DNA from: Candidatus Omnitrophota bacterium | Lineage (GTDB): Bacteria; Omnitrophota; Gorgyraeia; Gygaellales; Profunditerraquicolaceae | Assembly (NCBI GenBank): GCA_043800555.1 | Contig: JAZDMX010000017.1 | Coordinates: 4,068-68,067 of the forward strand | Reading direction: 5' to 3' | Length of the DNA: 64,000 nt | In this document: positions 1 through 64,000 of the stretch, piece after piece | Layout: every line of letters begins with the position of its first letter | Numbering within the stretch: position 1 is the first letter of the stretch | Position numbers and translations under genes: made by a program | The notes under the pieces: model-generated | Database searches by the model: none | What the model saw: only the letters and a program-made list of their open reading frames with translations | What the model was told of the DNA's origin: nothing

Positions 1-2739
1 CGTGCCGATGCCGACTTTGGCATTGGCGTAATCGTCGGGATAAAGGTAATAATTGGGGCTGCCGGAATATGTCCAGGGCCCGCCAGTGTAGGAAATATCG
101 GTCCAGGCGCCCACTCCGTTTGCGTCTGAAACCAAAGCATAGGTATTCTGCGCTCCGGTGGGCATCTTAAAACCGGTAGCCTGGATTGTTCCCGTAACAT
201 CCAATTTCTGCGCGGGGCTGGTCGTCCCAATCCCCACATTATAGCCGGTGGAAATCGGATACAATGTGCTTCCGGATAACTTCCAATACCCCTGGGTGCT
301 GCCTCCGGAAGGGGCATAGACGCTACCGGTTACGCGGATGTCTCCGGTAACGTCAAGATCGTAAGCAGGGCTAGTGGTGCCGATGCCGACGTTGCCGCTA
401 CCAGGCCCCACAATAAGCCCGTTATTCCAGGCCCCGGAAACCTCCAGGGCTGCCAGGCCCGTAGCTGCGCCGGCGGTATTTTCGATATATATGCCGTTTT
501 CGGTCACGCCGGAGCCGGAATTCTTTAACGCAAGCATCTTCTGCGTCCCTGTTGTCGTGGAATTGGCCAGGTCCCCGGAGAATAAGCTTATATCCGTCCC
601 GATAGAGGTATCGCTAACCGTATAAGTAGAGTTAAACGGGTAATTTACGGTAAGGTAACGCTGGTTGGCAGTGCCGCCGGAAACATTCCACTGCAAAGCG
701 GCGTTTCCGGAGCCGGAATTCCTCTGAAAGACAACGGCTTTGTAAGTATCCCCTGTTTCGGTAGAGCCGATGGTCCAGGTAGGAGAAGAAGTGGAACCGG
801 TAACGACCGTGCCGGAAATATTATTGGCGTCAACCGTATCGATATAGGCGCTCTTGAAACGATACAGCGCGGTGCCCAGCGAAGCGGTGTTGGTAGTGTA
901 GGAAGTGGTCGGCCGGAATGCGCCGGTTGAATCAAAGACCACTTCGTTATTAAGCCCGGGGTTAAGGCTTAAGAGGTATTTGTTGCCCGAGCCGGCGCTG
1001 GCAGAAGCAACAGATGAAACAGACAAAACAGTATAACCTCCGGTCCCGGAAGTATTATCGGTAAGCGACAGGCTTTCGCCGGTGGTGGACTGGCTATTTC
1101 CGGCGTTGGAAGCCAAAGATTTGGAAAAGAGCGTCCCGGAAGTAAGGGAGTTGTTGGAAAGAGTCAGAGAGTTGCCCGTAGTATTAGAGGCGCTGATATT
1201 GGCTGTGCCGGTAACATCTAATTTTGCCGCAGGCCCGGTTGTTCCGATGCCGACGTTGCCCTGGATAATCGCCCCGTTTTCCGGCGCAGGCGTAGCCCCG
1301 GAATAGCTTGCGCCTACCGCTAGATTGCCCTCGACATCCAGTTTATTGGCCGGGGTAGTGGTGCCGATACCCACATTATAGCTGGTAGAAGTAGGATAAA
1401 GCGAGCTGCCGGTAAGCTTCCAGTAGCCCTGGGTGCTGCCTCCGGAAGGGGCATAGACGTTTCCGGTAGTGCGGATATCTCCGGTAACATCCAGCTCATA
1501 AGCGGGGCTAGTGGTGCCGATGCCGACGTTGCCGGCAAAATACGCCGTGCTGCCGATTCCCAAGGTCCCGGTAACTTGCAAATTATAATCCGGCGCCGTT
1601 GTCCCGATACCGACACGGGAATGCGCGGTATCTAAATCCAGCAAACCCGATTCGATATTCAAGCCGGTAACAGAGGAATCAGCCAGATTTAAGGTAGAGG
1701 CGTTAACCAGGCTTAAAACGGAGGCGTTAACCGTAACCGAGTCGGTTGAGGCATCGCCTAAAGTAGTATTGCCGTCAAGGTAAGCTGCCCCGCCGGATTC
1801 CAATACCCCGGAAACAAATAAATCGCCGTTGGCTAAGGCGTGCGCGGCGCTTGAGGAATCGCCGATTATGGTATATCCGGAAGTAGGCAGAATAGTCAGG
1901 TTTGTCCCGGATACTGTCCGGACAGTATCGGTGTAGAGGTTGCGCCAGGCGGCTGAAGCAGAGCCCAGGCTATAGGTTGAATCCTGGGAAGGAACGATAT
2001 TCCCGCCGACTATCAGGGTGCCGGAATAAGTAATCGTCCCGTCATACGACACGCTGCACCTGCTTGCTCCGCCGACTTGCAAATCCATGAGGTTGCCGGA
2101 AAAAGTGTCCGGGGCATTGAGGGCAAGGAGCGTCCCCAGGGGAGAGCCGTTAAAATGCCCTGAAGTTGAGCCGTCCCAAGCGCCGGAGCCTAAAGAAAGC
2201 AGGCCGTAATTCGCGGAGGCGTCTCCGTTATAAACCTGGAGGCGGCTTGCTCCGCCGACTTGCAAATCCAGAAGCTTATCCGCCAGGCCCGGGGCTGAAG
2301 TTTCGGTAACATCCAGCTTTAATCCAGTGTAATTGCCGGAAACGGCTTTATTGATAGTTGCCCCGAAGTTATAGGCAACTTCGTCTCCGGTAGAAGCGTT
2401 TTTGGTAACCGAGAATACTCCATTGGTAGTTATCGTATCGGAAGCGCTGTCGCCCAAAGTAACATTGCCGTTAGCGGTCAAGGCGCCGGCTACGGTGAGC
2501 AAAGAATCAAGGTAGGTAGCTCCGCTTGACTCTAAAATACCGGTGATAAATAAATCGTTCTGGGTCCTGGCATGATGGTCGGTCCCTGCGCCTACGCCTA
2601 TCTGGGTCTTTCCTCCGGAGCCGGGGGCAATGACCAGGTCTTCGTTATCGGTGGTAGTAATATCCACGGGCACGCCGTCGAATTTCAACTGGCCCGCATA
2701 AGTGAGCCCGCACAGCGCACAGTTCAATATTACCAACAT
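1..2739 (-). CDS. Giant secreted repeat protein, partial (3' end beyond the left edge). It has an N-terminal signal peptide MLVILNCALCGLTYAG and repeated GNVGIGTTSPxxxLDVTG tail-fibre-like motifs.
   Basis: Manual minus-strand translation from the ATG at 2739 stays open all the way to position 1, about 913 codons. The ORF track omits it because there is no stop in the window. Internal ~175-nt DNA repeats occur at about 225-425 and 1355-1550. Confidence 0.6.
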   Translation of the reverse strand, partial: MLVILNCALCGLTYAGQLKFDGVPVDITTTDNEDLVIAPGSGGKTQIGVGAGTDHHARTQNDLFITGILESSGATYLDSLLTVAGALTANGNVTLGDSASDTITTNGVFSVTKNASTGDEVAYNFGATINKAVSGNYTGLKLDVTETSAPGLADKLLDLQVGGASRLQVYNGDASANYGLLSLGSGAWDGSTSGHFNGSPLGTLLALNAPDTFSGNLMDLQVGGASRCSVSYDGTITYSGTLIVGGNIVPSQDSTYSLGSASAAWRNLYTDTVRTVSGTNLTILPTSGYTIIGDSSSAAHALANGDLFVSGVLESGGAAYLDGNTTLGDASTDSVTVNASVLSLVNASTLNLADSSVTGLNIESGLLDLDTAHSRVGIGTTAPDYNLQVTGTLGIGSTAYFAGNVGIGTTSPAYELDVTGDIRTTGNVYAPSGGSTQGYWKLTGSSLYPTSTSYNVGIGTTTPANKLDVEGNLAVGASYSGATPAPENGAIIQGNVGIGTTGPAAKLDVTGTANISASNTTGNSLTLSNNSLTSGTLFSKSLASNAGNSQSTTGESLSLTDNTSGTGGYTVLSVSSVASASAGSGNKYLLSLNPGLNNEVVFDSTGAFRPTTSYTTNTASLGTALYRFKSAYIDTVDANNISGTVVTGSTSSPTWTIGSTETGDTYKAVVFQRNSGSGNAALQWNVSGGTANQRYLTVNYPFNSTYTVSDTSIGTDISLFSGDLANSTTTGTQKMLALKNSGSGVTENGIYIENTAGAATGLAALEVSGAWNNGLIVGPGSGNVGIGTTSPAYDLDVTGDIRVTGSVYAPSGGSTQGYWKLSGSTLYPISTGYNVGIGTTSPAQKLDVTGTIQATGFKMPTGAQNTYALVSDANGVGAWTDISYTGGPWTYSGSPNYYLYPDDYANAKVGIGT

Positions 2740-2754
2740 CAGGAAAAGGGGGAT

Positions 2755-2900
2755 GTTTCTAAAAAAAGGGGACGCGGGAATTGGGGACGTTTCTACTTTT
2801 CCAGAGTTTAAAGCCGGAAAAGTAGAAACGTCCCCAATTCCCGTAGAAACGTCCCCCTTTTCGCAATTTCTAGAAAAGCGGAAACGTCCCTTTTTTTTCG
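2755..2900. repeat. Composite, nested copy of the palindromic REP-like element. It carries extra GGGGACG-cgggaatt units.
   Basis: Contains GGGGACGTTTCTACTTTTC ... GAAAAGTAGAAACGTCCCC plus mirrored flanks. Lies immediately upstream of the start of the giant repeat protein. Confidence 0.85.
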
Positions 2901-2940
2901 TATAATCCGTTATGTTTCCCATATTCTGCTATCGGCTAAA

Positions 2941-3522
2941 TCATTCCGCCCCAAACATAAACGCGGGTTCGTCGGGGATGGCTTCTTCGGAATTCTTAAA
3001 CGCCCCCCTTAAGGTAATTATTCCTCCGCCTCCTCCTAAAACTACTTCTCCGCCTTTCCTTATGTAAAGCGCCTTATCCGTAACATTATCCGGAGCAATC
3101 AATCCGTAAACGAAATTCTCGGCGGTAACCGTTGAATCCGTCCTCCCGCCGGCTGTAAGCGATTTCGCCTTAAAAACTTCAGACACTTTAGAGATAACTA
3201 CGCCGGCCCCCTGCTTGTCGACAACGGCATCATCCGATGAGCCGGGCACTCCTTTGGGGAACCAATTGCCGGCTTTATCCCAGCTTGCCGCGTCGGCCTT
3301 CCCCGACCACTGCTTCGTATCAGCCCGCGCGCCGCTACAAGAAAAAAATAGCACAAAAATGAATAAACTCAAGGAAAATATGAGAGAAAAGGGGGACGAA
3401 AAAAAGGGGGACGTTTCTACTTTTCTGGCGCTAGATTCGGGAAAAGTAGAAACGTCCCCTTTTTTCCCGTTCTCCTTTTCTCCGCTTCTCTTTTCTCTTG
3501 AGACATCCGCATTTTTCTTCAT
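2941..3522 (-). CDS. Secreted hypothetical protein. Its N-terminal region includes a translated REP-like element, followed by a hydrophobic signal-like segment.
   Basis: The 193-aa ORF has its ATG at 3522, overlapping the stop of the upstream gene in an ATGA arrangement. Hydrophobic stretch SLIFSLSLFIFVLFFSCSGARA. Confidence 0.5.
   Translation of the reverse strand: MKKNADVSREKRSGEKENGKKGDVSTFPESSARKVETSPFFSSPFSLIFSLSLFIFVLFFSCSGARADTKQWSGKADAASWDKAGNWFPKGVPGSSDDAVVDKQGAGVVISKVSEVFKAKSLTAGGRTDSTVTAENFVYGLIAPDNVTDKALYIRKGGEVVLGGGGGIITLRGAFKNSEEAIPDEPAFMFGAE
3387..3467. repeat. REP-like palindromic element, copy 2.
   Basis: GGGGGACG aaaaaaa GGGGGACGTTTCTACTTTTC tggcgctagattcgg GAAAAGTAGAAACGTCCCC with a T-run. 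Confidence 0.9.
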
Positions 3523-4832
3523 GGCCTGACAAATAGCGAAGCTCCGCCAATATCCATTTTCTTTACTTCCAAATAAACCTTGCCATCCAGAATTATTTCA
3601 CCCGAGACGTCATTAAAGCCATAATCATACAGGCCATTATACCCCAAACTCAAAAGGTTAAGGCCTAAATCAGCCGCCAGGCGCGGCCGGGCGGAAAAAA
3701 CTTTATTGCCCTCCGGGTATTCTATGGTATAAGTTTCAATAAGCGGCTGGGCCAAACCGGAAATCTTGGAAAATTGGACCTTAAGCACCCAGGAAGAGCC
3801 CCCGCTTTCGGGCTTTGCCTCCAGGATTAAAGAATCTTTATTATCAATACCGCTTAAATTGTCCAGATAGAGCGCCTTGACCTCCCTGGAATCCGGTATA
3901 GGGAACCTCGCCCCTTCCTTCAGCATAAGATTGCCCGAGCGCATCGGCGCGTTACGCAAAGCGACAAAAGTAATGCTTTGGCGCGTACTGCCGTTTTTGC
4001 TTTGCGCGGTAAAAGCGATTTCTATCGCCGTGATTACGGGTATATCGGAAGTTGCTATGGAGCCTTCCGAACCCAATTCGCTATTTGTATTGTCAAAATA
4101 ACGAAATTTAAAATCCGTGATTTTCACCCCGAAAGGATTTTTATAAACCTCTTTCGAACCGTCTTTATCGTCAATAAATACTGCTTGGGCAAGCGGGTCA
4201 TAGCGAAAAGTTACCAGGCAATCGGCGTCTTTTCCATAATCCGGATAAAAAGTAAAACGCAGGTGGCTGCCGGCAGGCACAGCCATATCCAGCTTGAATT
4301 GAGGGTAGTCTTCGGATTTTCCTTTATCGATGAAGGTGACCGGAACAACCTTGTATTCATTGGATTCGGGCAAAAGCGCCTCGGCAATCGGCAGGCTTGC
4401 GCCGGGTTTAATATGTTTATTTAAGGTATAGGTGTTGACCCCGGTATAGACGTCGTGAGTGTCGTCGGTCCAAGGCATAACCGTAACAACTTTTTCAGAA
4501 GTGCCGTCTACCACTTCCAGCGCGTCGCGAAGCCCGTAAGCGCCGGGAAGCCCTTCCACGAGTTCCTCCATAATCCGCGAAGAAGCCTGCTGCAAAAGAA
4601 GCTGATCCTGGGAAATGTCCCAACTTTCCAAGGCAGTCTTCAGGCTGAAATATAACGCGGCTGTGATTAAAGTGGAAATCGCTACGGCGATAACGAGTTC
4701 AATAAGAGTAAACCCCCTGGAAAAGGGGGACGTTCCCGCGGAAAAGGGGGACGTTTCTACTTTTCTGGCGCTAGATTCGGGAAAAGTAGAAACGTCCCCC
4801 TTTTTCAGCTCGCCTTTTCTTCTCATATCCAT
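3519..4832 (-). CDS. Large prepilin-type N-terminal cleavage/methylation domain protein. Possibly a minor pilin or tip-adhesin-like subunit.
   Basis: The motif SRG|FTLIELVIAVAISTLITAALYF is a class III signal with Glu+5. Total length 437 aa. A 40-aa leader includes the translated REP element. Confidence 0.6.
   Translation of the reverse strand: MDMRRKGELKKGDVSTFPESSARKVETSPFSAGTSPFSRGFTLIELVIAVAISTLITAALYFSLKTALESWDISQDQLLLQQASSRIMEELVEGLPGAYGLRDALEVVDGTSEKVVTVMPWTDDTHDVYTGVNTYTLNKHIKPGASLPIAEALLPESNEYKVVPVTFIDKGKSEDYPQFKLDMAVPAGSHLRFTFYPDYGKDADCLVTFRYDPLAQAVFIDDKDGSKEVYKNPFGVKITDFKFRYFDNTNSELGSEGSIATSDIPVITAIEIAFTAQSKNGSTRQSITFVALRNAPMRSGNLMLKEGARFPIPDSREVKALYLDNLSGIDNKDSLILEAKPESGGSSWVLKVQFSKISGLAQPLIETYTIEYPEGNKVFSARPRLAADLGLNLLSLGYNGLYDYGFNDVSGEIILDGKVYLEVKKMDIGGASLFVRP
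4712..4806. repeat. REP-like palindromic element, copy 3, with an extra partial left arm.
   Basis: GGGGGACGttcccgcggaaaaGGGGGACGTTTCTACTTTTC tggcgctagattcgg GAAAAGTAGAAACGTCCCCC. Confidence 0.9.
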
Positions 4833-5326
4833 ATACTGTCCTCGAACAAAGTAGCCACGGAAGCAACCGGCTTCTTAAGGTTATCGCTGCGGTAAACCTC
4901 CACCCTGACCTCCAAAGGGTCCGTATCGGCAAGAACGCGCCGCAAAACCCTCCACTTGGCCTGGTTCATTTCCAAAGGAGGCTCATCCAGTTTTGGCGTC
5001 CAGAGGTCGCCTATTTTTTTAAGGCCGGGCTTGGTAACATTCAAATTCTGGGTCCTTTCCATTTCCCAGCGCGCCAGGTTTACAGCGGTAATCTCTTCTC
5101 CTGAAACCGTAACGGAATAAAGAGCGCTTGAAAAAAGCTGTATCATCGGTATAAAGAGCACGGCGATAACGACAAGCGCGATGAGGATCTCGATAAAAGT
5201 AAATCCCCGGAAAAAAGGGGACGTTTCTACTTTTCCCGGATCTGGCGCCAGAAAAGTAGAAACGTCCCCTTTTTTCCGGGAAAAGTAGAAACGTCCCCCT
5301 TTTTCTTTTTCGATATCAAAACGCAT
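4823..5326 (-). CDS. Minor pseudopilin, GspI/J- or PilV-like, with a prepilin N-terminus.
   Basis: FRG|FTFIEILIALVVIAVLF. The leader contains a translated REP element. Confidence 0.6.
   Translation of the reverse strand: MRFDIEKEKGGRFYFSRKKGDVSTFLAPDPGKVETSPFFRGFTFIEILIALVVIAVLFIPMIQLFSSALYSVTVSGEEITAVNLARWEMERTQNLNVTKPGLKKIGDLWTPKLDEPPLEMNQAKWRVLRRVLADTDPLEVRVEVYRSDNLKKPVASVATLFEDSIWI
5211..5306. repeat. REP-like palindromic element, copy 4 (1.5 copies: one hairpin plus an extra right arm).
   Basis: GGGGACGTTTCTACTTTTC ccggatctggcgccag AAAAGTAGAAACGTCCCC ttttttccggg AAAAGTAGAAACGTCCCCC. Confidence 0.9.
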
Positions 5327-5720
5327 TATACCTCACTTGAACAGCGCGCTTGACGCCGTTACTGTTACCTATAGAAACTATTGTTGATTGCGAATAATCG
5401 TTATACACTTCAAAAACGCCTCCGTTTAATTTCGTGGGAGGGACTATCATATCAAGTTGTTCTTGTTCATCTACAGGCGCTTCCCCTGCCTGGTTCTTAA
5501 GAGCGCTGACTGCCTTGGCGATCCCGGCTTCGGCTAAATATAACGCTCTTGCCCTATCCAGCTCAATCTGGCTTAAGCTCAACACGTTAAAGAACAAAGC
5601 CATAAGGGTCGCCCCTAAAAGAGAAATCGTAAGGATCACAATCAGGACAATCAATAAAATTGCCCCTTTTTCGGCTTGCGGCTTGCGGCGTATGGTTAGC
5701 GCTAAGCGCTCCATTACCAT
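5316..5720 (-). CDS. GspK/PilX-like minor pseudopilin N-terminal domain protein.
   Basis: EKGAILLIVLIVILTISLLGATLMALF followed by ELDRARALYLAEAGI, resembling the GspK/PilX N-terminal helix. It has no Glu+5. Confidence 0.5.
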   Translation of the reverse strand: MVMERLALTIRRKPQAEKGAILLIVLIVILTISLLGATLMALFFNVLSLSQIELDRARALYLAEAGIAKAVSALKNQAGEAPVDEQEQLDMIVPPTKLNGGVFEVYNDYSQSTIVSIGNSNGVKRAVQVRYNAF

Positions 5721-6259
5721 TCAGAAGGCACCTCGCCTTTGTTTTTTCCCCACTTATCGCTCAAAGGCTCGGTTACATTCACTACCACCTTGGCTTTATC
5801 CGTATAATACGCCCAGCCTCCTGCGCCGGACAGATCCTCGTCGCTCTTAAGGTCTACAAAAGAATTGCTGCCTGCTTTGGAAGAAACCATCTCCAGGGGA
5901 AGTTTGGCTAAGTATGGCTGCTTAACGCCCATATCATCGTAGCTCCTGGTCAAGAGATCAGAAAGCGCCACGGGATATTCCCCTTCTTTGGCGCGGAACA
6001 TCGCGATGCGCGTGCGCAGCGTATTTAAATTGGTGAGTGTGGCCGAAACCTTTGCTTCCGTATCAAAACCAATGAAATTAGGAATAATAGTCGCTGCCAA
6101 TATCGCGATGATAGAAATAACAATTAGAAGCTCAAGCAAAGTGAAGCCCTTAGAAAAGGGGGACGTTTCTACTTTTCTGGCACGAGGCTTGCGAAAAGTA
6201 GAAACGTCCCCCTTTTCCGCGCCCCCTTTTTCCTTCCGGAAAGATAATGCTAACCTCAT
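5714..6259 (-). CDS. gspG: GspG/PulG-like major pseudopilin (type II secretion / type IV pilin-like).
   Basis: SKG|FTLLELLIVISIIAILAATIIPNF is a textbook GspG N-terminus. The 38-aa leader includes a translated REP element. Confidence 0.75.
   Translation of the reverse strand: MRLALSFRKEKGGAEKGDVSTFRKPRARKVETSPFSKGFTLLELLIVISIIAILAATIIPNFIGFDTEAKVSATLTNLNTLRTRIAMFRAKEGEYPVALSDLLTRSYDDMGVKQPYLAKLPLEMVSSKAGSNSFVDLKSDEDLSGAGGWAYYTDKAKVVVNVTEPLSDKWGKNKGEVPSEW
6153..6233. repeat. REP-like palindromic element, copy 5.
   Basis: GGGGGACGTTTCTACTTTTC tggcacgaggcttgc GAAAAGTAGAAACGTCCCCC. Confidence 0.9.
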
Positions 6260-6263
6260 TTTC

Positions 6264-7508
6264 CTACCTCCTGATAACGCTGATTAGATTAAAAATAGGC
6301 AATAAAACAGATAGGGCGATAAAAGCCACAATCGAACCCATTACCAAAAGCATTGCCGGCTCAAGCAGGCTGGTAAGGTTACGCACCGTAAATTCGATTT
6401 CCGGCTCATAAAAAGAGGCTATCTGGTCGAACATCTGGTCAAGCCTCCCTGTGCGCTCTCCCGTGTTAATCAACTGTATAACCATAGGCGGGAATAAACC
6501 CGACGCCTGGAAAGGCTCGGTTAAGCTTTGCCCTTGCGAAATAGCTAACCGGGTGTCTTTAATCATCTTTTGCAGGACAACATTAGGAATAGTATTCTCT
6601 ACCACCGAAAGCGCTTCTAACACCGGGACTCCGGATTTGGTAAGGGCGGCTATAGAACGCGATAAGCGGCTGGTTATGACCTTAAGGGTCAGCGGCCCAA
6701 ACAACGGAAGCCGCAGAAGCAAGAAATCAATGCGGTAGCGGCCCGCCGAAGTCCGGTAATAATTCCTTAAAGCGTTTAGGCCAATGATAGCTGCCAGGCC
6801 GATTAACCACCAGAAATTCCTTACGATATAGCTTAAAGAAAGCAGGGTTTTTGTAGGTAAGGGCAACTTGGCCGAAGAGGCTTCAAATATGGCAACGAAT
6901 TTAGGGAGGACCGCGACCAAAACAAAATTCACGATAACAAAAGCTACCAAGCCCAGCACTATAGGATAAACCAATGCCGAACGGATCCGGCTGCGCAGGT
7001 CAATCTCCTGCGTGCTTAATTCCGCCAGCCTGCTCAAGACCTTATCCAGCATGCCTCCGGCTTCCCCCACTTTGATTAAGCTTACATATAAATTCTCGAA
7101 GATACCGGGGTAGCGGGCAAGCGATTCCGAAAAACTCAATCCCTCCTCTAAAGAAGAAATAATATCTTTTATGACCGACTTAAACCTCGAATTTTGCGTC
7201 TGGCCTAAAACATTTTCCAGGCTTGTAATTAACGGGGCGCCGGTAGAAATAAGGGTGCTTAACTGTCGAGTAAATACAAGCAACTCCTGGCGCGAAACTC
7301 TTCTCACCCAGAAAGGGGAGGGCGTTTCCACTTTTCCCGAGCTTGGCGCCGAAAAAGTGGAAACGCCCTCCCCTTTTTCCGCTATGTCAACCGGGCTAAG
7401 GCCGAGTTTCTCTATTGACAAGGCTGCTTTTGTTTCGTCTTCGGCATCAATGACCCCTTGAGCCAAAGCGCCTTGGGCATCTCTTGCTTTATAGCTAAAG
7501 GTTGTCAT
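6264..7508 (-). CDS. pilC: Type II secretion system protein F / type IV pilus platform protein PilC. A 23-codon REP-like element is inserted in-frame.
   Basis: The N-terminus reads MTTFSYKARDAQGALAQGVIDAEDETKAALSIEKLGLSPV, then the insertion GEGVSTFSAPSSGKVETPSPF, then SRQELLVFTRQLSTLISTGAPL and three TM segments. Confidence 0.85.
   Translation of the reverse strand: MTTFSYKARDAQGALAQGVIDAEDETKAALSIEKLGLSPVDIAEKGEGVSTFSAPSSGKVETPSPFWVRRVSRQELLVFTRQLSTLISTGAPLITSLENVLGQTQNSRFKSVIKDIISSLEEGLSFSESLARYPGIFENLYVSLIKVGEAGGMLDKVLSRLAELSTQEIDLRSRIRSALVYPIVLGLVAFVIVNFVLVAVLPKFVAIFEASSAKLPLPTKTLLSLSYIVRNFWWLIGLAAIIGLNALRNYYRTSAGRYRIDFLLLRLPLFGPLTLKVITSRLSRSIAALTKSGVPVLEALSVVENTIPNVVLQKMIKDTRLAISQGQSLTEPFQASGLFPPMVIQLINTGERTGRLDQMFDQIASFYEPEIEFTVRNLTSLLEPAMLLVMGSIVAFIALSVLLPIFNLISVIRR
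7310..7380. repeat. Variant REP-like palindrome (subfamily) lying in-frame inside pilC.
   Basis: GGGGAGGGCGTTTCCACTTTT cccgagcttggcgccg AAAAAGTGGAAACGCCCTCCCC. The arms differ from the main family but remain perfectly complementary to each other. Confidence 0.8.
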
Positions 7509-9027
7509 AGCCCCAATACTCCTTCAACTTCTTTACCTTATCGTCATATATTTCCGTTTCTATGGATTTTTTTTGCGCTGCCTCTTTGGCCAGGCGTGAT
7601 TCTGCCCGGGCCTGCGCGCGGGCTTGTTCCTGGGCTTGCTGCGCCTTTTCTGCCCTATAAGCCTTAATCATTTCTCTCTCTAACTTAGCCCTTCGACGCG
7701 CTTCTTCCAGCAACGCCTGGTTGACAAGGCTCTTCTTATCCTCTTCCAGCGCTCCCTGCAAACGCTCTTTAAGGTCCTCGTCTTCCTGCAGCCGAAGCGC
7801 CTGGGAACTCTCTTCTTTTGTCAAATTCCTGATTTTGGCAAGTTCGGCCTCGGCCTTGCCGCGCGCTACTTTCCTTATGCGCGCGTTAACAGAGTTCCTC
7901 AATTCCACGGCCTTATCCGCGAATTCCGAATCCGGGTACTTTAATAATATCTTCGCGCACATCTCTTTGGCTAAATTCTGTTCGCCTAAATCGCTATATA
8001 AGGCTGCCGCCTGATAAGCGGACTCCGGCGCCTTTGGGCCGTCGGGAAACTGGGTAACGATACACTCATATATGCTTAAAGCCTGGTTCTTGCGCTGCCA
8101 ATCGTCTTTGTAAAAAGATTCTACGCCGGTGTTTTCCTGGAGGTTTTTAGCTTTTTCAAACAGCTTCGCCTGCACATTGAGGTCCGCCGTGCTCATAATG
8201 TTCACATAGGCTTCCTCTTCATAACGCGTCTTGTTTTCAGCGAGCATCTCCGCGCGCGAAAGCAGGATTTTGGGGGTAATGAAAACCGCCAGCTCCGTCT
8301 GGCTCTTATCGCTGCTTCTGCTGCTAAACAAATATTCTATACCCGGGATATAACCTAATATGGGGATGCGCGACCGCGTGCTGCTATCTTCTTGTTTGAT
8401 AAGCCCGCAGATTACAATAGTCTCGCCCTCTTTGACCCTTACAGTTGTGTCTGCTTCGCGCGTAGTAATGCGCGGCCCGGCGTCCAAAAGAGCGCTTACC
8501 GAAGAAACCTCCGGATGTATCGCCAGGGTAATATAACCATCGGCGTTAATAGACGGAGTTACCCGCAAAGTCGTCCCTACATCAATATATTTGGTGGTTT
8601 CAGTTGTGCCGGTAGTAGTCTGGGTCTTCTCCTTATACGGGACCTTCTCTCCGATAATAATGCGGGCCTCCCGGTTATTTAAAACCGCAATGGACGGAGA
8701 CGCCAATAAATGCGCTTTCTGGTCCTGGATTAAGGCGTCTATGGTAGCGGTAGCGGTCAAGCCGTTTAATACCAGGCTATCCAGCTTAAACTGCCCGCCG
8801 GAAAGGCTTGAGGATGTCCCGGCGAGAGTTTGAGTCATCTTAACAACTTTAGAAGAAGCCGATGGGCTCCAATCCGCGGTCCAGGTAACTCCCAGGTTCT
8901 TTAAATCTTTGGAGGTCATATCCACAATCTTGGCTTCAATAAGCACCTGCCGCGGCGGCTGGTCAACATCCTTAAGCAGCGCTTTTAATTTCTCGATACT
9001 GGCAGGATAATCGGTTACCACAAGCAT
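7495..9027 (-). CDS. pilQ: Secretin (GspD/PilQ family) C-terminal part. It contains the secretin domain plus an unusual ~260-aa TPR (YbgF-like) and charged coiled-coil C-terminal extension.
   Basis: PRQVLIEAKIVDM, ASPSIAVLNNREARIIIGEKVPY, SRIPILGYIPGIEYLF and TELAVFITPKIL. The frame stays open 27 codons upstream of the ATG, to a stop at 9103-9105. Confidence 0.75.
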   Translation of the reverse strand: MLVVTDYPASIEKLKALLKDVDQPPRQVLIEAKIVDMTSKDLKNLGVTWTADWSPSASSKVVKMTQTLAGTSSSLSGGQFKLDSLVLNGLTATATIDALIQDQKAHLLASPSIAVLNNREARIIIGEKVPYKEKTQTTTGTTETTKYIDVGTTLRVTPSINADGYITLAIHPEVSSVSALLDAGPRITTREADTTVRVKEGETIVICGLIKQEDSSTRSRIPILGYIPGIEYLFSSRSSDKSQTELAVFITPKILLSRAEMLAENKTRYEEEAYVNIMSTADLNVQAKLFEKAKNLQENTGVESFYKDDWQRKNQALSIYECIVTQFPDGPKAPESAYQAAALYSDLGEQNLAKEMCAKILLKYPDSEFADKAVELRNSVNARIRKVARGKAEAELAKIRNLTKEESSQALRLQEDEDLKERLQGALEEDKKSLVNQALLEEARRRAKLEREMIKAYRAEKAQQAQEQARAQARAESRLAKEAAQKKSIETEIYDDKVKKLKEYWGYDNL

Positions 9028-9047
9028 ATTGGCTACTTCATCAACTT

Positions 9048-9521
9048 TTATATCTCCCTTATTCGAGAGGACTTGCGCACAAGGTTCTGGGCGTCGGCAG
9101 CCTTAATGTATTTCAAGATTATAGGAACGGTGATGACTTGCGCGCCGTCAACTGAACCGGGCGAAATATAAAGCATATTGCCTTTACGGGAATAATTATA
9201 ACCATTGCCGGACAATATCGCCTCCAACGCCTCGCCTATCGATACGTCTTTTAAGGAAACGGTGATTTTTCCTTTAACATCGGAGGAAGTAACTAAGTTT
9301 AATCCGTAGGTATAACTTAGAGAACGCAGGACATCGGCGATATCGACATCTTTGTAATCCACGGAAATCATTTCTTTAAGAGGGTCGGATAGCGCTGCCT
9401 CTTTAGTCCCGGCTTCCGGGCTTATGCCCGCACCGGCAGCAGGCAACGGCGATCCTTGCGCCAAAGGCGCAATAGCCATGAATAGAAAGGACGCGCAAAT
9501 AAACGCTATTTTGTTTTTCAT
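9048..9521 (-). CDS. pilQ: Secretin N-terminal fragment: signal peptide plus N0/N1 domains. It is separated from the secretin body by a frameshift.
   Basis: MKNKIAFICASFLFMAIAPLAQG signal peptide. ISVDYKDVDIADVLRSLSYTYGLNLV is a secretin/TonB-N-terminus short (STN) domain. The fragment ends AQNLVRKSSRIREI*. Confidence 0.65.
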   Translation of the reverse strand: MKNKIAFICASFLFMAIAPLAQGSPLPAAGAGISPEAGTKEAALSDPLKEMISVDYKDVDIADVLRSLSYTYGLNLVTSSDVKGKITVSLKDVSIGEALEAILSGNGYNYSRKGNMLYISPGSVDGAQVITVPIILKYIKAADAQNLVRKSSRIREI

Positions 9522-9559
9522 CTCTTTTTATGCCTAAGCTTCTTATATCGTAATGCCAT

Positions 9560-10456
9560 TTATCTTTCGAGTTTCAATACTTCCTTTTCTGCCCCGCTAT
9601 TAATAACTACGGAATTAGGCAAAATTCTTTCTATCTTTGCCCAGTCAACCTGATCGCCTGCCTTAACTATCAGCCCGTTAATTATCGCAGTTGAGCTAGC
9701 CCCGCTCTCCCGATAGGCTATACCGGTGACCTTTAGTTTCTTTCTTTTGGTTTTATCCACAACAAATTTAGGCGTAAAAGGGCTGCGCTTAAGGACTCCG
9801 TCATCTGCTCCGGGCTCTTTGGCAGACAAAGATAACTGGCCGCGGTTATTTGAAGCGTAACTTAAAAGAGCGCTTAATCTTAAAGAAACGTTAATCGTCG
9901 AAAGCAAATCATTCTTGGACTGGCCCAGCCTCATTTCATCCATCCTGACAAACGGCGAAATAGACTCTATCCTCTTTATATAGGTAACCGCTTTGCCATA
10001 ATCAGAAGAGAACTCCAAATCTATATAAAGCCTGCCAAACCCTTCTTTATCTTCTTTGACATCTTCTTTAACGGATTCCAGGTCCACGCCCAGGCTTTGA
10101 GCGTTCTTTATAACCTCGGCCAATAGATACTGTTCCTGGGAAGCGCCGATTAGCTTTGATTCAATATCGGAAATATGCAACTTTAACTCTTTAATCTCCC
10201 GCCTTATTGCTTCTATCTCCTGGCTGGCTGTAGCCGAAGAAGGAAGCTGGGAATCAAGAAGCCCAAGCTGATTTTGATTCTCCTGCAGTTTTTTTCTCAT
10301 CTTGCTGATATCGTTTAAGGCCGGCTTTAAAAACAAGGCGAAATAAAATGAAGCGGCCAGCACAAAAACAAAAATGAGGAAAAGCCGCTGTTCACCCTTC
10401 TTCAATTTGCCATACCAATTGTTATAGATCACCGCTAGCTGCTTGATAAGCATCAT
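9560..10456 (-). CDS. PilO-like coiled-coil protein fused to a C-terminal PilP-like domain.
   Basis: N-terminal TM segment, a coiled coil, and a C-terminal LKVTGIAYRESGASSTAIINGLIVKAGDQVDWAKIERILPNSVVIN that is PilP-like. Confidence 0.55.
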   Translation of the reverse strand: MMLIKQLAVIYNNWYGKLKKGEQRLFLIFVFVLAASFYFALFLKPALNDISKMRKKLQENQNQLGLLDSQLPSSATASQEIEAIRREIKELKLHISDIESKLIGASQEQYLLAEVIKNAQSLGVDLESVKEDVKEDKEGFGRLYIDLEFSSDYGKAVTYIKRIESISPFVRMDEMRLGQSKNDLLSTINVSLRLSALLSYASNNRGQLSLSAKEPGADDGVLKRSPFTPKFVVDKTKRKKLKVTGIAYRESGASSTAIINGLIVKAGDQVDWAKIERILPNSVVINSGAEKEVLKLER

Positions 10457-11097
10457 TCTTTGGCCTTTTTCGCTGCGCCCAAAGGCGACTTTTTTTGATT
10501 CCAGCCGGGTTCGGTAACAATCTGAAAATTATAAATAACGTGTGAATCTATAACCTGCTTTTCCGTAGAAACAAACCGGGTATTCCTAAAATCCTTGCAG
10601 CCGTCAAGCTTATTCATGAAATCGGCGATCAATTGGCTGTTAATCGTTGACCCGGATACCTGGATTTCATTATCATTCATTATAAGGCGGTTTATCCATA
10701 AATCCTGCGGCAGGAGCCCCGCGATAGAGGCAAGCAGCCCGCAATAGCCCCCGCTTCTTGCCACGGTAGAAGACAACAAGTCCAGGCGTTGTTTAAATAG
10801 CGCCTCTTCTTTGATTAAGCCGGATTTTAACTTCTCGGCTTGAAAATCCCGGGTTTGCAATTTCTTAAATTTAGTTTTTGTATCTTCTATCGCCTGTTTT
10901 GTTAAGCCGATGTTAAGCCTATAGCTATTTACCATAAACGCGGGGCCGGCAATTAATAAAAAAATTGGCAAAAACCCAAAAACGATAAGCCTGCTTAACC
11001 GCCTCTTTTTCCCGCCAAGGGCTTTAAACATTTTAGATAACGGCCTATTAAGGGCGTTTTTGGAAATAAGGTTAACCGGCTTTAATTTCAAAATCAA
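10453..11097 (-). CDS. pilN: PilN-like pilus assembly protein.
   Basis: Single TM segment RLIVFGFLPIFLLIAGPAF followed by a coiled coil. Positioned between pilM and the pilO-like gene. Confidence 0.6.
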   Translation of the reverse strand: MILKLKPVNLISKNALNRPLSKMFKALGGKKRRLSRLIVFGFLPIFLLIAGPAFMVNSYRLNIGLTKQAIEDTKTKFKKLQTRDFQAEKLKSGLIKEEALFKQRLDLLSSTVARSGGYCGLLASIAGLLPQDLWINRLIMNDNEIQVSGSTINSQLIADFMNKLDGCKDFRNTRFVSTEKQVIDSHVIYNFQIVTEPGWNQKKSPLGAAKKAKE

Positions 11098-12160
11098 TAC
11101 CTCCGTTTATAAATTTTGTTGCCAGCCCTAAAGCCCCGGTAAAGGCTATAGAATTCTGCTGGACAACCGGGTTCAACCCGTTCTCGGAGTGAGAAACAAA
11201 AAAAGCCAAAGGATCAAAGACATTAACCGGGATTTCCAATTTGTCAGCCAGGAATTTATCCAGGTTTTTCAATGCCGCCGCCCCGCCGCACAAAATAAGG
11301 CGCTCGATTTCCGGCGCTTTAGATTTTACAAATTTATGGGAGAAATCTTTAATCGCGTGCTCAATATCAATAAGCATATTTTCCATCTGGCTGGAAAGCG
11401 CCGGGCACTCACCCAGGCCTTCCTCTATCTTTAAGGCTTCTGCCTTTTCCCAATCAAACTGATAGTATCCGGCCAAGATTCCGGTAAAACCGTTACCCGA
11501 GGCACCTAACGGCGTTATAAGATAGGGATGGCCCCCGGATACAATAATTATCGAGGAATTGCTTGCTCCTATTCGCAGCACCAAAACAGTTTCCTTTTCT
11601 GATATATTTTTAGATAAAGACAGGGCTTCAATAACTGCGTAAGGCTGGGGCTCAATAGAAACTAAATCTAAGGATAAGCCCTTAAAGAACTTGGCCATAT
11701 CCAAAACTGTTTTCTTGCTAGTTACAAATACTAAAACATAAATATCCTTATTCCCGGCCTCCTGGGGGCTGGCGCAAACATAATCAAACGATATATCATC
11801 AAATTTTACTCCCGGAGGAAGGTTCTGTTTGATTTTCCAGGTAAGGGCGGGTTCAACTTCGCCTGCGGGCATATCCGGCAAGGTATAGCTATAGGTGTTA
11901 ATCCCGCTCAACGGGATCGAAACCGCTACTTCCCCTTTGACCCGATTCTCTTTTACAAGTTTCTCCAAAGAATCTTCCGGGATAATGGAGACAGGGACGC
12001 CTTTATCGCGCCCAAGGCTGGCATAGTCAGCTTTTAGGATTTTATAACTGGATTTGAATTTGGCTAATTGCAATAGCTTAAGCGAACTTGAACCTATTTC
12101 TATTGCAGTAGGGAAATACTCCGGCTTTAATCGCAACACTCTAACCTCCTTTACGGGCAA
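11072..12160 (-). CDS. pilM: Type IV pilus assembly ATPase-fold protein PilM (actin-like).
   Basis: VLRIGASNSSIIIVSGGHPYLITPLGASG and ERLILCGGAAALKNLDKFLADKLEIPVNVFDPLAFF. Confidence 0.8.
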   Translation of the reverse strand: MPVKEVRVLRLKPEYFPTAIEIGSSSLKLLQLAKFKSSYKILKADYASLGRDKGVPVSIIPEDSLEKLVKENRVKGEVAVSIPLSGINTYSYTLPDMPAGEVEPALTWKIKQNLPPGVKFDDISFDYVCASPQEAGNKDIYVLVFVTSKKTVLDMAKFFKGLSLDLVSIEPQPYAVIEALSLSKNISEKETVLVLRIGASNSSIIIVSGGHPYLITPLGASGNGFTGILAGYYQFDWEKAEALKIEEGLGECPALSSQMENMLIDIEHAIKDFSHKFVKSKAPEIERLILCGGAAALKNLDKFLADKLEIPVNVFDPLAFFVSHSENGLNPVVQQNSIAFTGALGLATKFINGGIDFEIKAG

Positions 12161-12187
12161 TTTTTCAATGGCCCTGTAAAATTCAAA

Positions 12188-12406
12188 TTATAAGTGCTGC
12201 GCAATAAGCTTGAGAGAATAACCCTCCTGGCGAAGTTTTCTTATCTTGGAAAAACTTTTGAGAATACCTGATCTGCTATACAACCTCATATTGCCTTTTC
12301 TTCCCTCGGCCCGGAACAGCCCTATGTTAGTGTAATAATTGACTGTGGCCATAGAGATCCCCAACAGGGAAGCGATCTCCTTTGGTGACAAATACTTTCC
12401 ACTCAT
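12188..12406 (-). CDS. Small MerR/excisionase-like helix-turn-helix DNA-binding protein.
   Basis: LSPKEIASLLGISMATVNYYTNIGLF is an HTH. A strong Shine-Dalgarno sequence AAGGAGG precedes the ATG. Confidence 0.5.
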   Translation of the reverse strand: MSGKYLSPKEIASLLGISMATVNYYTNIGLFRAEGRKGNMRLYSRSGILKSFSKIRKLRQEGYSLKLIAQHL

Positions 12407-12487
12407 AACAGCCTCCTTTTTTATGTTATCTTAATACCTGCTTTTCCTAGTATTTATATTGCTTTAACTAACATATATTAACTTTAA

Positions 12488-12522
12488 CTATATATAATAC
12501 AAATACAGGCATTTGTCAAGAG
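12488..12522 (-). promoter_or_regulatory. Sigma70-like promoter for the merR-like gene and the pilMNOPQ operon (minus strand).
   Basis: On the minus strand: TTGACA, 16-17 nt, then TATATA/TATTAT, about 90 nt upstream of the 12406 start. The region also carries direct repeats TTAACTA(A/T)ATATA. Confidence 0.35.
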
Positions 12523-12530
12523 AAATTGGG

Positions 12531-12620
12531 CCCGGAAAAAGGGGGACGTTTCTACTTTTCCGGCGCCAGATCCGGGAAAAGTAGAAACGTCCCCCTTTTT
12601 CCAGGCCCCTTTTTTAACCC
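12531..12620. repeat. REP-like palindromic element, copy 7, immediately 3' of the RAYT gene.
   Basis: GGGGGACGTTTCTACTTTTC cggcgccagatccgg GAAAAGTAGAAACGTCCCCC. Confidence 0.9.
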
Positions 12621-13282
12621 CTCGGCCTTCCTATTTTTTTGTTAAAGTTATTTATTTGATAGAACTCTGATAACCCGCGGACAAACGCCTCGCTGCCGAT
12701 GAAAAACTGTTTAGAAATAACCTCTGAATTCACTATGCTGCTATCTACTACAAATTCTATATATAGTTTCGCTCTAGCCTGGAGAGAGCCGGAAAGGCTG
12801 CAATACGCCGGGCTATCGGAAATTACGGCATTTGGCAAACCAAGCGCATAATAACAGTAGCTGCTGAAGCGATACCTTTCAGGCGCTTTAACCAGCCCGG
12901 ACCTTACCGGATTAAGCTCAATATACTTCCCGCATTGCAAAAGATACGAATCGGTATCAATAATATTGCTTTTATACCTGCCCTGCCAGATATGCCCGCT
13001 GTAACCATAAGTCCTTTTGTAATAATTAAAATATAAGAGATTGAGTTGTTTCATAAACTTGGGCAAGTTACTTGTAGCATCCAGCCAAACAATCAAATGG
13101 CTATGGTTACTCATGATACAATAGTGGAATATACTGATATTATTCTCTTTTCTAAGGTTTTTTAGCAGTTCCCAATAGGCATGCTTGTCTTCATCGCACC
13201 TAAAGATACACTGCTGGTTATTTCCTCTAGTCATAATATGCAAAGCCCCATTCCGGGGGATAAGCCTTCTTGTCCTGGGCAT
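12614..13282 (-). CDS. REP-associated tyrosine transposase (RAYT; IS200/IS605 TnpA-like Y1 HuH transposase).
   Basis: HuH motif CIMSNHSHLIV and catalytic-Tyr motif YIELNPVRSGLV, the RAYT signature Y..NPV.AGLV. AGGAGG Shine-Dalgarno sequence upstream. REP copies flank it on both sides. Confidence 0.8.
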   Translation of the reverse strand: MPRTRRLIPRNGALHIMTRGNNQQCIFRCDEDKHAYWELLKNLRKENNISIFHYCIMSNHSHLIVWLDATSNLPKFMKQLNLLYFNYYKRTYGYSGHIWQGRYKSNIIDTDSYLLQCGKYIELNPVRSGLVKAPERYRFSSYCYYALGLPNAVISDSPAYCSLSGSLQARAKLYIEFVVDSSIVNSEVISKQFFIGSEAFVRGLSEFYQINNFNKKIGRPRG

Positions 13283-13357
13283 AATAATACCTCCTTTCGC
13301 GCTCTTATACTAATTGACGCAAAAGAAGGCAGAATCTAACTAAAAAAGAGGAAAAAA

Positions 13358-13465
13358 TTGGGGACGCGAAATTGGGGACGCGAAATTGGGGACGTTTCTA
13401 CTTTTCTGGCTTTAGGTTCTAGAAAAGTAGAAACGTCCCCAATTTCGCCCAATTCCGCGTCCTAG
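13358..13465. repeat. REP-like element, copy 8. Extended form with two GGGGACG-cgaaatt units, 5' of the RAYT gene.
   Basis: GGGGACGcgaaattGGGGACGcgaaattGGGGACGTTTCTACTTTTC tggctttaggttctag AAAAGTAGAAACGTCCCC aatttcgcccaattccgCGTCC. Confidence 0.9.
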
Positions 13466-13653
13466 TGGGTAACAACGTGAAGATAGGCAGCCGGCTTATC
13501 ATCGGGCTTGGAAGTTATACAATCATCAAGCCTGAAAGTCTCGGCCTCAACCATCTTTGGCTGCAGGTTAATAAAGGTATTTATAACTAACATAATTGCG
13601 ATCAAAAATAATAGAATGTCCCTGATTTCTAATTCTCTCTTAATCATCATCAA
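13462..13653 (-). CDS. Hypothetical small membrane protein with one TM segment. Speculative.
   Basis: The 63-aa ORF contains ILLFLIAIMLVINTFINL and lies between two REP copies. There is no homology evidence. Confidence 0.2.
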   Translation of the reverse strand: MMMIKRELEIRDILLFLIAIMLVINTFINLQPKMVEAETFRLDDCITSKPDDKPAAYLHVVTH

Positions 13654-13682
13654 CCTCCTATTAAAAGAAAAGCGAAGGAGGC

Positions 13683-13752
13683 AAAAAAAGGGGACGTTTC
13701 TACTTCTCTAACAATCAAGCCCGGGAAAAGTAGGAACGTCCCCTTTTTTTGC
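13683..13752. repeat. REP-like palindromic element, copy 9 (slightly degenerate), 3' of pilB.
   Basis: GGGGACGTTTCTACTTcTC taacaatcaagcccgg GAAAAGTAGgAACGTCCCC. Confidence 0.85.
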
Positions 13753-13764
13753 CTCCCCCTTTGC

Positions 13765-15435
13765 TTATCCTTCATGGGTAACCCGCAGGACCTCGGAAAC
13801 ACTGGTAATCCCTTTAAGCAGCTTATCGATACCGTCTTCATACATTGTCTTCATTCCTTTGCGGATGGCAGCATCCCTAATTTCTCCGGCGGAAGACTTT
13901 TTCTCAATCAATCTCTTAATGTCGTCATCCGGCACGAGCATTTCAAAAATCCCTATCCTCCCCGAGTATCCGGAATTCCGGCACTCCTGGCAACCCTTTT
14001 CCCGGTAGAACCTGATAGGGCCGGGCCCTGCCTTGACACTCAACTCATCCAACAACTCCTTGGCGGGAGAATAGGCTTCTTTGCAGCGCGGGCATAATAC
14101 CCTCAACAGGCGCTGCGCGACCACGCAGATTAACGCCGAAGAAACCAAAAACGGCTCGGTCTCCATATCGATTAACCTGGTGGCTGCCGAAGGCGCATCA
14201 TTAGTATGAAGAGTGGAAAAAACCAAATGCCCGGTTAAAGCCGCATGGATGGCAATCTCGGCAGTTTCGTGGTCACGCACCTCGCCAATCATAATTACGT
14301 CGGGGTCCTGCCGGACAAGAGAACGCAGGCCCACGGCAAAAGTAAGGCCGGCCTTGACATTTACCTGCGACTGGCGCACCCGGTCGATCTCATATTCAAT
14401 CGGATCTTCCATGGTAACTATGTTTTGCTCGGTGCTATTAATATCAAGCATAACGGCATAAAGAGTGGTGCTTTTGCCGGAGCCGGTCGGCCCGGTAACC
14501 AAAATAATCCCGTGCGGCTTACGGATTATCTCCTTGAATGCCTCCAATGCCCCATCCGGCATCCCTAAATCTTTCAGCCGGATAAGCGAGCGAGTCTTAT
14601 CCAAAATCCTGATAACCAGGTTTTCGCCATACATCGTAGGAAAGGTTGAAACGCGCAAATCAACGCTCCTTCCCGCCGCAACTGTCTGAATGCGCCCATC
14701 CTGCGGAAGCCGTTTCTCTGAAATATCCATATTAGACATTATCTTGATCCGGGAAATTATTGCCGCTTCGTATCTTTTGGCAAGTTTTGGCATGTCATGA
14801 AGGACCCCGTCCATCCTGAAACGGCAATAAAAATCTTCTTTTTCGGGCTCAAGGTGTATGTCGCTTGCCCCCAATTCAACCGCCTTGGCGATTAAATTAT
14901 CCACAATGCTTACCACCGGAGCAAGGCTGGCAATCTGCACGGAATCCATACCCGTCAAATTGACAACTTCCGCCTCTTTATCCTGCCCCGCCTTAAGCGC
15001 GGAAAAACTTTCTTTACGGTATTCCCTGTTAATATTATCGAAAACTTGCGACGGCCGGGCAAAAACCAGGCGCACCGGCTCCTTAATCGCTTTGCGGATT
15101 TCATCTGTAGATTTTTCATCCAAAGGGCTGGCCAAAGCCACTGTAACAGCGGTAGCGCTCTTAAAAATCGGCAATGCCGAATATTTCCTGATTATCTCTT
15201 CGGGCAACAGCCTAATGACCGCCGGCTCTAACTTGTATCTTGACAGGTCCACGCAGGCAAAACCCAGCTGTTCGCTTAACGCCAGAGTTACCTGCTCCTC
15301 GTTAGCGTAGCCTTTTTTGATCAGGATCTCGCTTAAGCTCCTGCCGGAACTCTCTTGCTCTGCCAAAGCTTCATCAAGCTGGCTGCTTGTGGTGATATTT
15401 TTGGTAACTAATAATTCGCCCATCCTTTTCGTCAT
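13765..15435 (-). CDS. pilB: Type IV pilus / type II secretion assembly ATPase of the GspE/PilB family.
   Basis: N-terminal GspE_N-like domain. Walker A motif GPTGSGKSTT, and a C-terminal tetracysteine CPRC...CQEC. Confidence 0.9.
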   Translation of the reverse strand: MTKRMGELLVTKNITTSSQLDEALAEQESSGRSLSEILIKKGYANEEQVTLALSEQLGFACVDLSRYKLEPAVIRLLPEEIIRKYSALPIFKSATAVTVALASPLDEKSTDEIRKAIKEPVRLVFARPSQVFDNINREYRKESFSALKAGQDKEAEVVNLTGMDSVQIASLAPVVSIVDNLIAKAVELGASDIHLEPEKEDFYCRFRMDGVLHDMPKLAKRYEAAIISRIKIMSNMDISEKRLPQDGRIQTVAAGRSVDLRVSTFPTMYGENLVIRILDKTRSLIRLKDLGMPDGALEAFKEIIRKPHGIILVTGPTGSGKSTTLYAVMLDINSTEQNIVTMEDPIEYEIDRVRQSQVNVKAGLTFAVGLRSLVRQDPDVIMIGEVRDHETAEIAIHAALTGHLVFSTLHTNDAPSAATRLIDMETEPFLVSSALICVVAQRLLRVLCPRCKEAYSPAKELLDELSVKAGPGPIRFYREKGCQECRNSGYSGRIGIFEMLVPDDDIKRLIEKKSSAGEIRDAAIRKGMKTMYEDGIDKLLKGITSVSEVLRVTHEG

Positions 15436-15454
15436 TATATTTTTACCCCCCAGA

Positions 15455-15530
15455 AAAACGGGGAAATCGGGGACGTTTCTACTTTTCGGGGCCCGAAAGC
15501 CGGAAAAAGTAGAAACGTCCCCGATTTCTC
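15455..15530. repeat. REP-like palindromic element, copy 10.
   Basis: GGGGACGTTTCTACTTTT cggggcccgaaagccgg AAAAAGTAGAAACGTCCCC. Confidence 0.9.
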
Positions 15531-15533
15531 TCT

Positions 15534-17879
15534 CTATTTATTCTTCAATTCTCTCCACATAAGCTGATTAATGCCTGTCTTACCTGCCCTGCCAAAAGTG
15601 ATTGCCCCTTTTCTGGTTTTTATCTTATACGATGACGACACCAGGATAGTAACCGTTTCCGCCTCTGAATCGGTTACGGAAAGCGTGATCTTTCCATTGG
15701 TGAATCTGGCGGAAGTAGCTGCCAGCGAAGCGCTGCCGTTATCCGAATCCTCAACCGCCTCTACATTTACCGTCAGGCCGCTCTCCGAAGTAATGACGTT
15801 GCCTTCATCATCCACTATCTGGATAGTGACCTCGCCGGTCCCGACAGGCGAGGTAGTGTCAATTACTTCGATAGTGGCGTTTTTCACCGTAATTTTGGAC
15901 GACTCAACGCTCAAAGAGCCTTTTTGAGACTGGGCAACCACGGTATAACTGCCTGCCTGAGCTGGAACAGCTGAAAATGTATGCGCGCCCGCATCTGCGC
16001 CGGTAAAAGTGTACGGCCCCGGCAGGGCCAATCCAATACCCGAGGACAATTCAACAGCTCCGGGGTAATTCGGTATGGGTCCCCCCAGCGCGTCTAAAAC
16101 TTTCACCACCATCTCAATCGGCTCGCCGATATAGAAGAAATCTCGCTCACTGTTGGCGGGAATTACGCTGATTGACATACTCTTGGGTAAAAATACGATG
16201 TCGGGGCTAATCCCGGATTTTGCCGGATCAACCGAATCTTCGGCCTTAAGTTTTATCGTGCCGTAAAGATTATAAGATACATCTGCTTTGGCAATTCCGC
16301 TAAGGAAACTGCTTGCCGCTATCACGGAAGGAGAAAACGATGCCTTAGGAATACTAAGAGGCGTAACCGCTAACGGCAATAAATTAACAGCGCTATTATA
16401 ATTCGGGGTTATTAAGCCCGCGGCATTTAAAGCGGTAACGCTAACCTTAAATGGATTTGAAACAATTTGCGGGCTCTCGGCCGAAACAATAAAGCTTGCC
16501 GGCAGGAATAAAATCTGGCTGCTTGCGCCTGTTTGATCCGAATCTTCGCTATCGGTTGCCGTAATCGTAACCAGGCCGCAATCAGGATATTTCGCCGTGG
16601 TAACCTTAAGGACGCCCTTGACGAAACCCGACACGTTATCAGGCAATATGGGAAAACTACCCTTAGCCGGAGAAATATAATCTAGCGACAGGTTCACGGC
16701 GCCGCCGTAAGATTCATCGGTATTGGCCTTCTCATCCTTGGCGGTAATTATTATATCAAAACTTTGGCCGGCGACCTGCGGCGTAGCGGCTTCAACGGCA
16801 AAACGCGCAAACTTATTCACTATCTCAAATTCCTGCAGGGCGTCGAGATAACCCCGGTCCGGATACTCCCTTACGTTAATTACGGGCCTGCCGGAAGCGG
16901 TATCTTTATAATAAAAGGTTACCTGTTGGGCTGATTTCGGAATAATAATCTGCTCTTGGCTTACCCAGGGGTCCTTATTCAGAGAAAAACTTCCGCTAGT
17001 GGAAGTAGATTTTAGCTCTAAAGTTATATCTGTCGCCGCTGTCTGGGGCGCGGAATCGGAATCCTGCAGTTGAAGGACAATCGGCCCCGAAACCTGGCCC
17101 TGCATTAACTTCTGGGGCGCGCTAATTATCTGCAAACGGTAAATGTAGCTGACTTCTATATCGTCGACATAAGCATTACTCTGCCCGGAAGCCGAATAAG
17201 TGCCGTAAAACTTAAGGTCGCTTAAAGAATTTATGGTATTATCGATAAATCCCAGGTTGGTTTCCAGCGGGCTAAACCCTATATCCGAATTGGGATCGAC
17301 AAAATAAAGATCGTAGGTATGGTTAATGAAATCGAGTTTCATGGACACATCGTACCACTGCCCGGTTACATAGGTAGCTCCGGTATCCACCCAGGAGGAG
17401 CCGTCAGCAACCAGGACATTGCCGGTGAAATCAAAACAAACAGCCCCGACTCCGGATGAGGGCACGCTGGGGGTTTGATTGGAAATCGAAGGACGGATTT
17501 TAAAACGAATCCAGGTAGGCGTATGCCCGCCATATGCAAAAGGCCGGTCCACCACGGGAACGTTGAGCGCCCCAATGAGCTCCACTGAATTGCCTGTTCC
17601 GCCGGGAGTTACTTTAGACTGCGCGATCGCGTTATTTTCCGAACCGCTAAAAACATTCCAGTAATCTGTGCCGTCAATGGTTGCCCCGTCGATAAAATTG
17701 CTGAAATCCTGGAAATATGTGTCAAGGGTAGCTGACTGCGGCAAGCCGCAAAAAGCCTCCGGCGCCCCGCATATTAAGAAAAATATAATAAGTATTGCGC
17801 GGGATAAAAAAAAGGGGGACGTTTCTACTTTTCTGGAAGCTAAAGCCGGAAAAGTAGAAACGTCCCCCTTTTTTCTCAT
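15534..17879 (-). CDS. Large secreted surface protein with a lectin/LamG-like N-terminal region and Ig-like repeats. Its N-terminus is encoded by a REP element, followed by a signal peptide.
   Basis: The 781-aa protein starts MRKKGDVSTF...KVETSPFF, the REP translation, followed by LSRAILIIFFLICGAPEAFC. The sequence is rich in T/S/V/G beta-strand repeats. Confidence 0.55.
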   Translation of the reverse strand: MRKKGDVSTFPALASRKVETSPFFLSRAILIIFFLICGAPEAFCGLPQSATLDTYFQDFSNFIDGATIDGTDYWNVFSGSENNAIAQSKVTPGGTGNSVELIGALNVPVVDRPFAYGGHTPTWIRFKIRPSISNQTPSVPSSGVGAVCFDFTGNVLVADGSSWVDTGATYVTGQWYDVSMKLDFINHTYDLYFVDPNSDIGFSPLETNLGFIDNTINSLSDLKFYGTYSASGQSNAYVDDIEVSYIYRLQIISAPQKLMQGQVSGPIVLQLQDSDSAPQTAATDITLELKSTSTSGSFSLNKDPWVSQEQIIIPKSAQQVTFYYKDTASGRPVINVREYPDRGYLDALQEFEIVNKFARFAVEAATPQVAGQSFDIIITAKDEKANTDESYGGAVNLSLDYISPAKGSFPILPDNVSGFVKGVLKVTTAKYPDCGLVTITATDSEDSDQTGASSQILFLPASFIVSAESPQIVSNPFKVSVTALNAAGLITPNYNSAVNLLPLAVTPLSIPKASFSPSVIAASSFLSGIAKADVSYNLYGTIKLKAEDSVDPAKSGISPDIVFLPKSMSISVIPANSERDFFYIGEPIEMVVKVLDALGGPIPNYPGAVELSSGIGLALPGPYTFTGADAGAHTFSAVPAQAGSYTVVAQSQKGSLSVESSKITVKNATIEVIDTTSPVGTGEVTIQIVDDEGNVITSESGLTVNVEAVEDSDNGSASLAATSARFTNGKITLSVTDSEAETVTILVSSSYKIKTRKGAITFGRAGKTGINQLMWRELKNK
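17806..17876. repeat. REP-like palindromic element, copy 11. It overlaps the start of the 15534..17879 gene.
   Basis: GGGGGACGTTTCTACTTTTC tggaagctaaagccg GAAAAGTAGAAACGTCCCCC. Confidence 0.9.
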
Positions 17880-18247
17880 TTCTTTGCCGGCTTCGCCGGC
17901 TGTTCTACAATTTTCCCCAATTTATCATCGTAGCGGTAAAGCCCTTTGCGGAATTTCTCTACATCAAGCTTATACTGGTCGGCGAAAACCGCCTCCAAAT
18001 TACGCAGCTTCGCCACTTCTTCGTTAAGTATCTGTTGCAGGATAGCTACCCGTAAATCCTGATTACGCAGGCCATTAATATTAGCGATAAGGACATCTTT
18101 TTCCTGCTTGGCCTTATCTGCCGAAGGAAACTGGTTTCCTTCTTTTGCCGGCTGGTCTTTCGCTAGAAGCAGCGCCGGGCTAGCGCATACAGAAACCAAT
18201 ACCAACGCTACGAGCATCCACTTTTTCATCTCTCCTCCTCTGTGCAA
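17876..18247 (-). CDS. Hypothetical periplasmic protein with a signal peptide.
   Basis: MKKWMLVALVLVSVCASPALLLA signal peptide, then a charged helical protein. Confidence 0.4.
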   Translation of the reverse strand: MHRGGEMKKWMLVALVLVSVCASPALLLAKDQPAKEGNQFPSADKAKQEKDVLIANINGLRNQDLRVAILQQILNEEVAKLRNLEAVFADQYKLDVEKFRKGLYRYDDKLGKIVEQPAKPAKK

Positions 18248-18314
18248 ATTACGGGCATTGGGTTGCAGGGCCCTCCACCCGCAAACCGTATCCCTTAATT
18301 AGTTTTTCTAATGC

Positions 18315-18950
18315 CTATAGGCTTTTAATCCGCGAAGCTATATCTTCCCTGAAGGCGGCTTGGTCCGCGGGAATTAATCCAAGCAGCTCGGTATATTCTT
18401 TCCTGGCCTCTTTAACATCGCCCATCTGCGCGTATACCTGGGCCATCCTTTCCTTGAACAAAAGATTCCGCGGGTCCAGCTGAAACGCGATATTCCACTG
18501 CGCCAAAGATTCTTCAAGCAGGCCCAAATCCAATAACCCCTGGGCATACCTGCCCCTTAAACCCGGCGAGTTAGGCTTTTTCGCTATTTTCTGCTTATAC
18601 AGGGCCACAGCCTCATCCGGCTTATTCGCCCCCACATAAGCCTGCGCTAAAATGTCGGAACTGGCGATGTCATCCGGATTAGCGGCTACCTTCGCTTCTA
18701 ATACGCCGATTGCCGCGTCATAATTCTTAGCCATCATATAAGCGTCAACCAGGCGGGTGGCCAAAATAGAGTCGCCGGGATTTTCTTTTACCAAATCCTC
18801 GTAGATTTCGCTTACCTTGGCCCAATCCCCCAGGCGCACATACCCTTCGGCAATCCCTCTTTGCAAACTTACGCTTGGGGAGCTTTTCGCCGCTACCTCC
18901 AATTTTTCTATTGCCGGGTTGATCCCGTCATTTTTTTGGGGCCAAATCAT
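18315..18950 (-). CDS. TPR-repeat protein. It is probably the C-terminal part of a gene split at a homopolymer frameshift.
   Basis: Multiple TPR-like helices. It has no signal peptide of its own, and its ATG at 18950 sits just after a T7/A7 run. Confidence 0.55.
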   Translation of the reverse strand: MIWPQKNDGINPAIEKLEVAAKSSPSVSLQRGIAEGYVRLGDWAKVSEIYEDLVKENPGDSILATRLVDAYMMAKNYDAAIGVLEAKVAANPDDIASSDILAQAYVGANKPDEAVALYKQKIAKKPNSPGLRGRYAQGLLDLGLLEESLAQWNIAFQLDPRNLLFKERMAQVYAQMGDVKEARKEYTELLGLIPADQAAFREDIASRIKSL

Positions 18951-19182
18951 AGTATTGCCTCACCGCCCAGCCGCTCATATCTTTAAAACTGTCCGAACTG
19001 ATAATCTTAATAAGGAGGTTTACGGCTTCGGTATCGGAATTTGCGGATATGTATGTCTCGACTAATTTACGCGCAGTTGCAGAATCAGCGGGAAGGTCTT
19101 CGGCTGCCGGGCTCTCCCGAAAAAACAAGGGCATTACCGTTAAAATTAAAGTTAACAAAAACACGCGCCGGCTTATCCCCAT
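18928..19182 (-). CDS. Signal-peptide-bearing N-terminal fragment. It is probably the 5' part of the TPR gene that follows.
   Basis: MGISRRVFLLTLILTVMPLFF signal peptide. Shortening the A7 run at 18931-18937 by one base fuses it in-frame to the TPR ORF. Confidence 0.4.
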   Translation of the reverse strand: MGISRRVFLLTLILTVMPLFFRESPAAEDLPADSATARKLVETYISANSDTEAVNLLIKIISSDSFKDMSGWAVRQYYDLAPKK

Positions 19183-19260
19183 CTCCTGCCTCCTTATCTT
19201 CTAAAAAACGCTCCTATTTAAACGAGTTTATCATAGGGCTTTAGAACTTTCAATACATTT

Positions 19261-20838
19261 CTATTTGCCCGCCTGTTTCTTCAACGCCTTTAAGAATATA
19301 TCCGCGATCTCCGGATCAATTGCCTTGCCGGATTCATCCAGCAACTTTTTGGCAACCTCGCCGGGAGCAAGCGGTTTATCCGGGCCAAGCCGTCCGGAAC
19401 AGGCGTCATCATAAACATCCGCCACCTTGATTATCCTTGAGCCCAGGGGGATATGCTTGCCTTCTAAGCCCAACGGATAGCCCGTCCCGTCGTAGCGCTC
19501 ATGGTGGTAAAGGATAATCGGCAATTCCATCTTCATAAATTTGTTCTTAGAGAGCAAATTAACCGTAAGCGCAGGATGCCTCCTCATTATCTCCTGCTCC
19601 CCGGAAGTCAATCCGCCGTTTTTCAATAAAATGCTTTCGCCGATCAAAAGCTTGCCTAAATCATGCACGGCCGCGGCGTTTTCGATGATCTCAATTTCAT
19701 TCTTGGGCAGGTTCATCTCTCTTGTTATCAACCGGACATATTTTAAAACATTCGCGGAGTGCCCGCTAAGAAAAGAATTGTTTTCTTCCCAAGCGGAGAT
19801 TAAATCGCTAATCGCCTCTATATAGCTTCTTTTCGGGTATTCGACTATGCTATAAACCCTTTTTTCAACCGCTAACAAATTTTCCCTATCCGAGGGCTTG
19901 GCCTGCCCGGAAAGCTCTTTGCAGGTAACCGAATTGTTCCTGCCCCTGGCCTTTGCTTCATAGCAAGCCTTATCGGCAAAAGATAGAAAATCTTCCTTAG
20001 TGAAAACCCCGTCTTCCAGAAAAGAGGACAAGCCGATACTAACGGTTAATTTAACCGTTGTCCCTTTATCGCTAAAATCAATCCCCTCTACATATTTCCT
20101 GAACCTCTCGGCGATATTAAAAATAACCGAATAATCGGTATTTATCATCAAAACGATGAATTCGTCCCCTCCGTAGCGCGCCAAGACATCCGAACCCCGG
20201 AAATTCGCTTTTAGGCATTCGCCCAGCTTTTTCAGGACAAAATCCCCGAAGGCGTGGCCGTGACCGTCGTTTACTTGTTTGAAATAGTCAATATCAATCA
20301 TAACGCAGCAGATATTATACTCGCATCTTTTAACGCGGAAAACTTCCATGTTCAAGCATTCCAAAAAATACCTTTTGTTGTGTAACCCGGTTACGCTGTC
20401 TTCCATGGATAAACTTTGCAATACCGGGACCATTTTATTCAACCGGCTGACCTCGTCCCTTAAATGCTTCCTGCGCAAAACCATTTTTAACTTCATAAGC
20501 GCCATCTGCGCGCTGTTTGAGTCAATTATATAATCATCTGCTCCGGCTTCCAGGCAAAAGAGGGCATCGGACTCCTTGGGGCCGGCCAACATCACCACAG
20601 GCGTATATTTTAATGAAGCAACCGACTTTATCCTCTTCACTGCTTCGACGGCAGGCATCTGCGTAAGCCGGCTGCTAAGCAAAACGCAATCTATTTGTTC
20701 CCCGGAAAGGATGCTCAAGGCTTCCTGGCAACTGCTAACAGGCATCAGCAGGTAACCGGAGGCATCCAAACGGCGGATGGACGCTTCCAGGCTGCCGGGG
20801 TTATCGTCAATGACCAATATGGTTATCTTTTCTTTCAT
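19261..20838 (-). CDS. Response-regulator receiver fused to a GGDEF diguanylate cyclase and an HD-GYP phosphodiesterase.
   Basis: ILVIDDNPGSL receiver domain with a conserved Asp region. GGDEF motif RYGGDEFIVLM. HD-GYP motifs HDLGKL and HHERYDGTGYP. Confidence 0.85.
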   Translation of the reverse strand: MKEKITILVIDDNPGSLEASIRRLDASGYLLMPVSSCQEALSILSGEQIDCVLLSSRLTQMPAVEAVKRIKSVASLKYTPVVMLAGPKESDALFCLEAGADDYIIDSNSAQMALMKLKMVLRRKHLRDEVSRLNKMVPVLQSLSMEDSVTGLHNKRYFLECLNMEVFRVKRCEYNICCVMIDIDYFKQVNDGHGHAFGDFVLKKLGECLKANFRGSDVLARYGGDEFIVLMINTDYSVIFNIAERFRKYVEGIDFSDKGTTVKLTVSIGLSSFLEDGVFTKEDFLSFADKACYEAKARGRNNSVTCKELSGQAKPSDRENLLAVEKRVYSIVEYPKRSYIEAISDLISAWEENNSFLSGHSANVLKYVRLITREMNLPKNEIEIIENAAAVHDLGKLLIGESILLKNGGLTSGEQEIMRRHPALTVNLLSKNKFMKMELPIILYHHERYDGTGYPLGLEGKHIPLGSRIIKVADVYDDACSGRLGPDKPLAPGEVAKKLLDESGKAIDPEIADIFLKALKKQAGK

Positions 20839-20924
20839 TCTTCCCCCTGATAAAAAATCCTTAATTTATAAACTTACCGGTTCTGTTTCCGTTAGTATAA
20901 TAATATACCGCCGGTTTGTAAAGC

Positions 20925-22613
20925 CTATTGTTTTTTCTTGAATTCTCCTTCAAAATAATCGGCCTGCGCGAAATCCCCCTGGCTGTAATAAAAAGCAGCC
21001 AGGTTACGATAGGCGTCGGCATAATCCGGGTTTATTGCGATAGTCTCCTTCCACAGCTTTTCCGCTTCTTCCGGCTTGCCCTGGTTATAATATAGTATCC
21101 CCAGGTTAAAACGGACGTCATCGTAATCCGGATTAACCGCCAATTCCATCTTGTATTCTTCTTCCGCGGCTTCAAGCTCGCCCCGGGAGGCGTAAATCAA
21201 CCCTAAATTATTATGCGCCATCGGCTCAAGCGCGTTAAGCTCCAAGGCCTTTTTGTATTCCGGCTCCGCTTTATCCAGTGAGCCTTCAAGATAATACATC
21301 GCCCCCAAGTTACGGTGGGCAAGCGGCGAATGCGGAGAATTCTTTACGGCGTTTAGCCAGAAACTCAACTTGTCTCTGAAATTCCCGGTGTGAAAAAAGG
21401 TTATGGCCGCGAATAAAATTATAACCGCGGATGCAGCCGTAAAATTCCTCTTTAAGCCAAAATCAAGCTTCTTCATTATATCGGTTTCAAGGAGCAAAAT
21501 AAAAAACCCGGCCAGCGGCATATAAACCCTATGCTCTATGAAATCCGCCGCTATCTTCGGATTCGGCCGGATAAACGAGGGCAATAAGAAAAGCAAAAAC
21601 CAGGCTGCGCCGAAAATGACAAATCCGCGGCGGGCATGTTTTGAGAAAAACAAGGCCGGCGTAATTAACGCCAACGCCAAAATACCGTAAACAAATGTCG
21701 TATCTTGTATCAAGGGGAGCACGGACAGATTAAAAGGGAAAATGATCTTGCCGATAAACTGAATTAAAGCCGGCAGATTCAGCAGCATCGACTTAACCAT
21801 ATTCGCTACGGTCATCGGCATGGGATTATCGCTAAGCGCCACCGAACGCATAAAAAACCAAAGGCCGGATACAGCCAGCCATCCCGCCAGCACAAAAAAA
21901 GGGGACGTTTCTACTTTTCTGGCGCCAAGTTCGGGAAAAGTAGAAACGTCCCCTTTTTTCGAAACGCCCCGCTTTTTCCATATAAGCCAATAATATAGGA
22001 TACACACGGGCATAAGCATTAAAGCCGATTCTTTCGTAAAGAGGGCCAGGCAAAAAAAGAAGATATGCGCCAAACAATACCTGATCTTTTTTGTCTCCAG
22101 GAAATCCAAAAAGAAAATAAATGACGCTAAGCCAAAAAGGGCTAGCAGGGAATCGTTTCTTCCCGGTATCCAGCTTACCGCTTGCGCCAATACGGGATGG
22201 ACGCTAAAAAGCAGGGAGAAAAATAACGCCGGCCTAAAGGGATAGCCCAATTTGGAAAAAAACTTAAAGACCAGGCAGGAAGCCGCCAAATGTATGATGA
22301 TATTAGTCAGGTGGTATATGAACGGGTTTGTGCCGCCGAGCTGCGCGTCAAATAATAACGACACAGTCAGCAGCGGCCGATAATAAGCGGCCGAGCTATG
22401 CAGTATGTGAAAAACCTCGTGCCTGAATGCCTCAAGCACATTGGATAAACGGCTCAAGAAATTGTGGTTATTGATGACTAACGCATTATCGTCAAGGTAG
22501 GTAAACCCAAAAAATAGCGACTTAAAATATACCAGGAGCCCGGCGCCGGATATGAAAACGCAGGCCAACGCCCCCCTTAAAGAAACGGATCCGGGACCGC
22601 TTTTCTTCTTCAT
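20925..22613 (-). CDS. Polytopic membrane protein of the PMT/ArnT-like glycosyltransferase superfamily (GT-C fold) with C-terminal TPR repeats. A REP element is inserted in-frame in a loop.
   Basis: N-terminal GFTYLDDNAL (DD motif) followed by multiple TM segments. The C-terminus carries 4-5 TPRs (AEPEYKKALELNALEPMAHNNLGLIY...). The in-frame insertion reads SKKGDVSTFPELGARKVETSPFF. Confidence 0.55.
   Translation of the reverse strand: MKKKSGPGSVSLRGALACVFISGAGLLVYFKSLFFGFTYLDDNALVINNHNFLSRLSNVLEAFRHEVFHILHSSAAYYRPLLTVSLLFDAQLGGTNPFIYHLTNIIIHLAASCLVFKFFSKLGYPFRPALFFSLLFSVHPVLAQAVSWIPGRNDSLLALFGLASFIFFLDFLETKKIRYCLAHIFFFCLALFTKESALMLMPVCILYYWLIWKKRGVSKKGDVSTFPELGARKVETSPFFVLAGWLAVSGLWFFMRSVALSDNPMPMTVANMVKSMLLNLPALIQFIGKIIFPFNLSVLPLIQDTTFVYGILALALITPALFFSKHARRGFVIFGAAWFLLFLLPSFIRPNPKIAADFIEHRVYMPLAGFFILLLETDIMKKLDFGLKRNFTAASAVIILFAAITFFHTGNFRDKLSFWLNAVKNSPHSPLAHRNLGAMYYLEGSLDKAEPEYKKALELNALEPMAHNNLGLIYASRGELEAAEEEYKMELAVNPDYDDVRFNLGILYYNQGKPEEAEKLWKETIAINPDYADAYRNLAAFYYSQGDFAQADYFEGEFKKKQ
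21894..21959. repeat. REP-like palindromic element, copy 12, lying in-frame (66 nt) inside the 20925..22613 CDS.
   Basis: GGGGACGTTTCTACTTTTC tggcgccaagttcgg GAAAAGTAGAAACGTCCCC. Confidence 0.9.
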
Positions 22614-22662
22614 CTGCTTTTATTCCTTTTCGGGCTTGCCGGAAGCGCCCATATTTCCAAGG

Positions 22663-25362
22663 TTAACCTAAAATAACGCTTACGATATTGGAAGAAGCCC
22701 TTTGGAGAAGCCTACGGTTGATCAGAATACGTTTTGAGCCTTTTTCTAATGTCAACTGCTTGGAATTCAAAAAGGCCCTTAAAATCTTATACCTGCCATA
22801 ATCAAGCTTATCGGGGTTGGAAATATTAATTTGAAGCCGGGAGCCGGCAAATGGCCTGCTTAAGCTAACCGTAGATACGCTTGCGAATTGTCCGGCGGTT
22901 AATTTTGGCTCAATTACCAAATTCCCGTCTTCTCCGCGCGCTCCAAAGGCCTGCGTCAAAAGAGTCAAAATAAACCAACTGGCTGAACCGGTCAGGTAAG
23001 AATACATCCCCCTTCCTTCGGCATCAAAATATTCCGGGAGGCAAGGATATATCCTGCTGTTTTTTGAATCGCCGGCTAACATATATAATGAACGCAGCGC
23101 CTTCCATCCTTCTTTCGCAAAACCCCGGTTATATAAGCCATAAGCATACATTACAACCATATGGGCGAAAATCGCCCCGTTCTCTTTGTCGCCGTAAGAA
23201 AAAGAAAATGCCCGGCCAAGATACCGCTCTTCTTCTGCCGCCCCTTGCCTGATCCCCCCTGGCGCTTTAGACGATAAAGGAGAAAAATCAGTGTTCAAAT
23301 GATAACTTTTCAGCCGCCTGTCCCAAAGGTGCCTGTTTACGCTCTTGATTACCTGATTAACCTGCTTTTGGCCGGGGATCCCGGACATAACCGGAAATAC
23401 TTGGGAAGCTAAACACATCCTTATCCGGCCGTTTACCCTTCCTTCAACCCGCCTCTTTTTATTATCATAATAGCCGTTAAAAAATCCCTCCTTAAGCCAT
23501 TCCTTTTCTCTTATGTGCCGGGCCATCCATAAAGATTTTATTTTTAAGCTCCGCGCAAGCGCCTCCGTACCCACCGGCTTCTTCTTTCCCGAAATAGCGC
23601 CCTGGACCTTGGCAAAATAGCTCTCCAGGATTTTGCGTTTTCGGGCCTTATCTTTATAATCAAAGGATTTAAGCAAAATCAGTATTTCTTCGGCAAGCTC
23701 GACTTTCTTCTTACCCGTTTTTAACAATACCTCCGCCAGTAAATTCAGGTTCCGGGCGTACACCGCGCTAAAAGTTACGCTCTCGCCATATTCGCCGGCC
23801 ATGTCCAGGCCATCGTTCCAATCCGCTCCTTCCAGGCGGATATGGTTATGCGGGCCGACATTAAAAAACTGGGCCAGGTTTTGAATAAGCAGGTGCTCGA
23901 ATATAGAGCCGGTATAAATTTTACCCGTAACAGACCTTAATTTATTGCCGCCTTTATCATCCGGGGACCCGGAGAACTTCGATGAACGCCAGCTATGCCG
24001 GTCGCAAAAGTAAGGCGCCTCTGCGAATAAAATATCCAAATCCCCTGTCTCGTTAATGTAAAGGTCCGTGGTAATAAGCGGCCAAACGCCGTGGTCCATC
24101 CAGACGCGGGCGATATTGTTACGGTCGGCTATAAATTCACCCGGCTTCTTCCCGACGATAGTAGCGTTAGAGCCGTCTATCCTTACTCCGGAGAGATTAT
24201 TCAACAAAAGCCGGCGCGCTTGCCCGGGGTCATTCAAGACCAATCCCAGGCAATCCTGCCAAAGGTCGCGCCAACCGCGGCCGCCTTTACCGTAATCAAA
24301 ATCCGGCAGGAAGGAACAACCAAAGGTTCTGCGCAGAAACGGCTGGATGTTCACCCAATTAAGCCAATTGTCAAAAGCGGGTTCGGCGCTGGAAATATTA
24401 ATCGCGCGCGCCTTTTGAATCCAGAAGGCTTTTGTCTGCCGGAACGCTTTCTCGACTTTCGGCGCGGTATTAAATTTGTTCAAAAGCCGGGTTATTTCAT
24501 TAAGGCTTTGGGCAATCCCCATAACAATAATATATACCCGGCTCTGGCCTGGTTTAAGCGCGATATTCCCAAAACGCAAAGCCCCCATCGGCTCTTTGCC
24601 CTGGACCGGCCTTTTATCGGGAAGCAGATTGTTCAGGATCGCCGCCGGCGCCTCTAAATCCCCCGCCTCCCCGCAGAACATTTCCTGCGTCGGATAAATA
24701 TGCCGCGGCGGCCTTGCTTCGGCGTCAACTCCCAAAACGAAATAATAATCCTTATTCGGTTTATGCCCGGTTTCATCGAATAAAAGCGTGGGCTTGGAAA
24801 TAACTCCGTATTTATTTAAAATTACGCGCTGGAGGAGGCTGGTAACATGGCGGTGGTCGCGGATATTATCGGCGCTTCTTGCATACAGGGGAATTGCCGC
24901 GGTAGGGACAAATGCTATTTTCCTGCGGCTAGTATTTGTCAACTTTACCCGCATGATCTCAACGGGTTCTCCGGAAGCGGGGACAAAAGAAGTTGCCTCG
25001 GATTTTAAGCCGATTGATTTATTCTCCCGGCTTACGCGCTGCCAAAGCAAACCGGCTTCAAAATCGAAATGATCGTTTTTAACCTGCCGGAAGTTTTTCG
25101 ATACGCCGCAAGCCGACCAAATTTTATCCTGGTTGATATAAACCCAGAAATTCCTTGAGGAGCGGGAGTTGACCAGGCTGGCCCTTGAGGCGGGCTCAAG
25201 CAGGAATGAGTTTTGGCTGCCTTTAATGTCTCCCCGGAGCTCGGGAGTCAAAGAAGACATTAAGGATTCGTTACAGAGCGGAAAATAAAGGCTTTTAATT
25301 TTATCCGCCGCGGGAGCCGTAAAGCTGCCCAGGCCATCGGTAAACTCCCAGAGCTTTTCCAT
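22663..25362 (-). CDS. Large (alpha/alpha)6-barrel glycoside hydrolase/phosphorylase. Likely a GH94 cellobiose/chitobiose phosphorylase-like enzyme.
   Basis: The 899-aa protein carries an EGADWNDGLDMAG motif resembling the GH94 catalytic DWND region. The family assignment was not verified. Confidence 0.5.
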   Translation of the reverse strand: MEKLWEFTDGLGSFTAPAADKIKSLYFPLCNESLMSSLTPELRGDIKGSQNSFLLEPASRASLVNSRSSRNFWVYINQDKIWSACGVSKNFRQVKNDHFDFEAGLLWQRVSRENKSIGLKSEATSFVPASGEPVEIMRVKLTNTSRRKIAFVPTAAIPLYARSADNIRDHRHVTSLLQRVILNKYGVISKPTLLFDETGHKPNKDYYFVLGVDAEARPPRHIYPTQEMFCGEAGDLEAPAAILNNLLPDKRPVQGKEPMGALRFGNIALKPGQSRVYIIVMGIAQSLNEITRLLNKFNTAPKVEKAFRQTKAFWIQKARAINISSAEPAFDNWLNWVNIQPFLRRTFGCSFLPDFDYGKGGRGWRDLWQDCLGLVLNDPGQARRLLLNNLSGVRIDGSNATIVGKKPGEFIADRNNIARVWMDHGVWPLITTDLYINETGDLDILFAEAPYFCDRHSWRSSKFSGSPDDKGGNKLRSVTGKIYTGSIFEHLLIQNLAQFFNVGPHNHIRLEGADWNDGLDMAGEYGESVTFSAVYARNLNLLAEVLLKTGKKKVELAEEILILLKSFDYKDKARKRKILESYFAKVQGAISGKKKPVGTEALARSLKIKSLWMARHIREKEWLKEGFFNGYYDNKKRRVEGRVNGRIRMCLASQVFPVMSGIPGQKQVNQVIKSVNRHLWDRRLKSYHLNTDFSPLSSKAPGGIRQGAAEEERYLGRAFSFSYGDKENGAIFAHMVVMYAYGLYNRGFAKEGWKALRSLYMLAGDSKNSRIYPCLPEYFDAEGRGMYSYLTGSASWFILTLLTQAFGARGEDGNLVIEPKLTAGQFASVSTVSLSRPFAGSRLQINISNPDKLDYGRYKILRAFLNSKQLTLEKGSKRILINRRLLQRASSNIVSVILG

Positions 25363-25369
25363 AAATCCG

Positions 25370-25786
25370 TCACTCGCCTATTATCTTTATCAAAACCCGC
25401 TTCTTGCGCCGGCCGTCGAATTCTCCGTAAAATACCTGCTCCCACGGCCCAAAGTCGAGCTTGCCGCAGGTAATGGCCGCGACAACCTCCCTGCCCATAA
25501 CAGTCCTTTTAAGATGGGCGTCCCCGTTATCCTCGCCGGAGAGGTTATGTTTATACTTTTCTTTCCCGTAAGGAGCGAGCTTTTCCAGCCAGCCGCTGAA
25601 ATCATCATGCAGCCCCGGCTCATCATCGTTAACAAAAACCGAGCTGGTTATATGCATCGCGTTAACCAGGCAAAGCCCTTCCTTGACTTTGCTTTTCTCA
25701 ACGGCTTCCCGGATCTGGGAAGTTATATTTATAAACTCCTGGCGTTTTTTTGTGTTAAACCATAAATATTGAGTGGAGGTTTTCAT
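25370..25786 (-). CDS. yjbQ: YjbQ/UPF0047 family protein.
   Basis: Full-length similarity to YjbQ, for example [18 protein letters not shown]. Confidence 0.7.
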
Positions 25787-25862
25787 TTATTTTATTATAC
25801 CTTAAATAAAACCCCAAAACAATAAAAAAACCCGCCGGGTTCCTCAAGCGGGCTTTATATAG

Positions 25863-25936
25863 TTGCGGGGGCCCGATTTGAACGGACGACCTCAAGGTTA
25901 TGAGCCTTGCGAGCTACCAGGCTGCTCCACCCCGCG
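25863..25936 (-). tRNA. Initiator tRNA-fMet (anticodon CAT).
   Basis: The reverse complement reads CGCGGGGTGGAGCAGCCTGGTAGCTCGCAAGGCTCATAACCTTGAGGTCGTCCGTTCAAATCGGGCCCCCGCAA. It has a C1:A72 mismatch and three G-C pairs in the anticodon stem. The CCA end is not encoded. Confidence 0.8.
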
Positions 25937-26036
25937 ATCTATTGCTTGACGAGGGCCCCGGGCTTACCGCCGGGCCCTGCCAAACGGAACTTTTTAAGGG
26001 ACAAAATATTATAACACCAAACCACTCTGTCAAAAG

Positions 26037-26321
26037 CTATTTCTTTTGCTTCTGCGGGATAATCTTAATGGGGATCTCTCCCTTCCTAACCACCCCCATC
26101 TTCTCCCGCGCCATCCTCTCCTGGTAAACAGGGTCATTGGCTATTTTCTTTATCTCCTGTTCCAGGAGCGCGTTTTCCATGCTTAGGCGCTTGATCTTAT
26201 CTTCTAAATCCTGGTTTTTCCCCCGCAGGTTTTGCAGCTTGTTGAATCCCGGGAGAAACAAAACCAGGAAAATAACCGCAAATACAAAATACCAGCATGC
26301 CTTCTTTAACGTAGCTAACAT
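26037..26321 (-). CDS. ftsB: Septum formation initiator of the FtsB/DivIC family.
   Basis: N-terminal TM segment, then a leucine-zipper coiled coil LQNLRGKNQDLEDKIKRLSMENALLEQEIKK. Confidence 0.6.
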   Translation of the reverse strand: MLATLKKACWYFVFAVIFLVLFLPGFNKLQNLRGKNQDLEDKIKRLSMENALLEQEIKKIANDPVYQERMAREKMGVVRKGEIPIKIIPQKQKK

Positions 26322-27614
26322 TTATTTGTTCCAAAGAGTCCCCGCGTAAACTGCTTTAGAGCCCAGCTCTTCTTCAATCCTTAAGAGCTCGTTGTATTTA
26401 CAAACCCTGTCGGTGCGGGAAAGCGAACCGGTTTTAATCTGGCCGCAAGAGCAGGCTACGGCTAAATGCGCGATTGTAGTGTCTTCGGTCTCGCCGCTTC
26501 GATGCGATATGATCGCTTTGTATTTATTGCGCCTGGCGATATTTACCGCCTCAATTGTCTCAGAGAGCGAACCAATCTGGTTTACTTTAATCAGTATAGC
26601 ATTGCCTATCTTTTCCGCAATACCTTTCTTGAATATCTTGGGGTTAGTAACGAATATATCGTCTCCCACCAACTGCAGCTTGGGCCCTAACTGCCTGGTC
26701 ATCTCCTGCCACCCGCTCCAATCGTGCTCGCTTAAGCCGTCCTCAATGGAAAGAATGGGATATTTATTTAGCCACGATTCGTAAATCCGGATTAAATCCC
26801 CGGAGGTTTTCTGGGAATTCTCAAAAGTATACCTGCCTTCCGGGCAGCCTTGCCCGCCTTTCCAGAATGAACTGGAAGCGCAATCCAGGGCCAAGCTGAT
26901 ATCTTTTCCGGGCTTATACCCTGATTTTTCGATCGCCTGAATAATTAAATCAAGGGCCTCCTGGTTACTGGTTAAATTCGGGGCAAACCCTCCTTCGTCC
27001 CCAACCGAAGTAGAAAGTTTCTTTGACTTAAGCAGCGCTTTTAAATTATGGAAAACTTCGCTTGCCATACGCAAGGCTTCGCTAAAACGCAACGCGCCTA
27101 TCGGCATAATCATAAACTCCTGTATATCCAGGTTATTATCCGCGTGTAACCCGCCGTTTAGGATATTCATCAAGGGGACCGGCAAAACTTTTGCTTTTTC
27201 TCCGCCCAAGAACCTGTATAAAGGCTCTTTTTTGCTTAGAGCCGCCGCCTTAGCTACCGCCATAGAAACGCCAAGGATGGCGTTAGCGCCAAGATTGGCC
27301 TTATTTTCAGTGCCATCTAATTTAATCAGCAGGGCGTCGGTTTTCTTAAAATCAGGCGCTAAACCCTTTATCTTCGAAGCAATTATGGTATTTACGTTAT
27401 TAACGGCCTTAAGCACTCCTTTGCCCATATACCTGTTTTTGTCGCCATCCCTTAATTCCAAGGCCTCTTTTTCTCCCGTGGAAGCTCCGGAAGGGACTGC
27501 AGCCCTGCCTAAAATACCGTTATCCAGGATTACGTCGACTTCGACTGTAGGGTTCCCGCGGGAATCCAGGATTTCGCGGGCCAAAACTTTCTTGATCTTT
27601 GCCATTTCGGTCAC
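26322..27614 (-). CDS. eno: Enolase (phosphopyruvate hydratase).
   Basis: [25 protein letters not shown] plus full-length enolase features. Confidence 0.95.
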
Positions 27615-27736
27615 CTCTTATTATTTATCGCAACGGGGTTTTGCCCTCCGCTACGCTTGCTTGATCAGCCTTAACGCTAGAGTTTTTATTATACACAGCA
27701 AACTAATCCCGTCAAGTGGAAAAAAGGGCAAAGAGG

Positions 27737-27802
27737 AAAAGGGGGACGTTTCTACTTTTCTGGCAATCCGGCTCAAGAAAAGTAGAAACGTCCCCCTTTT
27801 CC
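27737..27802. repeat. REP-like palindromic element, copy 13, in the divergent eno/ftsH intergenic region.
   Basis: GGGGGACGTTTCTACTTTTC tggcaatccggctcaa GAAAAGTAGAAACGTCCCCC. Confidence 0.9.
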
Positions 27803-27878
27803 TCCTATTTTCCCTTTGACAGACAGGGAAAGTTGTGATACCTTATTGAAGCAATCTTTAAGAAAGGGACGGTAAAAA

Positions 27879-29576
27879 ATGAACAAACGCAAGATAAAGT
27901 TATTCTTCCGGATGCATTGGATCGCCATAAGCGTAAGCGTGCTATGCGCTATAATCGCCATATCCTTTGTCTTCTTCCTGCGCAGCGCTATCGAAGCCTG
28001 GGTCACCTCCGAATCCTATTTCAAAAAAACAGCCCTTGCGCAATACGGGTTATTCTTCTATATATTCCTTGTCTTAAACCTTATAAGCTTGCCATTAAGC
28101 GGGGCGCTCTGGCTCTGGTTAATGCAAGGCGGCCATATGAAATTCAGCCAAATCGGCAAGAAAGCAGTCGAAGGCAAGGATATCCGTATCCGCTGGAATG
28201 ACGTTATCGGGATGGATGAGGCTAAGGAAGAGGCTATGGAGGTTGTCCGGCTAATGACTGACCGCGCGCAATTGCAGCGTATCGGCGGGAAAATCTTAAA
28301 AGGCATCCTGATGATGGGGCCTCCCGGATGCGGAAAAACTTACCTTGCCAAAGCTATTGCTACCGAAGCGAATATGCCTTTCATCGCCATGTCCGGCTCG
28401 GAATTTATCGAGATGTTTGTCGGCGTGGGCGCCAGCCGGATACGCAAGCTTTTTAAACAAGCCCAACAACTGGCCTATGTCGAAGGCGGATGCATAATTT
28501 TTATCGATGAACTTGACGCGGTCGGGGCGCAGCGCGCGGTTGACCGCGGGTTTGGAGGGCAAACCGAATCTAACACCACCTTAAACCAGCTTCTTATCGA
28601 GATGGACGGCCTGAAAGATAAGGAGCATAACGTCGTGATTATCGGGGCGACTAACGCCCCGGAAACTTTTCTCGATCAGGCCCTGCTTAGGCCCGGGAGA
28701 TTCGACCGTAAGATTTATGTCGAGTTGCCCAACCTGGAAGAACGCCAGAAGCTATTTGAATACTATTTGAAAAGCGTCAAATACGATTCGTCGCTGGATA
28801 CAATACGGCTTGCCAGATTAACCGTCTCCAACAGCCCGGCGGATATTTCAAACCTGGTCAGGGAAGCGGCCCTTATCGCGGTGCGCAACCGGAAAGAACT
28901 GATTTCGATGAAAGAAATTTCCGAAGCCTATGACCGGGTGGAAATGGGCGTAAAGCATAAAGTTGTTTCTACCCCGGAAGAAAGAAAGAAAATTGCTTAT
29001 CATGAAGCCGGCCATGCCATCGCAATGTATTTCCTGGCCCCGCATTCCGACGTTTTTAAAGCCACGATACTGGCCCGCGGAGGCGCTTTAGGCTTTGTGA
29101 TGCCTCAACCGCGCGAAGAGATACACGTGCGCACAAAAGAACAATACCTGGGAGACATAAAAGTAAACCTCGGTTCCTATGCTGCCGAGAAACTAAAGCT
29201 CCGCACCACTACTTCCGGAGTAAGCCAGGACTTTAACAACGCGACCTGGTATGCGCATAATATGGTCTGGAAATGGGGCATGGGCTCTTCCGGATTAATC
29301 GGCAATTACAGCCTGATCGAAAACATGCGTGAAGACTATGGCTCCTTTAGGGGAGAAAAATCCTCGCTTCTCTCGGAAAAGATTAAAGAACAATTGAATA
29401 ACGATGTGCAAAACATCCTGAATGAATGCTTAAGAGAGGTTGAAGGCCTGCTTAAACGCGAAGAAGGGCTTTTGGACCGTTTTGCGCAAGAACTCCTCAA
29501 TAAAGACGAGCTTAATTATGACGAAATCGAAACCATCTTTAAAGATTTTGGTAAAGAGCGCCCTTTTATTGGTTAG
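27879..29576 (+). CDS. ftsH: FtsH-family ATP-dependent zinc metalloprotease (AAA+ domain plus M41 peptidase domain).
   Basis: Two N-terminal TM segments. Walker A GPPGCGKT, a second region of homology, and the zinc site HEAGHAI. Confidence 0.8.
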
Positions 29577-30384
29577 CGCAATACCCATTCTTTTATCCGG
29601 ATGTTCAAGCCGCATAGAGCCAACCTATAAAGAAAAAGACATTCCACGCCTGATCAGAAAAATATGCAAAGAGGAATATAAATTGGATGTTAGCGCCCAG
29701 CGCGCCGGTAACACCATCTGGATTTACACGCCGTTAGACAAAATATTAAGCAAAGACTACGGGATAAAAGAAGACAAGGTTTTTGACGAAGAGATACTGG
29801 ATAAGCTAAGGAACATTATTTCCACTATCGGCAGGGTATTGATAAGCTCGGATAACACCCCGGAATTCTTCGTATTCACCGCTTCGGATATAAAGCTCGG
29901 TATCGACTACACCATGATCGGAAGCGTGCTGGATATAAAGAAATCCTACGCGGATTTTATCCCCTGGACAGAAGCTAACCGCAGGTATGTAAACAGGTTC
30001 CGGGTATCTCCCGAAGCTATCGGGGATATTCCCGGGCTTCACTTGACTCCCCACGATATTTCTATGGGCGATTTCCTGGCCGAACAGATTGCCCAAAGGA
30101 TCGGCGGAAGGTTTCAAGACGATGAATTAAAGAAATACTTTAAGGTTGAGAAGTCTGAAGGCAACTTAAACGACGGGGTATTCTCTTTTGAGTATTCAAT
30201 AACCCAGACTGCCAAGCCCAAAAGAAAGATTGACATAAATAATGAAACGCTTAAGATTATTGCCTATTGCCTGAAGACTTACGATTTTAACGATTTTATA
30301 GGAATTTCCCTTACGGATTTAAACACGCAGAATAAAACTATTTTCAACAAAACGGCGATTCTTTCCCGCTCTAACAGCCTGTAA
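29518..30384 (+). CDS. Lipoprotein of unknown function.
   Basis: [29 protein letters not shown] carries a lipobox (LSGC). Its start overlaps the 3' end of ftsH by about 59 nt in another frame. Confidence 0.45.
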   Translation: MTKSKPSLKILVKSALLLVSAIPILLSGCSSRIEPTYKEKDIPRLIRKICKEEYKLDVSAQRAGNTIWIYTPLDKILSKDYGIKEDKVFDEEILDKLRNIISTIGRVLISSDNTPEFFVFTASDIKLGIDYTMIGSVLDIKKSYADFIPWTEANRRYVNRFRVSPEAIGDIPGLHLTPHDISMGDFLAEQIAQRIGGRFQDDELKKYFKVEKSEGNLNDGVFSFEYSITQTAKPKRKIDINNETLKIIAYCLKTYDFNDFIGISLTDLNTQNKTIFNKTAILSRSNSL

Positions 30385-30979
30385 TTATTGCCTTTCTCCC
30401 CCTTAGCTTGACCTTGCCCAACGCAATCAGTTTAATCGCCGCAGGATACAGCAAATGCTCTATTTTGTGGATTTTTGCTTCAAGGGAACTTAATGTGTCG
30501 GCCTCCCTGACCTCAATTCCTTTCTGTAAGATGATCGCCCCGTGGTCCATCTTTTCATCCACAAAATGCACGGTGACTCCGGTCACCTTAACCCCGTAAT
30601 CAAAAACATCCTTTATCGCCTGTGCCCCTTTAAAAGAAGGCAATAGCGACGGGTGAATGTTGATAATACGGTTTTTATAAACCCTCACAAAATAAGGGCT
30701 AAGCATGCGCATAAATCCCGCCATTACGATCAGATCTATACTGTCCTCCTTTAAAAAACGGATTATCTCTTTTTCGAAATCCCCCCTGCGGGCAAAATCC
30801 TCTCTTTGTACCAAAGCTATCTTTATTTTGTATTTCTTTGCCTTTCTTAAAACAGGGGCTTGCGGGTTATCGCAGACAAGCAGCGCCAGCTTAACTTTAA
30901 GCCTCCGGCTTTTTACCGCTTGCGCAATGGCGCTAAAATTCGAACCTCTCCCCGAAGCAAAAACAGCAATGTTTATCAT
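30371..30979 (-). CDS. purN: Phosphoribosylglycinamide formyltransferase PurN.
   Basis: MINIAVFASGRGSNF and HPSLLPSFKG. Start placed at the second in-frame Met. Confidence 0.85.
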   Translation of the reverse strand: MINIAVFASGRGSNFSAIAQAVKSRRLKVKLALLVCDNPQAPVLRKAKKYKIKIALVQREDFARRGDFEKEIIRFLKEDSIDLIVMAGFMRMLSPYFVRVYKNRIINIHPSLLPSFKGAQAIKDVFDYGVKVTGVTVHFVDEKMDHGAIILQKGIEVREADTLSSLEAKIHKIEHLLYPAAIKLIALGKVKLRGRKAIITGC

Positions 30980-31092
30980 CTTTCTCTTTCTTGGGCGCAA
31001 TTTTCAAGCCAGCCCCAAAGCGCCCTGCATAGGGAAGCTTTTGCCTGCCTAGCGGCAATCAGGAAAGAGCCGGCCTTAAGAAGAAACCGCCC

Positions 31093-31545
31093 CTATTCTT
31101 TAAGCAGGGCCTTGATTTCTTCGGCCTTCTTCTTGACCGCATCTATAACTGCCTGCGAAGAAACACTGGCTCCGGTAATTGCCTGCACCGTAGACACGTC
31201 TTTAATATTCCTGAACCGATCGGTGAATTCCGGGGCGGTTACGCGGGAACCAATCCCGGGAGTTTCGTTTTGAGATAAAACTTTAATCGCAGAAATAGCC
31301 CCGTCATTCGACATTCCTACAAGCGTATTAATATCGGAGTAGCTTTTTCCGGTAGCCAGGAAACAGGCTCCTATCAATTTGCCCTCTTTATCTTTAGCCT
31401 TGTAATAAACAACCTCTCCCCCTTTTTCTACCGGGATAAAACTGGCTGCGCCAGGCAAAACTTCTTTTAGGGGAAGATCTTCTGCTTGCGCTCCGGTAGA
31501 AAATAACCCTATCGCTAAAATAAAAACCAACGCTAATCTAACCAT
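31093..31545 (-). CDS. Secreted FMN-binding domain protein (NqrC/RnfG-like FMN_bind).
   Basis: Signal peptide, and an FMN-attachment-like motif GIGSRVTAPEF...TGASVSSQAV. Confidence 0.55.
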   Translation of the reverse strand: MVRLALVFILAIGLFSTGAQAEDLPLKEVLPGAASFIPVEKGGEVVYYKAKDKEGKLIGACFLATGKSYSDINTLVGMSNDGAISAIKVLSQNETPGIGSRVTAPEFTDRFRNIKDVSTVQAITGASVSSQAVIDAVKKKAEEIKALLKE

Positions 31546-31588
31546 GCAATCCGCCGGTTAGTTACAAGGTTAACCGCTCCCAATAAGC

Positions 31589-32800
31589 TTACGATACAGC
31601 CGACAGTGACCAGAATCGACAAATGCGAAATACGCTCGGCCAGAAAACTACTGATAAACATGAACAAGAGAAACCCAGATGCATAACTATTTCCAGCGAG
31701 CTAAAAACCTTCCCCATCATAGCGTTATCGCTTACCTTATGTATTATAGTGTTTGAAGCGATCATAACCGGAGAAATAACCATACCCAGGACAAACGCCA
31801 AAGCCTCGGCAACGATCAAAAACGGATAGTAATGTATGGTAACAGCAAAGATAATAAGCATCGCGCCGCTCAAGACAAGAGCACTAAAAATCATTTTGTA
31901 GTGCGAAATTCTATGCCCGAAACGGCCATAGAAAAGAGAGCCGGCGAATAAACCCAGTCCTAAGAACATAATCAATAAACCTAAATCCTTGGTAGCTGAA
32001 TGCAGGGTGTTCTGCACAAATACGATTACGACAACGTAAACCGAGCCTAAAGCCGCCCACAAGATAAACATTATCCAGGCGGCAAACCGGATATCTTTTT
32101 TCCGGAAAAAATATAATACCCCCTCTTTAATCTCCTGAAAAACGCTTTTTCTGATTAATTCGACTATCCCCTGCCTTGCTTCTTTAAGGCGAAAAGAGGC
32201 GGACTTAAATTTATTCGCAATCAAAAATATCAGCGTCCCGGAAACAAAAAAACTAAAGGCATCCAGATAAAAACCGCTTTTTGCGCCCAGCCACTCTACC
32301 ACGATTCCGCTTACGCCAAAACCGGCTATGGCCGCGATCATCCCGGTGGTATTCACAAGTGAATTTGCCAATAACAGGTCTTTCTTCTCAACCAAATCCG
32401 GGACCAGGGAGAGTTTTGCCGGAACGAAAAACCTTCCCACGGAAAAAGCCAAAAATATAATTACGTATATCAACGCCAGGCTCTTTGCGTAAAACAAGAA
32501 GAAAGGTATGGTAAAAACCAGCGCCGCCCTAAAAAAATCGCAAGCGTACATAGTCCTGCGCCTATCCCACCTATCCACGTATACGCCGGCTATGGGGCCG
32601 ATCAAGAAAACCGGGATAATGGTAAAAGAGAGGATTTTTGCTATCCCCATTGTTGAGCCCTGGGCCCTTTGATACACAAAGTAGATTAAGGCCATCTGAT
32701 TAAGCCTGTCGCCAAGTTGGGAAATGATCTGCCCGAGCCAAAGCAGGAAAAAATTACGGTTTTCTAATACCTCGCGGAAATGGGACATATTATTTAACAA
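31589..32800 (-). CDS. MFS transporter.
   Basis: Twelve predicted TM segments and an MFS-like motif pattern. Confidence 0.75.
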   Translation of the reverse strand: MLNNMSHFREVLENRNFFLLWLGQIISQLGDRLNQMALIYFVYQRAQGSTMGIAKILSFTIIPVFLIGPIAGVYVDRWDRRRTMYACDFFRAALVFTIPFFLFYAKSLALIYVIIFLAFSVGRFFVPAKLSLVPDLVEKKDLLLANSLVNTTGMIAAIAGFGVSGIVVEWLGAKSGFYLDAFSFFVSGTLIFLIANKFKSASFRLKEARQGIVELIRKSVFQEIKEGVLYFFRKKDIRFAAWIMFILWAALGSVYVVVIVFVQNTLHSATKDLGLLIMFLGLGLFAGSLFYGRFGHRISHYKMIFSALVLSGAMLIIFAVTIHYYPFLIVAEALAFVLGMVISPVMIASNTIIHKVSDNAMMGKVFSSLEIVMHLGFSCSCLSVVFWPSVFRICRFWSLSAVS

Positions 32801-32803
32801 TAA

Positions 32804-32876
32804 AGCTGGCGAGAGGAATTGAACCTCCGGCCCGCGCTTTACGAAAGCGCTGCTCTGCCAACTGAGCTACGCCAGC
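32804..32876 (-). tRNA. tRNA-Thr (anticodon CGT).
   Basis: The reverse complement reads GCTGGCGTAGCTCAGTTGGCAGAGCAGCGCTTTCGTAAAGCGCGGGCCGGAGGTTCAATTCCTCTCGCCAGCT. Confidence 0.8.
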
Positions 32877-33010
32877 AAAAATTTACCTTATATTTATGGT
32901 CTTGCTCCCTGCCTGACGCCCGCCAGGAAAACCCGGCGCCAACCGGCTGCATCGACATATCGGGCATACCAAGTTCAGTAATTATACCAGCAATTTAGAT
33001 ATTAGTCCAA

Positions 33011-33083
33011 GAAAAAAAGGGGGACGTTTCTACTTTTCTCGGCTTTAGGCTCAAGAAAAGTAGAAACGTCCCCCTTTTTTTTG
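33011..33083. repeat. REP-like palindromic element, copy 14.
   Basis: GGGGGACGTTTCTACTTTTC tcggctttaggctcaa GAAAAGTAGAAACGTCCCCC. Confidence 0.9.
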
Positions 33084-33333
33084 CTCCAAGCGATGAAAAA
33101 ACATTTGACAAAACTAAGAAAAATGCTAAATTATTAGTATCATTAACGTTGCAAGGAGAAGTTAACATCTTTCAAGAAATAGGCAAAACCGTAAAGCAGG
33201 AATAAACAAAAATATGCTTTGCGGTTTTTTTATACACAAGGCCCCTGGCAGCAAACCGCTAAACGACAAACTGCCCGGGACCAATTTCCCGGTCGGATAA
33301 AATCGGGAAATTTGAGGAGGTGAAAAGAAACAG

Positions 33334-33534
33334 ATGGCAAAAGGCAAAGTGAAATGGTTCTCAAACCAAAAGGGATACGGGTTTATCACCACTGAAGACG
33401 GTAAAGACGTGTTCGTCCATTACAGCGCCCTTAAAAGCGACGGCTACAAGAGCCTCGAAGAAGGCCAAGAGGTAGATTTCGAAGTTACTCAAGGGCCAAA
33501 AGGCGATCAAGCAATTAACGTTACAAAGTTATAA
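33334..33534 (+). CDS. cspA: Cold-shock protein (CspA family).
   Basis: [40 protein letters not shown] Shine-Dalgarno sequence and a long 5' UTR. Confidence 0.9.
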
Positions 33535-33640
33535 AGGTTTGGAGGGATTAATACTAAAGCGGGCAGATTGGCCATTTGCATCTTGCAAGAATGGCTTTCT
33601 GGCTGCGGACGTATAAATAGAATAACACTGAAGTTTTTGC

Positions 33641-33685
33641 TCAAAACAAAAACCCCCGGGGCCTATCGGGGGTTTTTGTTTTGAG
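33641..33685. terminator. Bidirectional intrinsic terminator between cspA (+) and lipA (-).
   Basis: aaaacaaaaa CCCCCGGG gcctatc GGGGG tttttgtttt. Confidence 0.5.
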
Positions 33686-33705
33686 GGCGGATCTACCGCA
33701 CGCCG

Positions 33706-34548
33706 CTAGGCCATCGATAAATACCTCCCGGCTGAATATGAACTGCGCACATATGGAGCGCTTTCAATATGCAAAAATCCTAATTTTTCGCCTTTTTCTT
33801 TATAAAAACTAAATTTCTCCGGGGCAATATATTCTTTCACCGGATAATGGCGCTGGCCGGGAGAAAGATACTGCCCGATACTTAGGAAATCGCATTCTAC
33901 CAAACGTAAATCTTTCATTACCGAGAAAACCTCTTCTTCGCTCTCTCCCAGGCCCAACATAATGCCTGATTTCGTCTTAACCAGCGGAGATATTTTTTTA
34001 ATTATCCGCAGCACCTCCAGCGAACGTAAATAACTCGATCCTTGACGCACTTCTTTATAGAGTGACGGGACAGTTTCCACATTATGCGCGATAATATCCG
34101 GAAATACCCCTGCCACAATAGCCAGCGCCCCTAAAGAGAGCCTGAAATCCGGAATCAAAACCTCAATTGCCGCCTTAGGCGACTTTTGACGGATGCTTAG
34201 GACCGTATCGGCAAAAACTCCTGCTCCTCCATCGGGAAGATCATCCCGGGTAACGCTGGTTATGACCACATGCTTTAAAGAAAGCATCTCTACCGCCTCC
34301 GCGACCCGCCCGGGTTCATCCAGGTCCGGAGCAAGAGGGCTGCCTTTTTCAATATTGCAAAAAGCGCACATACGCGTGCAATACCGGCCGAGTATCAAAA
34401 AAGTAGCTTCATTGCGGGAAAAACACTCTCCCATGTTCGGGCACATCGCTTGTTCGCAAACCGTATTAACCCGCAAGCCTTTCAATAGCTGCTTCACTTT
34501 TAAACAATCCTTGAGGTTTATTTTCTTATCCAGCCAGGGCGGCCTCAT
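33706..34548 (-). CDS. lipA: Lipoyl synthase LipA.
   Basis: CPNMGEC and CTRMCAFCNI radical-SAM / auxiliary cluster motifs. Start placed at MRPPWLDKK. Confidence 0.9.
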   Translation of the reverse strand: MRPPWLDKKINLKDCLKVKQLLKGLRVNTVCEQAMCPNMGECFSRNEATFLILGRYCTRMCAFCNIEKGSPLAPDLDEPGRVAEAVEMLSLKHVVITSVTRDDLPDGGAGVFADTVLSIRQKSPKAAIEVLIPDFRLSLGALAIVAGVFPDIIAHNVETVPSLYKEVRQGSSYLRSLEVLRIIKKISPLVKTKSGIMLGLGESEEEVFSVMKDLRLVECDFLSIGQYLSPGQRHYPVKEYIAPEKFSFYKEKGEKLGFLHIESAPYVRSSYSAGRYLSMA

Positions 34549-35272
34549 ATAAAGACTCTTTCTCTTGCATAAAACAGGCCCCAAAAGAGCAGGCAAAGGC
34601 ATCAATAAGTTTTTCTTCCAGTTTAACTTTATCCGGAACCGCTGCCAGCTCTTCGCCAAGAGCGGTTACGCTTAAAGATATATCTTCGGGCAATGACTTT
34701 AGGTAGCGGCGCGCATAGCCCCAATCGATGCTACAGGGGATAGAACCATGCTGGAATATAACCCTCCTTCTACGCTTCTGCGCGTTCCCTCCGATTTTCC
34801 TGCCATTAATGACAATATCGTATTTTTCGTAAGACGCGCTGCAAAGCTCGTGCGGGACGCACCTATCCTGGAAACCTGCCGACTCAAGCGCAAAATTTGC
34901 CTGAAGGCCCAAAGATTCATAAAACCGGATAAGAAACGCGCATATCCGCTTATAAGAAACGAGCACTTCCTGCGGTTCTCCCACATCCCGCTTATCGCAA
35001 ACAAAACTATAGGTTATTTCATCATGATGAAAGAGTATCCCTCCGCCGGTAATCCTCTTAACTACCTCAACCCCGTCAGATATACAGCGCTTGGAATCAA
35101 TCTCCCGCCCGGGCTGCTGCGAAACCCCGTAAGTAAAAGAAGGCGCTTTCCAACGGTACAGGCGAAATACCGGTATGCCATCTTCGAGATAACGGTTGAA
35201 TATTTTCTCATCCAGGGCCATATTATAAACGCCGGTTTCCGGATGCGTTCGGATAAGCCTGAATTTTCTCAT
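34526..35272 (-). CDS. Octanoyl/lipoyl transferase of the LplA/LipM family.
   Basis: KRITGGGILFHHDEITYSF and GRKIGGNAQKRRR, a BPL_LplA_LipB catalytic domain. Confidence 0.65.
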   Translation of the reverse strand: MRKFRLIRTHPETGVYNMALDEKIFNRYLEDGIPVFRLYRWKAPSFTYGVSQQPGREIDSKRCISDGVEVVKRITGGGILFHHDEITYSFVCDKRDVGEPQEVLVSYKRICAFLIRFYESLGLQANFALESAGFQDRCVPHELCSASYEKYDIVINGRKIGGNAQKRRRRVIFQHGSIPCSIDWGYARRYLKSLPEDISLSVTALGEELAAVPDKVKLEEKLIDAFACSFGACFMQEKESLYEAALAG

Positions 35273-35286
35273 ATTTTTATTAGCTC

Positions 35287-36735
35287 TTAGGGTTGCCAGC
35301 GCAGGCGCGGTTCGCGCGCGGCTTTTGTCTCATCCAGGCGTTTAACCGGCGTATGAACCGGGGCCCGCGTAACACAGGAGGGGTCTTCTTCGGCGAGGCG
35401 GGCAATTTCAATCATAACTTCAATAAACTCATCCAGCGTTTCTTTTGATTCGGTTTCCGTCGGCTCAATCATAAGCGCTTCTTTGACTATCAAAGGAAAG
35501 TATATTGTCGGAGGATGATACCCTTTATCGATAAGGAATTTGGCAATATCCAACGCGTGGACTCCGTTTTTCGCCTGGCGGGAAGCCGAGAAAACACACT
35601 CATGCATGCAGGCCTTATCAAAAGCGGGCTCGTAATATCCTTTTAGCCTTACCCGGCAATAGTTAGCGTTTAGCACCGCTATTTCGGCTGCCCTAATTAA
35701 TCCGGCTTTGCCTAAACATAACATATAAGCGTAAGCTTTGAGGATTACGCCAAAATTCCCATAAAAAGGCGCTACATAGCCAATCGACTTATGCCGATTA
35801 TAATCCAGGGCCAAGGTCCCGTCTGACCTGCGGATAACCCGCGAAATAGGGAGGAAATCAACTAACTTTTCGCTTACGCCAACTGGCCCTGCGCCCGGCC
35901 CGCCGCCGCCGTGCGGAGTGGCAAATGTTTTATGCAGATTTATATGCACAACGTCAAAACCAAGGTCCCCGGGGCGGGCTTTGCCCAGAAGCGCGTTAAG
36001 ATTAGCGCCATCATAATACATTAAAGCCCCTGCCGCATGCGCCATGTCGGCGATTTTCTTGATATCCGGATTAAAAATACCCAGGGTATCCGGGCAAGTG
36101 AGCATAACTGCCGCGACTTCATCATTTAACTTCTTTTTATACTCTCCTAAATCCATATATCCTTCTTTATCCGTAGGAATCACAATTACCTGATACCCGG
36201 CAATGGCCGCGCTCGCAGGATTTGTCCCATGAGATGAATCCGGGACAATAACATATTTCCTGCGCGAGCCCTTATCTTTATGATAAGCGGCAATAAGCAT
36301 TATACCAGTCAGCTCGCCATGGGCGCCGGCCAAAGGCTGCATGGTAAAAGCGCTCATACCGCTAATCTCGGCAAGAAGTTTTTCCGTTTCATATAATACT
36401 TCCAGCGAGCCCTGGGCAAGCATCCCTCCCCCGGAAAGCTGCGGGAGCAAAGGATGCACTTGCTGAAAGCCCTCGAAAGACGCAACGCGCTCGGTAAATT
36501 TCGGGTTATACTTCATCGTGCATGAACCAAGCGGGTAGAAATTTGTATCCACGGAATAATTAAGCCGGGAAAGATTAGTATAATGCCGCACCACGTCTAA
36601 TTCGCTCAAGGAAGGTAAAAGCGCGCCGCTTAAGCGGCAGTATTTCTTTGCCAAAGGTTTTATTCCGTCAACATCCGCTTTAGCGTATGAAAAACCGCTC
36701 CTGCCTTCTTTGTGTTTTTCGAAAATAAGTCTCAT
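35287..36735 (-). CDS. gcvPB: Glycine dehydrogenase (decarboxylating) subunit 2, GcvPB.
   Basis: MRLIFEKHKEGRSGFS N-terminus and the NLHKTF PLP lysine. The ATG overlaps the gcvPA stop in an ATGA arrangement. Confidence 0.9.
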   Translation of the reverse strand: MRLIFEKHKEGRSGFSYAKADVDGIKPLAKKYCRLSGALLPSLSELDVVRHYTNLSRLNYSVDTNFYPLGSCTMKYNPKFTERVASFEGFQQVHPLLPQLSGGGMLAQGSLEVLYETEKLLAEISGMSAFTMQPLAGAHGELTGIMLIAAYHKDKGSRRKYVIVPDSSHGTNPASAAIAGYQVIVIPTDKEGYMDLGEYKKKLNDEVAAVMLTCPDTLGIFNPDIKKIADMAHAAGALMYYDGANLNALLGKARPGDLGFDVVHINLHKTFATPHGGGGPGAGPVGVSEKLVDFLPISRVIRRSDGTLALDYNRHKSIGYVAPFYGNFGVILKAYAYMLCLGKAGLIRAAEIAVLNANYCRVRLKGYYEPAFDKACMHECVFSASRQAKNGVHALDIAKFLIDKGYHPPTIYFPLIVKEALMIEPTETESKETLDEFIEVMIEIARLAEEDPSCVTRAPVHTPVKRLDETKAAREPRLRWQP

Positions 36736-38066
36736 TGTAAAACCGCCTCCAGGCTGTCGGCGAACAGGCAAATCTCCTCTTTTGTCCTTTTTTCGGTAAC
36801 GGCGACCAAGAGGTAATTGTCCATACCTTTATAAAACCTTCCCAAAGGGAAACCGCAGGCAAAACCCTTATCGATCATGCGGTAGACAACCTCATCCGCA
36901 TGCCGTTTAAGGCAAATCGTGAATTCATTGAATGTGGGAGAGCTGGACTTCACCTCCACATCGGGAATACGCGATAAAACTTTCTTGGCAAATTCTGCTT
37001 TCTGATAGTTATGCTCGGCCAATTCTTTTAGCCCATCCCTGCCCAAAAGCGCGGCAAATACCACCGCGCGCAGGGCGCAGAGCGCCTCATTGGAACATAT
37101 ATTGGAGGTGGCTTTTTCGCGGCGGATATGCTGCTCGCGCGTCTGGAGCGTTAAGACAAAACCGCGCTTGCCGTCGCTATCAACCGTCTCCCCGACAATC
37201 CTGCCGGGCATCGAACGCACTATTTCTTTTTTCACGGACATAAAGCCCAGGTATGGCCCGCCAAAAGAAAGAGGGATACCTAAGCTTTGGCCTTCTCCGG
37301 TAGCGATATCAAAACCCATTTCTCCCGGCGGCTTTAACATGCCGAGAGAAACCGGATACACCGAGGCAATTGCCAGGGCCCCGGACTTACGCACGCGCTC
37401 GACAACATCGCTATAGTCGTCAATAGCTCCAAAAAAATTAGGGTTTTGCAGGATCACCGCCGCAGTCTTATCGTCAAGATGTTTAAAAAGCTCCTCCCGC
37501 GAACTCTGGCCGTGCACAACCGGGATCTCTACGAATTCAACGGAAAGATTGGAAGTATAAGTATAAAGCATGGTGCGATAAATCAGGTTCACTCCGCTAT
37601 CCACAATGATTTTATTGCGGCGGGTAAGCCTTACCGCCATCATCGCCGCTTCATAAAGGGCCGTACCGCCGTCATATAATGAAGCGTTGGCAACGTCAAG
37701 GCCCGTAAGCTCGCAAATAACCGTCTGGTATTCGTAGATCGCCTGCAGCCACCCCTGGGAGCATTCCGGTTGATACGGCGTGTAAGCGGTGTAAAATTCC
37801 GGGCGGCCGGCGATCGCCTCCACTGCCGCGGGAATAAAATGGTCATAGAATCCGGCGCCGACAAAATTAGTCAGGTGCGTGGCGTTCTTCGCGGAGAGCT
37901 TGCGTAAATGCTGGGTTACCTCAAACTCCGATTTTGCCGCCGGGATATTGAATGATTTCGGTTTGAGCTCAATAGGGATATCTTTAAAAAGGTCATCGAT
38001 GCTAGCGGCACCAATTACCTTAAGCATTTGCCGGATATCATCCTGCGTATGCGGAATATAACTCAT
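36732..38066 (-). CDS. gcvPA: Glycine dehydrogenase subunit 1, GcvPA.
   Basis: Full-length GcvPA-like sequence. Confidence 0.9.
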   Translation of the reverse strand: MSYIPHTQDDIRQMLKVIGAASIDDLFKDIPIELKPKSFNIPAAKSEFEVTQHLRKLSAKNATHLTNFVGAGFYDHFIPAAVEAIAGRPEFYTAYTPYQPECSQGWLQAIYEYQTVICELTGLDVANASLYDGGTALYEAAMMAVRLTRRNKIIVDSGVNLIYRTMLYTYTSNLSVEFVEIPVVHGQSSREELFKHLDDKTAAVILQNPNFFGAIDDYSDVVERVRKSGALAIASVYPVSLGMLKPPGEMGFDIATGEGQSLGIPLSFGGPYLGFMSVKKEIVRSMPGRIVGETVDSDGKRGFVLTLQTREQHIRREKATSNICSNEALCALRAVVFAALLGRDGLKELAEHNYQKAEFAKKVLSRIPDVEVKSSSPTFNEFTICLKRHADEVVYRMIDKGFACGFPLGRFYKGMDNYLLVAVTEKRTKEEICLFADSLEAVLQ

Positions 38067-38455
38067 TTAGAAAGGCCCTCGACATAATTACGATACTTTA
38101 CCGCATCCATAAGGCTTGACTTCTCCGCTTCATCGGTAATTTCCATTACTAAAAAATAACCCTCTTTATACGCGGATTGGTTAACCAACTCCGGGTGGTT
38201 GGCCAACTCCGGGTTAATCGAAATGACCTTTCCTGAAAAAGGCGAATATACATCCGAAGCAGCTTTAACCGATTCAACCGTAGCGCAAAATTCCGCCTGT
38301 TTCAGGGAATCTCCGATTTTAGGCAAATCAACAAAGGTTATATCGCCTAACAAAGACTGGGCGTAATCGGTAATGCCAATGTAAGCGGCCTTTCCTTCGA
38401 CGCGCGCCCATTCATGCTCCTTAGTGTAAAAAAGACCCTCTGGTATGTTCATCAA
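38063..38455 (-). CDS. gcvH: Glycine cleavage system H protein.
   Basis: MMNIPEGLFYTKEHEWARVEG. Lipoyl-lysine motif ESVKAASD. Confidence 0.9.
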   Translation of the reverse strand: MMNIPEGLFYTKEHEWARVEGKAAYIGITDYAQSLLGDITFVDLPKIGDSLKQAEFCATVESVKAASDVYSPFSGKVISINPELANHPELVNQSAYKEGYFLVMEITDEAEKSSLMDAVKYRNYVEGLSK

Positions 38456-38467
38456 AGCTCCTCTCCT

Positions 38468-39559
38468 TTAAGATTGCGCTTTATTATAAAAAGGCTTCTT
38501 AACAATAGTTACCGGGATTTCTGCTCCCAAAGGCCCAACCATAAGCTGTGCGCCAACCCCGTAATTACCGCAAATATAGCCCATGCCTATACCGGCCAAA
38601 AGGCTGGGAGAAAAAGAACCGCTGGTTACTTCACCTATACGCTTGCCTTCACTAGATATGGCAAAGCCATGGCGCGGGGCACGCCGGGAATCTGCTTTAA
38701 AACAAACCAGGCGTTCTTTCGGCCCGCCTGCCTTCTCCTTCAGCAAAGCGCCTTTTCCGATAAAATCCTTGGAGAAATCAACAAATCTCTCTAGGCTAGC
38801 GGCTAGCGGAGTATGATTGGCATCAATATCCTGGCCGTAAAGCGGATATGCCATTTCCAGGCGTAAGGTATCGCGGCAGCCTAAACCCGCGGGCTTGACC
38901 CGTTTATCTTTAAGCAAGGTTTCCCATAAATCTTTTAGCCGGCCGGTAGAGATATATATTTCGTATCCGAGCTCTCCGGTATAACCGGTGCGGCTGATTA
39001 TACAACTTTCTTGGCCAAAAGAAAACTCGGCAAAAGTATAATAATTAAGCCTGCCTACAGCCTCCCCGAAAATAATTTTAAGCGCTTCCTTTGATTGCGG
39101 GCCCTGCACATCAAGTTTCCCCAGGGAGCTGGAAACATTTTGCAGGTTATCGCATTTTAAAAGATTCTTCCTTAAATGCCCCAGGTCGCTAGCAATAGTT
39201 GCGGCGTTAACCACCAGCATCCAGGAGCTTTTATTAAGACGATACACTATAAGATCATCAAGTATGCCTCCGGATTCATTGAGCATAAAACCGTAACGGC
39301 AGGAACCTGTTGGCGTAGAAATTATATTCTGGGTAACAATACGGTCAAGCCCGCTTGAAACAGCATCATCCTCCAGCCTGAACTCGCCCATATGGCAAAT
39401 ATCGAATACGGAAACCGAATTACGCGTATGCGCATGTTCAGCCAGAATCCCCTCATATTGAATAGGCATCAGCCATCCGCCAAAAGGAGCCATCTTGGCG
39501 CCAAGAGAAAGATGTGATGCGTAAAGCGGAGTTTTGAGCAAAGTATCGGAGGTATCCAT
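38468..39559 (-). CDS. gcvT: Aminomethyltransferase GcvT.
   Basis: Full-length GcvT-like sequence. Confidence 0.9.
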   Translation of the reverse strand: MDTSDTLLKTPLYASHLSLGAKMAPFGGWLMPIQYEGILAEHAHTRNSVSVFDICHMGEFRLEDDAVSSGLDRIVTQNIISTPTGSCRYGFMLNESGGILDDLIVYRLNKSSWMLVVNAATIASDLGHLRKNLLKCDNLQNVSSSLGKLDVQGPQSKEALKIIFGEAVGRLNYYTFAEFSFGQESCIISRTGYTGELGYEIYISTGRLKDLWETLLKDKRVKPAGLGCRDTLRLEMAYPLYGQDIDANHTPLAASLERFVDFSKDFIGKGALLKEKAGGPKERLVCFKADSRRAPRHGFAISSEGKRIGEVTSGSFSPSLLAGIGMGYICGNYGVGAQLMVGPLGAEIPVTIVKKPFYNKAQS

Positions 39560-39565
39560 AAAACC

Positions 39566-39916
39566 TTAGGCTTGTTCTATCTCGATTGATTCAATAATAA
39601 ACTCTTCGTTATTCAGAAGTTCAAAATCGCTAGCCCCGCAGGCCGGGCAGCTGGCGACAGGAGCGGCAATCTCCGCGGCTTTATGGCATTTATTGCATTT
39701 TATCCCGGGCTTGTTCTTGCGGATATCCAAAAGCACGTTCTTAAAGCCTTCATTTTCATTTAACAGTGTAAACGCCGAACGCAGGCTCTCCGGGGTTACG
39801 TGGGTAAAAGGCCCCAGAATAATATTAACCTTAACGCCTTTGCAATCTTGTTTATTTCCGATTTTTTCTTTTAATAAAACGGCTATCCTGCTGGCAAAAT
39901 GCATATCGTGCATCAA
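39566..39916 (-). CDS. hypA: HypA-like [NiFe]-hydrogenase nickel-insertion zinc-finger protein.
   Basis: MHDMH N-terminus, CNKCHK ... CPACG zinc finger, and a C-terminal IESIEIE resembling HypA. Confidence 0.6.
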   Translation of the reverse strand: MMHDMHFASRIAVLLKEKIGNKQDCKGVKVNIILGPFTHVTPESLRSAFTLLNENEGFKNVLLDIRKNKPGIKCNKCHKAAEIAAPVASCPACGASDFELLNNEEFIIESIEIEQA

Positions 39917-39930
39917 CCCACCTCATCAGA

Positions 39931-40893
39931 CTATAAATACGCCTTATCCTTTAAATACAGGCTATACTCCTTAATAGCTTCCCTTAAGGGCATAAACTCA
40001 TGCCGACAGCCTGCCGCCCTTACCTTCTCCATTTTGGCTTGAGTAAAATATTGGTATTTCGGTTTTATCTCTTGCGGCATTTCGATGTATTCAATTTTTG
40101 GCTCCCGGCCTAAAGCGGAAAAACAAGCCTGGGCCAGCTCATTCCATGTCTGGGGCTTTCCTGCCCCTAAATTAAAGATACCTCTTTTATCGGGTTTAGT
40201 AAAGAAAAAATACATTATTTCGACCGCGTCCTTAACGTAAATAAAATCCCTTTTTTGGGCTCCGTCTTTATAGCCAGGATGGCCTGACTTAAAAAGGCGC
40301 ATTGGCTTGCCGGATCTAACTTCATCAAAACGCTTGCAGATAACGCTCATCATTTCAGCCTTATGGTATTCATTGGGGCCGAAAACATTGAAAAATTTGA
40401 AGCCAACTGATTTCTTTAGAAGCCCGCTTTTTAGCATCCACAGGTCAAACAGATGCTTTGTATACCCGTAGATATTAAGCGGCTTGAGGCTATTAAGCTT
40501 GCTTTCGGCGTCGTCATAGCCATTACTGCCGTCGCCATACGTAGCCGCTGAAGAAGCGTAAATAAACCTTACGCTATGGGCGTTAGCCCACTGCGCAAGG
40601 CGTTTGGAGTATTCGTAATTATTTTTTAGAAGATAAGCGGCGTCGTTTAGAAGGGTTGAACTGCAGGCGCCTAAATGAACGATTGCCTTAATGCGGGGAA
40701 ACTTCCCGGATTCCAGGATATCCAAAAAATCATCTTTTTGAATATAATCACGGAATTTCTTGCCGACGAGGTTTCTCCACTTGCAGCTGTCAGTAAGGTT
40801 ATCGACAACAATTACATCATCTATGCCTTCTTGATTAAGCCTCCATAAGAAGCAGCTACCGATAAAACCGGCGCCGCCGGTCAGAATAATCAC
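39931..40893 (-). CDS. hldD: ADP-L-glycero-D-manno-heptose 6-epimerase.
   Basis: MIILTGGAGFIGS, IVHLGACSST, NNYEYSK and YASSAATYGDG, matching HldD/RfaD along its full length. Confidence 0.8.
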   Translation of the reverse strand: MIILTGGAGFIGSCFLWRLNQEGIDDVIVVDNLTDSCKWRNLVGKKFRDYIQKDDFLDILESGKFPRIKAIVHLGACSSTLLNDAAYLLKNNYEYSKRLAQWANAHSVRFIYASSAATYGDGSNGYDDAESKLNSLKPLNIYGYTKHLFDLWMLKSGLLKKSVGFKFFNVFGPNEYHKAEMMSVICKRFDEVRSGKPMRLFKSGHPGYKDGAQKRDFIYVKDAVEIMYFFFTKPDKRGIFNLGAGKPQTWNELAQACFSALGREPKIEYIEMPQEIKPKYQYFTQAKMEKVRAAGCRHEFMPLREAIKEYSLYLKDKAYL

Positions 40894-40900
40894 CGTAAAA

Positions 40901-41233
40901 TCATTCTTTCTTGCTTAAGAGCTTACCGATTAACAAAACCACGCCAACAGTAACCAAAACACCGATTACAGCTGAAACTATATACGCAACACTTAAGCCG
41001 CCCAACCCTTTTTCCTCCCACCCTTTAAAAGCATAATCCGGAATAGGCGCGCTCCAGAGCCCAGAGAGTTTCTCAAGCCCTTGCGGGATATACCCGACCA
41101 GTTCTTTAATTCCGTCGGTTCCCCACTCTCCCCAGGCATCCCCGGCTTTAAAACGCTCAGGGAGCAATAAACCTAAAGGAGAGAGAATTATTAAAATTCC
41201 CATACCGATCCATAACTTAGTAATGAGTTTCAT
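40901..41233 (-). CDS. PDGLE-domain small membrane protein, a CbiN/NikN-like component of a Ni/Co ECF-type uptake system.
   Basis: Two TM segments flank a periplasmic loop. It sits immediately downstream of the CbiM/NikM gene and overlaps it by 4 nt. Confidence 0.5.
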   Translation of the reverse strand: MKLITKLWIGMGILIILSPLGLLLPERFKAGDAWGEWGTDGIKELVGYIPQGLEKLSGLWSAPIPDYAFKGWEEKGLGGLSVAYIVSAVIGVLVTVGVVLLIGKLLSKKE

Positions 41234-41916
41234 CCGGACACCCCCCCTTCTTCTATAAGCTCAGGAGATTGTTTTTGTAAATATTTAACTACCAATGCGG
41301 TAACAACAGCCTCTACCCAGCCAAATATCAACAAATGTTCACCTGCCATAGCAGGCACGGCGATATTAAACCCATAAGGGCAGTATAAAGCTTGCCCGGC
41401 GGCAGTATGATACAATAAAGGCTGTAAACCGAATTCTGCGCCGGCTAAAAGGGCGGCTGCATTAATACCTATATACCCGGCTATCCCGGCTGCTATTACT
41501 CTTCTGTTTGAGCCTATTGGCGCATTATAGCTAATTGCCCTATAGACATAATACCCTACAAACGGCAATACAAAAGCCATATTAAAGCAATTTGCGCCGA
41601 GAGCGGTGATGCCGCCGTCGCCAAATAACAACGCCTGGACAACCAAAGCGACTGTTATGGCAATACAGGCGGCCCAAGGCCCTAAAAGTATTGCCACCAA
41701 AACTCCTCCTACGGCGTGGCCGGTTGAACCTCCGGGAATAGGCACGTTGAACATCATAATCACAAAACTAAAAGCTGCTCCTATCGCCAAAACCGGCGCT
41801 TGCCTTGCTTTTAAAGTCTTCTTGACGATCTTTGAAGCAATTGCCCATATCGGCAGAATAACCGCGTAAGAAATCCCGCAGGTTGCCGGCCCTAAATAAC
41901 CATCCGGTATATGCAT
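41230..41916 (-). CDS. nikM: CbiM/NikM family cobalt/nickel transporter substrate-capture subunit.
   Basis: MHIPDGYL hallmark N-terminus, with multiple TM segments. Confidence 0.8.
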   Translation of the reverse strand: MHIPDGYLGPATCGISYAVILPIWAIASKIVKKTLKARQAPVLAIGAAFSFVIMMFNVPIPGGSTGHAVGGVLVAILLGPWAACIAITVALVVQALLFGDGGITALGANCFNMAFVLPFVGYYVYRAISYNAPIGSNRRVIAAGIAGYIGINAAALLAGAEFGLQPLLYHTAAGQALYCPYGFNIAVPAMAGEHLLIFGWVEAVVTALVVKYLQKQSPELIEEGGVSG

Positions 41917-41942
41917 GGTTCCTCCCTCCTTTTTATTATAAA

Positions 41943-43310
41943 TTAGAAATCCACCTGCGCCCTCATCCCGCCGACAAATATAGGAGCGGTATCCCCGGCA
42001 ACATCCTTGCCAAATGGATTCCAGATATACTGGAAGTCGGGGCTGATGGACAAGTGATCATTCACCTGTATTCTGTAATACGCCTCAAGGTGCCCTTCGG
42101 TTTTGGCCAAATAGCTGCTATTGGATTTCCTGTAATCATCCGAAGGGATTACTTGGCCAGCTGCAAAAGCAAACACATCTTTCTGCCTTCCCCAGGGCTT
42201 TCCTTCCACCTGAAAACCAGCGCTCCAGGATTGTTCAAGCGAATAGCTTGAGCCATCCGTCGCCGTTAATTCAGGATTATACACCTTCGGGTTTTGCCAG
42301 CCATAACGGAAAAACAGGGTCACAATATCATTGGCTTTCTGGTCAAAGCTCAAACCAAATCCATAAGCTGTTTCTTTGGCCTTTTCCGCATCAAGCCATT
42401 TAGTATGATTAGCGTTATTAGCCCAGCCATAGAAGCGGTAATTACCGGGAAGGTCCAGAAAATTAGTCTTAAGGCTGACCTGTCCGATATTAAAGAGGTT
42501 ATCTCCTATCTTCTCCCAGCTGCCTTTAGCGTTGAATAATCCATAGCCTAATTCCAGCCACTCTGCCGGAAGATAAGCAACCCGGATACCGGCGTTATTG
42601 TCGGGAAATTCGACCGTGGGCGCGTTACGAAAAATCCTCCCCAAAAACTGGGTAGTTTCGTCATTGGCAACTTCATTCTGGTCAAAATAAGCAGTAGGGT
42701 CAAGCTTACCGAAAGTCAAAGCTACCTTATTTTTGAATAAGTTCTGTTCATACCAAAGTTCAGTTACCTCAACTTTGGCCTCGCTCTCACCGGCGTCGCG
42801 GTTAACATTACTATATAAGGTAAGGTTGTCCTCTAAGCCTGCGCCCTGGCCGGCTTCTAAGTGCAGGAACGCCCTGCTGTTTACTGCCTTGAATTCCTTC
42901 GCTAGAATGATATCCGCCGAATATGAGCCATCGGTACGGTTCTGCTTCAGCGTTGAGCCGTCGCCATTATAATTAACATTGTTGGCCCCCTGGAGAATAA
43001 AAGTTGCTCCTGCGCCAAGCTCAAGCCCTTCCATAAGCTGCATAGGTTCAGACGGAACGCGCTTAAGCTTTTCTTCAAATTGGGACAGCCTGGATTCATA
43101 GCCGGTAATCGCTTGCTGTTGCGCCTGGGCCTTTGAATCCTGCGCGGCTATATACCTTTCCTGGTCCGAAACTTTCTTCTCTAAGATAGCGACGCGCTCC
43201 TTAAGCTGGTTGATCTCATCTCTTACGAATCCTGCATCGGCAAATACCGGCGCAAAGCAAAGAAAAGAGAAGACTGCCGAACACAATGCTGCTTTCTTAA
43301 AAACTGCCAT
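41943..43310 (-). CDS. Outer-membrane beta-barrel porin (OprB-like) with an N-terminal coiled coil.
   Basis: Signal peptide MAVFKKAALCSAVFSFLCFAPVFA, a coiled coil, an aromatic/Gly-rich barrel, and a C-terminal F. Start chosen at the internal Met. Confidence 0.5.
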   Translation of the reverse strand: MAVFKKAALCSAVFSFLCFAPVFADAGFVRDEINQLKERVAILEKKVSDQERYIAAQDSKAQAQQQAITGYESRLSQFEEKLKRVPSEPMQLMEGLELGAGATFILQGANNVNYNGDGSTLKQNRTDGSYSADIILAKEFKAVNSRAFLHLEAGQGAGLEDNLTLYSNVNRDAGESEAKVEVTELWYEQNLFKNKVALTFGKLDPTAYFDQNEVANDETTQFLGRIFRNAPTVEFPDNNAGIRVAYLPAEWLELGYGLFNAKGSWEKIGDNLFNIGQVSLKTNFLDLPGNYRFYGWANNANHTKWLDAEKAKETAYGFGLSFDQKANDIVTLFFRYGWQNPKVYNPELTATDGSSYSLEQSWSAGFQVEGKPWGRQKDVFAFAAGQVIPSDDYRKSNSSYLAKTEGHLEAYYRIQVNDHLSISPDFQYIWNPFGKDVAGDTAPIFVGGMRAQVDF

Positions 43311-43504
43311 AAATATACCCCCTTTTTTTATCTGTTGTTTGCTCCAGCTCAAAGCTGTGGTATACTTATGGCTGGGCTTGGTTGTTTAATGTTCTTCGCC
43401 AGGTACCGCGCCCCGCCGGAATCTTTTGCGAGAGGATGGCGGGGTGTTATTTCATGATACTTTTATATATTTCGTGCTACTATGAACCAAAAAAATAATA
43501 CCCT

Positions 43505-43918
43505 TTAAATATCGCTCCCTGTGCTTGACATACTTAGAGTAGCGTTTTTTACCCATTTTACCGCCTTAAGCGTATCGGCAAGCTCCTGCGCCTGGCCGGG
43601 CTTTCCTTTAACCGCAATTATTTCCAGGCAGTTGTGATGGTCTAAATGAATATGCTGGGTAGAAATAATAACTTTGCTAAAGTTATGCTGTATATCCATT
43701 AATTTGTTGACAAGCTCGCGCTTATGATGGCCGTAAACCATCGTGATAGTCCCGACTATCTGCCGATCTCCCTGCCATTGCTTCTTTATCAGGTCTTCCC
43801 GGATAAGGTCGCGTATGGCTTCAGAACGGTTGGTATATTTTTTCTCTTGAAGGTGAGAATCAAAACTAGCAAGCAAATCTCTCTCTAAAGACACCCCGAA
43901 CCTGACTAAGCGAGTCAT
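43505..43918 (-). CDS. nikR: Nickel-responsive transcriptional regulator NikR.
   Basis: Ribbon-helix-helix N-terminus (NRSEAIRDLIRE) and a C-terminal metal-binding domain HIHLDHHNCLE. Confidence 0.8.
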   Translation of the reverse strand: MTRLVRFGVSLERDLLASFDSHLQEKKYTNRSEAIRDLIREDLIKKQWQGDRQIVGTITMVYGHHKRELVNKLMDIQHNFSKVIISTQHIHLDHHNCLEIIAVKGKPGQAQELADTLKAVKWVKNATLSMSSTGSDI

Positions 43919-43996
43919 TTATGGCTCCCGGTAAATTGTATTACGATTTTTATAATGATAACACATAGCCCAATCTTGTCAAGGAAATAATTATCC

Positions 43997-44068
43997 AAAA
44001 AAAGGGGGACGTTTCTACTTTTCTAGAACTAAACCCGGAAAAGTAGAAACGTCCCCCTTTTTTTTTAC
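43997..44068. repeat. REP-like palindromic element, copy 15, overlapping the stop of the bla-like gene.
   Basis: GGGGGACGTTTCTACTTTTC tagaactaaacccg GAAAAGTAGAAACGTCCCCC. Confidence 0.9.
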
Positions 44069-44979
44069 TGGAAATAACTATATACGGCCAGCGCTACGCC
44101 TGATATAAATTTCTTGGCCCTGGCGGCAGTCTTGTCTTGGTGTTTAACCAATACGCAAATCAGGAAATTCCCGTTATCGGTATAGACGATTCCGACATCG
44201 TGGCAGACATATTTCTCCAGGCCCGTCTTATGCATCACAAACGTCCCGGAGGGAAGCTTCCTGGGGATCCGGTCGTTTATTTTCTGCTCCCCCAATAAAC
44301 GCAGGCATTTCAAAGAAATATCCGTATTCAGAAAATTACCATAATAGAGCTTCTCCAGCATAAACGCCATATCGCCGGCCGTTGTGTAATTCTCTTTCCC
44401 TTCTCTTCGCTCGGAAAAATCCATCATCTTGCGGACGATGTTAGTGTCCTTTAGCCCTATCCTCTTAAAATAGGAATTTAATGCGTCGAATCCTAAATAA
44501 TCTATAAGCACGTTGGCCGCGGCATTATCGCTTTGCGTAATCATAGGTTCGAATAACTCTTCTACCGTAAAGGCCGCGCCAACCGGTTCTGCCCCTAAAA
44601 CCCTTGACCCGGAGACTATGTCGGAAGGCTTGATACGGATGGTATCTTGTAAACTGATTTTCTTGTCCTGATCGGCATAAAAACATGCAAGCATAATAGG
44701 GAGCTTAACCAGGCTTGCGGAAGGAACCGGCGCATCCTTGTTAAAAGCGATTTCCCAGCCTTTATCCAGGTCCTTAACCACTAACCCGACTCTCCCCTTA
44801 AAGCCATTCACCTTATTTGCCAGGGCCTCCTTTAAACGCAGCCAATCCTCTCTCCTCTTCTCCAGGATGGCCTGCTGCTTTCTATAATCCTTATATTTTA
44901 TTATTATTTTGGGGGAAAGGAATACGGTTAGCGCAAAGGCTACAAATAAAATTATAGAGTAAATGGTTTTTTTATTCAT
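44065..44979 (-). CDS. Class A beta-lactamase-like / penicillin-binding serine hydrolase.
   Basis: SxxK motif (SASLVK), SDN motif (QSDNAAAN) and KTG motif (HKTG). N-terminal signal/TM segment. Start chosen at MNKKTIYSIILF. Confidence 0.6.
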   Translation of the reverse strand: MNKKTIYSIILFVAFALTVFLSPKIIIKYKDYRKQQAILEKRREDWLRLKEALANKVNGFKGRVGLVVKDLDKGWEIAFNKDAPVPSASLVKLPIMLACFYADQDKKISLQDTIRIKPSDIVSGSRVLGAEPVGAAFTVEELFEPMITQSDNAAANVLIDYLGFDALNSYFKRIGLKDTNIVRKMMDFSERREGKENYTTAGDMAFMLEKLYYGNFLNTDISLKCLRLLGEQKINDRIPRKLPSGTFVMHKTGLEKYVCHDVGIVYTDNGNFLICVLVKHQDKTAARAKKFISGVALAVYSYFQ

Positions 44980-45223
44980 TTTGGCGGTTAAACGCTTCGA
45001 GGTTAAATACAGCAGAAAAGCGGAGTTGTTAAAAACTCCGCTTTTATATGGCGCCCTTAGCCTAAAAAACGCCAAACTTATACCTGCCAACAATTCGGCT
45101 CAGTTTACCGCCTAGGATTAACGCCCAGGCGTAGCCGGAGCATAAAACATTTTCCATTTAGATTACTACAACCATAACCATAAGTCAACGAAATCTTAAG
45201 GCGGATAGCGCCTTAAGGCTCCT

Positions 45224-45676
45224 TTACCAGCTTAATATTTTAAGCTTCAGCCCGTTCTGATCCGGATTGTTTACCTTATATTCGGGGGCCATCAAAGGCT
45301 TATCATAAGGGGGAAACCCGCAGGTAGCAACATCCACTATTCCCGCGGCCTCCCGCTTAACCCCCGTAACCAACCCTTTGCCTAAGCCGATGGTCAAGCC
45401 GAGAAAAAGATTGCTATCCTGAGTTTCCTCGCTAATGCCCCTTGGGATATCTACCCAGGCTGATACCGCGTTAAGGGTGCCGTCTCCGGCCTTACTAACC
45501 GGAGAATTGGCGTAAGCATCCTGATCGTTATTAAGCGAATCTAAGAATGTGGAGGTTCCGGCGTTTATGTTAATCGGCGGCGCGGTATAAACAATCGGCA
45601 CCTCTAGGGCTTGCGCCCAGGCGCAGAAAACCAAACTTAAGAAAATTAACATGGCTATCAAGGCTGTATTTTTCAT
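45224..45676 (-). CDS. Hypothetical secreted protein.
   Basis: MKNTALIAMLIFLSLVFCAWAQA signal peptide. No recognisable family. Confidence 0.4.
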   Translation of the reverse strand: MKNTALIAMLIFLSLVFCAWAQALEVPIVYTAPPININAGTSTFLDSLNNDQDAYANSPVSKAGDGTLNAVSAWVDIPRGISEETQDSNLFLGLTIGLGKGLVTGVKREAAGIVDVATCGFPPYDKPLMAPEYKVNNPDQNGLKLKILSW

Positions 45677-45715
45677 CTCGTCCTCCTTTTTCCGCCAATT
45701 TGACGATATGCCCCC

Positions 45716-45754
45716 ATAAAACAAAAAAGCCCTTAAAAAGGCTTAAGGGCTTAT
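45716..45754 (-). terminator. Intrinsic terminator hairpin on the minus strand, about 40 nt upstream of the 45676 gene start.
   Basis: AAGCCCTTAAgcctttTTAAGGGCTTTTTTGTTTT when read on the minus strand. Confidence 0.5.
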
Positions 45755-45982
45755 AGAATTCTTCCCTCTTTGGTAACGCAGCCTCTCCGTTATTAAACGG
45801 AGACTGTCGCTTTGCGTCCCAAGGTTACCCTTGGTTTGCCTTTATCAGTAGGTGCTCAAAATGTCAAACGCCCGGCTTAAACCGCAATAGGCATTAAAAC
45901 CAAGCCGGTACATCAAACTCCTTGCTTCATAATGAAGTATAACATATTTCTTGCTAATTTGCCAAGACCAAACGGAATAAAA

Positions 45983-46003
45983 AGGAACGGTTCTACTTTC
46001 CTG
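45983..46003. repeat. Degenerate single-arm remnant of a REP-like element.
   Basis: GGAACGGTTCTACTTTCC compared with GGGGACGTTTCTACTTTTC. No matching right arm is present. Confidence 0.3.
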
Positions 46004-46237
46004 CCTTGGGGGGCTTCCCCTATTTGCTTACCTGTTCTTTATCGCATAATACCCTTGCAGCTTGTTGGCAAAACCTTGACTGCCCGTGCATAAAAAATAT
46101 AAGCGTTCTCTTTATTGATAACTCCGGTAATTACGCCTAAATACAGCAAGAAAGAGAGGTTGCGAAAACCTCTCTTTCTTAGATGGTGCCGATGGTTCGG
46201 CTGCGCTCACCATTCGGGAAAACCACTTAAAATTAAA

Positions 46238-46309
46238 TGCCGAGAGAGAGAATCGGACTCCCCACGCCGGCCTTTTCAGGGCCGCGCTCTACCACTGAGC
46301 TATCTCGGC
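46238..46309 (-). tRNA. tRNA-Phe (anticodon GAA).
   Basis: The reverse complement reads GCCGAGATAGCTCAGTGGTAGAGCGCGGCCCTGAAAAGGCCGGCGTGGGGAGTCCGATTCTCTCTCTCGGCA. The T-loop is slightly atypical. Confidence 0.7.
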
Positions 46310-46498
46310 GGAAATTAAGCTATTTAACCTTTTTACCATAAATAGCGGAAAAATCAAGCAGATTAAGCAAAAGGCCGCCCCGAAAACAAGGCTTGCCTCA
46401 ATTAACCTTTTTCTTGGAAAGAATCCGGATAAAGCAAAATATAAGAATGCCGATAATCAAACCCCAGGAAGTAGCCAAAAATAACCATCCGGTTACGC

Positions 46499-48064
46499 TC
46501 ATATTATCCTTTGCGCCTTTTTGCCCTTGTTTCTCCAGGCGATCTTGACCAGCGCCGCTAAAATCAGGAATAACGCGAACAGCCCGATCCGGGTTGCCAG
46601 TATAAACGGCTGATTTATCGCGGGGACATTCTTCATAAAGATAACCGGCAGCCACTCCTGCGCAAACCACATCCCGAAGATAATAAAGAGAAAGGCCGGA
46701 GTAATATATTTAATTATAAACTTGTAGGCTTTAGGCACCCGCATATCCGCGCCTTTGTGTATCTGGCTCCAAGCTTCATCCATGCCGAAAACCCAGGCAA
46801 ATAATATTACCTCTATCGTGGCAAAGAGAACCAAAAAGAATGTCCCGCCCCAGAAATCCAGCTCATCCACGACCCCCCGGCCAAGGAAAAATATCACCGG
46901 CTGGCAAAGCAAGAATGAAACCGCCCCCAATATGGACACCGCCTTCTTGCGGTTGATGCCAAACTCGTCTTCCAGAAAAGCCACAGCCGGCTGAGCCAGG
47001 GAAATTGACGATGTAATTCCCGCTAAAAACAAAAGGAAAAACCATAAGAAACCCAATATATTTGAAAACGGCATCTTGTTAAGTATCAGCGGCATCGTCA
47101 CGAAACCAAGATTAAAAACTCCGGAGCGGGCAATATCGCCTATTTGCGTTGGCCCGAAGAATACAAATGCCGCGGTAATTACAATGCTTCCGCCGATAAT
47201 CACTTCTGCGAATTCATTCATCATAGAAGCAGTCAGCCCGGAAAGGACCACGTCATCCCCCTTCTTCAAATAACTGGCGTAGGTAAGGATTACGCCGATA
47301 CCGACGCTAAGGGTAAAGAAAATCTGGCCGGCTGCATCCAGCCAGATTTTAGCGGATTTTAAGGCGCTAAAATCGGGGTTCCAGAGAAACCCCATTCCAT
47401 TAGTTACGCTCCAGGCCGGATGAAGAGAGCTGGGGGCCCCCAGCGTCAATACGCGCGCCATCAGCACAAAACCGAAAATAAGAAGCGTGCCCAGGGCCCA
47501 TTTGCATATCTTCTCAATTCCACCGCGGATGCCAAAATAAATTACCCAGATATTAACCGTAAAAGCAATTAAGAAGAATACGTACGCCGGGGCCAGGCCC
47601 TGAAAATAGGAATTGTGTTCCAGGCCCTGGAAACCCCTCAAGAAAGACTGCATATCTGCTTGAGTGGCAACAGCGCTATATTTGCCCAAGAGCGCGAAAA
47701 AACTGTAAGCCAACGCCCAGCATTCGATGTAGCTGTAATATATAAAAATAACCAGCGGCCCAAAAATCCCGATTACCCCAAAGTATTTAATAAACTTGTT
47801 CTTCCTCCATAGGCTATGGAATATACCCGGGGCTGTCCCGTGCTCAAAGCCGCCGCCGTAACGGCCAAGCGTCCACTCAACCCACATCAAAGGTATGCCT
47901 AATAAGAAAAGGGAGACAAAATAAGGGATCATAAAGGCCCCGCCGCCATTGGAAGCCGCCTTAGCCGGGAACCTTAAGAAATTCCCCAGGCCTACGGCTG
48001 AACCGGCGACTGCCATGATGATGCCTAAACGCGACCCCCAACTCTCTCTAGCCTTAGCCATCAA
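46499..48064 (-). CDS. Neurotransmitter:sodium symporter (NSS/SNF) family transporter.
   Basis: GSAVGLGNFLRFP N-terminal NSS motif and about 12 TM segments. Confidence 0.85.
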   Translation of the reverse strand: MMAKARESWGSRLGIIMAVAGSAVGLGNFLRFPAKAASNGGGAFMIPYFVSLFLLGIPLMWVEWTLGRYGGGFEHGTAPGIFHSLWRKNKFIKYFGVIGIFGPLVIFIYYSYIECWALAYSFFALLGKYSAVATQADMQSFLRGFQGLEHNSYFQGLAPAYVFFLIAFTVNIWVIYFGIRGGIEKICKWALGTLLIFGFVLMARVLTLGAPSSLHPAWSVTNGMGFLWNPDFSALKSAKIWLDAAGQIFFTLSVGIGVILTYASYLKKGDDVVLSGLTASMMNEFAEVIIGGSIVITAAFVFFGPTQIGDIARSGVFNLGFVTMPLILNKMPFSNILGFLWFFLLFLAGITSSISLAQPAVAFLEDEFGINRKKAVSILGAVSFLLCQPVIFFLGRGVVDELDFWGGTFFLVLFATIEVILFAWVFGMDEAWSQIHKGADMRVPKAYKFIIKYITPAFLFIIFGMWFAQEWLPVIFMKNVPAINQPFILATRIGLFALFLILAALVKIAWRNKGKKAQRII

Positions 48065-48536
48065 GGAACCATCTTTCTAGTTTTCTCAGGGTTTTAGAAA
48101 CCTGCGGGCTCAATTTGTCCCCAAACACCAATACTTCGGGCTGGATAGCCAGAATGATTATATCCGTATTTTTCAAACTGTTTTTCAAATAATTAATCGA
48201 TAAATTTATCGAAGCATCGTGGGTTGAGAAAAAATTGACCGTCTGGAGATCTTGCGCTTCTAAAACCCGGAATTCACCGGACTCCCCCCCAAAATCAACG
48301 GCATCGATAAGTAAAATAGTATCGGGGTTATCTCCGATAACCTTACCTAAGAAGTTTTCGGGGGCTAAGCCCGTGTCGTAGACTATGCCAGCGACTTTAT
48401 CCTGAATACGGCTGGCTAGTATTGAACCTACGCCGTCGTCACTACGCAAAGTATTGCCGATGCCTAAGATTACGGATTTACCGGATAAGCGCAACTTAAG
48501 ATTGCCAAGGATATCGAGGCTAAAATTTTTTTCCAT
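48054..48536 (-). CDS. [NiFe]-hydrogenase maturation endopeptidase (HycI/HybD family).
   Basis: LGIGNTLRSDDGVG signature motif. Start chosen at MEKNFSL. Confidence 0.7.
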   Translation of the reverse strand: MEKNFSLDILGNLKLRLSGKSVILGIGNTLRSDDGVGSILASRIQDKVAGIVYDTGLAPENFLGKVIGDNPDTILLIDAVDFGGESGEFRVLEAQDLQTVNFFSTHDASINLSINYLKNSLKNTDIIILAIQPEVLVFGDKLSPQVSKTLRKLERWFLDG

Positions 48537-48834
48537 GCCTGTAAGGACGGCCTTTATTATATTCCATTTTCTTAGACAAGGCTTTCTCCAAATCAATTTT
48601 CCTTGCCCCGCAATAGTCAAAGATGCGAATGCAGCAATCCGCCAGTTCCTCGGCCAGTTCTTCTTTCCTGCCGTGGTTACGCATCGCCTCAAGCGCCTCG
48701 GATAATTCGGAATGCATCAGGGCGATGAGCTCTCCGTCATTACGCTCATCCTCCCACCATCCCTTGGATTTAGCTATACGGTTACATTCCTTTATGAGAT
48801 CACTTATGCTTTGTTTTGATTTTAACCGCATCAA
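48520..48834 (-). CDS. MazG-like all-alpha nucleotide pyrophosphohydrolase domain protein.
   Basis: ELIALMHSELSEALEAMR and EELADCCIRIFDYC, EExxE-type metal-binding helices. Confidence 0.4.
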   Translation of the reverse strand: MMRLKSKQSISDLIKECNRIAKSKGWWEDERNDGELIALMHSELSEALEAMRNHGRKEELAEELADCCIRIFDYCGARKIDLEKALSKKMEYNKGRPYRHGKKF

Positions 48835-49291
48835 GCTGTCCTTTCTCTGCCGGTTTTATTACGCCCGTAATTAAAGCGTCAAAAACGGTACCGGATATTT
48901 TCTCTTTCCCGTAAGTGCTGGGGCTGGAAACCTCTATAAGCGTCTCCCTTTTATTCAGCTGCGTAAAGAATAGCCCCACCGGAGTAGTATCTTCTTCGGA
49001 GACATATACCGCGATCATATCTTTACGCAAATCATCGGCGTAAATATAAGAACCGGTATCTTTTAATATTGACCTGACTTTATTATGGCAGGTAATCAAA
49101 TCAAGGTTAAATTCTTTCTTTATGGCATCTTTCCTGCCATCCTCCAGGACTTTTGTCGAAACTCCCAGAAAACCCCGGTAAGCTTCTTTGGGGCTTACGC
49201 AACCGGAAAGCAAGACCGCTAGAGGCAAAAAAACATATAATAGTATGCAATATTTAGCATACCGGAAACGCTGTTTATCAAATTTTATCAT
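48800..49291 (-). CDS. Lipoprotein of unknown function.
   Basis: LAVLLSGC lipobox. Confidence 0.4.
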   Translation of the reverse strand: MIKFDKQRFRYAKYCILLYVFLPLAVLLSGCVSPKEAYRGFLGVSTKVLEDGRKDAIKKEFNLDLITCHNKVRSILKDTGSYIYADDLRKDMIAVYVSEEDTTPVGLFFTQLNKRETLIEVSSPSTYGKEKISGTVFDALITGVIKPAEKGQLDAVKIKTKHK

Positions 49292-49300
49292 AATCCCTCC

Positions 49301-51316
49301 TCATTCATTTACCAGTTGCTTTATTTTATCCAGATTCTTGCGCGCTTCTATCTCTCCCCTTTCGGCGAATTCAGATGCCCTGTGCAATTCAAGCCAGTAC
49401 ATTCCGGAGGTATCCGGATGCAAAACTATATCCGCCAATAAACCTTCCCTTTGGGCCACTTCAGATTGCAATATTTCAACACTACTGAAAATAATGTCAA
49501 GTATATTTGTCTTGCAAATATCCCGGAAGTACCTCCCCAAATCAAACCATGACTTTTTTTTGATAACCTCTGATATGTCGGTCTTTAAATTTGCCTTGAT
49601 TTTCTCATACTGGTTTAACACATCCTGCCGCGAAGGCGTAACATTAACCGCGATAATTTTCTTTACCCCCATCTTAAAAAGCGGTTCAGTCGGCAAAGGG
49701 TTGATTATCCCGCCGTCGAAAAGCAGCTCTTCTTTGAACTTAAAAGGGGCGAAGACCCCCGGCATAGCGCAGCTGGCCATAATCGCATCCTTTAATAAGC
49801 CTTTATCCAAAACGCGCGGCTCCTTTCTTTTTACGTCGCTGGCCATAATCTTCAAAGGAAGGCGGGTATCGTAAAATGTTTTATCTCCCAGGCATTTATC
49901 CAGGAATTTATACAATTTGTTCCCTTTGATAAAACCTAAGTGCGGGATAGTCAGGTCAATCAGGCCCCAGATGTGTTTCGGCTCCTTAAAATCCCTGGTA
50001 ATCTCTAAAATCTCGGAGCTTGACTTTCCTATCGCCCAAAGGCTGGCAATGAGGGCGCCCATACTGGAGCCGACAATGATATCTACCGGGATATTTTCTC
50101 TTTCGATTACCCTCAATACTCCCACATGGCAAAATCCGTAGGCTACGCCAACCCCCAAAACCAGCCCTACCATGCTTTCGCTGACATAACGCGAGATGCG
50201 CCTGACTGCTTTGGCATATTCGCTCTCCGGCTTATTCAAAACCAGCATATCGGTTATGCCGGGTTCAATTTTAGGCAAGGTGGCAAATATTTTTCCCCCC
50301 AGGATCTGCTCCTGTCCGGCAGGCATAATCTCGGTCAGCTTATAGCCGTTAATGATGATTTTTATCTTCTCTTGCTGGAAATTAAATTCACTTTTAAGCT
50401 CCTGCGTAAGCGCGCGAGTCTTCTTCAGCTCATTTTCTTCCGGGCCGGTTAGAAGATGGATAAAATCAGATTGATTAAGAATGCTAAAAATATTTTTATC
50501 CAATAAGGAGGGCAAATCGAGGATTATAAAATGATAGCTGTTCACCAGTTCGCTCAAAAAACCCAACAGGCGCCTCACGCAAAGATCATCCTGCGGGCTG
50601 TAATAGAAACAAATAAGGTCTACGCCAAACCCGCTCTTTAAAATGTAGTCTTTGGCCAAAGATGGGTTTTCCGGCGCGCTTTGGCAAAGATCAAAAACCT
50701 TTTCTTTTTCCAGACCAAGCCTGCGGGGAAGGCTGTGCTTTTCATCGGTTGAAAGGATATCCAGGATAATCACGGATTTAGGCGTTTCCTTCTTCAGGCT
50801 CAGGCTTAAGTTTAAGGCATAAATTGTCTTTCCGGCCTTGGAATACGAACTAAAAACCGAAATAACCGTGCTTTCGAATATTGACTTCTGGGCAATGTCT
50901 TTACGCCTTAACCTCCTTGAAAGCATCCGGCTTAAATCGATCGCAAGGCGCGGAATCTTATTAATCACCAAATCAAAATCTTCTTTATTCACCACCAAAA
51001 TCACGCAGTCATTAGTCGCCTGGGCGGTTACCGAATGAGGCTCGCCTGTTAATAAAGAGATAACGCCAAAATATTTTCCCCGGTGCAAATACTCAAGCAC
51101 TTTCCGGTTCCCCTGGATATCCCGGCTATAAACTACGGCCCTGCCCAGGGCAAGGCAGTAAAAACCGCTCTTATCCGAGCCTTCCTTATAGATAATATCC
51201 CCCTTCTTAAAAGAAAGAAGGGACGAATGCTTCTTGATTATATTGCGCTCTCTCGAGGAGAGATCAGAAAATAGAGGGAACTCCCGGATTATTAAATCTT
51301 TTTCGATAGTGTCCAT
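49301..51316 (-). CDS. NTE-like protein with an N-terminal cyclic-nucleotide-binding domain, a central P-loop-like region, and a C-terminal patatin-like phospholipase.
   Basis: cNMP-binding fold (FKKGDIIYKEGS...YFGVISLL). KAGKT P-loop-like motif. Patatin motifs GVGVAYGF, GSSMGA (GxSxG) and DGG. Confidence 0.7.
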   Translation of the reverse strand: MDTIEKDLIIREFPLFSDLSSRERNIIKKHSSLLSFKKGDIIYKEGSDKSGFYCLALGRAVVYSRDIQGNRKVLEYLHRGKYFGVISLLTGEPHSVTAQATNDCVILVVNKEDFDLVINKIPRLAIDLSRMLSRRLRRKDIAQKSIFESTVISVFSSYSKAGKTIYALNLSLSLKKETPKSVIILDILSTDEKHSLPRRLGLEKEKVFDLCQSAPENPSLAKDYILKSGFGVDLICFYYSPQDDLCVRRLLGFLSELVNSYHFIILDLPSLLDKNIFSILNQSDFIHLLTGPEENELKKTRALTQELKSEFNFQQEKIKIIINGYKLTEIMPAGQEQILGGKIFATLPKIEPGITDMLVLNKPESEYAKAVRRISRYVSESMVGLVLGVGVAYGFCHVGVLRVIERENIPVDIIVGSSMGALIASLWAIGKSSSEILEITRDFKEPKHIWGLIDLTIPHLGFIKGNKLYKFLDKCLGDKTFYDTRLPLKIMASDVKRKEPRVLDKGLLKDAIMASCAMPGVFAPFKFKEELLFDGGIINPLPTEPLFKMGVKKIIAVNVTPSRQDVLNQYEKIKANLKTDISEVIKKKSWFDLGRYFRDICKTNILDIIFSSVEILQSEVAQREGLLADIVLHPDTSGMYWLELHRASEFAERGEIEARKNLDKIKQLVNE

Positions 51317-51319
51317 AGC

Positions 51320-52069
51320 TTACAATTTGCCGTATTTACAGACTTCGGAGAATTTACGCGCGCTTTCCCTGACCGTGCGCTTATAATTATCATAATCAAC
51401 CTCGATAAGCCCGAAACGCGGGCCAAATCCTTTATCCCACTCGTAATTATCGAGCAAAGACCAATACAGGTAACCCATAACCTCAACGCCGCTATCAATC
51501 GCCTTTTTTACGCTCTTAAGGTGCTCGGATATATAATCCCACCTCAAGGCGTCATTATCGGTGCAAATACCGTTCTCCAAAATGAAAACCGGCAGGCCAT
51601 ATTTTTTCAAACCTACCAACAGATCGTAGAGCCCCTGCGGATAGATATCCCAACCCATTGAATTCTTCCTTAAACGCCGGTGGTTCTTTTTACAGACATC
51701 CGAGGCAAAATTGTTTATTCCCCAGCCTTCCAGCTCTACCCAGCTTGGGCTATAATAATTCATCCCGATAAAATCAAGCGCGCGCTCCGCAGCCAGCCTT
51801 TCGATGAACCCAATATTGTAATGTTTATGCCTTAGGTAGGCGGCAAATTTATTCCTTAAAGTAGCTACGCAAGGGACAAATGCCTGCATATTCTGGGCAA
51901 TGCTTATTTTAGGGTATTCCAAGCCATTGTCCTTATAGATACTCCGGATTAAATGATAAGCCCTGATGTGGGCGTCAAGTAAGTTACCGGTCACCTGCCT
52001 TGCGTGCAACAAAGACTTGTCTTGAGGAGGCCAAGTGCCCAAAAGATAAGAAAAATAAGCATAAACCAT
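51320..52069 (-). CDS. GH1 beta-glucosidase C-terminal fragment (frameshifted gene).
   Basis: FILENG (nucleophile Glu) and NYEW motifs. Confidence 0.7.
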   Translation of the reverse strand: MVYAYFSYLLGTWPPQDKSLLHARQVTGNLLDAHIRAYHLIRSIYKDNGLEYPKISIAQNMQAFVPCVATLRNKFAAYLRHKHYNIGFIERLAAERALDFIGMNYYSPSWVELEGWGINNFASDVCKKNHRRLRKNSMGWDIYPQGLYDLLVGLKKYGLPVFILENGICTDNDALRWDYISEHLKSVKKAIDSGVEVMGYLYWSLLDNYEWDKGFGPRFGLIEVDYDNYKRTVRESARKFSEVCKYGKL

Positions 52070-52083
52070 CGGTTCGTTTATGG

Positions 52084-52611
52084 TTACCCAAAAGGAACAT
52101 CCGGGGCAAGCAGAGTGACGATTTGCTCGACATAACGCAGGAAGAGCTTAACCGCGCCTTTATTGCGCCAAGCGCCTATCTTGGCAAACCAGATGGGGTT
52201 GGTAAAATGGTGCAGAGTGACTACCGGCACAAGCGAGCGCTCTTTTAAGGCCGCGATCACCTGCTTGTAATGTTCTAACTCTTTTGGGGAGAATTTGCCT
52301 TCTTCAGGCTCAATGCGCGCCCATTCGATTGATAAGCGGTGGCAATTATGGTTTAATTCTTTGGCAAGGCTAAAATCTTGGGCAAAAAACTCGTAGTGGC
52401 GGGCCGCTCTTCCGGAAACGTGCCTGGTGTTCAGGCGCTTCTCCCAATCCCACCAGTCGCTAAACGAATTGTCCCCCTCGACTTGATAAGCGGAAGTAGC
52501 CGCGCCCCAAAAAAAATCCTTAGGGAATTCTATCATTAAATGAACGCATAACTTACGGTTTGCCGAAGGCAAAAAGTAAGTTACTGCGCGAATTAACCCC
52601 GCAGCCGGCAA
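52084..52611 (-). CDS. GH1 beta-glucosidase N-terminal fragment (frameshifted gene).
   Basis: FFWGAATSAYQVEG and LHHFTNPIW. The fragment ends DVPFG* at an A4 run, and the TINEP motif continues in the -1 frame. Confidence 0.7.
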   Translation of the reverse strand: MPAAGLIRAVTYFLPSANRKLCVHLMIEFPKDFFWGAATSAYQVEGDNSFSDWWDWEKRLNTRHVSGRAARHYEFFAQDFSLAKELNHNCHRLSIEWARIEPEEGKFSPKELEHYKQVIAALKERSLVPVVTLHHFTNPIWFAKIGAWRNKGAVKLFLRYVEQIVTLLAPDVPFG

Positions 52612-52747
52612 TAACAGTTTGCTTAACTTTTTCTGAATGCGGGGTAAGCCCGGGCATATAAGTTGTACGCCTTATCTAAAACAATAACGCCAGGACTAGT
52701 TTATTTGCTTATTATAACATTAAAAACCAGAAAAAAAGAGCGGTTTC

Positions 52748-52835
52748 CTGAAAAAGGGGGACGTTTCTACTTTTCCTGAACTTGATGCTAGAAAAGCAGA
52801 AACGCCCCCTTTTTTTCAGGAACGTCCTTCTTTTT
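52748..52835. repeat. REP-like palindromic element, copy 16 (slightly divergent, with extended TCCTGAAAAA / TTTTTCAGGA flanks).
   Basis: GGGGGACGTTTCTACTTTTC ctgaacttgatgcta GAAAAGcAGAAACGcCCCC. Confidence 0.85.
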
Positions 52836-52865
52836 CACCTTTTTCAATAACCAAACCTCTTAAAT

Positions 52866-53336
52866 TTATCTTGCGCTGGAAGCTTGCGGCTGTGTAAGAT
52901 ATTTACTTAACGCGTTCCAAGTCTTAGGGCCCACCTTTCCATCGGCCGTCAAAGAATTGGCTTTCTGGAATTCCGTTATCGCCTTTTTTGTTTTTGCCCC
53001 GATTTTTCCGTCAACTACTCCGGTATAAAAACCCGCGCTCTTAAGCGCTGCCTGGATCTCTGCGGCTGCCGGCTTATATGGCCCGGACGGAGGAAGCGGC
53101 TCTAGTTTTACCGCTTTGCTGACAACAGGAATACCCACATCCACCTTAGCCTCGGGGGCTTTAGTTTCTGCTTTAGCTTCCGGAGAGAGCGGAGCCGGGG
53201 CAGCCATAGACATGGTGCTTAAGGTCTCCATAGACATCGGCTGCTGCATCTCTTCCAATGTTTGCTGTTTTTTCCCGCACCCAACAAGATATGCCCCAAC
53301 CGCAAATACTAAAACAATAAATACATATTTCTTCAT
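52866..53336 (-). CDS. Lipoprotein with a C-terminal peptidoglycan-binding domain (PG_binding_1).
   Basis: LVGCGKK lipobox. IQAALKSAGFYTGVVDGKIGAKTKKAITEFQKANSLTADGKVGPKTW. Confidence 0.6.
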   Translation of the reverse strand: MKKYVFIVLVFAVGAYLVGCGKKQQTLEEMQQPMSMETLSTMSMAAPAPLSPEAKAETKAPEAKVDVGIPVVSKAVKLEPLPPSGPYKPAAAEIQAALKSAGFYTGVVDGKIGAKTKKAITEFQKANSLTADGKVGPKTWNALSKYLTQPQASSAR

Positions 53337-53405
53337 TTGTTCACCTCCTTCATGGTTTGTCTAATTTTATCAAATTATCCCAAAAATGCAAATGAAATAC
53401 GTTTA

Positions 53406-54650
53406 CTAGATTTCCCTTATCCCGGGGTATAGAATATTAACCGTAACGAAGAAAGCAGCGCAGATTACTCCGCCGCAGGTAACCGCAAAAGACACACCCA
53501 ATCCCTGCGCAAGGCTTCCGGCAATCAAGTTGCCGAAAGGCATAAAACCCGCGAAAGTAACCATAAATACGCTCATTACCCTGCCCCTGAATTTATCTTC
53601 TACTTTTATCTGTAAAAGCGTATTCACTAAAGCGATGGAAGTTACGCTCGCGCCTCCCACGAAAAATATGGCCGCAAGCGACAACCAATAGGTTTTAGAT
53701 AAACCAAAAATAATCAGGGAAATAGAAAATAACAGGGTTGAAAAAGATAAAAACCTTCCCTTTTTCCTGAAATCTCCGAGCCGCGCCAGAATTAAGGCCC
53801 CGAGTAAAGCCCCTAGGCCCGAAACAGACATTAAAACCCCTAACCCCTTGACTCCTACCTTTAAAATATCATTAGCGAGTATAGGCATCAGTATAATGTG
53901 GGCGACGCCAAAAAGGCTGACTACCGCCACAAAAGACATTAAAGCCAGTATCAGGCGGTGGCTCTTAATAAAGATAAGGCCTTCTTTTAAATCTTCTAAA
54001 GCGCCTTTGGGCCTAGCGTAGTTCTCTCCCCGGTTGACCTTGATAGCCAGGAGCGCGACAATTACCGCCAAAAAACTTACGGCGTTGATATAGAAACAAC
54101 CGCTCATCCCTATTGTCGCAACCAAAATAGCGGCAAACGCAGGCCCGATTATACGCGAAGAATTAAAAGCCACGGAATTTAAGGCGATGGCGTTAAATAA
54201 ATGGGTTTTGCCGACTAACTCCACTATTACCGACTGGCGGGCAGGCGCGTCAAATGCCATAACTACGCCGTTAAGCAAGGCAATAAACATGACCTGGGCA
54301 GGAGTAATGAGTTTTATCTGGGTAAGAAAGCCCAACGCAAACGCCAATAACATAAAAATACTTTGCGTCAGGATAAGGATATTCCTTTTATTCAAACGGT
54401 CGGCTAAAACCCCTCCGAACAACGAAAGTAAGAATATGGGTATGGAACTCAAAAACCCGACCACGCCTAGAAGGAAGGCCGAATTAGTAAGCTGAAAGAC
54501 CAGCCAACTCTGGGCTACCTGTTGAATCCAGGTGCCGATAAGCGAGACAAACGCGCCAAACCAATAAATACGGAAGTTTCTGACTTTTAACGATGAGAAC
54601 ATTTTAACAAAGGGGCGGTCCTGCCCGTATAAGCGTAAGCATAAAACCAT
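53406..54650 (-). CDS. MFS transporter.
   Basis: Twelve TM segments with an MFS pattern. Confidence 0.75.
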   Translation of the reverse strand: MVLCLRLYGQDRPFVKMFSSLKVRNFRIYWFGAFVSLIGTWIQQVAQSWLVFQLTNSAFLLGVVGFLSSIPIFLLSLFGGVLADRLNKRNILILTQSIFMLLAFALGFLTQIKLITPAQVMFIALLNGVVMAFDAPARQSVIVELVGKTHLFNAIALNSVAFNSSRIIGPAFAAILVATIGMSGCFYINAVSFLAVIVALLAIKVNRGENYARPKGALEDLKEGLIFIKSHRLILALMSFVAVVSLFGVAHIILMPILANDILKVGVKGLGVLMSVSGLGALLGALILARLGDFRKKGRFLSFSTLLFSISLIIFGLSKTYWLSLAAIFFVGGASVTSIALVNTLLQIKVEDKFRGRVMSVFMVTFAGFMPFGNLIAGSLAQGLGVSFAVTCGGVICAAFFVTVNILYPGIREI

Positions 54651-54660
54651 CCCTGTTATA

Positions 54661-55275
54661 TTATGATCTTAAAACTGCCTCGCGCCGGCAACTCGGGCAA
54701 AGGACCTTTAAGCGCGTAGAACGATTAATTTCCGCAGGCTTATTACCGGGATTAACTTTCTCCTTCAAGGCGAGGCCAACGTTCCTTAAATAAAATAATA
54801 ATAACGACGCGTTGGTAAAGGAGAGCAGCCCTAATCTTTTAGCTACCCACGCATACTGGTCCCGGGGCACAATCGGATCGCCGCAACACTCGCAGATAAC
54901 GAATTCTTTTTCTATCGCCTGTTTTAAGTCCTCTCTTCTTCCCGTAGTGGCAAAATCAAACTCCTGCGAAAGCATAATACCCTTAGAGGTCAGGCAATTC
55001 GCCTGGCACTGCCCGCAAAATATGCAAATGTCCCAATGCACGGTTAATTTCCTTTTAGCAATGCCCCCCTTTATTTCATCCACCACTTCTATTGCTTTAG
55101 CCGGGCATACCTGAGCGCAAGCACCGCAACCCGTGCAATCCTCTTCATGAAAATAAGGCCTCCCGCGAAACCGCTCAAAAGGCTTATGCGGCTTACGCGG
55201 AAAATCGTTTGTATAAGCGGGGCTAAACAATGACCTGAACGCTTCTTTTAATTCTCTTAGCTTTGGCCTGCGCAT
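54661..55275 (-). CDS. Ech hydrogenase subunit F / NuoI-like 2x[4Fe-4S] ferredoxin subunit.
   Basis: CTGCGACAQVCP and CIFCGQCQANC. Confidence 0.7.
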   Translation of the reverse strand: MRRPKLRELKEAFRSLFSPAYTNDFPRKPHKPFERFRGRPYFHEEDCTGCGACAQVCPAKAIEVVDEIKGGIAKRKLTVHWDICIFCGQCQANCLTSKGIMLSQEFDFATTGRREDLKQAIEKEFVICECCGDPIVPRDQYAWVAKRLGLLSFTNASLLLFYLRNVGLALKEKVNPGNKPAEINRSTRLKVLCPSCRREAVLRS

Positions 55276-55277
55276 TT

Positions 55278-57041
55278 TTATTTATTTCTCCCAAAAATCC
55301 ATCTTAAACTAAAAATAAAAATTAATCCTTCCGGTATTTTATTCAATATATTATAAATATCAAACTTTTCGTTCTTTAAAAACCGGTAAAAAATAGCCAA
55401 TAAGGGAAGATTTTCTATTGTTTTATAAAACTCTGTAGCCGGAAAATCAGGCGCGTCATAACCCAGCTCTCCGCCGGAGAAATAGGTGTCTTTCCTTACC
55501 TTTCTTTTCAAGCCTGTCGCCATCCACAGAACAAAACCCAAGGACAGGGCAATACCCAAAAACAGTAAAACAGATATACTGTTCCATGTGCCGGCGTAAT
55601 TTAAAACAAAGGAAAAATCCGGAGCCAGAAAGCCTTTAATAAAGGAATCGGAAAATACCCCAAGCAAAACGCAGAGCCCGGACAAAACCAGTAAAGGCGT
55701 AAGCATCTTCCAAGAAACCCCGGCAGGTTCTTTCTTGCGAGCATTATTCTCCTGCCCTAAAAAGATGGCGTGAATAAACTTAATAAAACTTGCTAAGGTA
55801 AGAGCGCTGCCAAACATTGCTGAAATCAAAGCAAAGGCGTAAATAAAACGCAAAAGAGCCCCGGAAGACGCGGTCAACCCTAAAAACGCGCCCTGATAAA
55901 TCATCCATTTAGAACTAAAACCGTTAAAAGGAGGGACTCCGGAAATAGACAAGCTCAAAATCAAAGCGCTGATAAAGGTAAGCGGCATATAGCGGGCCAA
56001 ACCTCCTAATTTATCAAGATCAAATGTCCCCTTTTTCTTTTCTACCACGCCGCCCACAAGAAATAATCCGTTTTTATATATCGCGTTATTGAACATGTGG
56101 AATATTGCTCCGATTATCCCTATAGGATTTCCGGTGCCTAATCCTAACACCATATATCCTGCCTGGCTTACGGCATGATAAGAAAGAAGCTTTCTCAAGT
56201 CATGCTGGATAAGCGCCATTAAAACCGCAAAAATTATTGTAAGGCTGCCGATAATCAATAAAATACCGATCACAAAATCATTCAAAACAAAAAAATCAAG
56301 GCAAAGGCGCGATAATATATACACGCCGAGTAATTTATCAAAAGACGCCGGCAATATCGCCATAACCGGGATAGGGGCGCTCTCTGCGGCAGTCGGTATC
56401 CAGGTATGAAAAGGGCCCGAACCTACTTTTGCCAAAGCCCCGATGAGCATAAGGCAAAAGGCAAGCCAGGAAACCGGCCGGGCTAAAACCATGCTCCCGG
56501 AGCCAAACATAGCCATTGAACCGCTAACCTTAAAATAGATAACGGATCCGGCGATAAAACAAACCCACGAAAAACCCAGTATGGTCGCGGCTTTTTTCGC
56601 GCTAAGCTTAGAACCCAAATTAAGCAAGGCATAAAGGGTAAGGATCGAACCGGCCCAGGCTGTTGAGAATACAAGAAAATCCGCCGCTAAGATTTCCAGA
56701 TTGGTAAAAGCCATCAATAACAAAAGCCAGGAAAAATACCCGCGCTTATCCTGCATATAATCCTTGGAATAAAGGCAGATTAAAACGCCGAAAAGATTGG
56801 CGAAAATAAGAATAAGCCGGCTAAGCTTATCCAACCCAAGGGTTAAGGTATAGCTGTTAAACAAATAACTATGCCAGGAAGCTTGCGGCTTCAGAAAAAG
56901 GAATACGGAAAACGCGAAAATCAAGAAAAACACGCCTAAGCTTAAGTTTTTCCTTAAATTACCGTAATTCCCCGGTAAAAATAAGATTAGCCCGGCGGCA
57001 AAAGGAAGGGCAAATATGAAAAACAGGCTTACATCCATCAT
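55278..57041 (-). CDS. Ech hydrogenase subunit A / NuoL-like antiporter-type membrane subunit.
   Basis: A 587-aa polytopic protein with the NuoL/HyfB/EchA pattern. Confidence 0.7.
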   Translation of the reverse strand: MMDVSLFFIFALPFAAGLILFLPGNYGNLRKNLSLGVFFLIFAFSVFLFLKPQASWHSYLFNSYTLTLGLDKLSRLILIFANLFGVLICLYSKDYMQDKRGYFSWLLLLMAFTNLEILAADFLVFSTAWAGSILTLYALLNLGSKLSAKKAATILGFSWVCFIAGSVIYFKVSGSMAMFGSGSMVLARPVSWLAFCLMLIGALAKVGSGPFHTWIPTAAESAPIPVMAILPASFDKLLGVYILSRLCLDFFVLNDFVIGILLIIGSLTIIFAVLMALIQHDLRKLLSYHAVSQAGYMVLGLGTGNPIGIIGAIFHMFNNAIYKNGLFLVGGVVEKKKGTFDLDKLGGLARYMPLTFISALILSLSISGVPPFNGFSSKWMIYQGAFLGLTASSGALLRFIYAFALISAMFGSALTLASFIKFIHAIFLGQENNARKKEPAGVSWKMLTPLLVLSGLCVLLGVFSDSFIKGFLAPDFSFVLNYAGTWNSISVLLFLGIALSLGFVLWMATGLKRKVRKDTYFSGGELGYDAPDFPATEFYKTIENLPLLAIFYRFLKNEKFDIYNILNKIPEGLIFIFSLRWIFGRNK

Positions 57042-57655
57042 TTTATCTGAAGAAGGCTCTTAGCAATTTTCTTAATATGGTAATAGACCGCGGCCGTAAA
57101 ATCCAGCATATTCAAAAACATGTTGCATCCCAAAGGGGTGCATTCGCCGGCAAACATCCTTTGATTGTGATTATGGCGGTACTGATCAACGAGGCTATCG
57201 ATATGTTCTTCTTTCCTTAATACTTCTTTAATCAAAGACGGATTATCTTTCTCCAGAACAAAAACCACCTCTTCCAGCGCCCCTTTTGTTTTATTATAAA
57301 GGTCCTTATATTCCTCCACCGCCTCTTCGCTAAAAAGGAGCTTCTCTTCTATTTTTATCTGGATCCTTTCTAAGATATCCTTGCAGTAGTCCCCGATTAG
57401 TTCGAAATCCCCGGCGATATTGGCATAAACCATAACCTCGGATTTCTCCTTAGGAGTAAAATCAACGCCCGCCTTGCCGATGATTTCCTTATTAATCTCC
57501 TCCTCCAGGGCATTTAATTTGTTCTCCTCTTCAAGCGCCTTGGTGATCAGGTTCACGTCGTGCTCGATAAAAGCGCTGTAAGTAAGCTGCCACATAGTTG
57601 AAGCGCATATACTCATACGGTTGATTTTTTCCTTAATGCTATCCAGCTCTACCAT
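57038..57655 (-). CDS. PhoU-domain-like helical protein embedded in the hydrogenase operon.
   Basis: Two helical repeats with acidic E/D pattern positions. Weak assignment. Confidence 0.3.
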   Translation of the reverse strand: MVELDSIKEKINRMSICASTMWQLTYSAFIEHDVNLITKALEEENKLNALEEEINKEIIGKAGVDFTPKEKSEVMVYANIAGDFELIGDYCKDILERIQIKIEEKLLFSEEAVEEYKDLYNKTKGALEEVVFVLEKDNPSLIKEVLRKEEHIDSLVDQYRHNHNQRMFAGECTPLGCNMFLNMLDFTAAVYYHIKKIAKSLLQIK

Positions 57656-57750
57656 AAGGGCCCTCCTATCAGATTAGACAAAGGCACAAATTAAAGAAAC
57701 GCTACCGGCTTTTCTTACTGCGCCTTTTGCTCCTGTCATCTAGCGGATAA

Positions 57751-58950
57751 TCAACCTCGCTTCTCTTGCCTTAACTTAAGGGTTTTTTCTTGTGAAAGCT
57801 TGATCAGGTCCCAGCCATTCATCACCTTACGGTTATCAATTTTATTGATGACTGCCACCCTCTCTGTGCAACAATAACAGGGGTCAACCGCCGCAAGCGT
57901 CAGCGTGGCGTCGGAAATCGTCCCTCCCACGGCAGAAACCTTATCAGAAGCAACATTCATAAAGCTAGGCGAGCGGATCTTATGCCTTAGGGGGCGGTTT
58001 GTCCCGTCGCTCTTTATATAGTGGAAACATTCCCCCCGGGGGGCTTCAACCCTGCCGATACCTTCTCCGGAAGGGATGTCCTTGACTTCGGCGTCAATGA
58101 ATGCGCTCTTGGGTATTTTGTTCAAAGACTGCCTGATAATACTGATGCTTTCATATAACTCCAGGATCCTAACCACTGTTTTACAAAAGATATCGCCGTC
58201 TTTCTCCAGGATAACGTTCCAATCCAGCCGGTCAATAGCCCCGTAAGGCTCATCCCTGCGGATATCAATGTTTACCCCTGAAGCGCGGGCAGTCGGGCCG
58301 ATGACACACCAGTCGATCACCTGTTGACGGCTTAATAGCCCAACGTCCTTTAGCCTTGATTTTATTACCGGGTCATCCATGATCGCGCCACGGAATAAAT
58401 CCACAGCCGGAATTAATTCATCCAGCATCTTTTTTAAAACGGGGATATCCTCATCTTTTATGTCCCGCCTTAGCCCGCCGATCTTAAACATAGCGTAGTT
58501 GTTACGGTTACCGGTAACCATTTCAAAACAATCCAAAACCGGCTCGCGGTATTTCCAAGCCCACATCCAAATAGTATTGTAACCGATAAAATGCCCAACC
58601 AGGCCCAGCCACAAAAGATGGCTATGGATCCTCTGTAGCTCATCAATTATCGTGCGGATATAAAGCGCCCTCTCCGGGACAACCGTTGCTTCTCCGCCTA
58701 AGATATTCTCCACCGCCAAGCAATAAGCGTAGGGATGGCTCGATGAACAGATCCCGCAAATACGCTCAACCAAATAAGGGATCTGGTCAAAATGCTTGGA
58801 TTCGGAAAGTTTTTCTATGCCGCGGTGGTTATAGCCGATAATAATATCTATATCCACCACTCGCTCGCCATCGACATAAAGCTGGAAATATTCCGGCTCT
58901 TCCTGTAACGGATGGTATGGCCCTATCGGGACGATGATTTTATGGCTCAT
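57751..58950 (-). CDS. Group 4 [NiFe]-hydrogenase large subunit (EchE/HycE/NuoD-like).
   Basis: GPYHPLQEEPEYFQLYVDGERVVD...IGYNHRGIEK, RICGICSSSHP (L1 motif) and a C-terminal DPCYCCTER motif followed by a ~35-aa tail. Confidence 0.85.
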   Translation of the reverse strand: MSHKIIVPIGPYHPLQEEPEYFQLYVDGERVVDIDIIIGYNHRGIEKLSESKHFDQIPYLVERICGICSSSHPYAYCLAVENILGGEATVVPERALYIRTIIDELQRIHSHLLWLGLVGHFIGYNTIWMWAWKYREPVLDCFEMVTGNRNNYAMFKIGGLRRDIKDEDIPVLKKMLDELIPAVDLFRGAIMDDPVIKSRLKDVGLLSRQQVIDWCVIGPTARASGVNIDIRRDEPYGAIDRLDWNVILEKDGDIFCKTVVRILELYESISIIRQSLNKIPKSAFIDAEVKDIPSGEGIGRVEAPRGECFHYIKSDGTNRPLRHKIRSPSFMNVASDKVSAVGGTISDATLTLAAVDPCYCCTERVAVINKIDNRKVMNGWDLIKLSQEKTLKLRQEKRG

Positions 58951-59375
58951 TTATTGTTCCTCAATGGGAATTCATTTTCCGGCCAGTCTTCGCTAAGCAA
59001 GAGCCTCTTCAAATTCGGATGCCCTTTAAAATTAATCCCCAGCATCTCCCAGATTTCCCGCTCCATCCACCCGGCCCCGGCAAACAACGGAGTTATCGAC
59101 TGGACTTCCGGATTAAGTTTATCTTCCAATAAAACGCGGACAGAAAATATTGTGCCTGCGGGATCATTGCTGAAATGATAAAGGACCTCAAAACAATCCG
59201 GCAAATCCGTGCCTGTTGCGGCAATAAACCTCAACTCCAGCTCTTTAAAACAAACCTGTGCCGCTTTGAAGATATCATCTTTATCTACCCTGAAATATAC
59301 CCTCTTGACGGACTTCTCCTGCCAATCCTTTATCTTATCCCGGAGCCTTTCTTTTATCCTATCGCGCATATCCAT
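58947..59375 (-). CDS. NuoC/EchD-like hydrogenase subunit (complex I 30-kDa family).
   Basis: Family-level similarity and its position in the operon. Confidence 0.7.
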   Translation of the reverse strand: MDMRDRIKERLRDKIKDWQEKSVKRVYFRVDKDDIFKAAQVCFKELELRFIAATGTDLPDCFEVLYHFSNDPAGTIFSVRVLLEDKLNPEVQSITPLFAGAGWMEREIWEMLGINFKGHPNLKRLLLSEDWPENEFPLRNNK

Positions 59376-59378
59376 GGC

Positions 59379-59804
59379 TTATTTACCCTTCTTTACTTTA
59401 TTCACCAATTTCACGATGCCATCAATGATTGCCTCGGGTTTTGGCGGGCATCCCGGAATGTATAAATCCACCGGTAATATCTTATCCAAAGGCCCAACGA
59501 CATTATAGCTATCCCTGAACATATGCTGCGAAAGCGCGCAAGTCCCGCAGGCAATCACCACGCAAGGCTTAGGCGCCTGCTCGTAGACCTTTTTCATCCT
59601 CACAACTGCCTTTCTATTCATCGCTCCGGTGATTAAAAACGCGTCGGCATGCCGGGCTGAACCGATAAGCTGTATGCCAAAACGCTCAAGGTCATGGCGG
59701 GGAGTAAAACAATCCAAGATTTCGATATCACAGTTATTGCAGGAGCCTACGCTCATATGGAATACCCAGATTGATTTAGTAAAAGCTCTCTTGATTATGT
59801 TCAT
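59379..59804 (-). CDS. NuoB/EchC-like [NiFe]-hydrogenase small subunit.
   Basis: CGTCALSQHMF ... YIPGCPPKPEAIIDGI. Confidence 0.85.
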   Translation of the reverse strand: MNIIKRAFTKSIWVFHMSVGSCNNCDIEILDCFTPRHDLERFGIQLIGSARHADAFLITGAMNRKAVVRMKKVYEQAPKPCVVIACGTCALSQHMFRDSYNVVGPLDKILPVDLYIPGCPPKPEAIIDGIVKLVNKVKKGK

Positions 59805-59903
59805 ATTTAGAATTTATGAATTAATTTGGCCGCAAATTACCAGATAGAACCGCTATCCGGGAGCCTCTAAATTTACAGTTCTCTTTGATCCTGCTGTTTC
59901 TCC

Positions 59904-60815
59904 TTATTTCCCCAATAATGCTAATATAAGCGCTATTACCCCTATTATCGTCGGCACTCTCCAGAAAAACCTCAAAACCTGGTCGATGCGTAAACGCGGG
60001 TTGGTGTTCTTGATTAATATGATTATAATTAACAGCATTAAATATTTGGCAACCAAGAATACCGGGCTTAGGTCTTTGCCCAAAAACAAAATTATGACAA
60101 AAAGCAAAACAGCATAAAGCATCACCGCTTTAGTCAGCTTAAATACCGCTAGCGGCAGCCCGGAGTATTCGATTAAAGTCCCGCCCATAATCTCCTGATC
60201 GGCTTCGGCGACATCAAAAAGGCCCATTCCTAATTTAGCCTGCGCGCAGAAGACGGCAACGAGAAAAGCCAAAGCGCCTGAAAATGAAAATACATTTGAA
60301 CCGGAGATCGCTTGCTGTTGAATGATTTGGCCAATTTGCAACGCGCCCTTGCTTTTAATCACCACAGTAATTATGGATAAAATTAAAGGCAACTCATAGG
60401 CTAAAAGCAATTTAATCTCTCTGGATACTCCCACGGAAGCAAGGGGGTTTCTCGAAGAAGAACCGCCGATCATCAAAGCTATTGCCGGTATTGCTAAAAG
60501 GTAGAAGATCACGATTAAATCCCCGCAAAAGCTTTCTAATGGCAGGATTATATTCCTGCCTAAATTTGCGCTTACCAATACGGCGCTGATTAACCCCAGA
60601 TACGGAGAAAATAAAAACGTGAACCTGGCTCCTTCGGGGACAATTACCTCTTTGCCTAATAATTTTATGATATCGGTAAAATTCTGGTGCCAGGGAGGCC
60701 CGTGCCTCCATTGCAAGCGCGCAGTAAGCTTTCTTTCCACCCAACCGGATAAAAGACCGATTGAGGCGCTAAATAAAAAACCCGGGAATATTAAATAGTT
60801 AAATAGTACGCTCAT
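59904..60815 (-). CDS. NuoH/EchB-like membrane subunit.
   Basis: Eight TM segments with the NuoH/HycD pattern. Confidence 0.75.
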   Translation of the reverse strand: MSVLFNYLIFPGFLFSASIGLLSGWVERKLTARLQWRHGPPWHQNFTDIIKLLGKEVIVPEGARFTFLFSPYLGLISAVLVSANLGRNIILPLESFCGDLIVIFYLLAIPAIALMIGGSSSRNPLASVGVSREIKLLLAYELPLILSIITVVIKSKGALQIGQIIQQQAISGSNVFSFSGALAFLVAVFCAQAKLGMGLFDVAEADQEIMGGTLIEYSGLPLAVFKLTKAVMLYAVLLFVIILFLGKDLSPVFLVAKYLMLLIIIILIKNTNPRLRIDQVLRFFWRVPTIIGVIALILALLGK

Positions 60816-60938
60816 TTAATTAAATTTTATCGGGTTCCGGACTCCAGATAAATCCCGCCATCCAATGTTTGAATAACCCGACGCCTTGTGGCCGGTAAAT
60901 TGATCGCCGGTTATGGAATTTGGTGCTTGGCTGTTCAT

Positions 60939-61433
60939 TTATTTCTTCCTTGGAGGCTGCACGTCTTCTCTGGACCATTTGCGCGAATGCACCGCCAAAT
61001 GCTCTCCTACAAAATAGATATCCTGTTCAAGGCTCTCTTGCGCATCCCTGATTTCTATGGCTTTCTCCGGGCAGCTAGATACGCATTTAGGGGGCCTTGC
61101 GCTTTTACCTACGCAATAATCGCACTTGGAATCCAGGTATGGTATAAAATCCTGGAAAATAATCCCGAAGGGGCAGGCCACAGAACAAGACTTACAACTT
61201 GTGCAACGCATCTTATAACGCTTGATATGCCCGTCGCTGGCCCGCTCCAGCGCATTATGGTAACAAGAATTTACGCAAGGCGCTTCTTCGCAATGCCGGC
61301 AGATAGTGGCAAAGGTGGCATATTCGCGCAAAGAGACAATCCCGTTATTCTGCGGGTGATAGAAATAACCGCAGGCGACCTTGCATTCTTTGCACTTATC
61401 GCAAATATCCAAATCTATAAATAATCTTTTCAT
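60939..61433 (-). CDS. HycB/HydN-like poly-[4Fe-4S] ferredoxin electron-transfer subunit.
   Basis: Four Cys-cluster motifs: CDKCKECKVAC, CRHCEEAPCVNSC, CTSCKSCSVACP and CDYC...CVSSCP. Confidence 0.7.
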   Translation of the reverse strand: MKRLFIDLDICDKCKECKVACGYFYHPQNNGIVSLREYATFATICRHCEEAPCVNSCYHNALERASDGHIKRYKMRCTSCKSCSVACPFGIIFQDFIPYLDSKCDYCVGKSARPPKCVSSCPEKAIEIRDAQESLEQDIYFVGEHLAVHSRKWSREDVQPPRKK

Positions 61434-61482
61434 CTACGCCTTTGCCCGCAGGCCATAACAATAGAGCCCGGGGTGGGCTCTC

Positions 61483-62301
61483 TTAGTCCCATATATCGTG
61501 TATATCCTTTAACTGTCCGTAGGCAAAAACCGGGCCGTCTTTACAAGCGTAGTATTTGCCGATACGGCAATGCCCGCATTTACCCAAACCGCAGGACATG
61601 CTTTTCTCCATAGATAAATATATATCCTCCGGCTTAATCCCTAAATCCAGCAACTTTAATGTAACGAATTTCATCATAATCGGAGGGCCGCACACTATTC
61701 CCAAAGTATTCGCAAAATCTACGGGGGCGTTACCTAATATCGTAGTGACTAACCCCACGTTTCCCTGCCATTGAGGGTCTCCTACATCAACGCTGGCCAG
61801 AACATCCACTTTATCTTTTTTAGACCATTCGGGTATAAGGCTCTTATAAACAATGTCTTTTGACGAACGAGAACCGTAACGCAAAACTACTTTATTGTAT
61901 TTGTCGATTGTGGCAAAAAGGCTAAATAGGAGCGAACGTAAAGGCGCCAGCCCTACTCCTCCGCCTACAATTAGAATATCTTTTCCTTTAAATTTGTCCA
62001 AAGGGTAGCCCTTGCCGTAGGGGCCGCGGATACCCACCACATCTCCCTGGCGCATAGAATGTAATTTCGAGGTAACCTCGCCGGCATTCATAATAGTAAG
62101 CTCCAGTTCCCCGTTAATTCCGGGATCCGAGGAAGGGGTAAAAGGCGCTTCTCCTGCCCCGGGAACAGTTAATTCGATGAATTGGCCGGTTGAAAATGTA
62201 AAAACTCCTTCGGGCTTAAGCCTGAAGGTTTTTATCGTAGGCGTTTCCTCGATGACCTCTTCGATAACGGCCTTAAGCGGCTGGTATATGTTTTTCTTCA
62301 T
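61483..62301 (-). CDS. AsrB/HydG/PyrK-like FAD/NAD(P)-binding oxidoreductase subunit with a C-terminal [2Fe-2S] cluster.
   Basis: FAD-binding region, ILIVGGGVGLAPL NAD(P)-binding region, and CGLGKCGHCRIGKYYAC. Confidence 0.75.
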   Translation of the reverse strand: MKKNIYQPLKAVIEEVIEETPTIKTFRLKPEGVFTFSTGQFIELTVPGAGEAPFTPSSDPGINGELELTIMNAGEVTSKLHSMRQGDVVGIRGPYGKGYPLDKFKGKDILIVGGGVGLAPLRSLLFSLFATIDKYNKVVLRYGSRSSKDIVYKSLIPEWSKKDKVDVLASVDVGDPQWQGNVGLVTTILGNAPVDFANTLGIVCGPPIMMKFVTLKLLDLGIKPEDIYLSMEKSMSCGLGKCGHCRIGKYYACKDGPVFAYGQLKDIHDIWD

Positions 62302-63373
62302 ATAATTTCCTTAGTATCCGGCGGATATCAATCTTGCCGGGGCAGACTTCAATGCATCTGCCGCATCCGCAACAAGCCTGATACCCCAGGTTAGAAACAA
62401 AAAAATCGAATTTCTTTAAATAACGGTTGCGCAGCCTCATATAGCGCATCTTTAACGCGTTGCCCCCTCCGGCGACCTTGGTGAAATTCTTCAAAAGGCA
62501 ACCGTCCCAAAGCCGAAGGCGCTTGGCTAGGCCCGAAGAAGGAGTATCCGAGAGCAAGAAACAATGGCAGGTATCGCACATAAATACGCAAGCGTTGCAT
62601 TCAACGCAAGTGCGCATTTCTTCCTGCCAGATCCCGGAATTATAACCCGATAAGACTATATCCTGCAAAGTTTCCTTCTTGGGGATCTTGTAGCGGGCAA
62701 GATGCTCATCCATCCGTATATTTACCGACTCTCTTTTTGCCCCCCTGCCTGAAAGCTGGCCCAAAGTAGCCGGAACCAATAGATTCTTGACGGAAACAGC
62801 TATTATTTTAGCTTTCTGCGTTGCAATATCAAGAAGATAGCCGTTATTAAGCGGAGAAAGATTAAAATCGAAGGCTTCTGTGGGGTAAGGATTGATGCCA
62901 AATGCCCGGCAGAAACAAGCTTCCTTGAAATGCGGGCAGTCGCTAGCGACGATCAAGGCGCTCTCTCTCCTTGATTTATAAAGAGGGTCGGCTTCATCGC
63001 CTCCTAAAAACACAAAATCCTGCACCTTTAATGAAAATAAATCGCAATTCTTTATCCCGCAAAGAGCAACCGGCCTCTCCCTTCTTTCTTTTGCCTTTGG
63101 TTCCTCAAAATATCCGCATGCCTCTTCTTTGTAATGGGTGAAAAATGCGCGGACAGGCTCAACTGCCCGGTAATCGCTGAAAACTATATCTTCTTTTTTA
63201 AGTTGAGAGAATTTTTTTAAGGAATAATCATCGGTAGGCAAGCCCTCCCGGCAGCTACACTCGTCTCTCTTGAGAGGAGACCTTTCAACCGTAGGGACAT
63301 ATAGCTCATACTCTTGAGCTAAACGCTCGTAGAATTTCAGCAAATCGTCGTTTTTTATAAAATACGTTTCCAT
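62273..63373 (-). CDS. AsrA/HydB-like iron-sulfur subunit (anaerobic sulfite reductase A / sulfhydrogenase beta family).
   Basis: Several Cys clusters: CGIKNCDLF, CVECNACVFMCDTCHC and CCGCGRCIEVCP. Confidence 0.65.
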   Translation of the reverse strand: METYFIKNDDLLKFYERLAQEYELYVPTVERSPLKRDECSCREGLPTDDYSLKKFSQLKKEDIVFSDYRAVEPVRAFFTHYKEEACGYFEEPKAKERRERPVALCGIKNCDLFSLKVQDFVFLGGDEADPLYKSRRESALIVASDCPHFKEACFCRAFGINPYPTEAFDFNLSPLNNGYLLDIATQKAKIIAVSVKNLLVPATLGQLSGRGAKRESVNIRMDEHLARYKIPKKETLQDIVLSGYNSGIWQEEMRTCVECNACVFMCDTCHCFLLSDTPSSGLAKRLRLWDGCLLKNFTKVAGGGNALKMRYMRLRNRYLKKFDFFVSNLGYQACCGCGRCIEVCPGKIDIRRILRKLYEEKHIPAA

Positions 63374-63380
63374 AGATTGG

Positions 63381-63830
63381 TTACCCGGACGAAAGCCTTG
63401 CCCTTACCAAATCGCTGACTAATTTACCGTCTGCCTGGCCAGCGATCCTGGCGTTTACCTCTTTCATAACCCTACCCATATCTTTCATGCCACAAGCTCC
63501 CAGGGCCCGGGCTACCTCTTCGACTATCTTCTCAATATCCTCAGCGGGAAGCTCGACAGGAAGATATGTTCTTAAGATTTCCAGCTCCTTCTTCTCCTTA
63601 TCGGCCATTTCCAGCCGCTCTCCCCTGGTAAACTGCTCGATAGAATCCTGATGCTGTTTTATCTGTTTCTTGATAACGGCAATTGCCTCAGCGTCATCAA
63701 GGCCGGTTTTCTTTTTGGCAACCGCAACATTCATCATATCAGCCCGTAAAAAACTTAAAACCGAACTCTTTAATTTATCCCCGGACTTCATTGCTTCTTT
63801 ATAATCATTAAGAATCTTCTCTTCCAGCAT
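63381..63830 (-). CDS. GatB/YqeY domain protein.
   Basis: Full-length YqeY-like sequence. Confidence 0.8.
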   Translation of the reverse strand: MLEEKILNDYKEAMKSGDKLKSSVLSFLRADMMNVAVAKKKTGLDDAEAIAVIKKQIKQHQDSIEQFTRGERLEMADKEKKELEILRTYLPVELPAEDIEKIVEEVARALGACGMKDMGRVMKEVNARIAGQADGKLVSDLVRARLSSG

Positions 63831-63842
63831 AAACCCTCCTTT

Positions 63843-64000
63843 AAAACAACACGCATCTCTTGAATCCGGCTAGCCTTCTATTCAAATCTCCCATAGTAAG
63901 CTTAGAGGTCCTTTCCAAGCCAAAATCTTCGATATTAAATGACGCGGCTATAGTGCCAAACGCAAGCGCGTTTCTGATATTCCGCATATTTAACGCTTGG
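63843..64000 (-). CDS. C-terminal fragment of an unidentified protein, possibly a PfkB-type sugar kinase. Its 5' end lies beyond the right edge.
   Basis: The minus-strand frame is open from the window edge and ends GFKRCVLF*. Confidence 0.25.

What the first reader, a model, noticed from the sequence alone, without database searches (positions are those of the whole stretch)
7310..7380. REP-like element inserted in-frame inside the PilC/GspF platform gene
The pilC ORF stays open across a 69-72 nt palindrome, which translates to GEGVSTFSAPSSGKVETPSPF. The insertion lies exactly between the conserved N-terminal KARD...G...EA...L...G segment and the first cytoplasmic domain (LLVFTRQLSTLIS). PilC proteins from other bacteria are contiguous at this point. 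The situation parallels Rickettsia palindromic elements, which also insert in-frame into essential genes.
Basis: seen in the sequence. Interest (0 to 1): 0.75.

Follow-up and report, generated by a model that had tools for sequence, protein, structure and literature searches.

The report
Mobile palindrome inside a pilus gene
A 65-base hairpin-forming repeat sits in-frame inside the pilus/secretion platform gene of an uncultured Omnitrophota bacterium, in a floppy linker, and it belongs to a mobile repeat family whose likely transposase gene lies 5 kb away; this kind of insertion is already known from other bacteria.

Summary
The gspF/pilC gene (6264-7508, minus strand, 414 aa) stays open across a palindrome at 7312-7376 with a perfect 24-bp stem.

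The palindrome is a diverged copy of a family with 16 hairpin doublets in this 64-kb window. A Y1/HUH transposase gene related to REP-associated tyrosine transposases (RAYTs) lies at 12614-13282 and is flanked on both sides by family copies. The same arrangement recurs in other Omnitrophota genomes. The element is therefore best read as a REPIN-like doublet of a REP/RAYT system.

It encodes residues 44-66, in the linker between the T2SSF_N domain and the first T2SSF domain. AlphaFold2 gives pLDDT below 50 only for residues 47-67. Orthologs are not contiguous here. They carry a variable 13-22 aa linker, which the element replaces, for a net gain of about 10 aa.

One related metagenome contig carries the palindrome at the same site. 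All other listed homologs lack it.

Seven further copies lie in-frame in other ORFs, all in the same reading frame. They occupy prepilin leaders, signal-peptide N-regions and a membrane-protein loop. Stem symmetry is kept by mirrored changes.

In-frame REP doublets are already documented, so this is a new member of a known kind. Interest is moderate.

The parts
7312..7376 (.). Diverged REPIN-like palindrome inside gspF/pilC. It encodes residues about 44-66 (EKGEGVSTFSAPSSGKVETPSPF).
   Evidence: It differs from the window consensus by 2 substitutions plus a 2-nt indel per arm, all mirrored.
6264..7508 (-). gspF/pilC platform gene, 414 aa, intact.
   Evidence: It is 89% identical to its closest orthologs outside the linker.
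12614..13282 (-). RAYT-like Y1/HUH transposase, 222 aa, with HUH motif NHSHLIV and catalytic Tyr in GKYIELNPV.
   Evidence: Pfam Y1_Tnp E=1e-13. NCBIfam REP_Tyr_transpos 66 bits, E=2.6e-18, below the 80-bit cutoff. A family profile hits only E. coli TnpA-REP 4er8 in the PDB, E=0.0036.
13380..13448 (.). REPIN immediately upstream of the RAYT gene.
12523..12613 (.). REPIN immediately downstream of the RAYT stop codon.
6153..6217 (.). REPIN in-frame in the leader peptide of prepilin G1 (gene 5714-6259). The leader is 38 aa.
   Evidence: There is no in-frame start codon between the element and the KG|FTLLE cleavage motif.
5206..5305 (.). REP singlet plus REPIN in-frame in the leader of prepilin G3 (gene 4823-5326). 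The leader is 41 aa.
   Evidence: A >=90%-identical ortholog, P0363, has a 5-aa leader MRSRG|FTF. L002 provides the empty site.
4717..4808 (.). REPIN plus a partial arm in-frame in the leader of prepilin G4 (gene 3519-4832).
3384..3482 (.). REPIN in-frame in the N-region of the signal peptide of ORF 2941-3522.
2743..2890 (.). Cluster of one REPIN plus extra arms, at or in the N-terminus of a large ORF that runs off the window start. The start codon is ambiguous.
17808..17874 (.). REPIN in-frame directly after the start codon of the DUF6701 protein (gene 15534-17879).
21895..21959 (.). REPIN in-frame in a loop between predicted transmembrane segments (about aa 218-240) of the PMT_2/TPR glycosyltransferase-like protein (gene 20925-22613).
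   Evidence: Orthologs show a short degenerate remnant or nothing at this point.
13677..13756 (.). Intergenic REPIN just downstream of the pilB/T2SSE gene.
15463..15528 (.). Intergenic REPIN.
27733..27804 (.). Intergenic REPIN.
33012..33081 (.). Intergenic REPIN.
43997..44064 (.). Intergenic REPIN abutting the stop codon of ORF 44065-45093.
52727..52820 (.). Intergenic REPIN with one diverged arm.

Best explanation
The palindrome is an old copy of a REPIN-like element. It consists of two inverted 20-25-nt REP arms (consensus A-run GGGGGACGTTTCTACTTTTC, about 15-nt spacer, GAAAAGTAGAAACGTCCCCC T-run) that fold into one hairpin. The family belongs to a REP/RAYT system of Candidatus Omnitrophota.

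Inferred by analogy with IS200/IS605 and RAYT enzymes: the Y1/HUH transposase at 12614-13282 recognises the arms as single-stranded DNA hairpins and disperses the doublets.

Shown here: one copy lies in the gspF segment that encodes the linker between the T2SSF_N domain and the first cytoplasmic T2SSF domain, and it replaces the native 13-aa linker.

It persists for three reasons. The reading frame is kept. The frame used gives a hydrophilic peptide without stops (KGDVSTF-x6-KVETSPF type). The linker is intrinsically variable and unstructured. The protein effect is thus most likely a neutral linker extension of about 10 aa.

The same filter explains the other in-frame copies, which sit in cleaved prepilin leaders, signal-peptide N-regions and a loop between transmembrane segments. 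These segments are expected to be cytoplasmic, by the positive-inside rule for the loop and by known prepilin and signal-peptide topology for the others; topology was not predicted here.

Hairpin symmetry is actively preserved through mirrored changes. The cause is not resolved: a constraint on ssDNA hairpin recognition, correction between the two arms, or both.
For: - Family: 16 doublets in 64 kb and 38 arm matches against 3.3 expected.
- RAYT link in the window: Y1_Tnp E=1e-13; REP_Tyr_transpos E=2.6e-18; the family profile hits only E. coli TnpA-REP 4er8; the gene is flanked by REPINs on both sides.
- RAYT link elsewhere: orthologous RAYT genes in L001, L091, L092 and L093 are flanked by inverted REP arms, and in L001, L092 and L093 the REP TAG supplies the stop codon.
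- Distribution: at least 88 REPIN stretches in about 25 MAGs, nearly all labelled Omnitrophota. 803 RAYT homologs were found; the listed ones that carry a name are all Omnitrophota or 'putative transposase', and nearly all sit on one or two contigs.
- Extragenic bias: 8 of 16 copies lie in the roughly 9% of the window that is non-coding.
- Linker context: orthologs have variable 13-22 aa linkers. AlphaFold2 gives mean pLDDT 82.9 with the only stretch below 50 at residues 47-67. Solved first cytoplasmic domains start at query residue about 68-71.
- gspF is under purifying selection: 89% aa identity against 63% identity at 4-fold degenerate sites.
- Reading frame: all 8 in-ORF copies have the same 47-nt core and the same frame.
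- Mirrored evolution: 11 of 23 stem pairs show changes on both sides, 95.8% of cells are paired, and 0 of 500 shuffles reach this. Arm-variant pairs are TAT/TAT 89, TAC/TAC 14, CAC/CAC 1 and mixed 1.
- Precedent: intragenic REP dimers encoding 20-30 aa are published (PMC3733652).
Against: - The RAYT scores below NCBIfam's equivalog cutoff (66 versus 80 bits), and no transposition has been shown.
- A single arm is not itself a clear stem-loop, unlike classical REPs. The GTAG motif is ATAG in most genomes and GTGG in the gspF copy.
- The event is not a simple insertion. The native linker is gone and no target-site duplication is evident.
- The history is not parsimonious. L001 and L002 are sisters (4-fold identity 0.83 versus 0.63 to the window), yet the window and L001 are filled and L002 is empty.
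- Perfect stems in old copies argue against a purely neutral passenger at the nucleic-acid level.
- Only 64 kb of the source genome could be examined.
Confidence: 0.85

Rival explanations
1. The hairpin has been co-opted as an RNA element. It would act inside the polycistronic pilus/secretion mRNA as a processing site for a double-strand-specific RNase, a stability element or a translation pause. On this view its position in gspF and at the 5' ends of the pilin cistrons is selected, not merely tolerated. This is compatible with a REPIN origin.
For: - The RNA stem is a perfect 24 bp at -54 kcal/mol.
- Stems remain perfect in diverged orthologous copies, while the loops of the two gspF copies are only 7/17 identical.
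- Copies sit at nearly every cistron start in an operon with overlapping genes.
- Three unrelated palindrome families occupy prepilin leaders in three genomes.
- REPs are hypothesised to stabilise mRNA and terminate transcription (abstract of PMC3733652).
Against: - Close relatives function without the elements: L002, P0363 with a 5-aa leader, and P0003-P0009.
- G-U pairs are almost absent among stem variants, which points to DNA-level symmetry rather than RNA selection.
- There are no expression data.
- No Rfam family matches the elements.
Confidence: 0.12
2. The pilus/secretion cluster of this MAG is decaying, and the repeats accumulate because selection on these genes is relaxed. The gspF copy would then be damage in a dying gene.
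For: - The secretin gene is split by a 1-nt frameshift and lacks most of the repeat tail present in L001.
- Four or five very recent copies with exact consensus arms cluster in the pilin genes.
Against: - All 8 in-ORF copies are in-frame and free of stops. Under no selection, each insertion would keep the frame with probability at most 1/3.
- gspF shows 89% aa identity against 63% at 4-fold sites, and all family-invariant residues are kept.
- The gspF copy is shared with L001, whose cluster has an intact 1102-aa secretin.
- The frameshift may be a MAG assembly error.
Confidence: 0.07
3. The repeat is a conventional MITE mobilised by a DDE transposase through terminal inverted repeats, or a DNA-uptake-signal-like motif. 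Its proximity to the Y1 transposase would be coincidental.
For: - The element consists essentially of two inverted arms, like the terminal inverted repeats of a MITE.
- The copy density of one per 4 kb, with many copies inside genes, resembles uptake signal sequences (own knowledge of Neisseria DUS and Haemophilus USS).
Against: - No target-site duplication and no internal sequence beyond a spacer of about 15 nt.
- Flanking of the Y1 gene by inverted arms is conserved in five genomes, and the arm variant changes from genome to genome along with the adjacent RAYT gene: GGGGACGTTTC, GGGGACGGTTC, GGGGACGCTTC.
- Arms occur almost only as fixed-spacing inverted doublets.
Confidence: 0.04
4. The palindrome is a native linker sequence that is palindromic by chance or for protein-level reasons.
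For: The linker is variable, so any sequence could drift there.
Against: - The same arms occur about 30 times in the window.
- 118 of 120 listed homologs lack both the peptide and the palindrome.
- Folding z-scores are -7 to -8.
Confidence: 0.01

Closest known systems
REPIN/RAYT systems (REP doublets dispersed by REP-associated tyrosine transposases; Bertels & Rainey 2011, PMC3116915; Nunvar 2010; Ton-Hoang 2012)
   Same: - Short repeats organised as inverted doublets that form one hairpin.
- High copy number.
- A Y1/HUH transposase gene flanked by the repeats in inverted orientation.
- An orthologous transposase at the same position of the cluster in a related genome.
- Enrichment in extragenic space.
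- Arms that co-vary.
   Different: - Different phylum: the published cases I read are mainly Proteobacteria.
- Single arms lack a clear internal stem-loop.
- GTAG is not conserved.
- The RAYT is 222 aa with a C-terminal extension and scores below the NCBIfam equivalog cutoff.
- Half of the copies in this window lie inside ORFs, against 14 of 1067 in P. fluorescens SBW25.
Intragenic GTAG/CGTC REPs (Di Nocera et al. 2013, PMC3733652), most numerous in Opitutus terrae and Rickettsia conorii
   Same: - REP dimers inserted in-frame that encode 20-30 aa.
- Often at N-termini or in flexible linkers and loops.
- REP termini supply TAG stop codons.
- Replication and repair genes are hit; here PriA in L014 and L069.
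   Different: The targets differ: here pilus/secretion genes, namely the GspF linker, prepilin leaders and signal-peptide N-regions. The sequence family is different.
Rickettsia palindromic elements (RPE; Ogata et al. 2000, 2002; reviewed in PMC10969869)
   Same: Palindromic repeats inserted in-frame into functional genes, at positions compatible with the protein fold, with about half of the copies in ORFs.
   Different: - RPE-1 type elements are about 100-150 bp and encode 30-50 aa (own knowledge; the review PMC10969869 gives about 150 bp).
- They are alphaproteobacterial.
- No transposase has been linked to them to my knowledge (own knowledge).
- There is no sequence similarity to the family here.
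IS200/IS605 TnpA (Y1 HUH transposases)
   Same: The Pfam Y1_Tnp fold family, the HUH motif and the catalytic Tyr.
   Different: The gene is not carried inside a mobile insertion sequence with subterminal hairpins. It lies at the same position of the cluster in two genomes, and the family profile hits TnpA-REP rather than IS200/IS605 TnpA structures.

Membership tests
REP/REPIN-RAYT system | A short repeat present in many copies per genome, far above chance. | tested here: met
   16 doublets and about 33 arms in 64 kb. 38 matches against 3.3 +/- 1.9 expected.
REP/REPIN-RAYT system | Repeats organised as inverted doublets that fold into one hairpin (the REPIN form). | tested here: met
   Arms of 24-42 nt with 13-18 nt between them. 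Fold z-scores of -7 to -8. 95.8% of stem cells are paired over 32 copies.
REP/REPIN-RAYT system | A Y1/HUH tyrosine transposase gene flanked by the repeats in inverted orientation. | tested here: met
   Window gene 12614-13282 has REPINs at 13380-13448 and 12523-12613. The same holds in L001, L091, L092 and L093.
REP/REPIN-RAYT system | The transposase qualifies as a RAYT by curated model. | tested here: inconclusive
   NF047646 REP_Tyr_transpos is the only NCBIfam hit (E=2.6e-18) but scores 66 bits against a cutoff of 80. The family profile hits only TnpA-REP 4er8, E=0.0036. The HUH motif and the Tyr are invariant.
REP/REPIN-RAYT system | The RAYT is single-copy per genome and vertically inherited. 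| not testable with these tools
   One copy in the window, and an orthologous copy at the same position of the cluster in L001. L092 has two Y1_Tnp genes within 1.7 kb.
REP/REPIN-RAYT system | Predominantly extragenic placement. | tested here: inconclusive
   8 of 16 copies lie in the roughly 9% non-coding space, a strong enrichment. The other 8 lie inside ORFs.
REP/REPIN-RAYT system | Each REP unit is itself an imperfect palindrome tagged by a terminal GTAG. | tested here: not met
   A single arm has no convincing internal stem; GAAAAG/CTTTTC is absent in some copies. GTAG is present in the window consensus, but it is ATAG in 89 of 105 copies elsewhere and GTGG in the gspF copy.
Rickettsia palindromic elements (RPE) | Sequence membership in an RPE family, with a Rickettsia host. 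| tested here: not met
   The host is Candidatus Omnitrophota. The element is 65-70 nt with unrelated sequence. Only the behaviour (in-frame, position compatible with the fold) is shared.
MITE (DDE-type) | Terminal inverted repeats plus a target-site duplication, and a cognate insertion sequence. | tested here: not met
   No duplication at filled versus empty sites for gspF and prepilin G3. No cognate DDE insertion sequence is seen in the window (and the Pfam scans).
T2SSF / GspF / PilC platform protein (host gene) | T2SSF_N domain plus two T2SSF domains, full length, with conserved residues. | tested here: met
   Pfam T2SSF with 2 stretches. T2SSF_N is precomputed for this protein (P0001). 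It aligns with M. xanthus PilC 3jc8 over residues 4-412. Family-invariant columns are kept.

The most novel reading that the evidence does not exclude
Omnitrophota REPINs may be 'coding-competent' mobile hairpins. Their A-run, arm, spacer, arm, T-run layout reads in one frame as a Lys-rich hydrophilic peptide, which would let them colonise cleaved leader peptides and linkers expected to face the cytoplasm. On this reading they return to, or are maintained at, fixed hot spots: the gspF linker in two non-sister lineages and PriA in genomes only 54% identical. They would also be kept as perfect hairpins inside coding sequence because the host uses them, for example as internal processing or stability elements of the gene-dense pilus operon. 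That would make them exapted elements rather than passengers.
Probability: 0.15. Interest if true: 0.7.

Novelty: new member of a known kind. Interest (0 to 1): 0.45.

Why it matters
It adds an uncultured, gene-dense phylum to the short list of lineages where REP-type hairpins live inside functional genes. Unlike the Rickettsia elements, a candidate transposase can be named here.

It shows which protein segments tolerate a 22-codon hairpin module: cleaved prepilin leaders (stretched to 38-41 aa, beyond the 6-26 aa range given in PMC4471445), signal-peptide N-regions, a loop between transmembrane segments, and the GspF inter-domain linker.

For annotators, it explains odd N-terminal extensions and 'KGDVSTF...KVETSPF' motifs in Omnitrophota proteins, and it explains why RAYT genes sit on very short contigs.

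For REPIN biology, the perfect stems in diverged coding copies offer a natural test of whether hairpin symmetry is kept by selection or by correction between the two arms.

Tried and rejected
- Rfam gathering search of the whole window: no family covers any element.
- Terminator scan: uninformative, because its loop limit of 3-8 nt excludes these hairpins.
It cannot say whether a CAC/GTG subfamily exists.
- Three attempts to fetch more of the source contig by exact protein look-up: failed, because the MAG is not in that index.
- A simple '23-aa insertion' model: rejected, because the native linker is missing.
- A single ancestral insertion shared by the window and L001: rejected as the simple answer, because L001 is sister to the empty L002.
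- Alternative downstream start codons for the prepilins: rejected, because no ATG, GTG or TTG lies in-frame between the element and the G|FT cleavage motif.
- Family B palindromes of L001: searched in the window, absent.
Full report
**1. The observation**

The minus-strand ORF 6264-7508 encodes a 414-aa T2SSF/GspF/PilC protein. It matches Pfam T2SSF at E=5e-57 with two stretches and TIGR02120 GspF at E=1.7e-117. It is 100% identical to NCBI MFH0855792.1 from a Candidatus Omnitrophota MAG.

The ORF reads ...LSPVDIAEKGEGVSTFSAPSSGKVETPSPFWVRRVSRQELLVFTRQL... across an inverted repeat with arms at 7312-7342 and 7346-7376. The repeat folds with a perfect 24-bp stem. The energy is -31.6 kcal/mol as DNA (z = -7.2) and -54.3 kcal/mol as RNA (z = -8.3), and no shuffle out of 200 folds as well.

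**2. The palindrome is one of a family**

The arm core recurs 38 times in the window at up to 3 mismatches, against 3.3 expected by chance. The arms pair up into 16 hairpin doublets.

- Consensus: an A-run, GGGG(G)ACGTTTCTACTTTTC, a spacer of about 13-15 nt, GAAAAGTAGAAACGTC(C)CCCC, then a T-run.
- Spacers fall into two related types, one containing GGCGCC and one containing GGCTTTA, and both orientations occur.
- The gspF copy is the most diverged. Against the window consensus it carries A>G, T>C and a 2-nt indel in one arm, and each change is mirrored in the other arm.
- No Rfam family covers the elements.

**3. A transposase is attached to the family**

ORF 12614-13282 (222 aa) is a Y1/HUH transposase.

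- Pfam Y1_Tnp matches at E=1e-13.
- Its only NCBIfam hit is REP_Tyr_transpos, at E=2.6e-18 and 66 bits, below the 80-bit equivalog cutoff.
- A profile of 25 homologs hits exactly one PDB sequence at E <= 0.01: E. coli TnpA-REP 4er8, at E=0.0036. IS200/IS605 TnpA structures do not reach that threshold.
- The HUH histidines (NHSHLIV) and the Tyr of GKYIELNPV are invariant in the family.

The gene is flanked by REPINs directly upstream (13380-13448) and downstream (12523-12613).

The orthologous gene in the related contig L001 occupies the same position of the cluster. There the REP's GTAG supplies its stop codon. In three further Omnitrophota genomes (L091-L093) the homolog is again bracketed by inverted arms. 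The arm variant differs from genome to genome, changing together with the adjacent RAYT gene: GGGGACGTTTC, GGGGACGGTTC, GGGGACGCTTC.

Homologs number 803. Those in the listed top 120 that carry a source name are all called Omnitrophota 'transposase' or 'putative transposase', and nearly all are seen on one or two contigs, often very short ones. Short contigs are expected for a gene embedded in repeats that break assemblies (inference).

A genome scan for the doublet pattern found at least 88 stretches in about 25 MAGs, nearly all labelled Omnitrophota.

These are the defining traits of a REP/RAYT system with REPIN-type doublets (PMC3116915, PMC5581495). There are exceptions:

- A single arm has no clear internal stem-loop.
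- GTAG is not conserved.
- Half of the window copies are not extragenic.

**4. Where the gspF copy sits in the protein**

I aligned the protein with 28 homologs. All of them have a poorly conserved 13-22 aa linker between the N-terminal beta-beta-alpha-beta domain (T2SSF_N) and the first helical T2SSF domain. A motif and linker scan of all 120 listed homologs gave the same picture for those it printed. An example is SLNTGFDVGGLMK in P0005.

In the window that linker is replaced by EKGEGVSTFSAPSSGKVETPSP. The protein is 414 aa against 404-406 aa for most orthologs. The alignment to M. xanthus PilC (3jc8) shows an 11-residue gap at this point. Crystallised first cytoplasmic domains begin at query residue about 68-71.

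AlphaFold2 (29-sequence alignment, mean pLDDT 82.9) gives one segment below pLDDT 50, residues 47-67. That is exactly the element-coded stretch, and it is predicted as coil. The insert is therefore a disordered inter-domain linker. The statement that PilC proteins are 'contiguous at this point' is wrong, and the net gain is about 10 residues, not 23.

**5. Related genomes**

Among 120 listed homologs only P0002 shares the peptide (KGDVSIFLSVNEGKIETSPFF). P0002 is 86% identical and comes from JGI contig L001.

Its DNA is a perfect palindrome with 28-nt arms. It lies at the same boundaries and carries its own mirrored variant, CTAT/ATAG.

L002 (P0005) is an empty site with the ancestral-type linker.

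No such ortholog was found, so the test is not met.

The history is not simple. Identity at 4-fold degenerate sites in gspF is 0.83 for L001-L002 but 0.63 for window-L001 and window-L002. The same ranking holds across the 4-kb syntenic region. L001 and L002 are therefore sisters, yet the element is in the window and L001, and in both the native linker is gone.

This needs one of two explanations: recurrent insertion with linker loss at a hot spot, or allelic recombination. I could not decide between them.

L001's spacer shares the 8-mer TGTCGGTG with L002's native linker. This is unexplained.

**6. Other in-frame copies**

Eight of the 16 doublets lie in the roughly 9% of the window that is non-coding. 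That is a strong extragenic bias. The other eight lie inside ORFs:

| Host ORF | Location of the element |
|---|---|
| gspF (6264-7508) | inter-domain linker |
| PMT_2/TPR protein (20925-22613) | loop after ...WKKRGVSKK; orthologs have a shorter degenerate remnant or nothing |
| Prepilin G1 (5714-6259) | leader peptide, 38 aa |
| Prepilin G3 (4823-5326) | leader peptide, 41 aa |
| Prepilin G4 (3519-4832) | leader peptide, 40 aa |
| ORF 2941-3522 | N-region of a signal peptide |
| DUF6701 protein (15534-17879) | N-region of a signal peptide |
| Large ORF at the window start | N-terminus; start codon ambiguous |

For the three prepilins, no ATG, GTG or TTG lies in-frame between the element and the conserved (K/R)G|FT(L/F)(I/L)E cleavage motif. 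The upstream ATGs coincide with the orthologous starts in L002. The element must therefore be translated as part of the leader. NCBI's annotation includes these N-termini for G1, G3, ORF 2941-3522, the DUF6701 protein and GspF. My 437-aa G4 ORF is not in that collection.

The leaders become 38-41 aa, against the usual 6-26 aa (PMC4471445). A >=90%-identical ortholog of G3 has a 5-aa leader, MRSRG|FTF, so these insertions are recent. Their arms match the consensus exactly.

All in-ORF copies have the same 47-nt core and are read in the same frame, KGDVSTF...KVETSPF. One of the three frames contains TAG, and the third is hydrophobic.

All eight positions are segments that are cleaved off or are likely unstructured; AlphaFold2 confirmed this only for the gspF linker. 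They are expected to face the cytoplasm, by known prepilin and signal-peptide topology and by the positive-inside rule for the loop, though topology was not predicted here.

All eight preserve the frame. This argues for continuing selection on these genes, despite a 1-nt frameshift in the secretin gene.

**7. Other genomes**

Mid-protein, same-frame copies recur elsewhere. The clearest case is PriA. Orthologs in L014 and L069 are only 54% identical, yet each has a perfect REPIN at the same position. Each carries the arm variant of its own genome, GGGGACG versus GGGACCG.

Prepilin leaders in other genomes host unrelated palindromes:

- A CGGTTAG-heptamer family in L001.
- A GGTTCTG-heptamer family in L019.

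Leader-coding DNA thus appears to be a general landing or retention site for hairpin repeats in this phylum.

**8. Hairpin symmetry**

I counted pairs on 32 distinct doublets from more than 20 genomes.

| Measure | Observed | Control |
|---|---|---|
| Stem cells paired | 95.8% | 87.6 +/- 0.6% in shuffles |
| Pairs with changes on both sides | 11 of 23 | 7.0 +/- 1.0 in shuffles |
| Cells with changes on both sides | 60 | 16.7 +/- 3.1 in shuffles (0 of 500 reach the observed value) |
| Covariation score | 0.242 | at most 0.117 with slid partners |

G-U pairs are almost absent. The covarying columns include flanks that were outside the search pattern.

Over 105 doublets, the arm-variant pairs are TAT/TAT 89, TAC/TAC 14, CAC/CAC 1 (the gspF copy) and mixed 1.

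Symmetry at the DNA level is therefore a property of the family. It persists in the coding copies even where the spacers have diverged: the two gspF copies share 7 of 17 spacer positions. I infer a constraint on ssDNA hairpin recognition, correction between the two arms, or both. Selection on RNA structure is less favoured because G-U intermediates are lacking.

**9. Comparison with known elements, and verdict**

In-frame REP dimers that encode 20-30 aa are documented. They are often found at N-termini or in flexible linkers, they can supply TAG stops, and they hit replication and repair genes. Opitutus terrae and Rickettsia conorii are the extreme cases (PMC3733652). RPEs are the classic analogue (PMC10969869).

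No paper in the library combines prepilin leaders with REPs. None describes palindromic repeats in Omnitrophota.

The finding is real and the interpretation essentially right. It is a new member of a known kind, with three modestly new aspects: the phylum, the pilus-gene and leader-peptide targets, and the named candidate transposase. Interest is 0.45.

**10. Limits**

- Only 64 kb of the source genome was visible.
- No transposition, expression or protein data exist.
- The RAYT assignment rests on sequence and genomic context.
- The insertion history at gspF is unresolved.

Noticed in passing
window 3519-6259 (prepilin genes G1, G3, G4); L001:11250-14060; L019 (minus strand, two prepilins): Prepilin leader peptides host palindromic repeats of three unrelated families in three Omnitrophota genomes. 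In the window this stretches the leaders to 38-41 aa, while a >=90%-identical ortholog of G3 has a 5-aa leader.
   Followed up: partly
window 7495-9521 (around 9030-9047): The secretin gene is split by a 1-nt frameshift (AAGGTC has become AAGTC relative to L001). It also lacks most of the roughly 440-aa Ala/Lys/Glu repeat tail of L001's 1102-aa secretin. This is either a pseudogene or a MAG assembly error.
   Followed up: partly
L014:594-636 and L069:4891-4933: PriA orthologs only 54% identical each carry a perfect REPIN in-frame at the same position, and each uses its own genome's arm variant. This suggests an insertion hot spot or concerted maintenance.
   Followed up: partly
window gspF 7312-7376 versus L001:10127-10197 and L002:36-1250: The element is present in the window and in L001 but absent in L002, although L001 and L002 are sisters by 4-fold-site identity. 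L001's spacer shares TGTCGGTG with L002's native linker.
   Followed up: partly
window 20925-22613: The PMT_2/TPR membrane protein carries a REPIN in a loop between predicted transmembrane segments. Orthologs P0122 and P0123 show a shorter degenerate remnant (KKGEIS-RHRNIPLF), and P0124 shows nothing.
   Followed up: partly
window 45768-45849 (minus strand): A c-di-GMP-I-GGC riboswitch match (62.3 bits, gathering score 59) lies upstream of ORF 45224-45724. tRNA genes lie at 25863, 32804 and 46238.
   Followed up: no
L067, L075; L007, L009, L015, L017, L018, L024, L028, L033, L048, L061: The REPIN pattern also occurs in two MAGs labelled Candidatus Aminicenantes and in several TPA bins labelled 'uncultured Planctomycetales'. 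This could reflect mislabelling, mis-binning or horizontal spread.
   Followed up: no
L092:4001-6373: Two Y1_Tnp genes lie within 1.7 kb in one Omnitrophota genome, separated by an RHH/Fic pair. This is at odds with strict single-copy RAYT behaviour.
   Followed up: no
junctions of in-frame copies (window 5206-5305 versus L002:2097-2140; L014:560-600): In the junctions checked (prepilin G3, PriA, the PMT_2 protein), in-frame copies follow native A-rich+GG codons (Lys-Lys-Gly, for example GAAAAAGG). This hints at a target preference, or at microhomology with the element's A-run+GGGG end.
   Followed up: no

What the first reader, a model, noticed from the sequence alone, without database searches (positions are those of the whole stretch)
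7495..8280. Secretin with a ~260-aa C-terminal TPR plus charged coiled-coil extension
After the conserved secretin-domain end (TELAVFITPKIL) the ORF continues through a YbgF/CpoB-like TPR segment (YQAAALYSDLGEQNLAKEMCAKILLKYPDSEFADKA) and about 120 residues of E/K/R/A/Q-rich coiled coil. Secretins normally end with only a short S-domain. The tail might substitute for a pilotin or for peptidoglycan/Tol-Pal anchoring.
Basis: partly seen in the sequence, partly recalled or inferred. Interest (0 to 1): 0.55.

Follow-up and report, generated by a model that had tools for sequence, protein, structure and literature searches.

The report
Omnitrophota secretin with built-in TPR tail
The outer-membrane pore protein (secretin) of a pilus/secretion machine in an uncultured Omnitrophota bacterium carries a C-terminal protein-binding (TPR) domain plus a long charged helix; the TPR part is standard across this secretin clade and apparently undescribed, so it is a modest lineage-specific variant, not a one-off oddity.

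Summary
The sequence features are real. ORF 7495..9027(-) has a Pfam Secretin domain ending at TELAVFITPKIL (aa 255), then 255 more residues in the same frame. These are a ~50-aa linker/helix, two YbgF/CpoB/BamD-type TPR repeats, and one predicted continuous helix of ~137 residues.

Three corrections apply:
- The TPR module is not unusual within its family. 118 of the 120 best homologs, and all 22 related genome loci, carry it. Where named, they are labelled Omnitrophota, "bacterium" or "uncultured Planctomycetia".
- Only the charged extension varies. About 10% of homologs have tails over 185 aa. A heptad coiled coil is not supported; long-tailed relatives look like ER/K single alpha-helices.
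- The 510-aa ORF is a fragment. A 1-nt frameshift near 9072/9071 separates it from its N-terminal part (9048..9521). The gene is otherwise undecayed.

The most likely function is inferred, not shown. I propose a periplasmic collar of TPR domains where pilotins normally dock, acting in cis in secretin assembly or docking, with the helix as a spacer.

The closest precedents are TPR pilotins acting in trans (PilF, Tgl, TadD) and Akkermansia PilQ, which has an N-terminal BamD-like TPR. I rate it a new variant of a known kind, of moderate interest.

The parts
7495..9027 (-). Annotated 510-aa ORF (NCBI MFH0855793.1, V1869_04730). It holds the C-terminal two thirds of a secretin (end of a Secretin_N domain plus the Secretin domain) and the 255-aa tail.
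9048..9521 (-). N-terminal fragment of the same secretin gene, in another frame. It has a signal peptide (MKNKIAFICASFLFMAIAPLAQG/S, no lipobox), an STN/N0 domain and the start of Secretin_N.
   Evidence: Pfam STN E=5e-12 and GspD N0 E=2e-6. The homolog consensus runs across the junction.
9069..9074 (-). Frameshift site, reading ...CGC AAG|TCC... Homologs read R-K-V-L-S, which fits AAG GTC CTC if one G is restored. This is a 1-nt deletion relative to the intact gene. There is no slippery heptamer. It is either an assembly error or a very recent mutation.
   Evidence: P0202 reads ...FLRKVLSPKGDIKVDE; the corrected 675-aa protein breaks only 5 of 140 conserved columns.
8263..8736 (-). Secretin (beta-barrel/gate) domain, aa 98-255, ending in TELAVFITPKIL.
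   Evidence: Pfam PF00263, 171.6 bits, E=1.4e-50.
8104..8262 (-). Clade-specific linker, aa 256-308. It has a short helix, a 30-residue helix and the conserved loop G-[LIV]-E-S-R-R-K-D. In this window the loop is degenerate, GVESFYKD.
7873..8103 (-). Two YbgF/CpoB/BamD-type TPR (TPR_6) repeats, aa ~309-385, with the motifs QFPDGPKAPESAYQAA and KYPDSEFADKA.
7513..7872 (-). Charged A/E/K/R/Q/L-rich extension, aa 386-505. It is predicted as a direct continuation of the last TPR helix, giving one helix over aa 369-505, roughly 20 nm if straight. The first ~80 residues are shared with relative P0007. It matches no Pfam family.
7495..7512 (-). Low-confidence C-terminal end (GYDNL) plus the stop codon. 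It overlaps the start of gspF by 14 nt.
6264..7508 (-). GspF/PilC platform gene, directly downstream and overlapping the secretin stop. This order is conserved in 18 of 19 related loci.
   Evidence: Pfam T2SSF E=5e-57; synteny.
9560..12160 (-). Upstream pilM (11072..12160), pilN (10453..11097) and a pilO-like gene (9560..10456) of the same operon. The pilO-like gene has a C-terminal GspB/PilP-like domain.

Best explanation
The region encodes the C-terminal accessory module of a PilQ/GspD-type secretin. The secretin belongs to a type IV filament machine of a Candidatus Omnitrophota bacterium, with gene order pilM-pilN-pilO-secretin-gspF-pseudopilins and a GspE/PilB ATPase nearby.

Shown:
- The module has three parts: a clade-specific linker helix with a conserved GxESRRK loop, two YbgF/CpoB/BamD-class TPR repeats, and a long charged alpha-helix.
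- The linker and TPR are conserved in essentially every close homolog.
- The charged helix varies by lineage, from 0 to ~370 aa.

Inferred:
- In solved secretins, the chain leaving the last barrel strand (the S-domain) lies on the outer, periplasmic face of the barrel, under the outer membrane. There its C-terminal tail inserts into a pilotin.
- By analogy, the 12-15 TPR modules of an assembled pore would form a periplasmic collar in the pilotin position.
- The collar would act in cis as a protein-binding platform. It would promote or stabilise multimer assembly and dock the pore to an envelope partner. TPR pilotins (PilF, PilW, Tgl, TadD) or BamD do this in trans in other bacteria.
- The charged helix would be a semi-rigid spacer projecting about 20 nm from the collar.

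In this assembly the gene is interrupted by a single-base frameshift. That is more likely an assembly error or a very recent lesion than long-standing decay.
For: - Secretin domain followed by an in-frame tail.
- Conservation: 118/120 homologs have a median 150-aa tail with conserved motifs. 22/22 genome loci have intact fused genes.
- Operon: pilMNO upstream and gspF overlapping downstream.
- No AMIN domain and no lipobox. None of the 120 homologs has an AMIN Pfam hit.
- Topology precedent: S-domains lie on the outer barrel surface and their C-terminal tails engage pilotin cavities (PMC12531336). The last residues of RcpA sit in the TPR groove of TadD (PMC10499894).
- Fusion precedent in the same PVC superphylum: Akkermansia PilQ (Amuc_1098) has an N-terminal BamD-like 3-TPR domain that its authors compared to pilotins (PMC4960237).
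- The only small TPR gene seen near the operon (18315..18950) has no signal peptide.
- The extension is predicted as one 137-residue helix. Relatives show an ER/K charge pattern at z=3.3-5.1.
- The gene is not decayed: 5 violations in 140 conserved columns, against a median of 3 in homologs.
Against: - No experiment or multimer model places the tail. Its periplasmic location is by analogy with T2SS, T3SS and Tad secretins.
- One study reported extracellular C-termini for T4P secretins (PMC4453517).
- A fused, non-lipidated domain cannot perform the Lol-dependent targeting that defines pilotins.
- Only 64 kb of the genome was seen, so a separate pilotin elsewhere is not excluded.
- The near-invariant RR of the GLESRRK loop is FY in this copy, and the gene is frameshifted. 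This particular copy may therefore be non-functional.
- Extensions of 300 aa or more in relatives (about 45 nm if straight) exceed a typical periplasm. That sits badly with a simple periplasmic strut.
Confidence: 0.5

Rival explanations
1. Envelope-coordination anchor. The CpoB-like TPR binds a peptidoglycan-synthesis, Tol-Pal or other periplasmic partner, and the charged helix reaches towards the wall or inner membrane. This would tether and position a secretin that lacks peptidoglycan-binding AMIN domains. It is the reader's second suggestion.
For: - The best sequence and fold matches are CpoB/YbgF.
- No AMIN domain occurs in this protein or in any of the 120 homologs. AMIN domains are what bind peptidoglycan and position PilQ elsewhere (PMC10653833).
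- CpoB itself pairs a helical oligomerisation region with a TPR domain (own knowledge).
Against: - The match is to the repeat class only. NCBIfam tol_pal_ybgF scores 29 bits against a 90.1 cutoff.
- The same profile matches about 9,000 clusters of multi-repeat TPR_6 proteins.
- No peptidoglycan-binding domain was detected in the tail.
- No tol-pal genes were seen next to the operon.
- The extension is absent in ~90% of homologs, so it cannot be essential for anchoring.
Confidence: 0.2
2. In this genome the gene is a pseudogene. The long charged extension is a neutral low-complexity expansion with no specific role, so the tail does nothing here.
For: - A 1-nt frameshift splits the gene.
- The near-invariant RR in the GLESRRK loop is replaced by FY.
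- The extension varies widely in length and sequence even among relatives at 66-70% identity, with tails of 144-500 aa.
- The extension matches no Pfam family.
- The window's extension shows no significant heptad or ER/K pattern.
Against: - Apart from the single missing base, both parts are open and conserved: 5 of 140 conserved columns violated against a median of 3.
- All flanking operon genes are intact.
- The proximal 82 aa of the extension are conserved with P0007 at 48% identity, E=2e-11.
- A single-base indel in a MAG is a common assembly artefact (own knowledge).
Confidence: 0.2
3. Surface-exposed tail. The C-terminus passes to the cell exterior, and the TPR and charged helices form an external fringe. 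In these ultra-small, possibly host-associated bacteria it could serve adhesion or partner binding.
For: - One study reported extracellular C-termini for the T4P secretins BfpB and PilQ (PMC4453517).
- Extensions of 300-370 aa in relatives would be longer than a periplasm is wide.
Against: - Solved secretin structures place S-domains and pilotin contacts on the periplasmic side (PMC12531336, PMC10499894).
- YbgF/BamD-class TPRs are periplasmic modules in every characterised case that matched.
- Nothing in the sequence suggests a translocation segment after the barrel.
Confidence: 0.05

Closest known systems
PilQ / GspD / MshL secretins (Pfam PF00263; NCBIfam TIGR02515, TIGR02517, TIGR02519)
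   Same: - Signal peptide, N0/STN domain, Secretin_N domain and C-terminal secretin barrel.
- Encoded with pilM, pilN, pilO, gspF/pilC, a GspE/PilB ATPase and prepilin-type pilins.
   Different: - Below the curated cutoff of every specific secretin model. Intact homolog P0012 scores PilQ 256 against 284 and GspD 256 against 351.
- No AMIN domains and only one Secretin_N domain.
- About 150 or more extra C-terminal residues with a TPR domain, in place of nothing (PilQ) or a short S-domain (GspD).
TPR lipoprotein pilotins PilF / PilW / Tgl (T4aP) and TadD (Tad)
   Same: - An all-helical TPR module associated with the C-terminal, membrane-proximal part of a secretin.
- TadD holds the last residues of RcpA in its groove (PMC10499894).
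   Different: - Those are separate lipoproteins with 5-6 TPRs and a lipid anchor, and Tgl acts only transiently.
- Here there are two TPR_6-type repeats covalently fused to the secretin, with no lipobox.
- Sequence similarity is to the CpoB/BamD class, not to PilF.
CpoB (YbgF) and BamD (YfiO/ComL) periplasmic TPR proteins
   Different: - Scores are far below the family cutoffs: tol_pal_ybgF 29 against 90.1, BamD 18.8 against 81.4.
- There is no N-terminal trimerising coiled coil and no tol-pal context (CpoB).
- There is no lipobox and there are not five TPRs (BamD).
Akkermansia muciniphila PilQ (Amuc_1098 family, NF042912)
   Same: A PVC-superphylum secretin covalently fused to a BamD-like TPR domain. 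Its authors likened the domain to pilotins (PMC4960237).
   Different: - That TPR is N-terminal (aa 71-239 of 907), with three repeats.
- Here the TPR is C-terminal.
- The family model scores 45 bits against a 750 cutoff, and only over the barrel end.
ER/K single alpha-helix (SAH) spacers; TolA domain II-like charged helices
   Same: Long, highly charged, uninterrupted predicted helix. Long-tailed relatives show enriched i/i+4 opposite-charge pairs at z=3.3-5.1 and no heptad seam.
   Different: The window's own 120-aa extension has 18% hydrophobic residues and no significant ER/K pattern (z=0.7). It has no sequence homology to TolA or to any Pfam family.

Membership tests
Secretin superfamily (PF00263) | C-terminal secretin domain above the Pfam gathering score | tested here: met
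   171.6 bits against a 27.5 cutoff, aa 98-255.
Secretin superfamily (PF00263) | N-terminal signal peptide plus N0/STN and Secretin_N periplasmic domains in one polypeptide | tested here: inconclusive
   The domains are present but split over two frames (9048..9521 and 7495..9027) by a 1-nt frameshift. They are intact in all 22 related loci.
Type IV pilus secretin PilQ (TIGR02515) | Score above the curated cutoff; AMIN domain(s) are common in the family | tested here: not met
   168.9 bits for the fragment and 256.2 bits for intact homolog P0012, against a 284.35 cutoff. No AMIN Pfam hit in the window protein or in the 120 homologs.
Type II secretion secretin GspD (TIGR02517) | Score above the curated cutoff; N0-N1-N2-N3 domains; C-terminal S-domain | tested here: not met
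   206.8 and 256 bits against a 351.35 cutoff. Only one Secretin_N domain. The GspD model alignment ends 6 residues after the barrel (aa 261).
CpoB / YbgF (TIGR02795, NF008068) | Whole-protein score above cutoff; N-terminal coiled-coil domain plus C-terminal TPR; tol-pal operon context | tested here: not met
   29 bits against 90.1, and 20 bits against 383. Only the TPR repeats match. No tol-pal genes are adjacent.
BamD / YfiO (TIGR03302, PF13525) | Lipoprotein signal peptide and five TPRs above cutoff | tested here: not met
Pilotins (PilF/PilW/Tgl/TadD type) | Separate outer-membrane lipoprotein (lipobox Cys) | tested here: not met
   The domain is fused in cis. The secretin signal peptide ends AQG/S with no lipobox.
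Pilotins (PilF/PilW/Tgl/TadD type) | Required for secretin multimerisation and outer-membrane localisation | not testable with these tools
   This needs genetics or biochemistry.
Amuc_1098-family PilQ (NF042912) | N-terminal BamD-like TPR plus C-terminal secretin, above cutoff | tested here: not met
   45 bits against a 750 cutoff, matching only aa 188-255. The TPR is at the opposite end (PMC4960237).
Canonical coiled coil | Heptad periodicity of hydrophobic residues above composition-matched shuffles | tested here: not met
   Mean best-register score 0.241 against 0.228+/-0.044 for shuffles; 185/500 shuffles reach it; z=0.3. This was a crude in-house test, not a trained predictor.
ER/K single alpha-helix | Enriched i/i+4 and i/i+3 opposite-charge pairs in a long helix with few hydrophobic residues | tested here: inconclusive
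   Window z=0.7 (not met). Relatives P0007, P0009, P0010, P0202 and P0025 give z=3.3-5.1. AF2 predicts a single long helix.

The most novel reading that the evidence does not exclude
The Omnitrophota secretin may be 'self-piloting'. The fused C-terminal TPR of one subunit would capture a short conserved peptide of a neighbouring subunit, as TadD captures the last residues of RcpA. Candidate peptides are the subclade-specific extreme C-terminal motifs such as ...TNISxxR, ...GNRGIIQGGQ and ...DLKIL. This would staple the ring together without any lipoprotein pilotin. In some lineages the ER/K-type helix would act as a molecular ruler, setting the distance between the outer-membrane pore and the wall or inner-membrane platform in these ultra-small cells.
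Probability: 0.12. Interest if true: 0.65.

Novelty: new variant of a known kind. Interest (0 to 1): 0.4.

Why it matters
How secretins reach and assemble in the outer membrane without a dedicated pilotin is still an open question for many systems. A whole phylum appears to encode the TPR accessory domain on the secretin polypeptide itself, at the end where pilotins normally dock. That offers a natural cis version of the secretin-pilotin or secretin-BamD relationship.

It can be tested by truncation, heterologous expression and multimer modelling. Together with the N-terminal BamD-like TPR of Akkermansia PilQ, it suggests that PVC-group bacteria have fused TPR helpers to secretins more than once.

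The practical annotation point is smaller. These proteins are currently named 'hypothetical', 'tetratricopeptide repeat protein' or 'secretin N-terminal domain-containing protein'. In this MAG the gene is split by a frameshift.

Tried and rejected
- **Whole-library profile search with the tail.** The result was swamped by ~1000-aa multi-repeat TPR_6 proteins: 9,004 clusters at E<=1e-10. Only single-stretch matches covering profile positions 1-133 were true fused tails (P0115, P0104, P0001, P0202, P0007 and some fragments). No standalone version of the module was seen. The short hits (P0159, P0215, P0243, P0266) look like fragments.
- **Genome-contig scan with the 44-sequence alignment.** A narrower alignment gave 22 loci. 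Detection depended on two peptide patterns, so this is a lower bound and says little about other phyla.
- **Short-profile search with the clade-specific first 78 residues.** It returned only two partial Omnitrophota fragments, probably a limit of the word index. It gave no family-size estimate.
- **Foldseek against afdb50.** The library was unavailable.
- **Separate gene after frame correction.** Rejected. The tail is in frame with the barrel here and in all homologs. The frameshift that exists lies at the other end of the gene.
- **Programmed frameshift.** Rejected as unlikely, because there is no slippery heptamer at ...CGCAAGTCC....
- **Tandem DNA repeats as the origin of the charged extension.** None were found.
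- **Fusion with a downstream gene.** One genome (L023) has a 343-aa signal-peptide, coiled-coil and TPR gene between the secretin and gspF. I considered whether the window's extension derives from fusing such a gene. 18/19 loci lack that gene whatever their tail length, so there is no support.
- **Gene 18315..18950 as a pilotin.** This 211-aa TPR gene has no signal peptide or lipobox, so it is not a pilotin candidate.
- **Translation of L023:5600-6125.** It was in the wrong frame and uninformative.
Full report
**1. What is in the sequence**

ORF 7495..9027 on the minus strand encodes 510 aa. It is identical to NCBI protein MFH0855793.1, 'hypothetical protein V1869_04730', from a Candidatus Omnitrophota MAG.

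Pfam places a Secretin domain at aa 98-255 (171.6 bits, E=1.4e-50). The last third of a Secretin_N domain sits at aa 2-27. The barrel ends with ...TELAVFITPKIL at aa 255, and the frame stays open for 255 more residues. The flagged interval 7495-8280 covers aa 250-510 plus the stop codon. The quoted TPR peptide is present, and the last ~126 residues are A/E/K/L/R/Q-rich. The sequence-level observation therefore holds.

**2. The ORF is a fragment of a frameshifted gene**

ORF 9048..9521(-), 157 aa, lies 20 nt upstream in a different frame. It carries a signal peptide and an STN/N0 domain.

Reading the downstream ORF's frame further upstream gives ...CAQVLSNKGDIKVDEVANM. The upstream ORF ends ...AQNLVRKSSRIREI*. 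Ninety-three homologs read ...AQNLLRKVLSxKGDIKVDE across this point. One G is missing between AAG (9074-9072) and TCC (9071-9069). There is no slippery heptamer at the site.

A frame-corrected protein of 675 aa breaks only 5 of 140 columns that are at least 90% conserved. The homolog median is 3, and 26% of homologs have 5 or more. The lesion is therefore an assembly error or very recent.

**3. Anatomy of the tail**

AlphaFold2 with a 94-sequence alignment models aa 247-405 at mean pLDDT 92. In ORF numbering (aa 247 = model residue 1) the elements are:
- a weakly defined ~20 residues with a short helix;
- a 30-residue helix (aa 268-297);
- a loop;
- four helices forming two TPR repeats (aa 309-363);
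- a capping helix.

By sequence, the window tail alone hits E. coli CpoB at E=1.2e-4. A profile of 44 homologous tails hits CpoB at 1.2e-16, YbgF at 3e-9 and BamD at 3.5e-8. NCBIfam gives sub-threshold matches to tol_pal_ybgF, CpoB and the T9SS lipoprotein PorW/SprE.

A second model of the whole tail has pLDDT 89.9. It shows the capping helix continuing as one uninterrupted helix from aa 369 to 505. That is 137 residues, or roughly 20 nm if straight. The last five residues are disordered.

**4. Coiled coil?**

A simple best-register heptad score over aa 385-490 is not above composition-matched shuffles (185/500 shuffles reach it; z=0.3). An ER/K (i/i+4, i/i+3) charge-pair score is also not significant (z=0.7). 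No tandem DNA repeat underlies the region, and no Pfam family matches it.

Relatives with much longer extensions give a clearer picture. P0007, P0009, P0010, P0202 and P0025 have up to ~370 aa of ...EERLAKIEAKRKADEERKAKEEE... sequence. In them the ER/K pattern is strongly enriched (z=3.3-5.1) with no heptad signal (z=-0.2 to 1.6). That is the signature of single alpha-helix spacers rather than coiled coils.

These are crude in-house scores. I treat 'long charged helix' as shown by prediction and 'coiled coil' as unsupported.

**5. How common is the tail?**

The 120 best database homologs are labelled Omnitrophota/Omnitrophica or 'bacterium' wherever a source names them. Of these, 118 have a recognisable barrel-end motif followed by at least 129 residues, apart from one truncated entry. 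The median is 150 aa. The other two also contain the module.

The first ~135 residues align well, with a conserved pattern...RSREE...EEAYVNI..TG.L..V..LFEKA..L..G.GLESRRKD..FRK.QAL.LYE.I..QFP.S.KAPEALYRA..IYY....D...A......LISDYP.S..A..AK. Many of these proteins already carry precomputed PF13174 or PF13525 hits.

A scan of one-genome-per-species GTDB contigs recovered 22 loci. All are labelled Omnitrophota, 'uncultured Planctomycetia/Planctomycetales' (TPA MAG labels) or unclassified 'bacterium'. Every one has an intact secretin gene with a 136-218 aa tail.

What lies beyond the TPR is variable:
- Most homologs have only 15-40 basic residues.
- Several subclades end in short conserved peptides: TNISxxR in 18, GN[RK]G[IV]I.GG in 10, DLKIL-like in 10.
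- Twelve homologs, including P0003, P0006, P0007, P0009, P0010, P0013, P0025, P0038, P0044 and P0097, have tails over 185 aa.
- Two (P0099, P0115) carry a second copy of the TPR module.

The first 82 residues of the window's extension are homologous to P0007 (48% identity, E=2e-11). The rest is not. Among relatives at 66-70% identity, tail lengths range from 144 to 500 aa, so the extension expands and contracts quickly.

I could not establish whether the module occurs outside Omnitrophota:
- The whole-library profile search was swamped by multi-repeat TPR_6 proteins.
- A short clade-specific profile returned only two fragments.
- afdb50 was unavailable.

**6. Genomic context**

The minus-strand operon reads as follows:
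- GspE/PilB-type ATPase with an MshE-type c-di-GMP-binding N-terminus (13765..15435);
- an IS200-like Y1 transposase (12614..13282);
- pilM (11072..12160);
- pilN (10453..11097);
- a pilO-like gene with a C-terminal GspB/PilP-like domain (9560..10456);
- the split secretin;
- gspF/pilC (6264..7508), which overlaps the secretin stop by 14 nt;
- five prepilin-type genes (5714..6259 down to 2941..3522).

The order pilM/N-pilO-secretin-gspF-pilins recurs in a 1.5-Mb Omnitrophota genome. gspF follows the secretin directly in 18 of 19 loci with enough sequence.

No curated secretin subtype model reaches its cutoff. For intact homolog P0012, PilQ scores 256 against 284 and GspD 256 against 351. There is no AMIN domain and only one Secretin_N domain. 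The secretin signal peptide has no lipobox. The only small TPR gene nearby (18315..18950) has no signal peptide.

**7. Mechanism**

Shown:
- The tail is a conserved TPR_6 module covalently attached immediately after the last barrel strand, plus a variable charged helix.

From the literature:
- In solved secretins, the S-domain that follows the barrel lies on the outer surface of the barrel on the periplasmic side.
- In the Tad system, the last residues of RcpA sit in the TPR groove of the lipoprotein TadD and are essential for assembly (PMC10499894).
- T4aP pilotins PilF, PilW and Tgl are TPR lipoproteins (PMC10653833).
- Akkermansia PilQ, from the same PVC superphylum, has an N-terminal BamD-like TPR domain that its authors likened to pilotins (PMC4960237).

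Inference:
- In the assembled 12-15-mer, the TPR modules form a periplasmic collar in the pilotin position.
- The collar acts in cis as a protein-binding platform for assembly, stabilisation or docking.
- The helix, where present, is a spacer.

I put this at about 0.5. Rivals:
- a CpoB-like envelope-coordination or anchoring role (0.2);
- no function in this genome because of pseudogenisation, or because the extension is neutral low-complexity sequence (0.2);
- a surface-exposed tail (0.05), prompted by a report of extracellular C-termini in T4P secretins (PMC4453517) and by extensions too long for a periplasm.

A fused, non-lipidated domain cannot replace the Lol-targeting function of a pilotin. 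'Works like the secretin-binding half of a pilotin' is the most that can be claimed. Membership in the pilotin, CpoB or BamD families is not met.

**8. Novelty and verdict**

I found no paper describing this architecture. Searches combining Omnitrophota or Omnitrophica with PilQ or secretin returned nothing relevant, and searches on secretin, TPR and fusion or C-terminal extension gave only the precedents above.

The architecture is, however, ubiquitous in its clade and already visible in precomputed domain tables. Its components (secretin, TPR helper, charged helix) are all known kinds. I classify it as a new variant of a known kind, with moderate interest (0.4). It is a natural cis arrangement of a secretin and a TPR helper that makes pilotin-independent assembly experimentally approachable. 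It is not a surprise to a specialist, and this particular copy is frameshifted.

Noticed in passing
window 9069-9074 (between ORFs 9048..9521 and 7495..9027, minus strand): A single-base frameshift splits the secretin gene. One G is missing relative to the homolog reading R-K-V-L-S. NCBI annotated only the downstream 510-aa piece, as 'hypothetical protein'. The gene is otherwise well conserved, so this may be an assembly error.
   Followed up: yes
window 2783-2835, 3407-3459, 4747-4799, 5217-5298, 6159-6211, 7318-7376, 12542-12594, 13388-13440, 13690-13743, 15469-15522, 17815-17867, 21901-21953, 27742-27795, 33020-33073, 44005-44056, 52757-52809: There are about 16 copies of a ~65-nt palindromic element, GAAAAGGGGGACGTTTCTACTTTTC-N13-15-GAAAAGTAGAAACGTCCCCCTTTTC. 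That is 33 arm matches against 0.02 expected by chance. Two copies flank the IS200-like Y1 transposase ORF 12614..13282. This resembles a REP/RAYT ('REPtron') arrangement.
   Followed up: partly
window 5714..6259, 4823..5326, 3519..4832 (pilin ORFs) and 7307-7377 inside gspF 6264..7508: Several hairpin copies lie inside reading frames.
- In three prepilin genes the element is translated as ...EKGDVSTF...KVETSPF... within the leader peptide, just before the GFTL[IL]E cleavage motif. No alternative start codon lies after it.
- A degenerate copy encodes part of the variable linker of GspF (aa ~45-68). That linker is 8-9 aa longer than in homologs.
The repeats appear to be tolerated in-frame in dispensable or cleaved segments.
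   Followed up: partly
window 9560..10456 (minus strand): The PilO-like protein (298 aa) has an extra C-terminal segment, aa 240-286. It gives weak matches to T2SSB (GspB) and CdsD_C domains (E~2e-4). It may be a PilP/GspB-like secretin-N0-binding domain fused to PilO.
   Followed up: no
window 13765..15435 and 19261..20838 (minus strand): The GspE/PilB-type ATPase carries an MshE-type c-di-GMP-binding N-terminal motif (NF053729, 54 bits against a cutoff of 38). A response-regulator-GGDEF-HD-GYP protein is encoded ~4 kb upstream. This hints at c-di-GMP control of the machine.
   Followed up: no
window 15534..17879 (minus strand): A 781-aa protein with DUF6701 and Ig-like domain matches lies next to the ATPase. 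It has no NCBIfam match.
   Followed up: no
L023 10720-11751 (CP070797.1, Omnitrophota genome): In this one genome a 343-aa gene sits between the secretin and gspF. It encodes a signal peptide or TM segment, ~200 aa of charged coiled-coil-like sequence and a C-terminal TPR. It is absent from the other 18 loci.
   Followed up: partly
homologs P0099 and P0115 (768 and 764 aa): These secretins carry a second full copy of the linker-TPR module (...LVERIFEKARELD...LISKYPDSEFAK...) after the first. The accessory module has been duplicated in tandem.
   Followed up: no
C-termini of homologs listed: Subclades share short conserved extreme C-terminal peptides after a variable basic linker. These are ...TNISxxR (18 proteins)...GN[RK]G[IV]I.GG[QK] (10)...DLKIL-like (10) and ...LFPL[KR] (3). 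They recall secretin C-terminal tails that insert into pilotin grooves.
   Followed up: partly

What the first reader, a model, noticed from the sequence alone, without database searches (positions are those of the whole stretch)
9028..9105. Secretin gene split by a frameshift between the N0/N1 domains and the secretin domain
ORF 9048..9521 encodes a signal peptide and secretin N-domains and ends RKSSRIREI*. In the -1 frame the sequence reads QVLSNKGDIKVDEVAN and continues directly into MLVVTDYPASIEKL... of ORF 7495..9027. Any single-nucleotide indel within 9051-9102 restores a ~680-aa secretin. No homopolymer is present at the site. The cause could be a genuine pseudogene, a programmed frameshift or an assembly error.
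Basis: seen in the sequence. Interest (0 to 1): 0.5.

Follow-up and report, generated by a model that had tools for sequence, protein, structure and literature searches.

The report
Pilus secretin gene, one base missing
A type IV pilus outer-membrane channel (secretin) gene in an uncultured Omnitrophota genome is cut in two by a single missing G; this is an ordinary frameshift, either an assembly error or a very recent knockout, and not a programmed or novel feature.

Summary
Minus-strand ORFs 9048..9521 (157 aa) and 7495..9027 (510 aa) are two pieces of one PilQ-type secretin gene. DNA and protein alignments with orthologues place the lesion exactly. One G is missing between window positions 9072 and 9071: the window reads CGC AAG TCC where orthologues read CGY AAR GTN (…LVRK|VLSNKGD…). 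Adding that base back gives a 675-aa secretin that is colinear with 15 of 15 aligned orthologues.

The break lies inside the N1 (Secretin_N) domain, not between domains. Only a 1-nt insertion restores the frame, not any indel. Of the 119 other best database hits, 117 have Secretin_N and Secretin in one protein.

I found no slippery heptamer, no stimulatory RNA structure and no conservation of the shift, so programmed frameshifting is rejected. The downstream piece has no signal peptide and no well-placed Shine-Dalgarno sequence, so the record as written encodes a dead secretin inside an otherwise intact pilMNO-pilQ-pilC-pilin operon.

A second clean 1-nt deletion splits a GH1 beta-glucosidase at about 52090..52095. 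No independent assembly of this population could be found, and reads are not available. My split is about 55% consensus or assembly error and about 38% genuine recent null allele. Interest is low.

The parts
7495..9521 (-). The whole pilQ-type secretin gene. Adding one G gives a 675-aa protein with a signal peptide, STN/N0, N1 (Secretin_N), a secretin pore domain, a YbgF/TPR-like segment and a K/E/A-rich tail.
   Evidence: Pfam and NCBIfam scans of the repaired protein; alignment A1 with 15 orthologues; tblastn. The best solved relatives are type IV pilus PilQ structures 4av2, 9sh1, 3jc8 and 6ve2.
9048..9521 (-). ORF A (157 aa): Sec-type signal peptide (MKNKIAFICASFLFMAIAPLAQG), STN/N0 domain, first third of N1, then 7 out-of-frame residues (SSRIREI) and TAA.
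   Evidence: STN 45.8 bits, GspD N0 28 bits. NCBI CDS MFH0855794.1.
9071..9072 (-). Site of the lesion. One G is missing between Lys150 (AAG, 9074..9072) and the Val151 codon (window AAG|TCC, orthologues AAG/AAA GTN). On the + strand this is CC->C.
   Evidence: DNA alignment A2 shows one 1-nt gap in the window only. The protein alignment reads LVRK-VLSNKGD in all orthologues. The tblastn HSPs abut at 9072/9075.
9051..9102 (-). Stretch where both reading frames are open. It contains no X_XXY_YYZ heptamer and no run longer than 3 nt.
7495..9027 (-). ORF B as annotated (510 aa, NCBI 'hypothetical protein V1869_04730'): the rest of N1, the secretin domain (aa 98-255), a TPR/YbgF-like region and a charged tail. 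It has no signal peptide. The only Shine-Dalgarno-like AAGGGAG lies about 28 nt upstream of the ATG.
9560..12160 (-). Intact upstream operon genes: pilM (11072..12160), pilN (10453..11097) and pilO (9560..10456).
   Evidence: Pfam PilM_2 2-337/340, PilN and PilO. Same gene order as in L011.
3519..7508 (-). Intact downstream operon genes: pilC/T2SSF (6264..7508) and four pilin-like genes (5714..6259, 5316..5720, 4823..5326, 3519..4832).
   Evidence: Pfam T2SSF x2 and N_methyl; synteny with L011.
51320..52611 (-). The second frameshifted gene in the window. It is not part of the secretin but bears on its cause. A GH1 beta-glucosidase is split into 175-aa and 249-aa ORFs by a 1-nt deletion at 52090..52095 (CC TTTT GGG).
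   Evidence: Pfam PF00232 profile positions 4-152 and 285-449 fall in two ORFs. The repaired 405-aa protein aligns over residues 2-401 with PDB 1vff and has no gap at the junction.

Best explanation
This is one pilQ-type type IV pilus secretin gene in which the deposited sequence lacks a single G (AAGGTC -> AAGTC, between window positions 9072 and 9071). The shift is not programmed.

Read literally, translation gives two products. The first is a 157-aa exported N-terminal stub (signal peptide, N0, one third of N1). The second, at best, is a 510-aa cytoplasmic remainder with no signal peptide, which cannot reach the outer membrane. So no secretin channel would form.

I think the missing base is most probably a consensus or assembly indel in this metagenome-assembled genome, and the organism really has an intact 675-aa PilQ.

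Shown: the single-gene ancestry, the exact lesion, and the absence of recoding signals. Inferred: the origin of the lesion (error rather than mutation).
For: Single gene and exact lesion:
- Pfam Secretin_N is only recovered when the two frames are joined.
- 15 of 15 orthologues read ...AQNL[VL]RK[VAI][LI]S.KGD... through the junction.
- The DNA alignment has one 1-nt gap, in the window only.
- The tblastn HSPs abut at residue 150.

Pointing to an artefact or a very fresh event:
- There is no second lesion. The window sequence keeps more than 200 columns that are invariant across the 16 sequences.
- All operon neighbours are intact.
- Type-4a pili are near-universal in Omnitrophota and are thought to be needed for host attachment (PMC10066038), so a majority null allele would be unexpected.
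- A second equally clean 1-nt deletion breaks a GH1 gene 43 kb away. That makes 2 breaks in 64 kb, or about 30 per Mbp.
- Spurious frameshift pseudogenes from assembly are well documented and depend on coverage (PMC11017572).
- From my own knowledge, not tested here: metagenome assemblers typically leave a few indels per 100 kb.
Against: No reads, coverage figures or independent assembly of this population were available, so error and mutation cannot be told apart directly.

The lesion is GG->G, not in a long homopolymer. Meanwhile 128 runs of 6 nt or more are present in the window, including a T8 at 7567..7574 inside secretin ORF B, whose frame is unbroken. No frame break other than the two described was found in the roughly 55 ORFs scanned by Pfam. 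So the pattern does not carry the signature of homopolymer-length-dependent sequencing error.

Real spontaneous deletions look the same, and pilQ null alleles are a classic outcome of selection by pilus-specific phages (my own knowledge). With only two events, the estimated rate is very uncertain.
Confidence: 0.55

Rival explanations
1. This is a genuine, recent loss-of-function mutation. The sampled Omnitrophota population, or its majority strain, really carries a 1-nt deletion in pilQ and makes no secretin. It therefore has no surface type IV pili from this operon. The gene is a very young pseudogene.
For: - The sequence as deposited says so, and NCBI annotated two CDS.
- The lesion is not at an error-prone long homopolymer, while 128 runs of 6 nt or more show no sign of a break. 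This argues against a generally indel-prone consensus.
- A second inactivated gene (GH1) would fit ongoing gene loss in a lineage proposed to be host-dependent with a reduced genome (PMC10066038).
- Another Omnitrophota MAG contig (L012) also has a truncated secretin, cut at a different position.
Against: - Apart from the one base, the gene is pristine and the whole operon is intact, so the mutation would have to be extremely recent.
- All but two of the 119 other top homologues are intact across the junction.
- T4aP is retained in nearly all Omnitrophota, which implies strong purifying selection.
- Two 'fresh' single-base deletions with no older, multiply-hit pseudogenes in about 55 scanned ORFs is an odd age distribution for real decay.
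Confidence: 0.38
2. This is a programmed -1 ribosomal frameshift (or transcriptional slippage). The full-length secretin would be made by recoding at CGC-AAG-T, with ORF A as the default product.
For: A -1 slip immediately after Lys150 (AAG) would recreate exactly the orthologous sequence RK-VLSN.
Against: - There is no X_XXY_YYZ heptamer anywhere in the 52-nt overlap.
- There is no A/T run for transcriptional slippage.
- The downstream and surrounding RNA folds no better than shuffled sequence (z = -0.29 and +0.19).
- No Shine-Dalgarno-like stimulator lies at a suitable distance upstream.
- The shift is absent from all five orthologous loci aligned at the DNA level and from 117 of 119 homologues. 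Genuine recoding sites are conserved in position across relatives (PMC3711429).
- A structural 12-15-mer channel protein has no evident need for a truncated N-terminal isoform.
Confidence: 0.02
3. This is a naturally split, two-gene secretin. The N0/N1 piece and the pore piece would be separate functional proteins that assemble together.
For: Both ORFs are long and begin with ATG. The ATG of ORF B lies 21 nt after the stop of ORF A, which would allow termination-reinitiation.
Against: - The cut runs through the middle of the N1 fold rather than through a linker.
- ORF B has no signal peptide, so it could not leave the cytoplasm.
- ORF A ends in 7 out-of-frame residues.
- No orthologue is organised this way.
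- The 15 residues VLSNKGDIKVDEVAN, conserved in all orthologues, would be untranslated.
Confidence: 0.01

Closest known systems
Type IV pilus secretin PilQ (Neisseria 4av2/9sh1, Myxococcus 3jc8, Pseudomonas 6ve2). The Omnitrophota PilQ orthologues P0002-P0020 are the nearest relatives.
   Same: - The repaired protein has a signal peptide, STN/N0, N1 (Secretin_N) and a C-terminal Secretin pore domain.
- The best PDB hits are PilQ (E = 8e-39 to 7e-35).
- TIGR02515 IV_pilus_PilQ scores 242 bits.
- It sits in a pilM-pilN-pilO-pilQ-pilC-pilin operon next to a PilB/MshE ATPase.
- It is 78% identical to P0002.
   Different: - As deposited, the reading frame is broken by one missing base.
- NCBIfam scores stay below the curated cut-offs (242 vs 284 bits for PilQ; 245 vs 351 for GspD).
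- This Omnitrophota clade carries an extra C-terminal YbgF/TPR-like segment and a K/E/A-rich tail of very variable length (proteins of 482-1102 aa) that classical PilQ lacks.
- No AMIN domains were detected.
Frameshift 'pseudogenes' in genome assemblies, genuine or spurious (Cooley & Wright 2024, PMC11017572; GeneTack singletons, Antonov et al. 2013, PMC3711429)
   Same: A single-base indel splits an otherwise intact, conserved gene into two adjacent ORFs in different frames. It has no recoding motif and is not conserved in relatives. That is the profile of a singleton frame transition caused by mutation or sequencing error.
   Different: Nothing distinguishes it. The only particular point is that the affected gene is the sole outer-membrane component of an otherwise intact pilus operon.
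Programmed -1 ribosomal frameshifting (dnaX, IS transposases)
   Same: Two overlapping ORFs lie in the 0 and -1 frames, and their fusion gives the full-length protein.
   Different: There is no slippery heptamer, no stimulatory hairpin or pseudoknot, no upstream Shine-Dalgarno sequence and no conservation among orthologues.

Membership tests
Secretin superfamily (PilQ/GspD type) | C-terminal Secretin pore domain (PF00263) | tested here: met
   171.6 bits, profile positions 1-168/169, in ORF B.
Secretin superfamily (PilQ/GspD type) | Periplasmic N0 (STN/GspD_N0) and at least one N1 (Secretin_N, PF03958) domain on the same polypeptide, preceded by a signal peptide | tested here: inconclusive
   Met only after adding one base. 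Then STN scores 41.6 bits and Secretin_N 48.1 bits (aa 136-192), and the N-terminus MKNKIAFICASFLFMAIAPLAQG is present. As deposited, N1 is cut in two and the pore half has no signal peptide.
Type IV pilus secretin PilQ (as opposed to T2SS GspD or T3SS SctC) | Encoded in a pilMNO(P)Q cluster with a pilus ATPase, a platform protein and pilins | tested here: met
   PilM_2, PilN, PilO, T2SSF, N_methyl pilins and T2SSE+MshEN ATPase are adjacent. The syntenic locus L011 has the same order.
Type IV pilus secretin PilQ (as opposed to T2SS GspD or T3SS SctC) | Reaches the curated NCBIfam TIGR02515 score | tested here: not met
   242.4 bits against a cut-off of 284.35 for the repaired protein. GspD TIGR02517 scores 244.8 against 351.35. 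The best solved homologues are nevertheless PilQ. It is a divergent Omnitrophota branch.
Programmed -1 ribosomal frameshift site | Slippery heptamer X_XXY_YYZ in the 0 frame within the overlap | tested here: not met
   None of the heptamers in 9051..9111 qualifies.
Programmed -1 ribosomal frameshift site | Stimulatory downstream RNA structure or upstream Shine-Dalgarno-like element | tested here: not met
   MFE -17.9 and -19.3 kcal/mol, z = -0.29 and +0.19 against shuffles. No Shine-Dalgarno-like sequence precedes 9074.
Programmed -1 ribosomal frameshift site | Frameshift position conserved among orthologues | tested here: not met
   All five orthologous DNA loci and 15 of 15 aligned proteins are in one frame.
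Phase-variable contingency locus | Indel lies in a long homopolymer or short tandem repeat | tested here: not met
   The lesion is GG->G, and no run longer than 3 nt occurs in the overlap.
Old (decayed) pseudogene | Multiple disabling lesions or loss of conserved residues | tested here: not met
   There is one gap in the DNA alignment. The window retains every column that is invariant in the 16-sequence alignment, and no further stops occur over 675 codons.

The most novel reading that the evidence does not exclude
The deletion is real. A natural Omnitrophota population would then carry a majority pilQ-null allele, plus a GH1-null allele, in an otherwise intact type IV pilus operon. That would be a very recent loss of surface piliation, for example under pressure from pilus-specific phage or a change in host-attachment lifestyle, caught in a lineage where T4aP is almost universal.
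Probability: 0.38. Interest if true: 0.25.

Novelty: already known. Interest (0 to 1): 0.1.

Why it matters
It matters mostly for annotation. The two NCBI CDS (MFH0855794.1 and the 'hypothetical protein' MFH0855793.1) should be treated as one frameshifted pilQ. Gene-content tables for this MAG should neither score PilQ as absent nor count two proteins.

If reads confirm the deletion, this would be a fresh natural pilQ knockout in a phylum where type-4a pili are thought to mediate host attachment. That would be mildly interesting for population genetics but is not a new mechanism.

The second clean frameshift in the same 64 kb is a warning about the indel quality of this assembly.

Tried and rejected
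1. Searching for an independent copy of the same population, to see whether the G is present. All of these came back empty:
- The exact junction pattern, with or without one extra base, in GTDB genome contigs and JGI metagenome contigs.
- Exact-protein look-ups of ORF A, ORF B/P0001, PilO and PilC.
- A short junction-spanning protein query against the 5.8-billion-protein database. Nothing above 67% identity appeared except the window's own ORF A. That search also seemed to return only short proteins.
The nearest relative is 78% identical (P0002).

2. Programmed frameshift: heptamer scan and two RNA folds, all negative.

3. Phase variation: no repeat tract at the site.

4. A paralogous secretin in the window that might compensate: tblastn with three orthologues hit only this locus.

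5. Other suspicious same-strand overlapping ORF pairs turned out to be distinct complete genes with over-extended TTG or GTG starts. These were FtsH/unknown at 27879-30384, LipA/LipB at 33706-35272, HycI/MazG at 48054-49291, and enolase/DivIC at 26037-27614.

6. P0112, a 674-aa homologue with the Secretin domain only, is truncated at a different position (about aa 247), next to an unrelated gene on a 4.4-kb contig. It is not a recurrence of this frameshift.

7. Homopolymer census, to test a long-read-type error signature: not supported.

8. Structure prediction was not run. The Pfam, PDB and orthologue alignments already place the break.

Full report
**Observation.** On the minus strand, ORF A (9048..9521, 157 aa) ends ...KAADAQNLVRKSSRIREI*. 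ORF B (7495..9027, 510 aa) starts MLVVTDYPASIEKL.... Translating the -1 frame upstream of ORF B gives GCRRPEPCAQVLSNKGDIKVDEVAN with no stop back to 9102. The third frame is full of stops. However, only adding one base (or removing two) joins them; removing one base does not.

**What the two ORFs are.**
- ORF A carries a Sec-type signal peptide and the STN/GspD-N0 domain (45.8 and 28 bits).
- ORF B carries the Secretin pore domain (171.6 bits).
- The Secretin_N (N1) domain is not detected in ORF A and is sub-threshold in ORF B (17.2 bits, profile positions 44-69 only).
- Joining the frames recovers Secretin_N at 48.1 bits over residues 136-192. The break is therefore inside N1, not between N0/N1 and the pore domain.
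- NCBIfam ranks PilQ (TIGR02515, 242 bits) and GspD (245 bits) on top, both below their curated cut-offs.
- The best solved relatives are type IV pilus PilQ proteins: 4av2, 9sh1, 3jc8 and 6ve2.

**Source organism and annotation.** ORF B is identical to NCBI MFH0855793.1, 'hypothetical protein V1869_04730', from a Candidatus Omnitrophota MAG contig of 115,498 bp. ORF A is the adjacent MFH0855794.1. The depositor's annotation therefore calls two CDS.

**Orthologues.** A search with the joined protein returned 1475 hits. Among the 119 listed proteins other than the window's own, 117 have Secretin_N and Secretin on one polypeptide. The two exceptions are P0105, which is cut by a contig end, and P0112, which is truncated about 100 residues further downstream next to an unrelated gene on a 4.4-kb contig.

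In a 16-sequence alignment, every orthologue reads ...KA.[DE][AS]QN[LF][LVI]RK[VAI][LI]S.KGD[IM]KVD... through the junction. The window's frame A supplies ...AQNLVRK and frame B supplies VLSNKGDIKVDE. tblastn of P0002 against the window gives residues 2-150 in frame -3 ending at 9072, and residues 150-663 in frame -2 from 9075.

A nucleotide alignment with five orthologous loci shows a single 1-nt gap, in the window only. The window reads CGCAA-GTCCTCTCGAAT against CGTAAGGTCCTCTCGAAT in the closest locus. The lesion is therefore one missing G between 9072 and 9071, GG->G on the coding strand. The repaired protein is 675 aa.

**Context.** The gene lies in a conserved operon:
- PilB/MshE ATPase (13765..15435)
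- A Y1-transposase-like gene (12614..13282)
- A MerR-type HTH gene (12188..12406)
- pilM, pilN and pilO
- The secretin
- pilC
- Four pilin-like genes

The closest relative's contig (L011, JGI, 78% identical secretin) has the same order with one intact 1102-aa secretin. All neighbours in the window give full-length domain matches. No second secretin is present in the window.

**Consequences as written.** ORF B has no signal peptide. It also has no Shine-Dalgarno sequence at a working distance: AAGGGAG lies about 28 nt upstream, whereas pilC and the pilin gene have GAAGGAG or GAGGTAGG 3-10 nt upstream. Even if ORF B were reinitiated 21 nt after the ORF A stop, the pore half would stay in the cytoplasm. 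This is inferred from the sequence and from the established Sec-dependent export of secretins. The record as written therefore encodes a null allele.

**Programmed frameshift.** A -1 slip right after Lys150 would give the orthologous sequence, but the evidence is against it:
- No X_XXY_YYZ heptamer occurs in the overlap.
- There is no homopolymer for transcriptional slippage.
- RNA around and downstream of the site folds no better than shuffles (z = -0.29 and +0.19).
- The arrangement is not conserved in any relative, whereas genuine recoding sites form conserved clusters (PMC3711429).

I put this at about 2%. A naturally split secretin is about 1%: the cut goes through a domain, the second half has no export signal, and 15 conserved residues would go untranslated.

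**Error or mutation?** I looked for independent sequence of the same population and found none. As a proxy for assembly quality, I scanned about 55 ORFs of the window with Pfam.

All are full-length except one, a GH1 beta-glucosidase split into ORFs 52084..52611 and 51320..52069. The cause is again a 1-nt deletion, at 52090..52095 (CC TTTT GGG TAA). The joined 405-aa protein aligns over residues 2-401 with PDB 1vff and has no gap at the junction. It keeps the NEP and ENG catalytic motifs.

So the window holds two 'clean' single-base deletions, about 30 per Mbp, and shows no older, multiply-damaged pseudogenes.

*Favouring an artefact:*
- Both genes are otherwise pristine.
- The pilus operon is intact, and T4aP is nearly universal in the phylum (PMC10066038).
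- The density is high for real frameshifts.
- Assembly-derived frameshift pseudogenes are well documented (PMC11017572).

*Favouring a real mutation:*
- The secretin lesion is at a GG, not a long run.
- The window contains 128 homopolymers of 6 nt or more. These include a T8 inside secretin ORF B, an A8 in the first GH1 ORF and a C6G6 in a hydrogenase gene, none of which interrupts its ORF's frame. No frame break beyond the two described was seen in the ORFs scanned. There is therefore no homopolymer-length-driven error signature.

My estimate is about 55% consensus or assembly error, about 38% genuine very recent null allele, and about 3% anything else. Read pile-ups at 9040..9110 and 52080..52100 would settle it.

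**Verdict.** The feature is an ordinary, non-programmed frameshift of a known kind and is of low interest, beyond correcting the annotation and flagging the assembly's indel quality.

Noticed in passing
window 51320..52611 (-), lesion at 52090..52095: A second frameshifted gene. A GH1 beta-glucosidase is split into 175-aa and 249-aa ORFs by a 1-nt deletion in CC-TTTT-GGG. The repaired 405-aa protein is colinear with PDB 1vff and keeps its catalytic motifs.
   Followed up: yes
window, about 16 copies, e.g. 2783-2835, 3407-3459, 4747-4799, 5217-5298, 6159-6211, 12542-12594, 13388-13440, 15469-15522, 17815-17867, 21901-21953, 27742-27795, 33020-33073, 44005-44056, 52757-52809: A REP-like perfect palindrome, GGGGACGTTTCTACTTTTC-(N15)-GAAAAGTAGAAACGTCCCC, gives 33 arm matches against 0.02 expected. 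Two copies flank the IS200/Y1_Tnp-like gene 12614..13282, which is the classic REP/RAYT arrangement.
   Followed up: partly
window 6153-6217 in ORF 5714..6259; 5206-5305 in ORF 4823..5326; 4742-4804 in ORF 3519..4832; 7312-7376 in pilC 6264..7508: The palindromic element sits in-frame inside coding sequence. It lengthens prepilin leader peptides to about 37 aa (M..EKGDVSTF..RKVETSPFSKG|FTLLE), whereas the L011 orthologue has the short leader MRFNSKS|FTLLE. A diverged copy encodes a linker in PilC (KGEGVSTF...GKVETPSPF) that is also present in the 78%-related L011 PilC but absent from L012. From my own knowledge, this is reminiscent of Rickettsia palindromic elements inserted in protein-coding genes.
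   Followed up: partly
window 7495..8250 (-) and orthologues P0002-P0016: This Omnitrophota PilQ clade has a C-terminal extension after the pore domain. It consists of a YbgF/CpoB/TPR_6-like segment (TIGR02795 about 28-29 bits, sub-threshold) followed by a K/E/A/R/Q-rich repetitive tail of very variable length. Total protein length ranges from 482 to 1102 aa, and the tail in the window is among the shorter of the long-tailed forms.
   Followed up: no
window 45768..45849 (-): A c-di-GMP-I-GGC riboswitch (RF03167, 62.3 bits, above the gathering score) lies just upstream of ORF 45224..45724. That ORF is 166 aa, has a signal-peptide-like N-terminus and has no Pfam family.
   Followed up: no
L012 (JBGGHJ010008408.1) 1..2775: Another Omnitrophota MAG contig carries a secretin that starts only at the equivalent of residue ~247 (MDTLILKGL...). 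It lies directly next to an opposite-strand PD-(D/E)XK/LigB-like gene. This is a truncation by rearrangement or a chimeric contig, at a different site from the window's frameshift.
   Followed up: partly
window 1..2928 (-): An open frame of more than 976 codons runs off the left end of the window, so it was not listed by the ORF tool. It again has REP-derived GDVSTF/KVETSP peptides at its N-terminal end. The DUF6701/Big_1 protein at 15534..17879 also has a REP copy at its 5' end.
   Followed up: no
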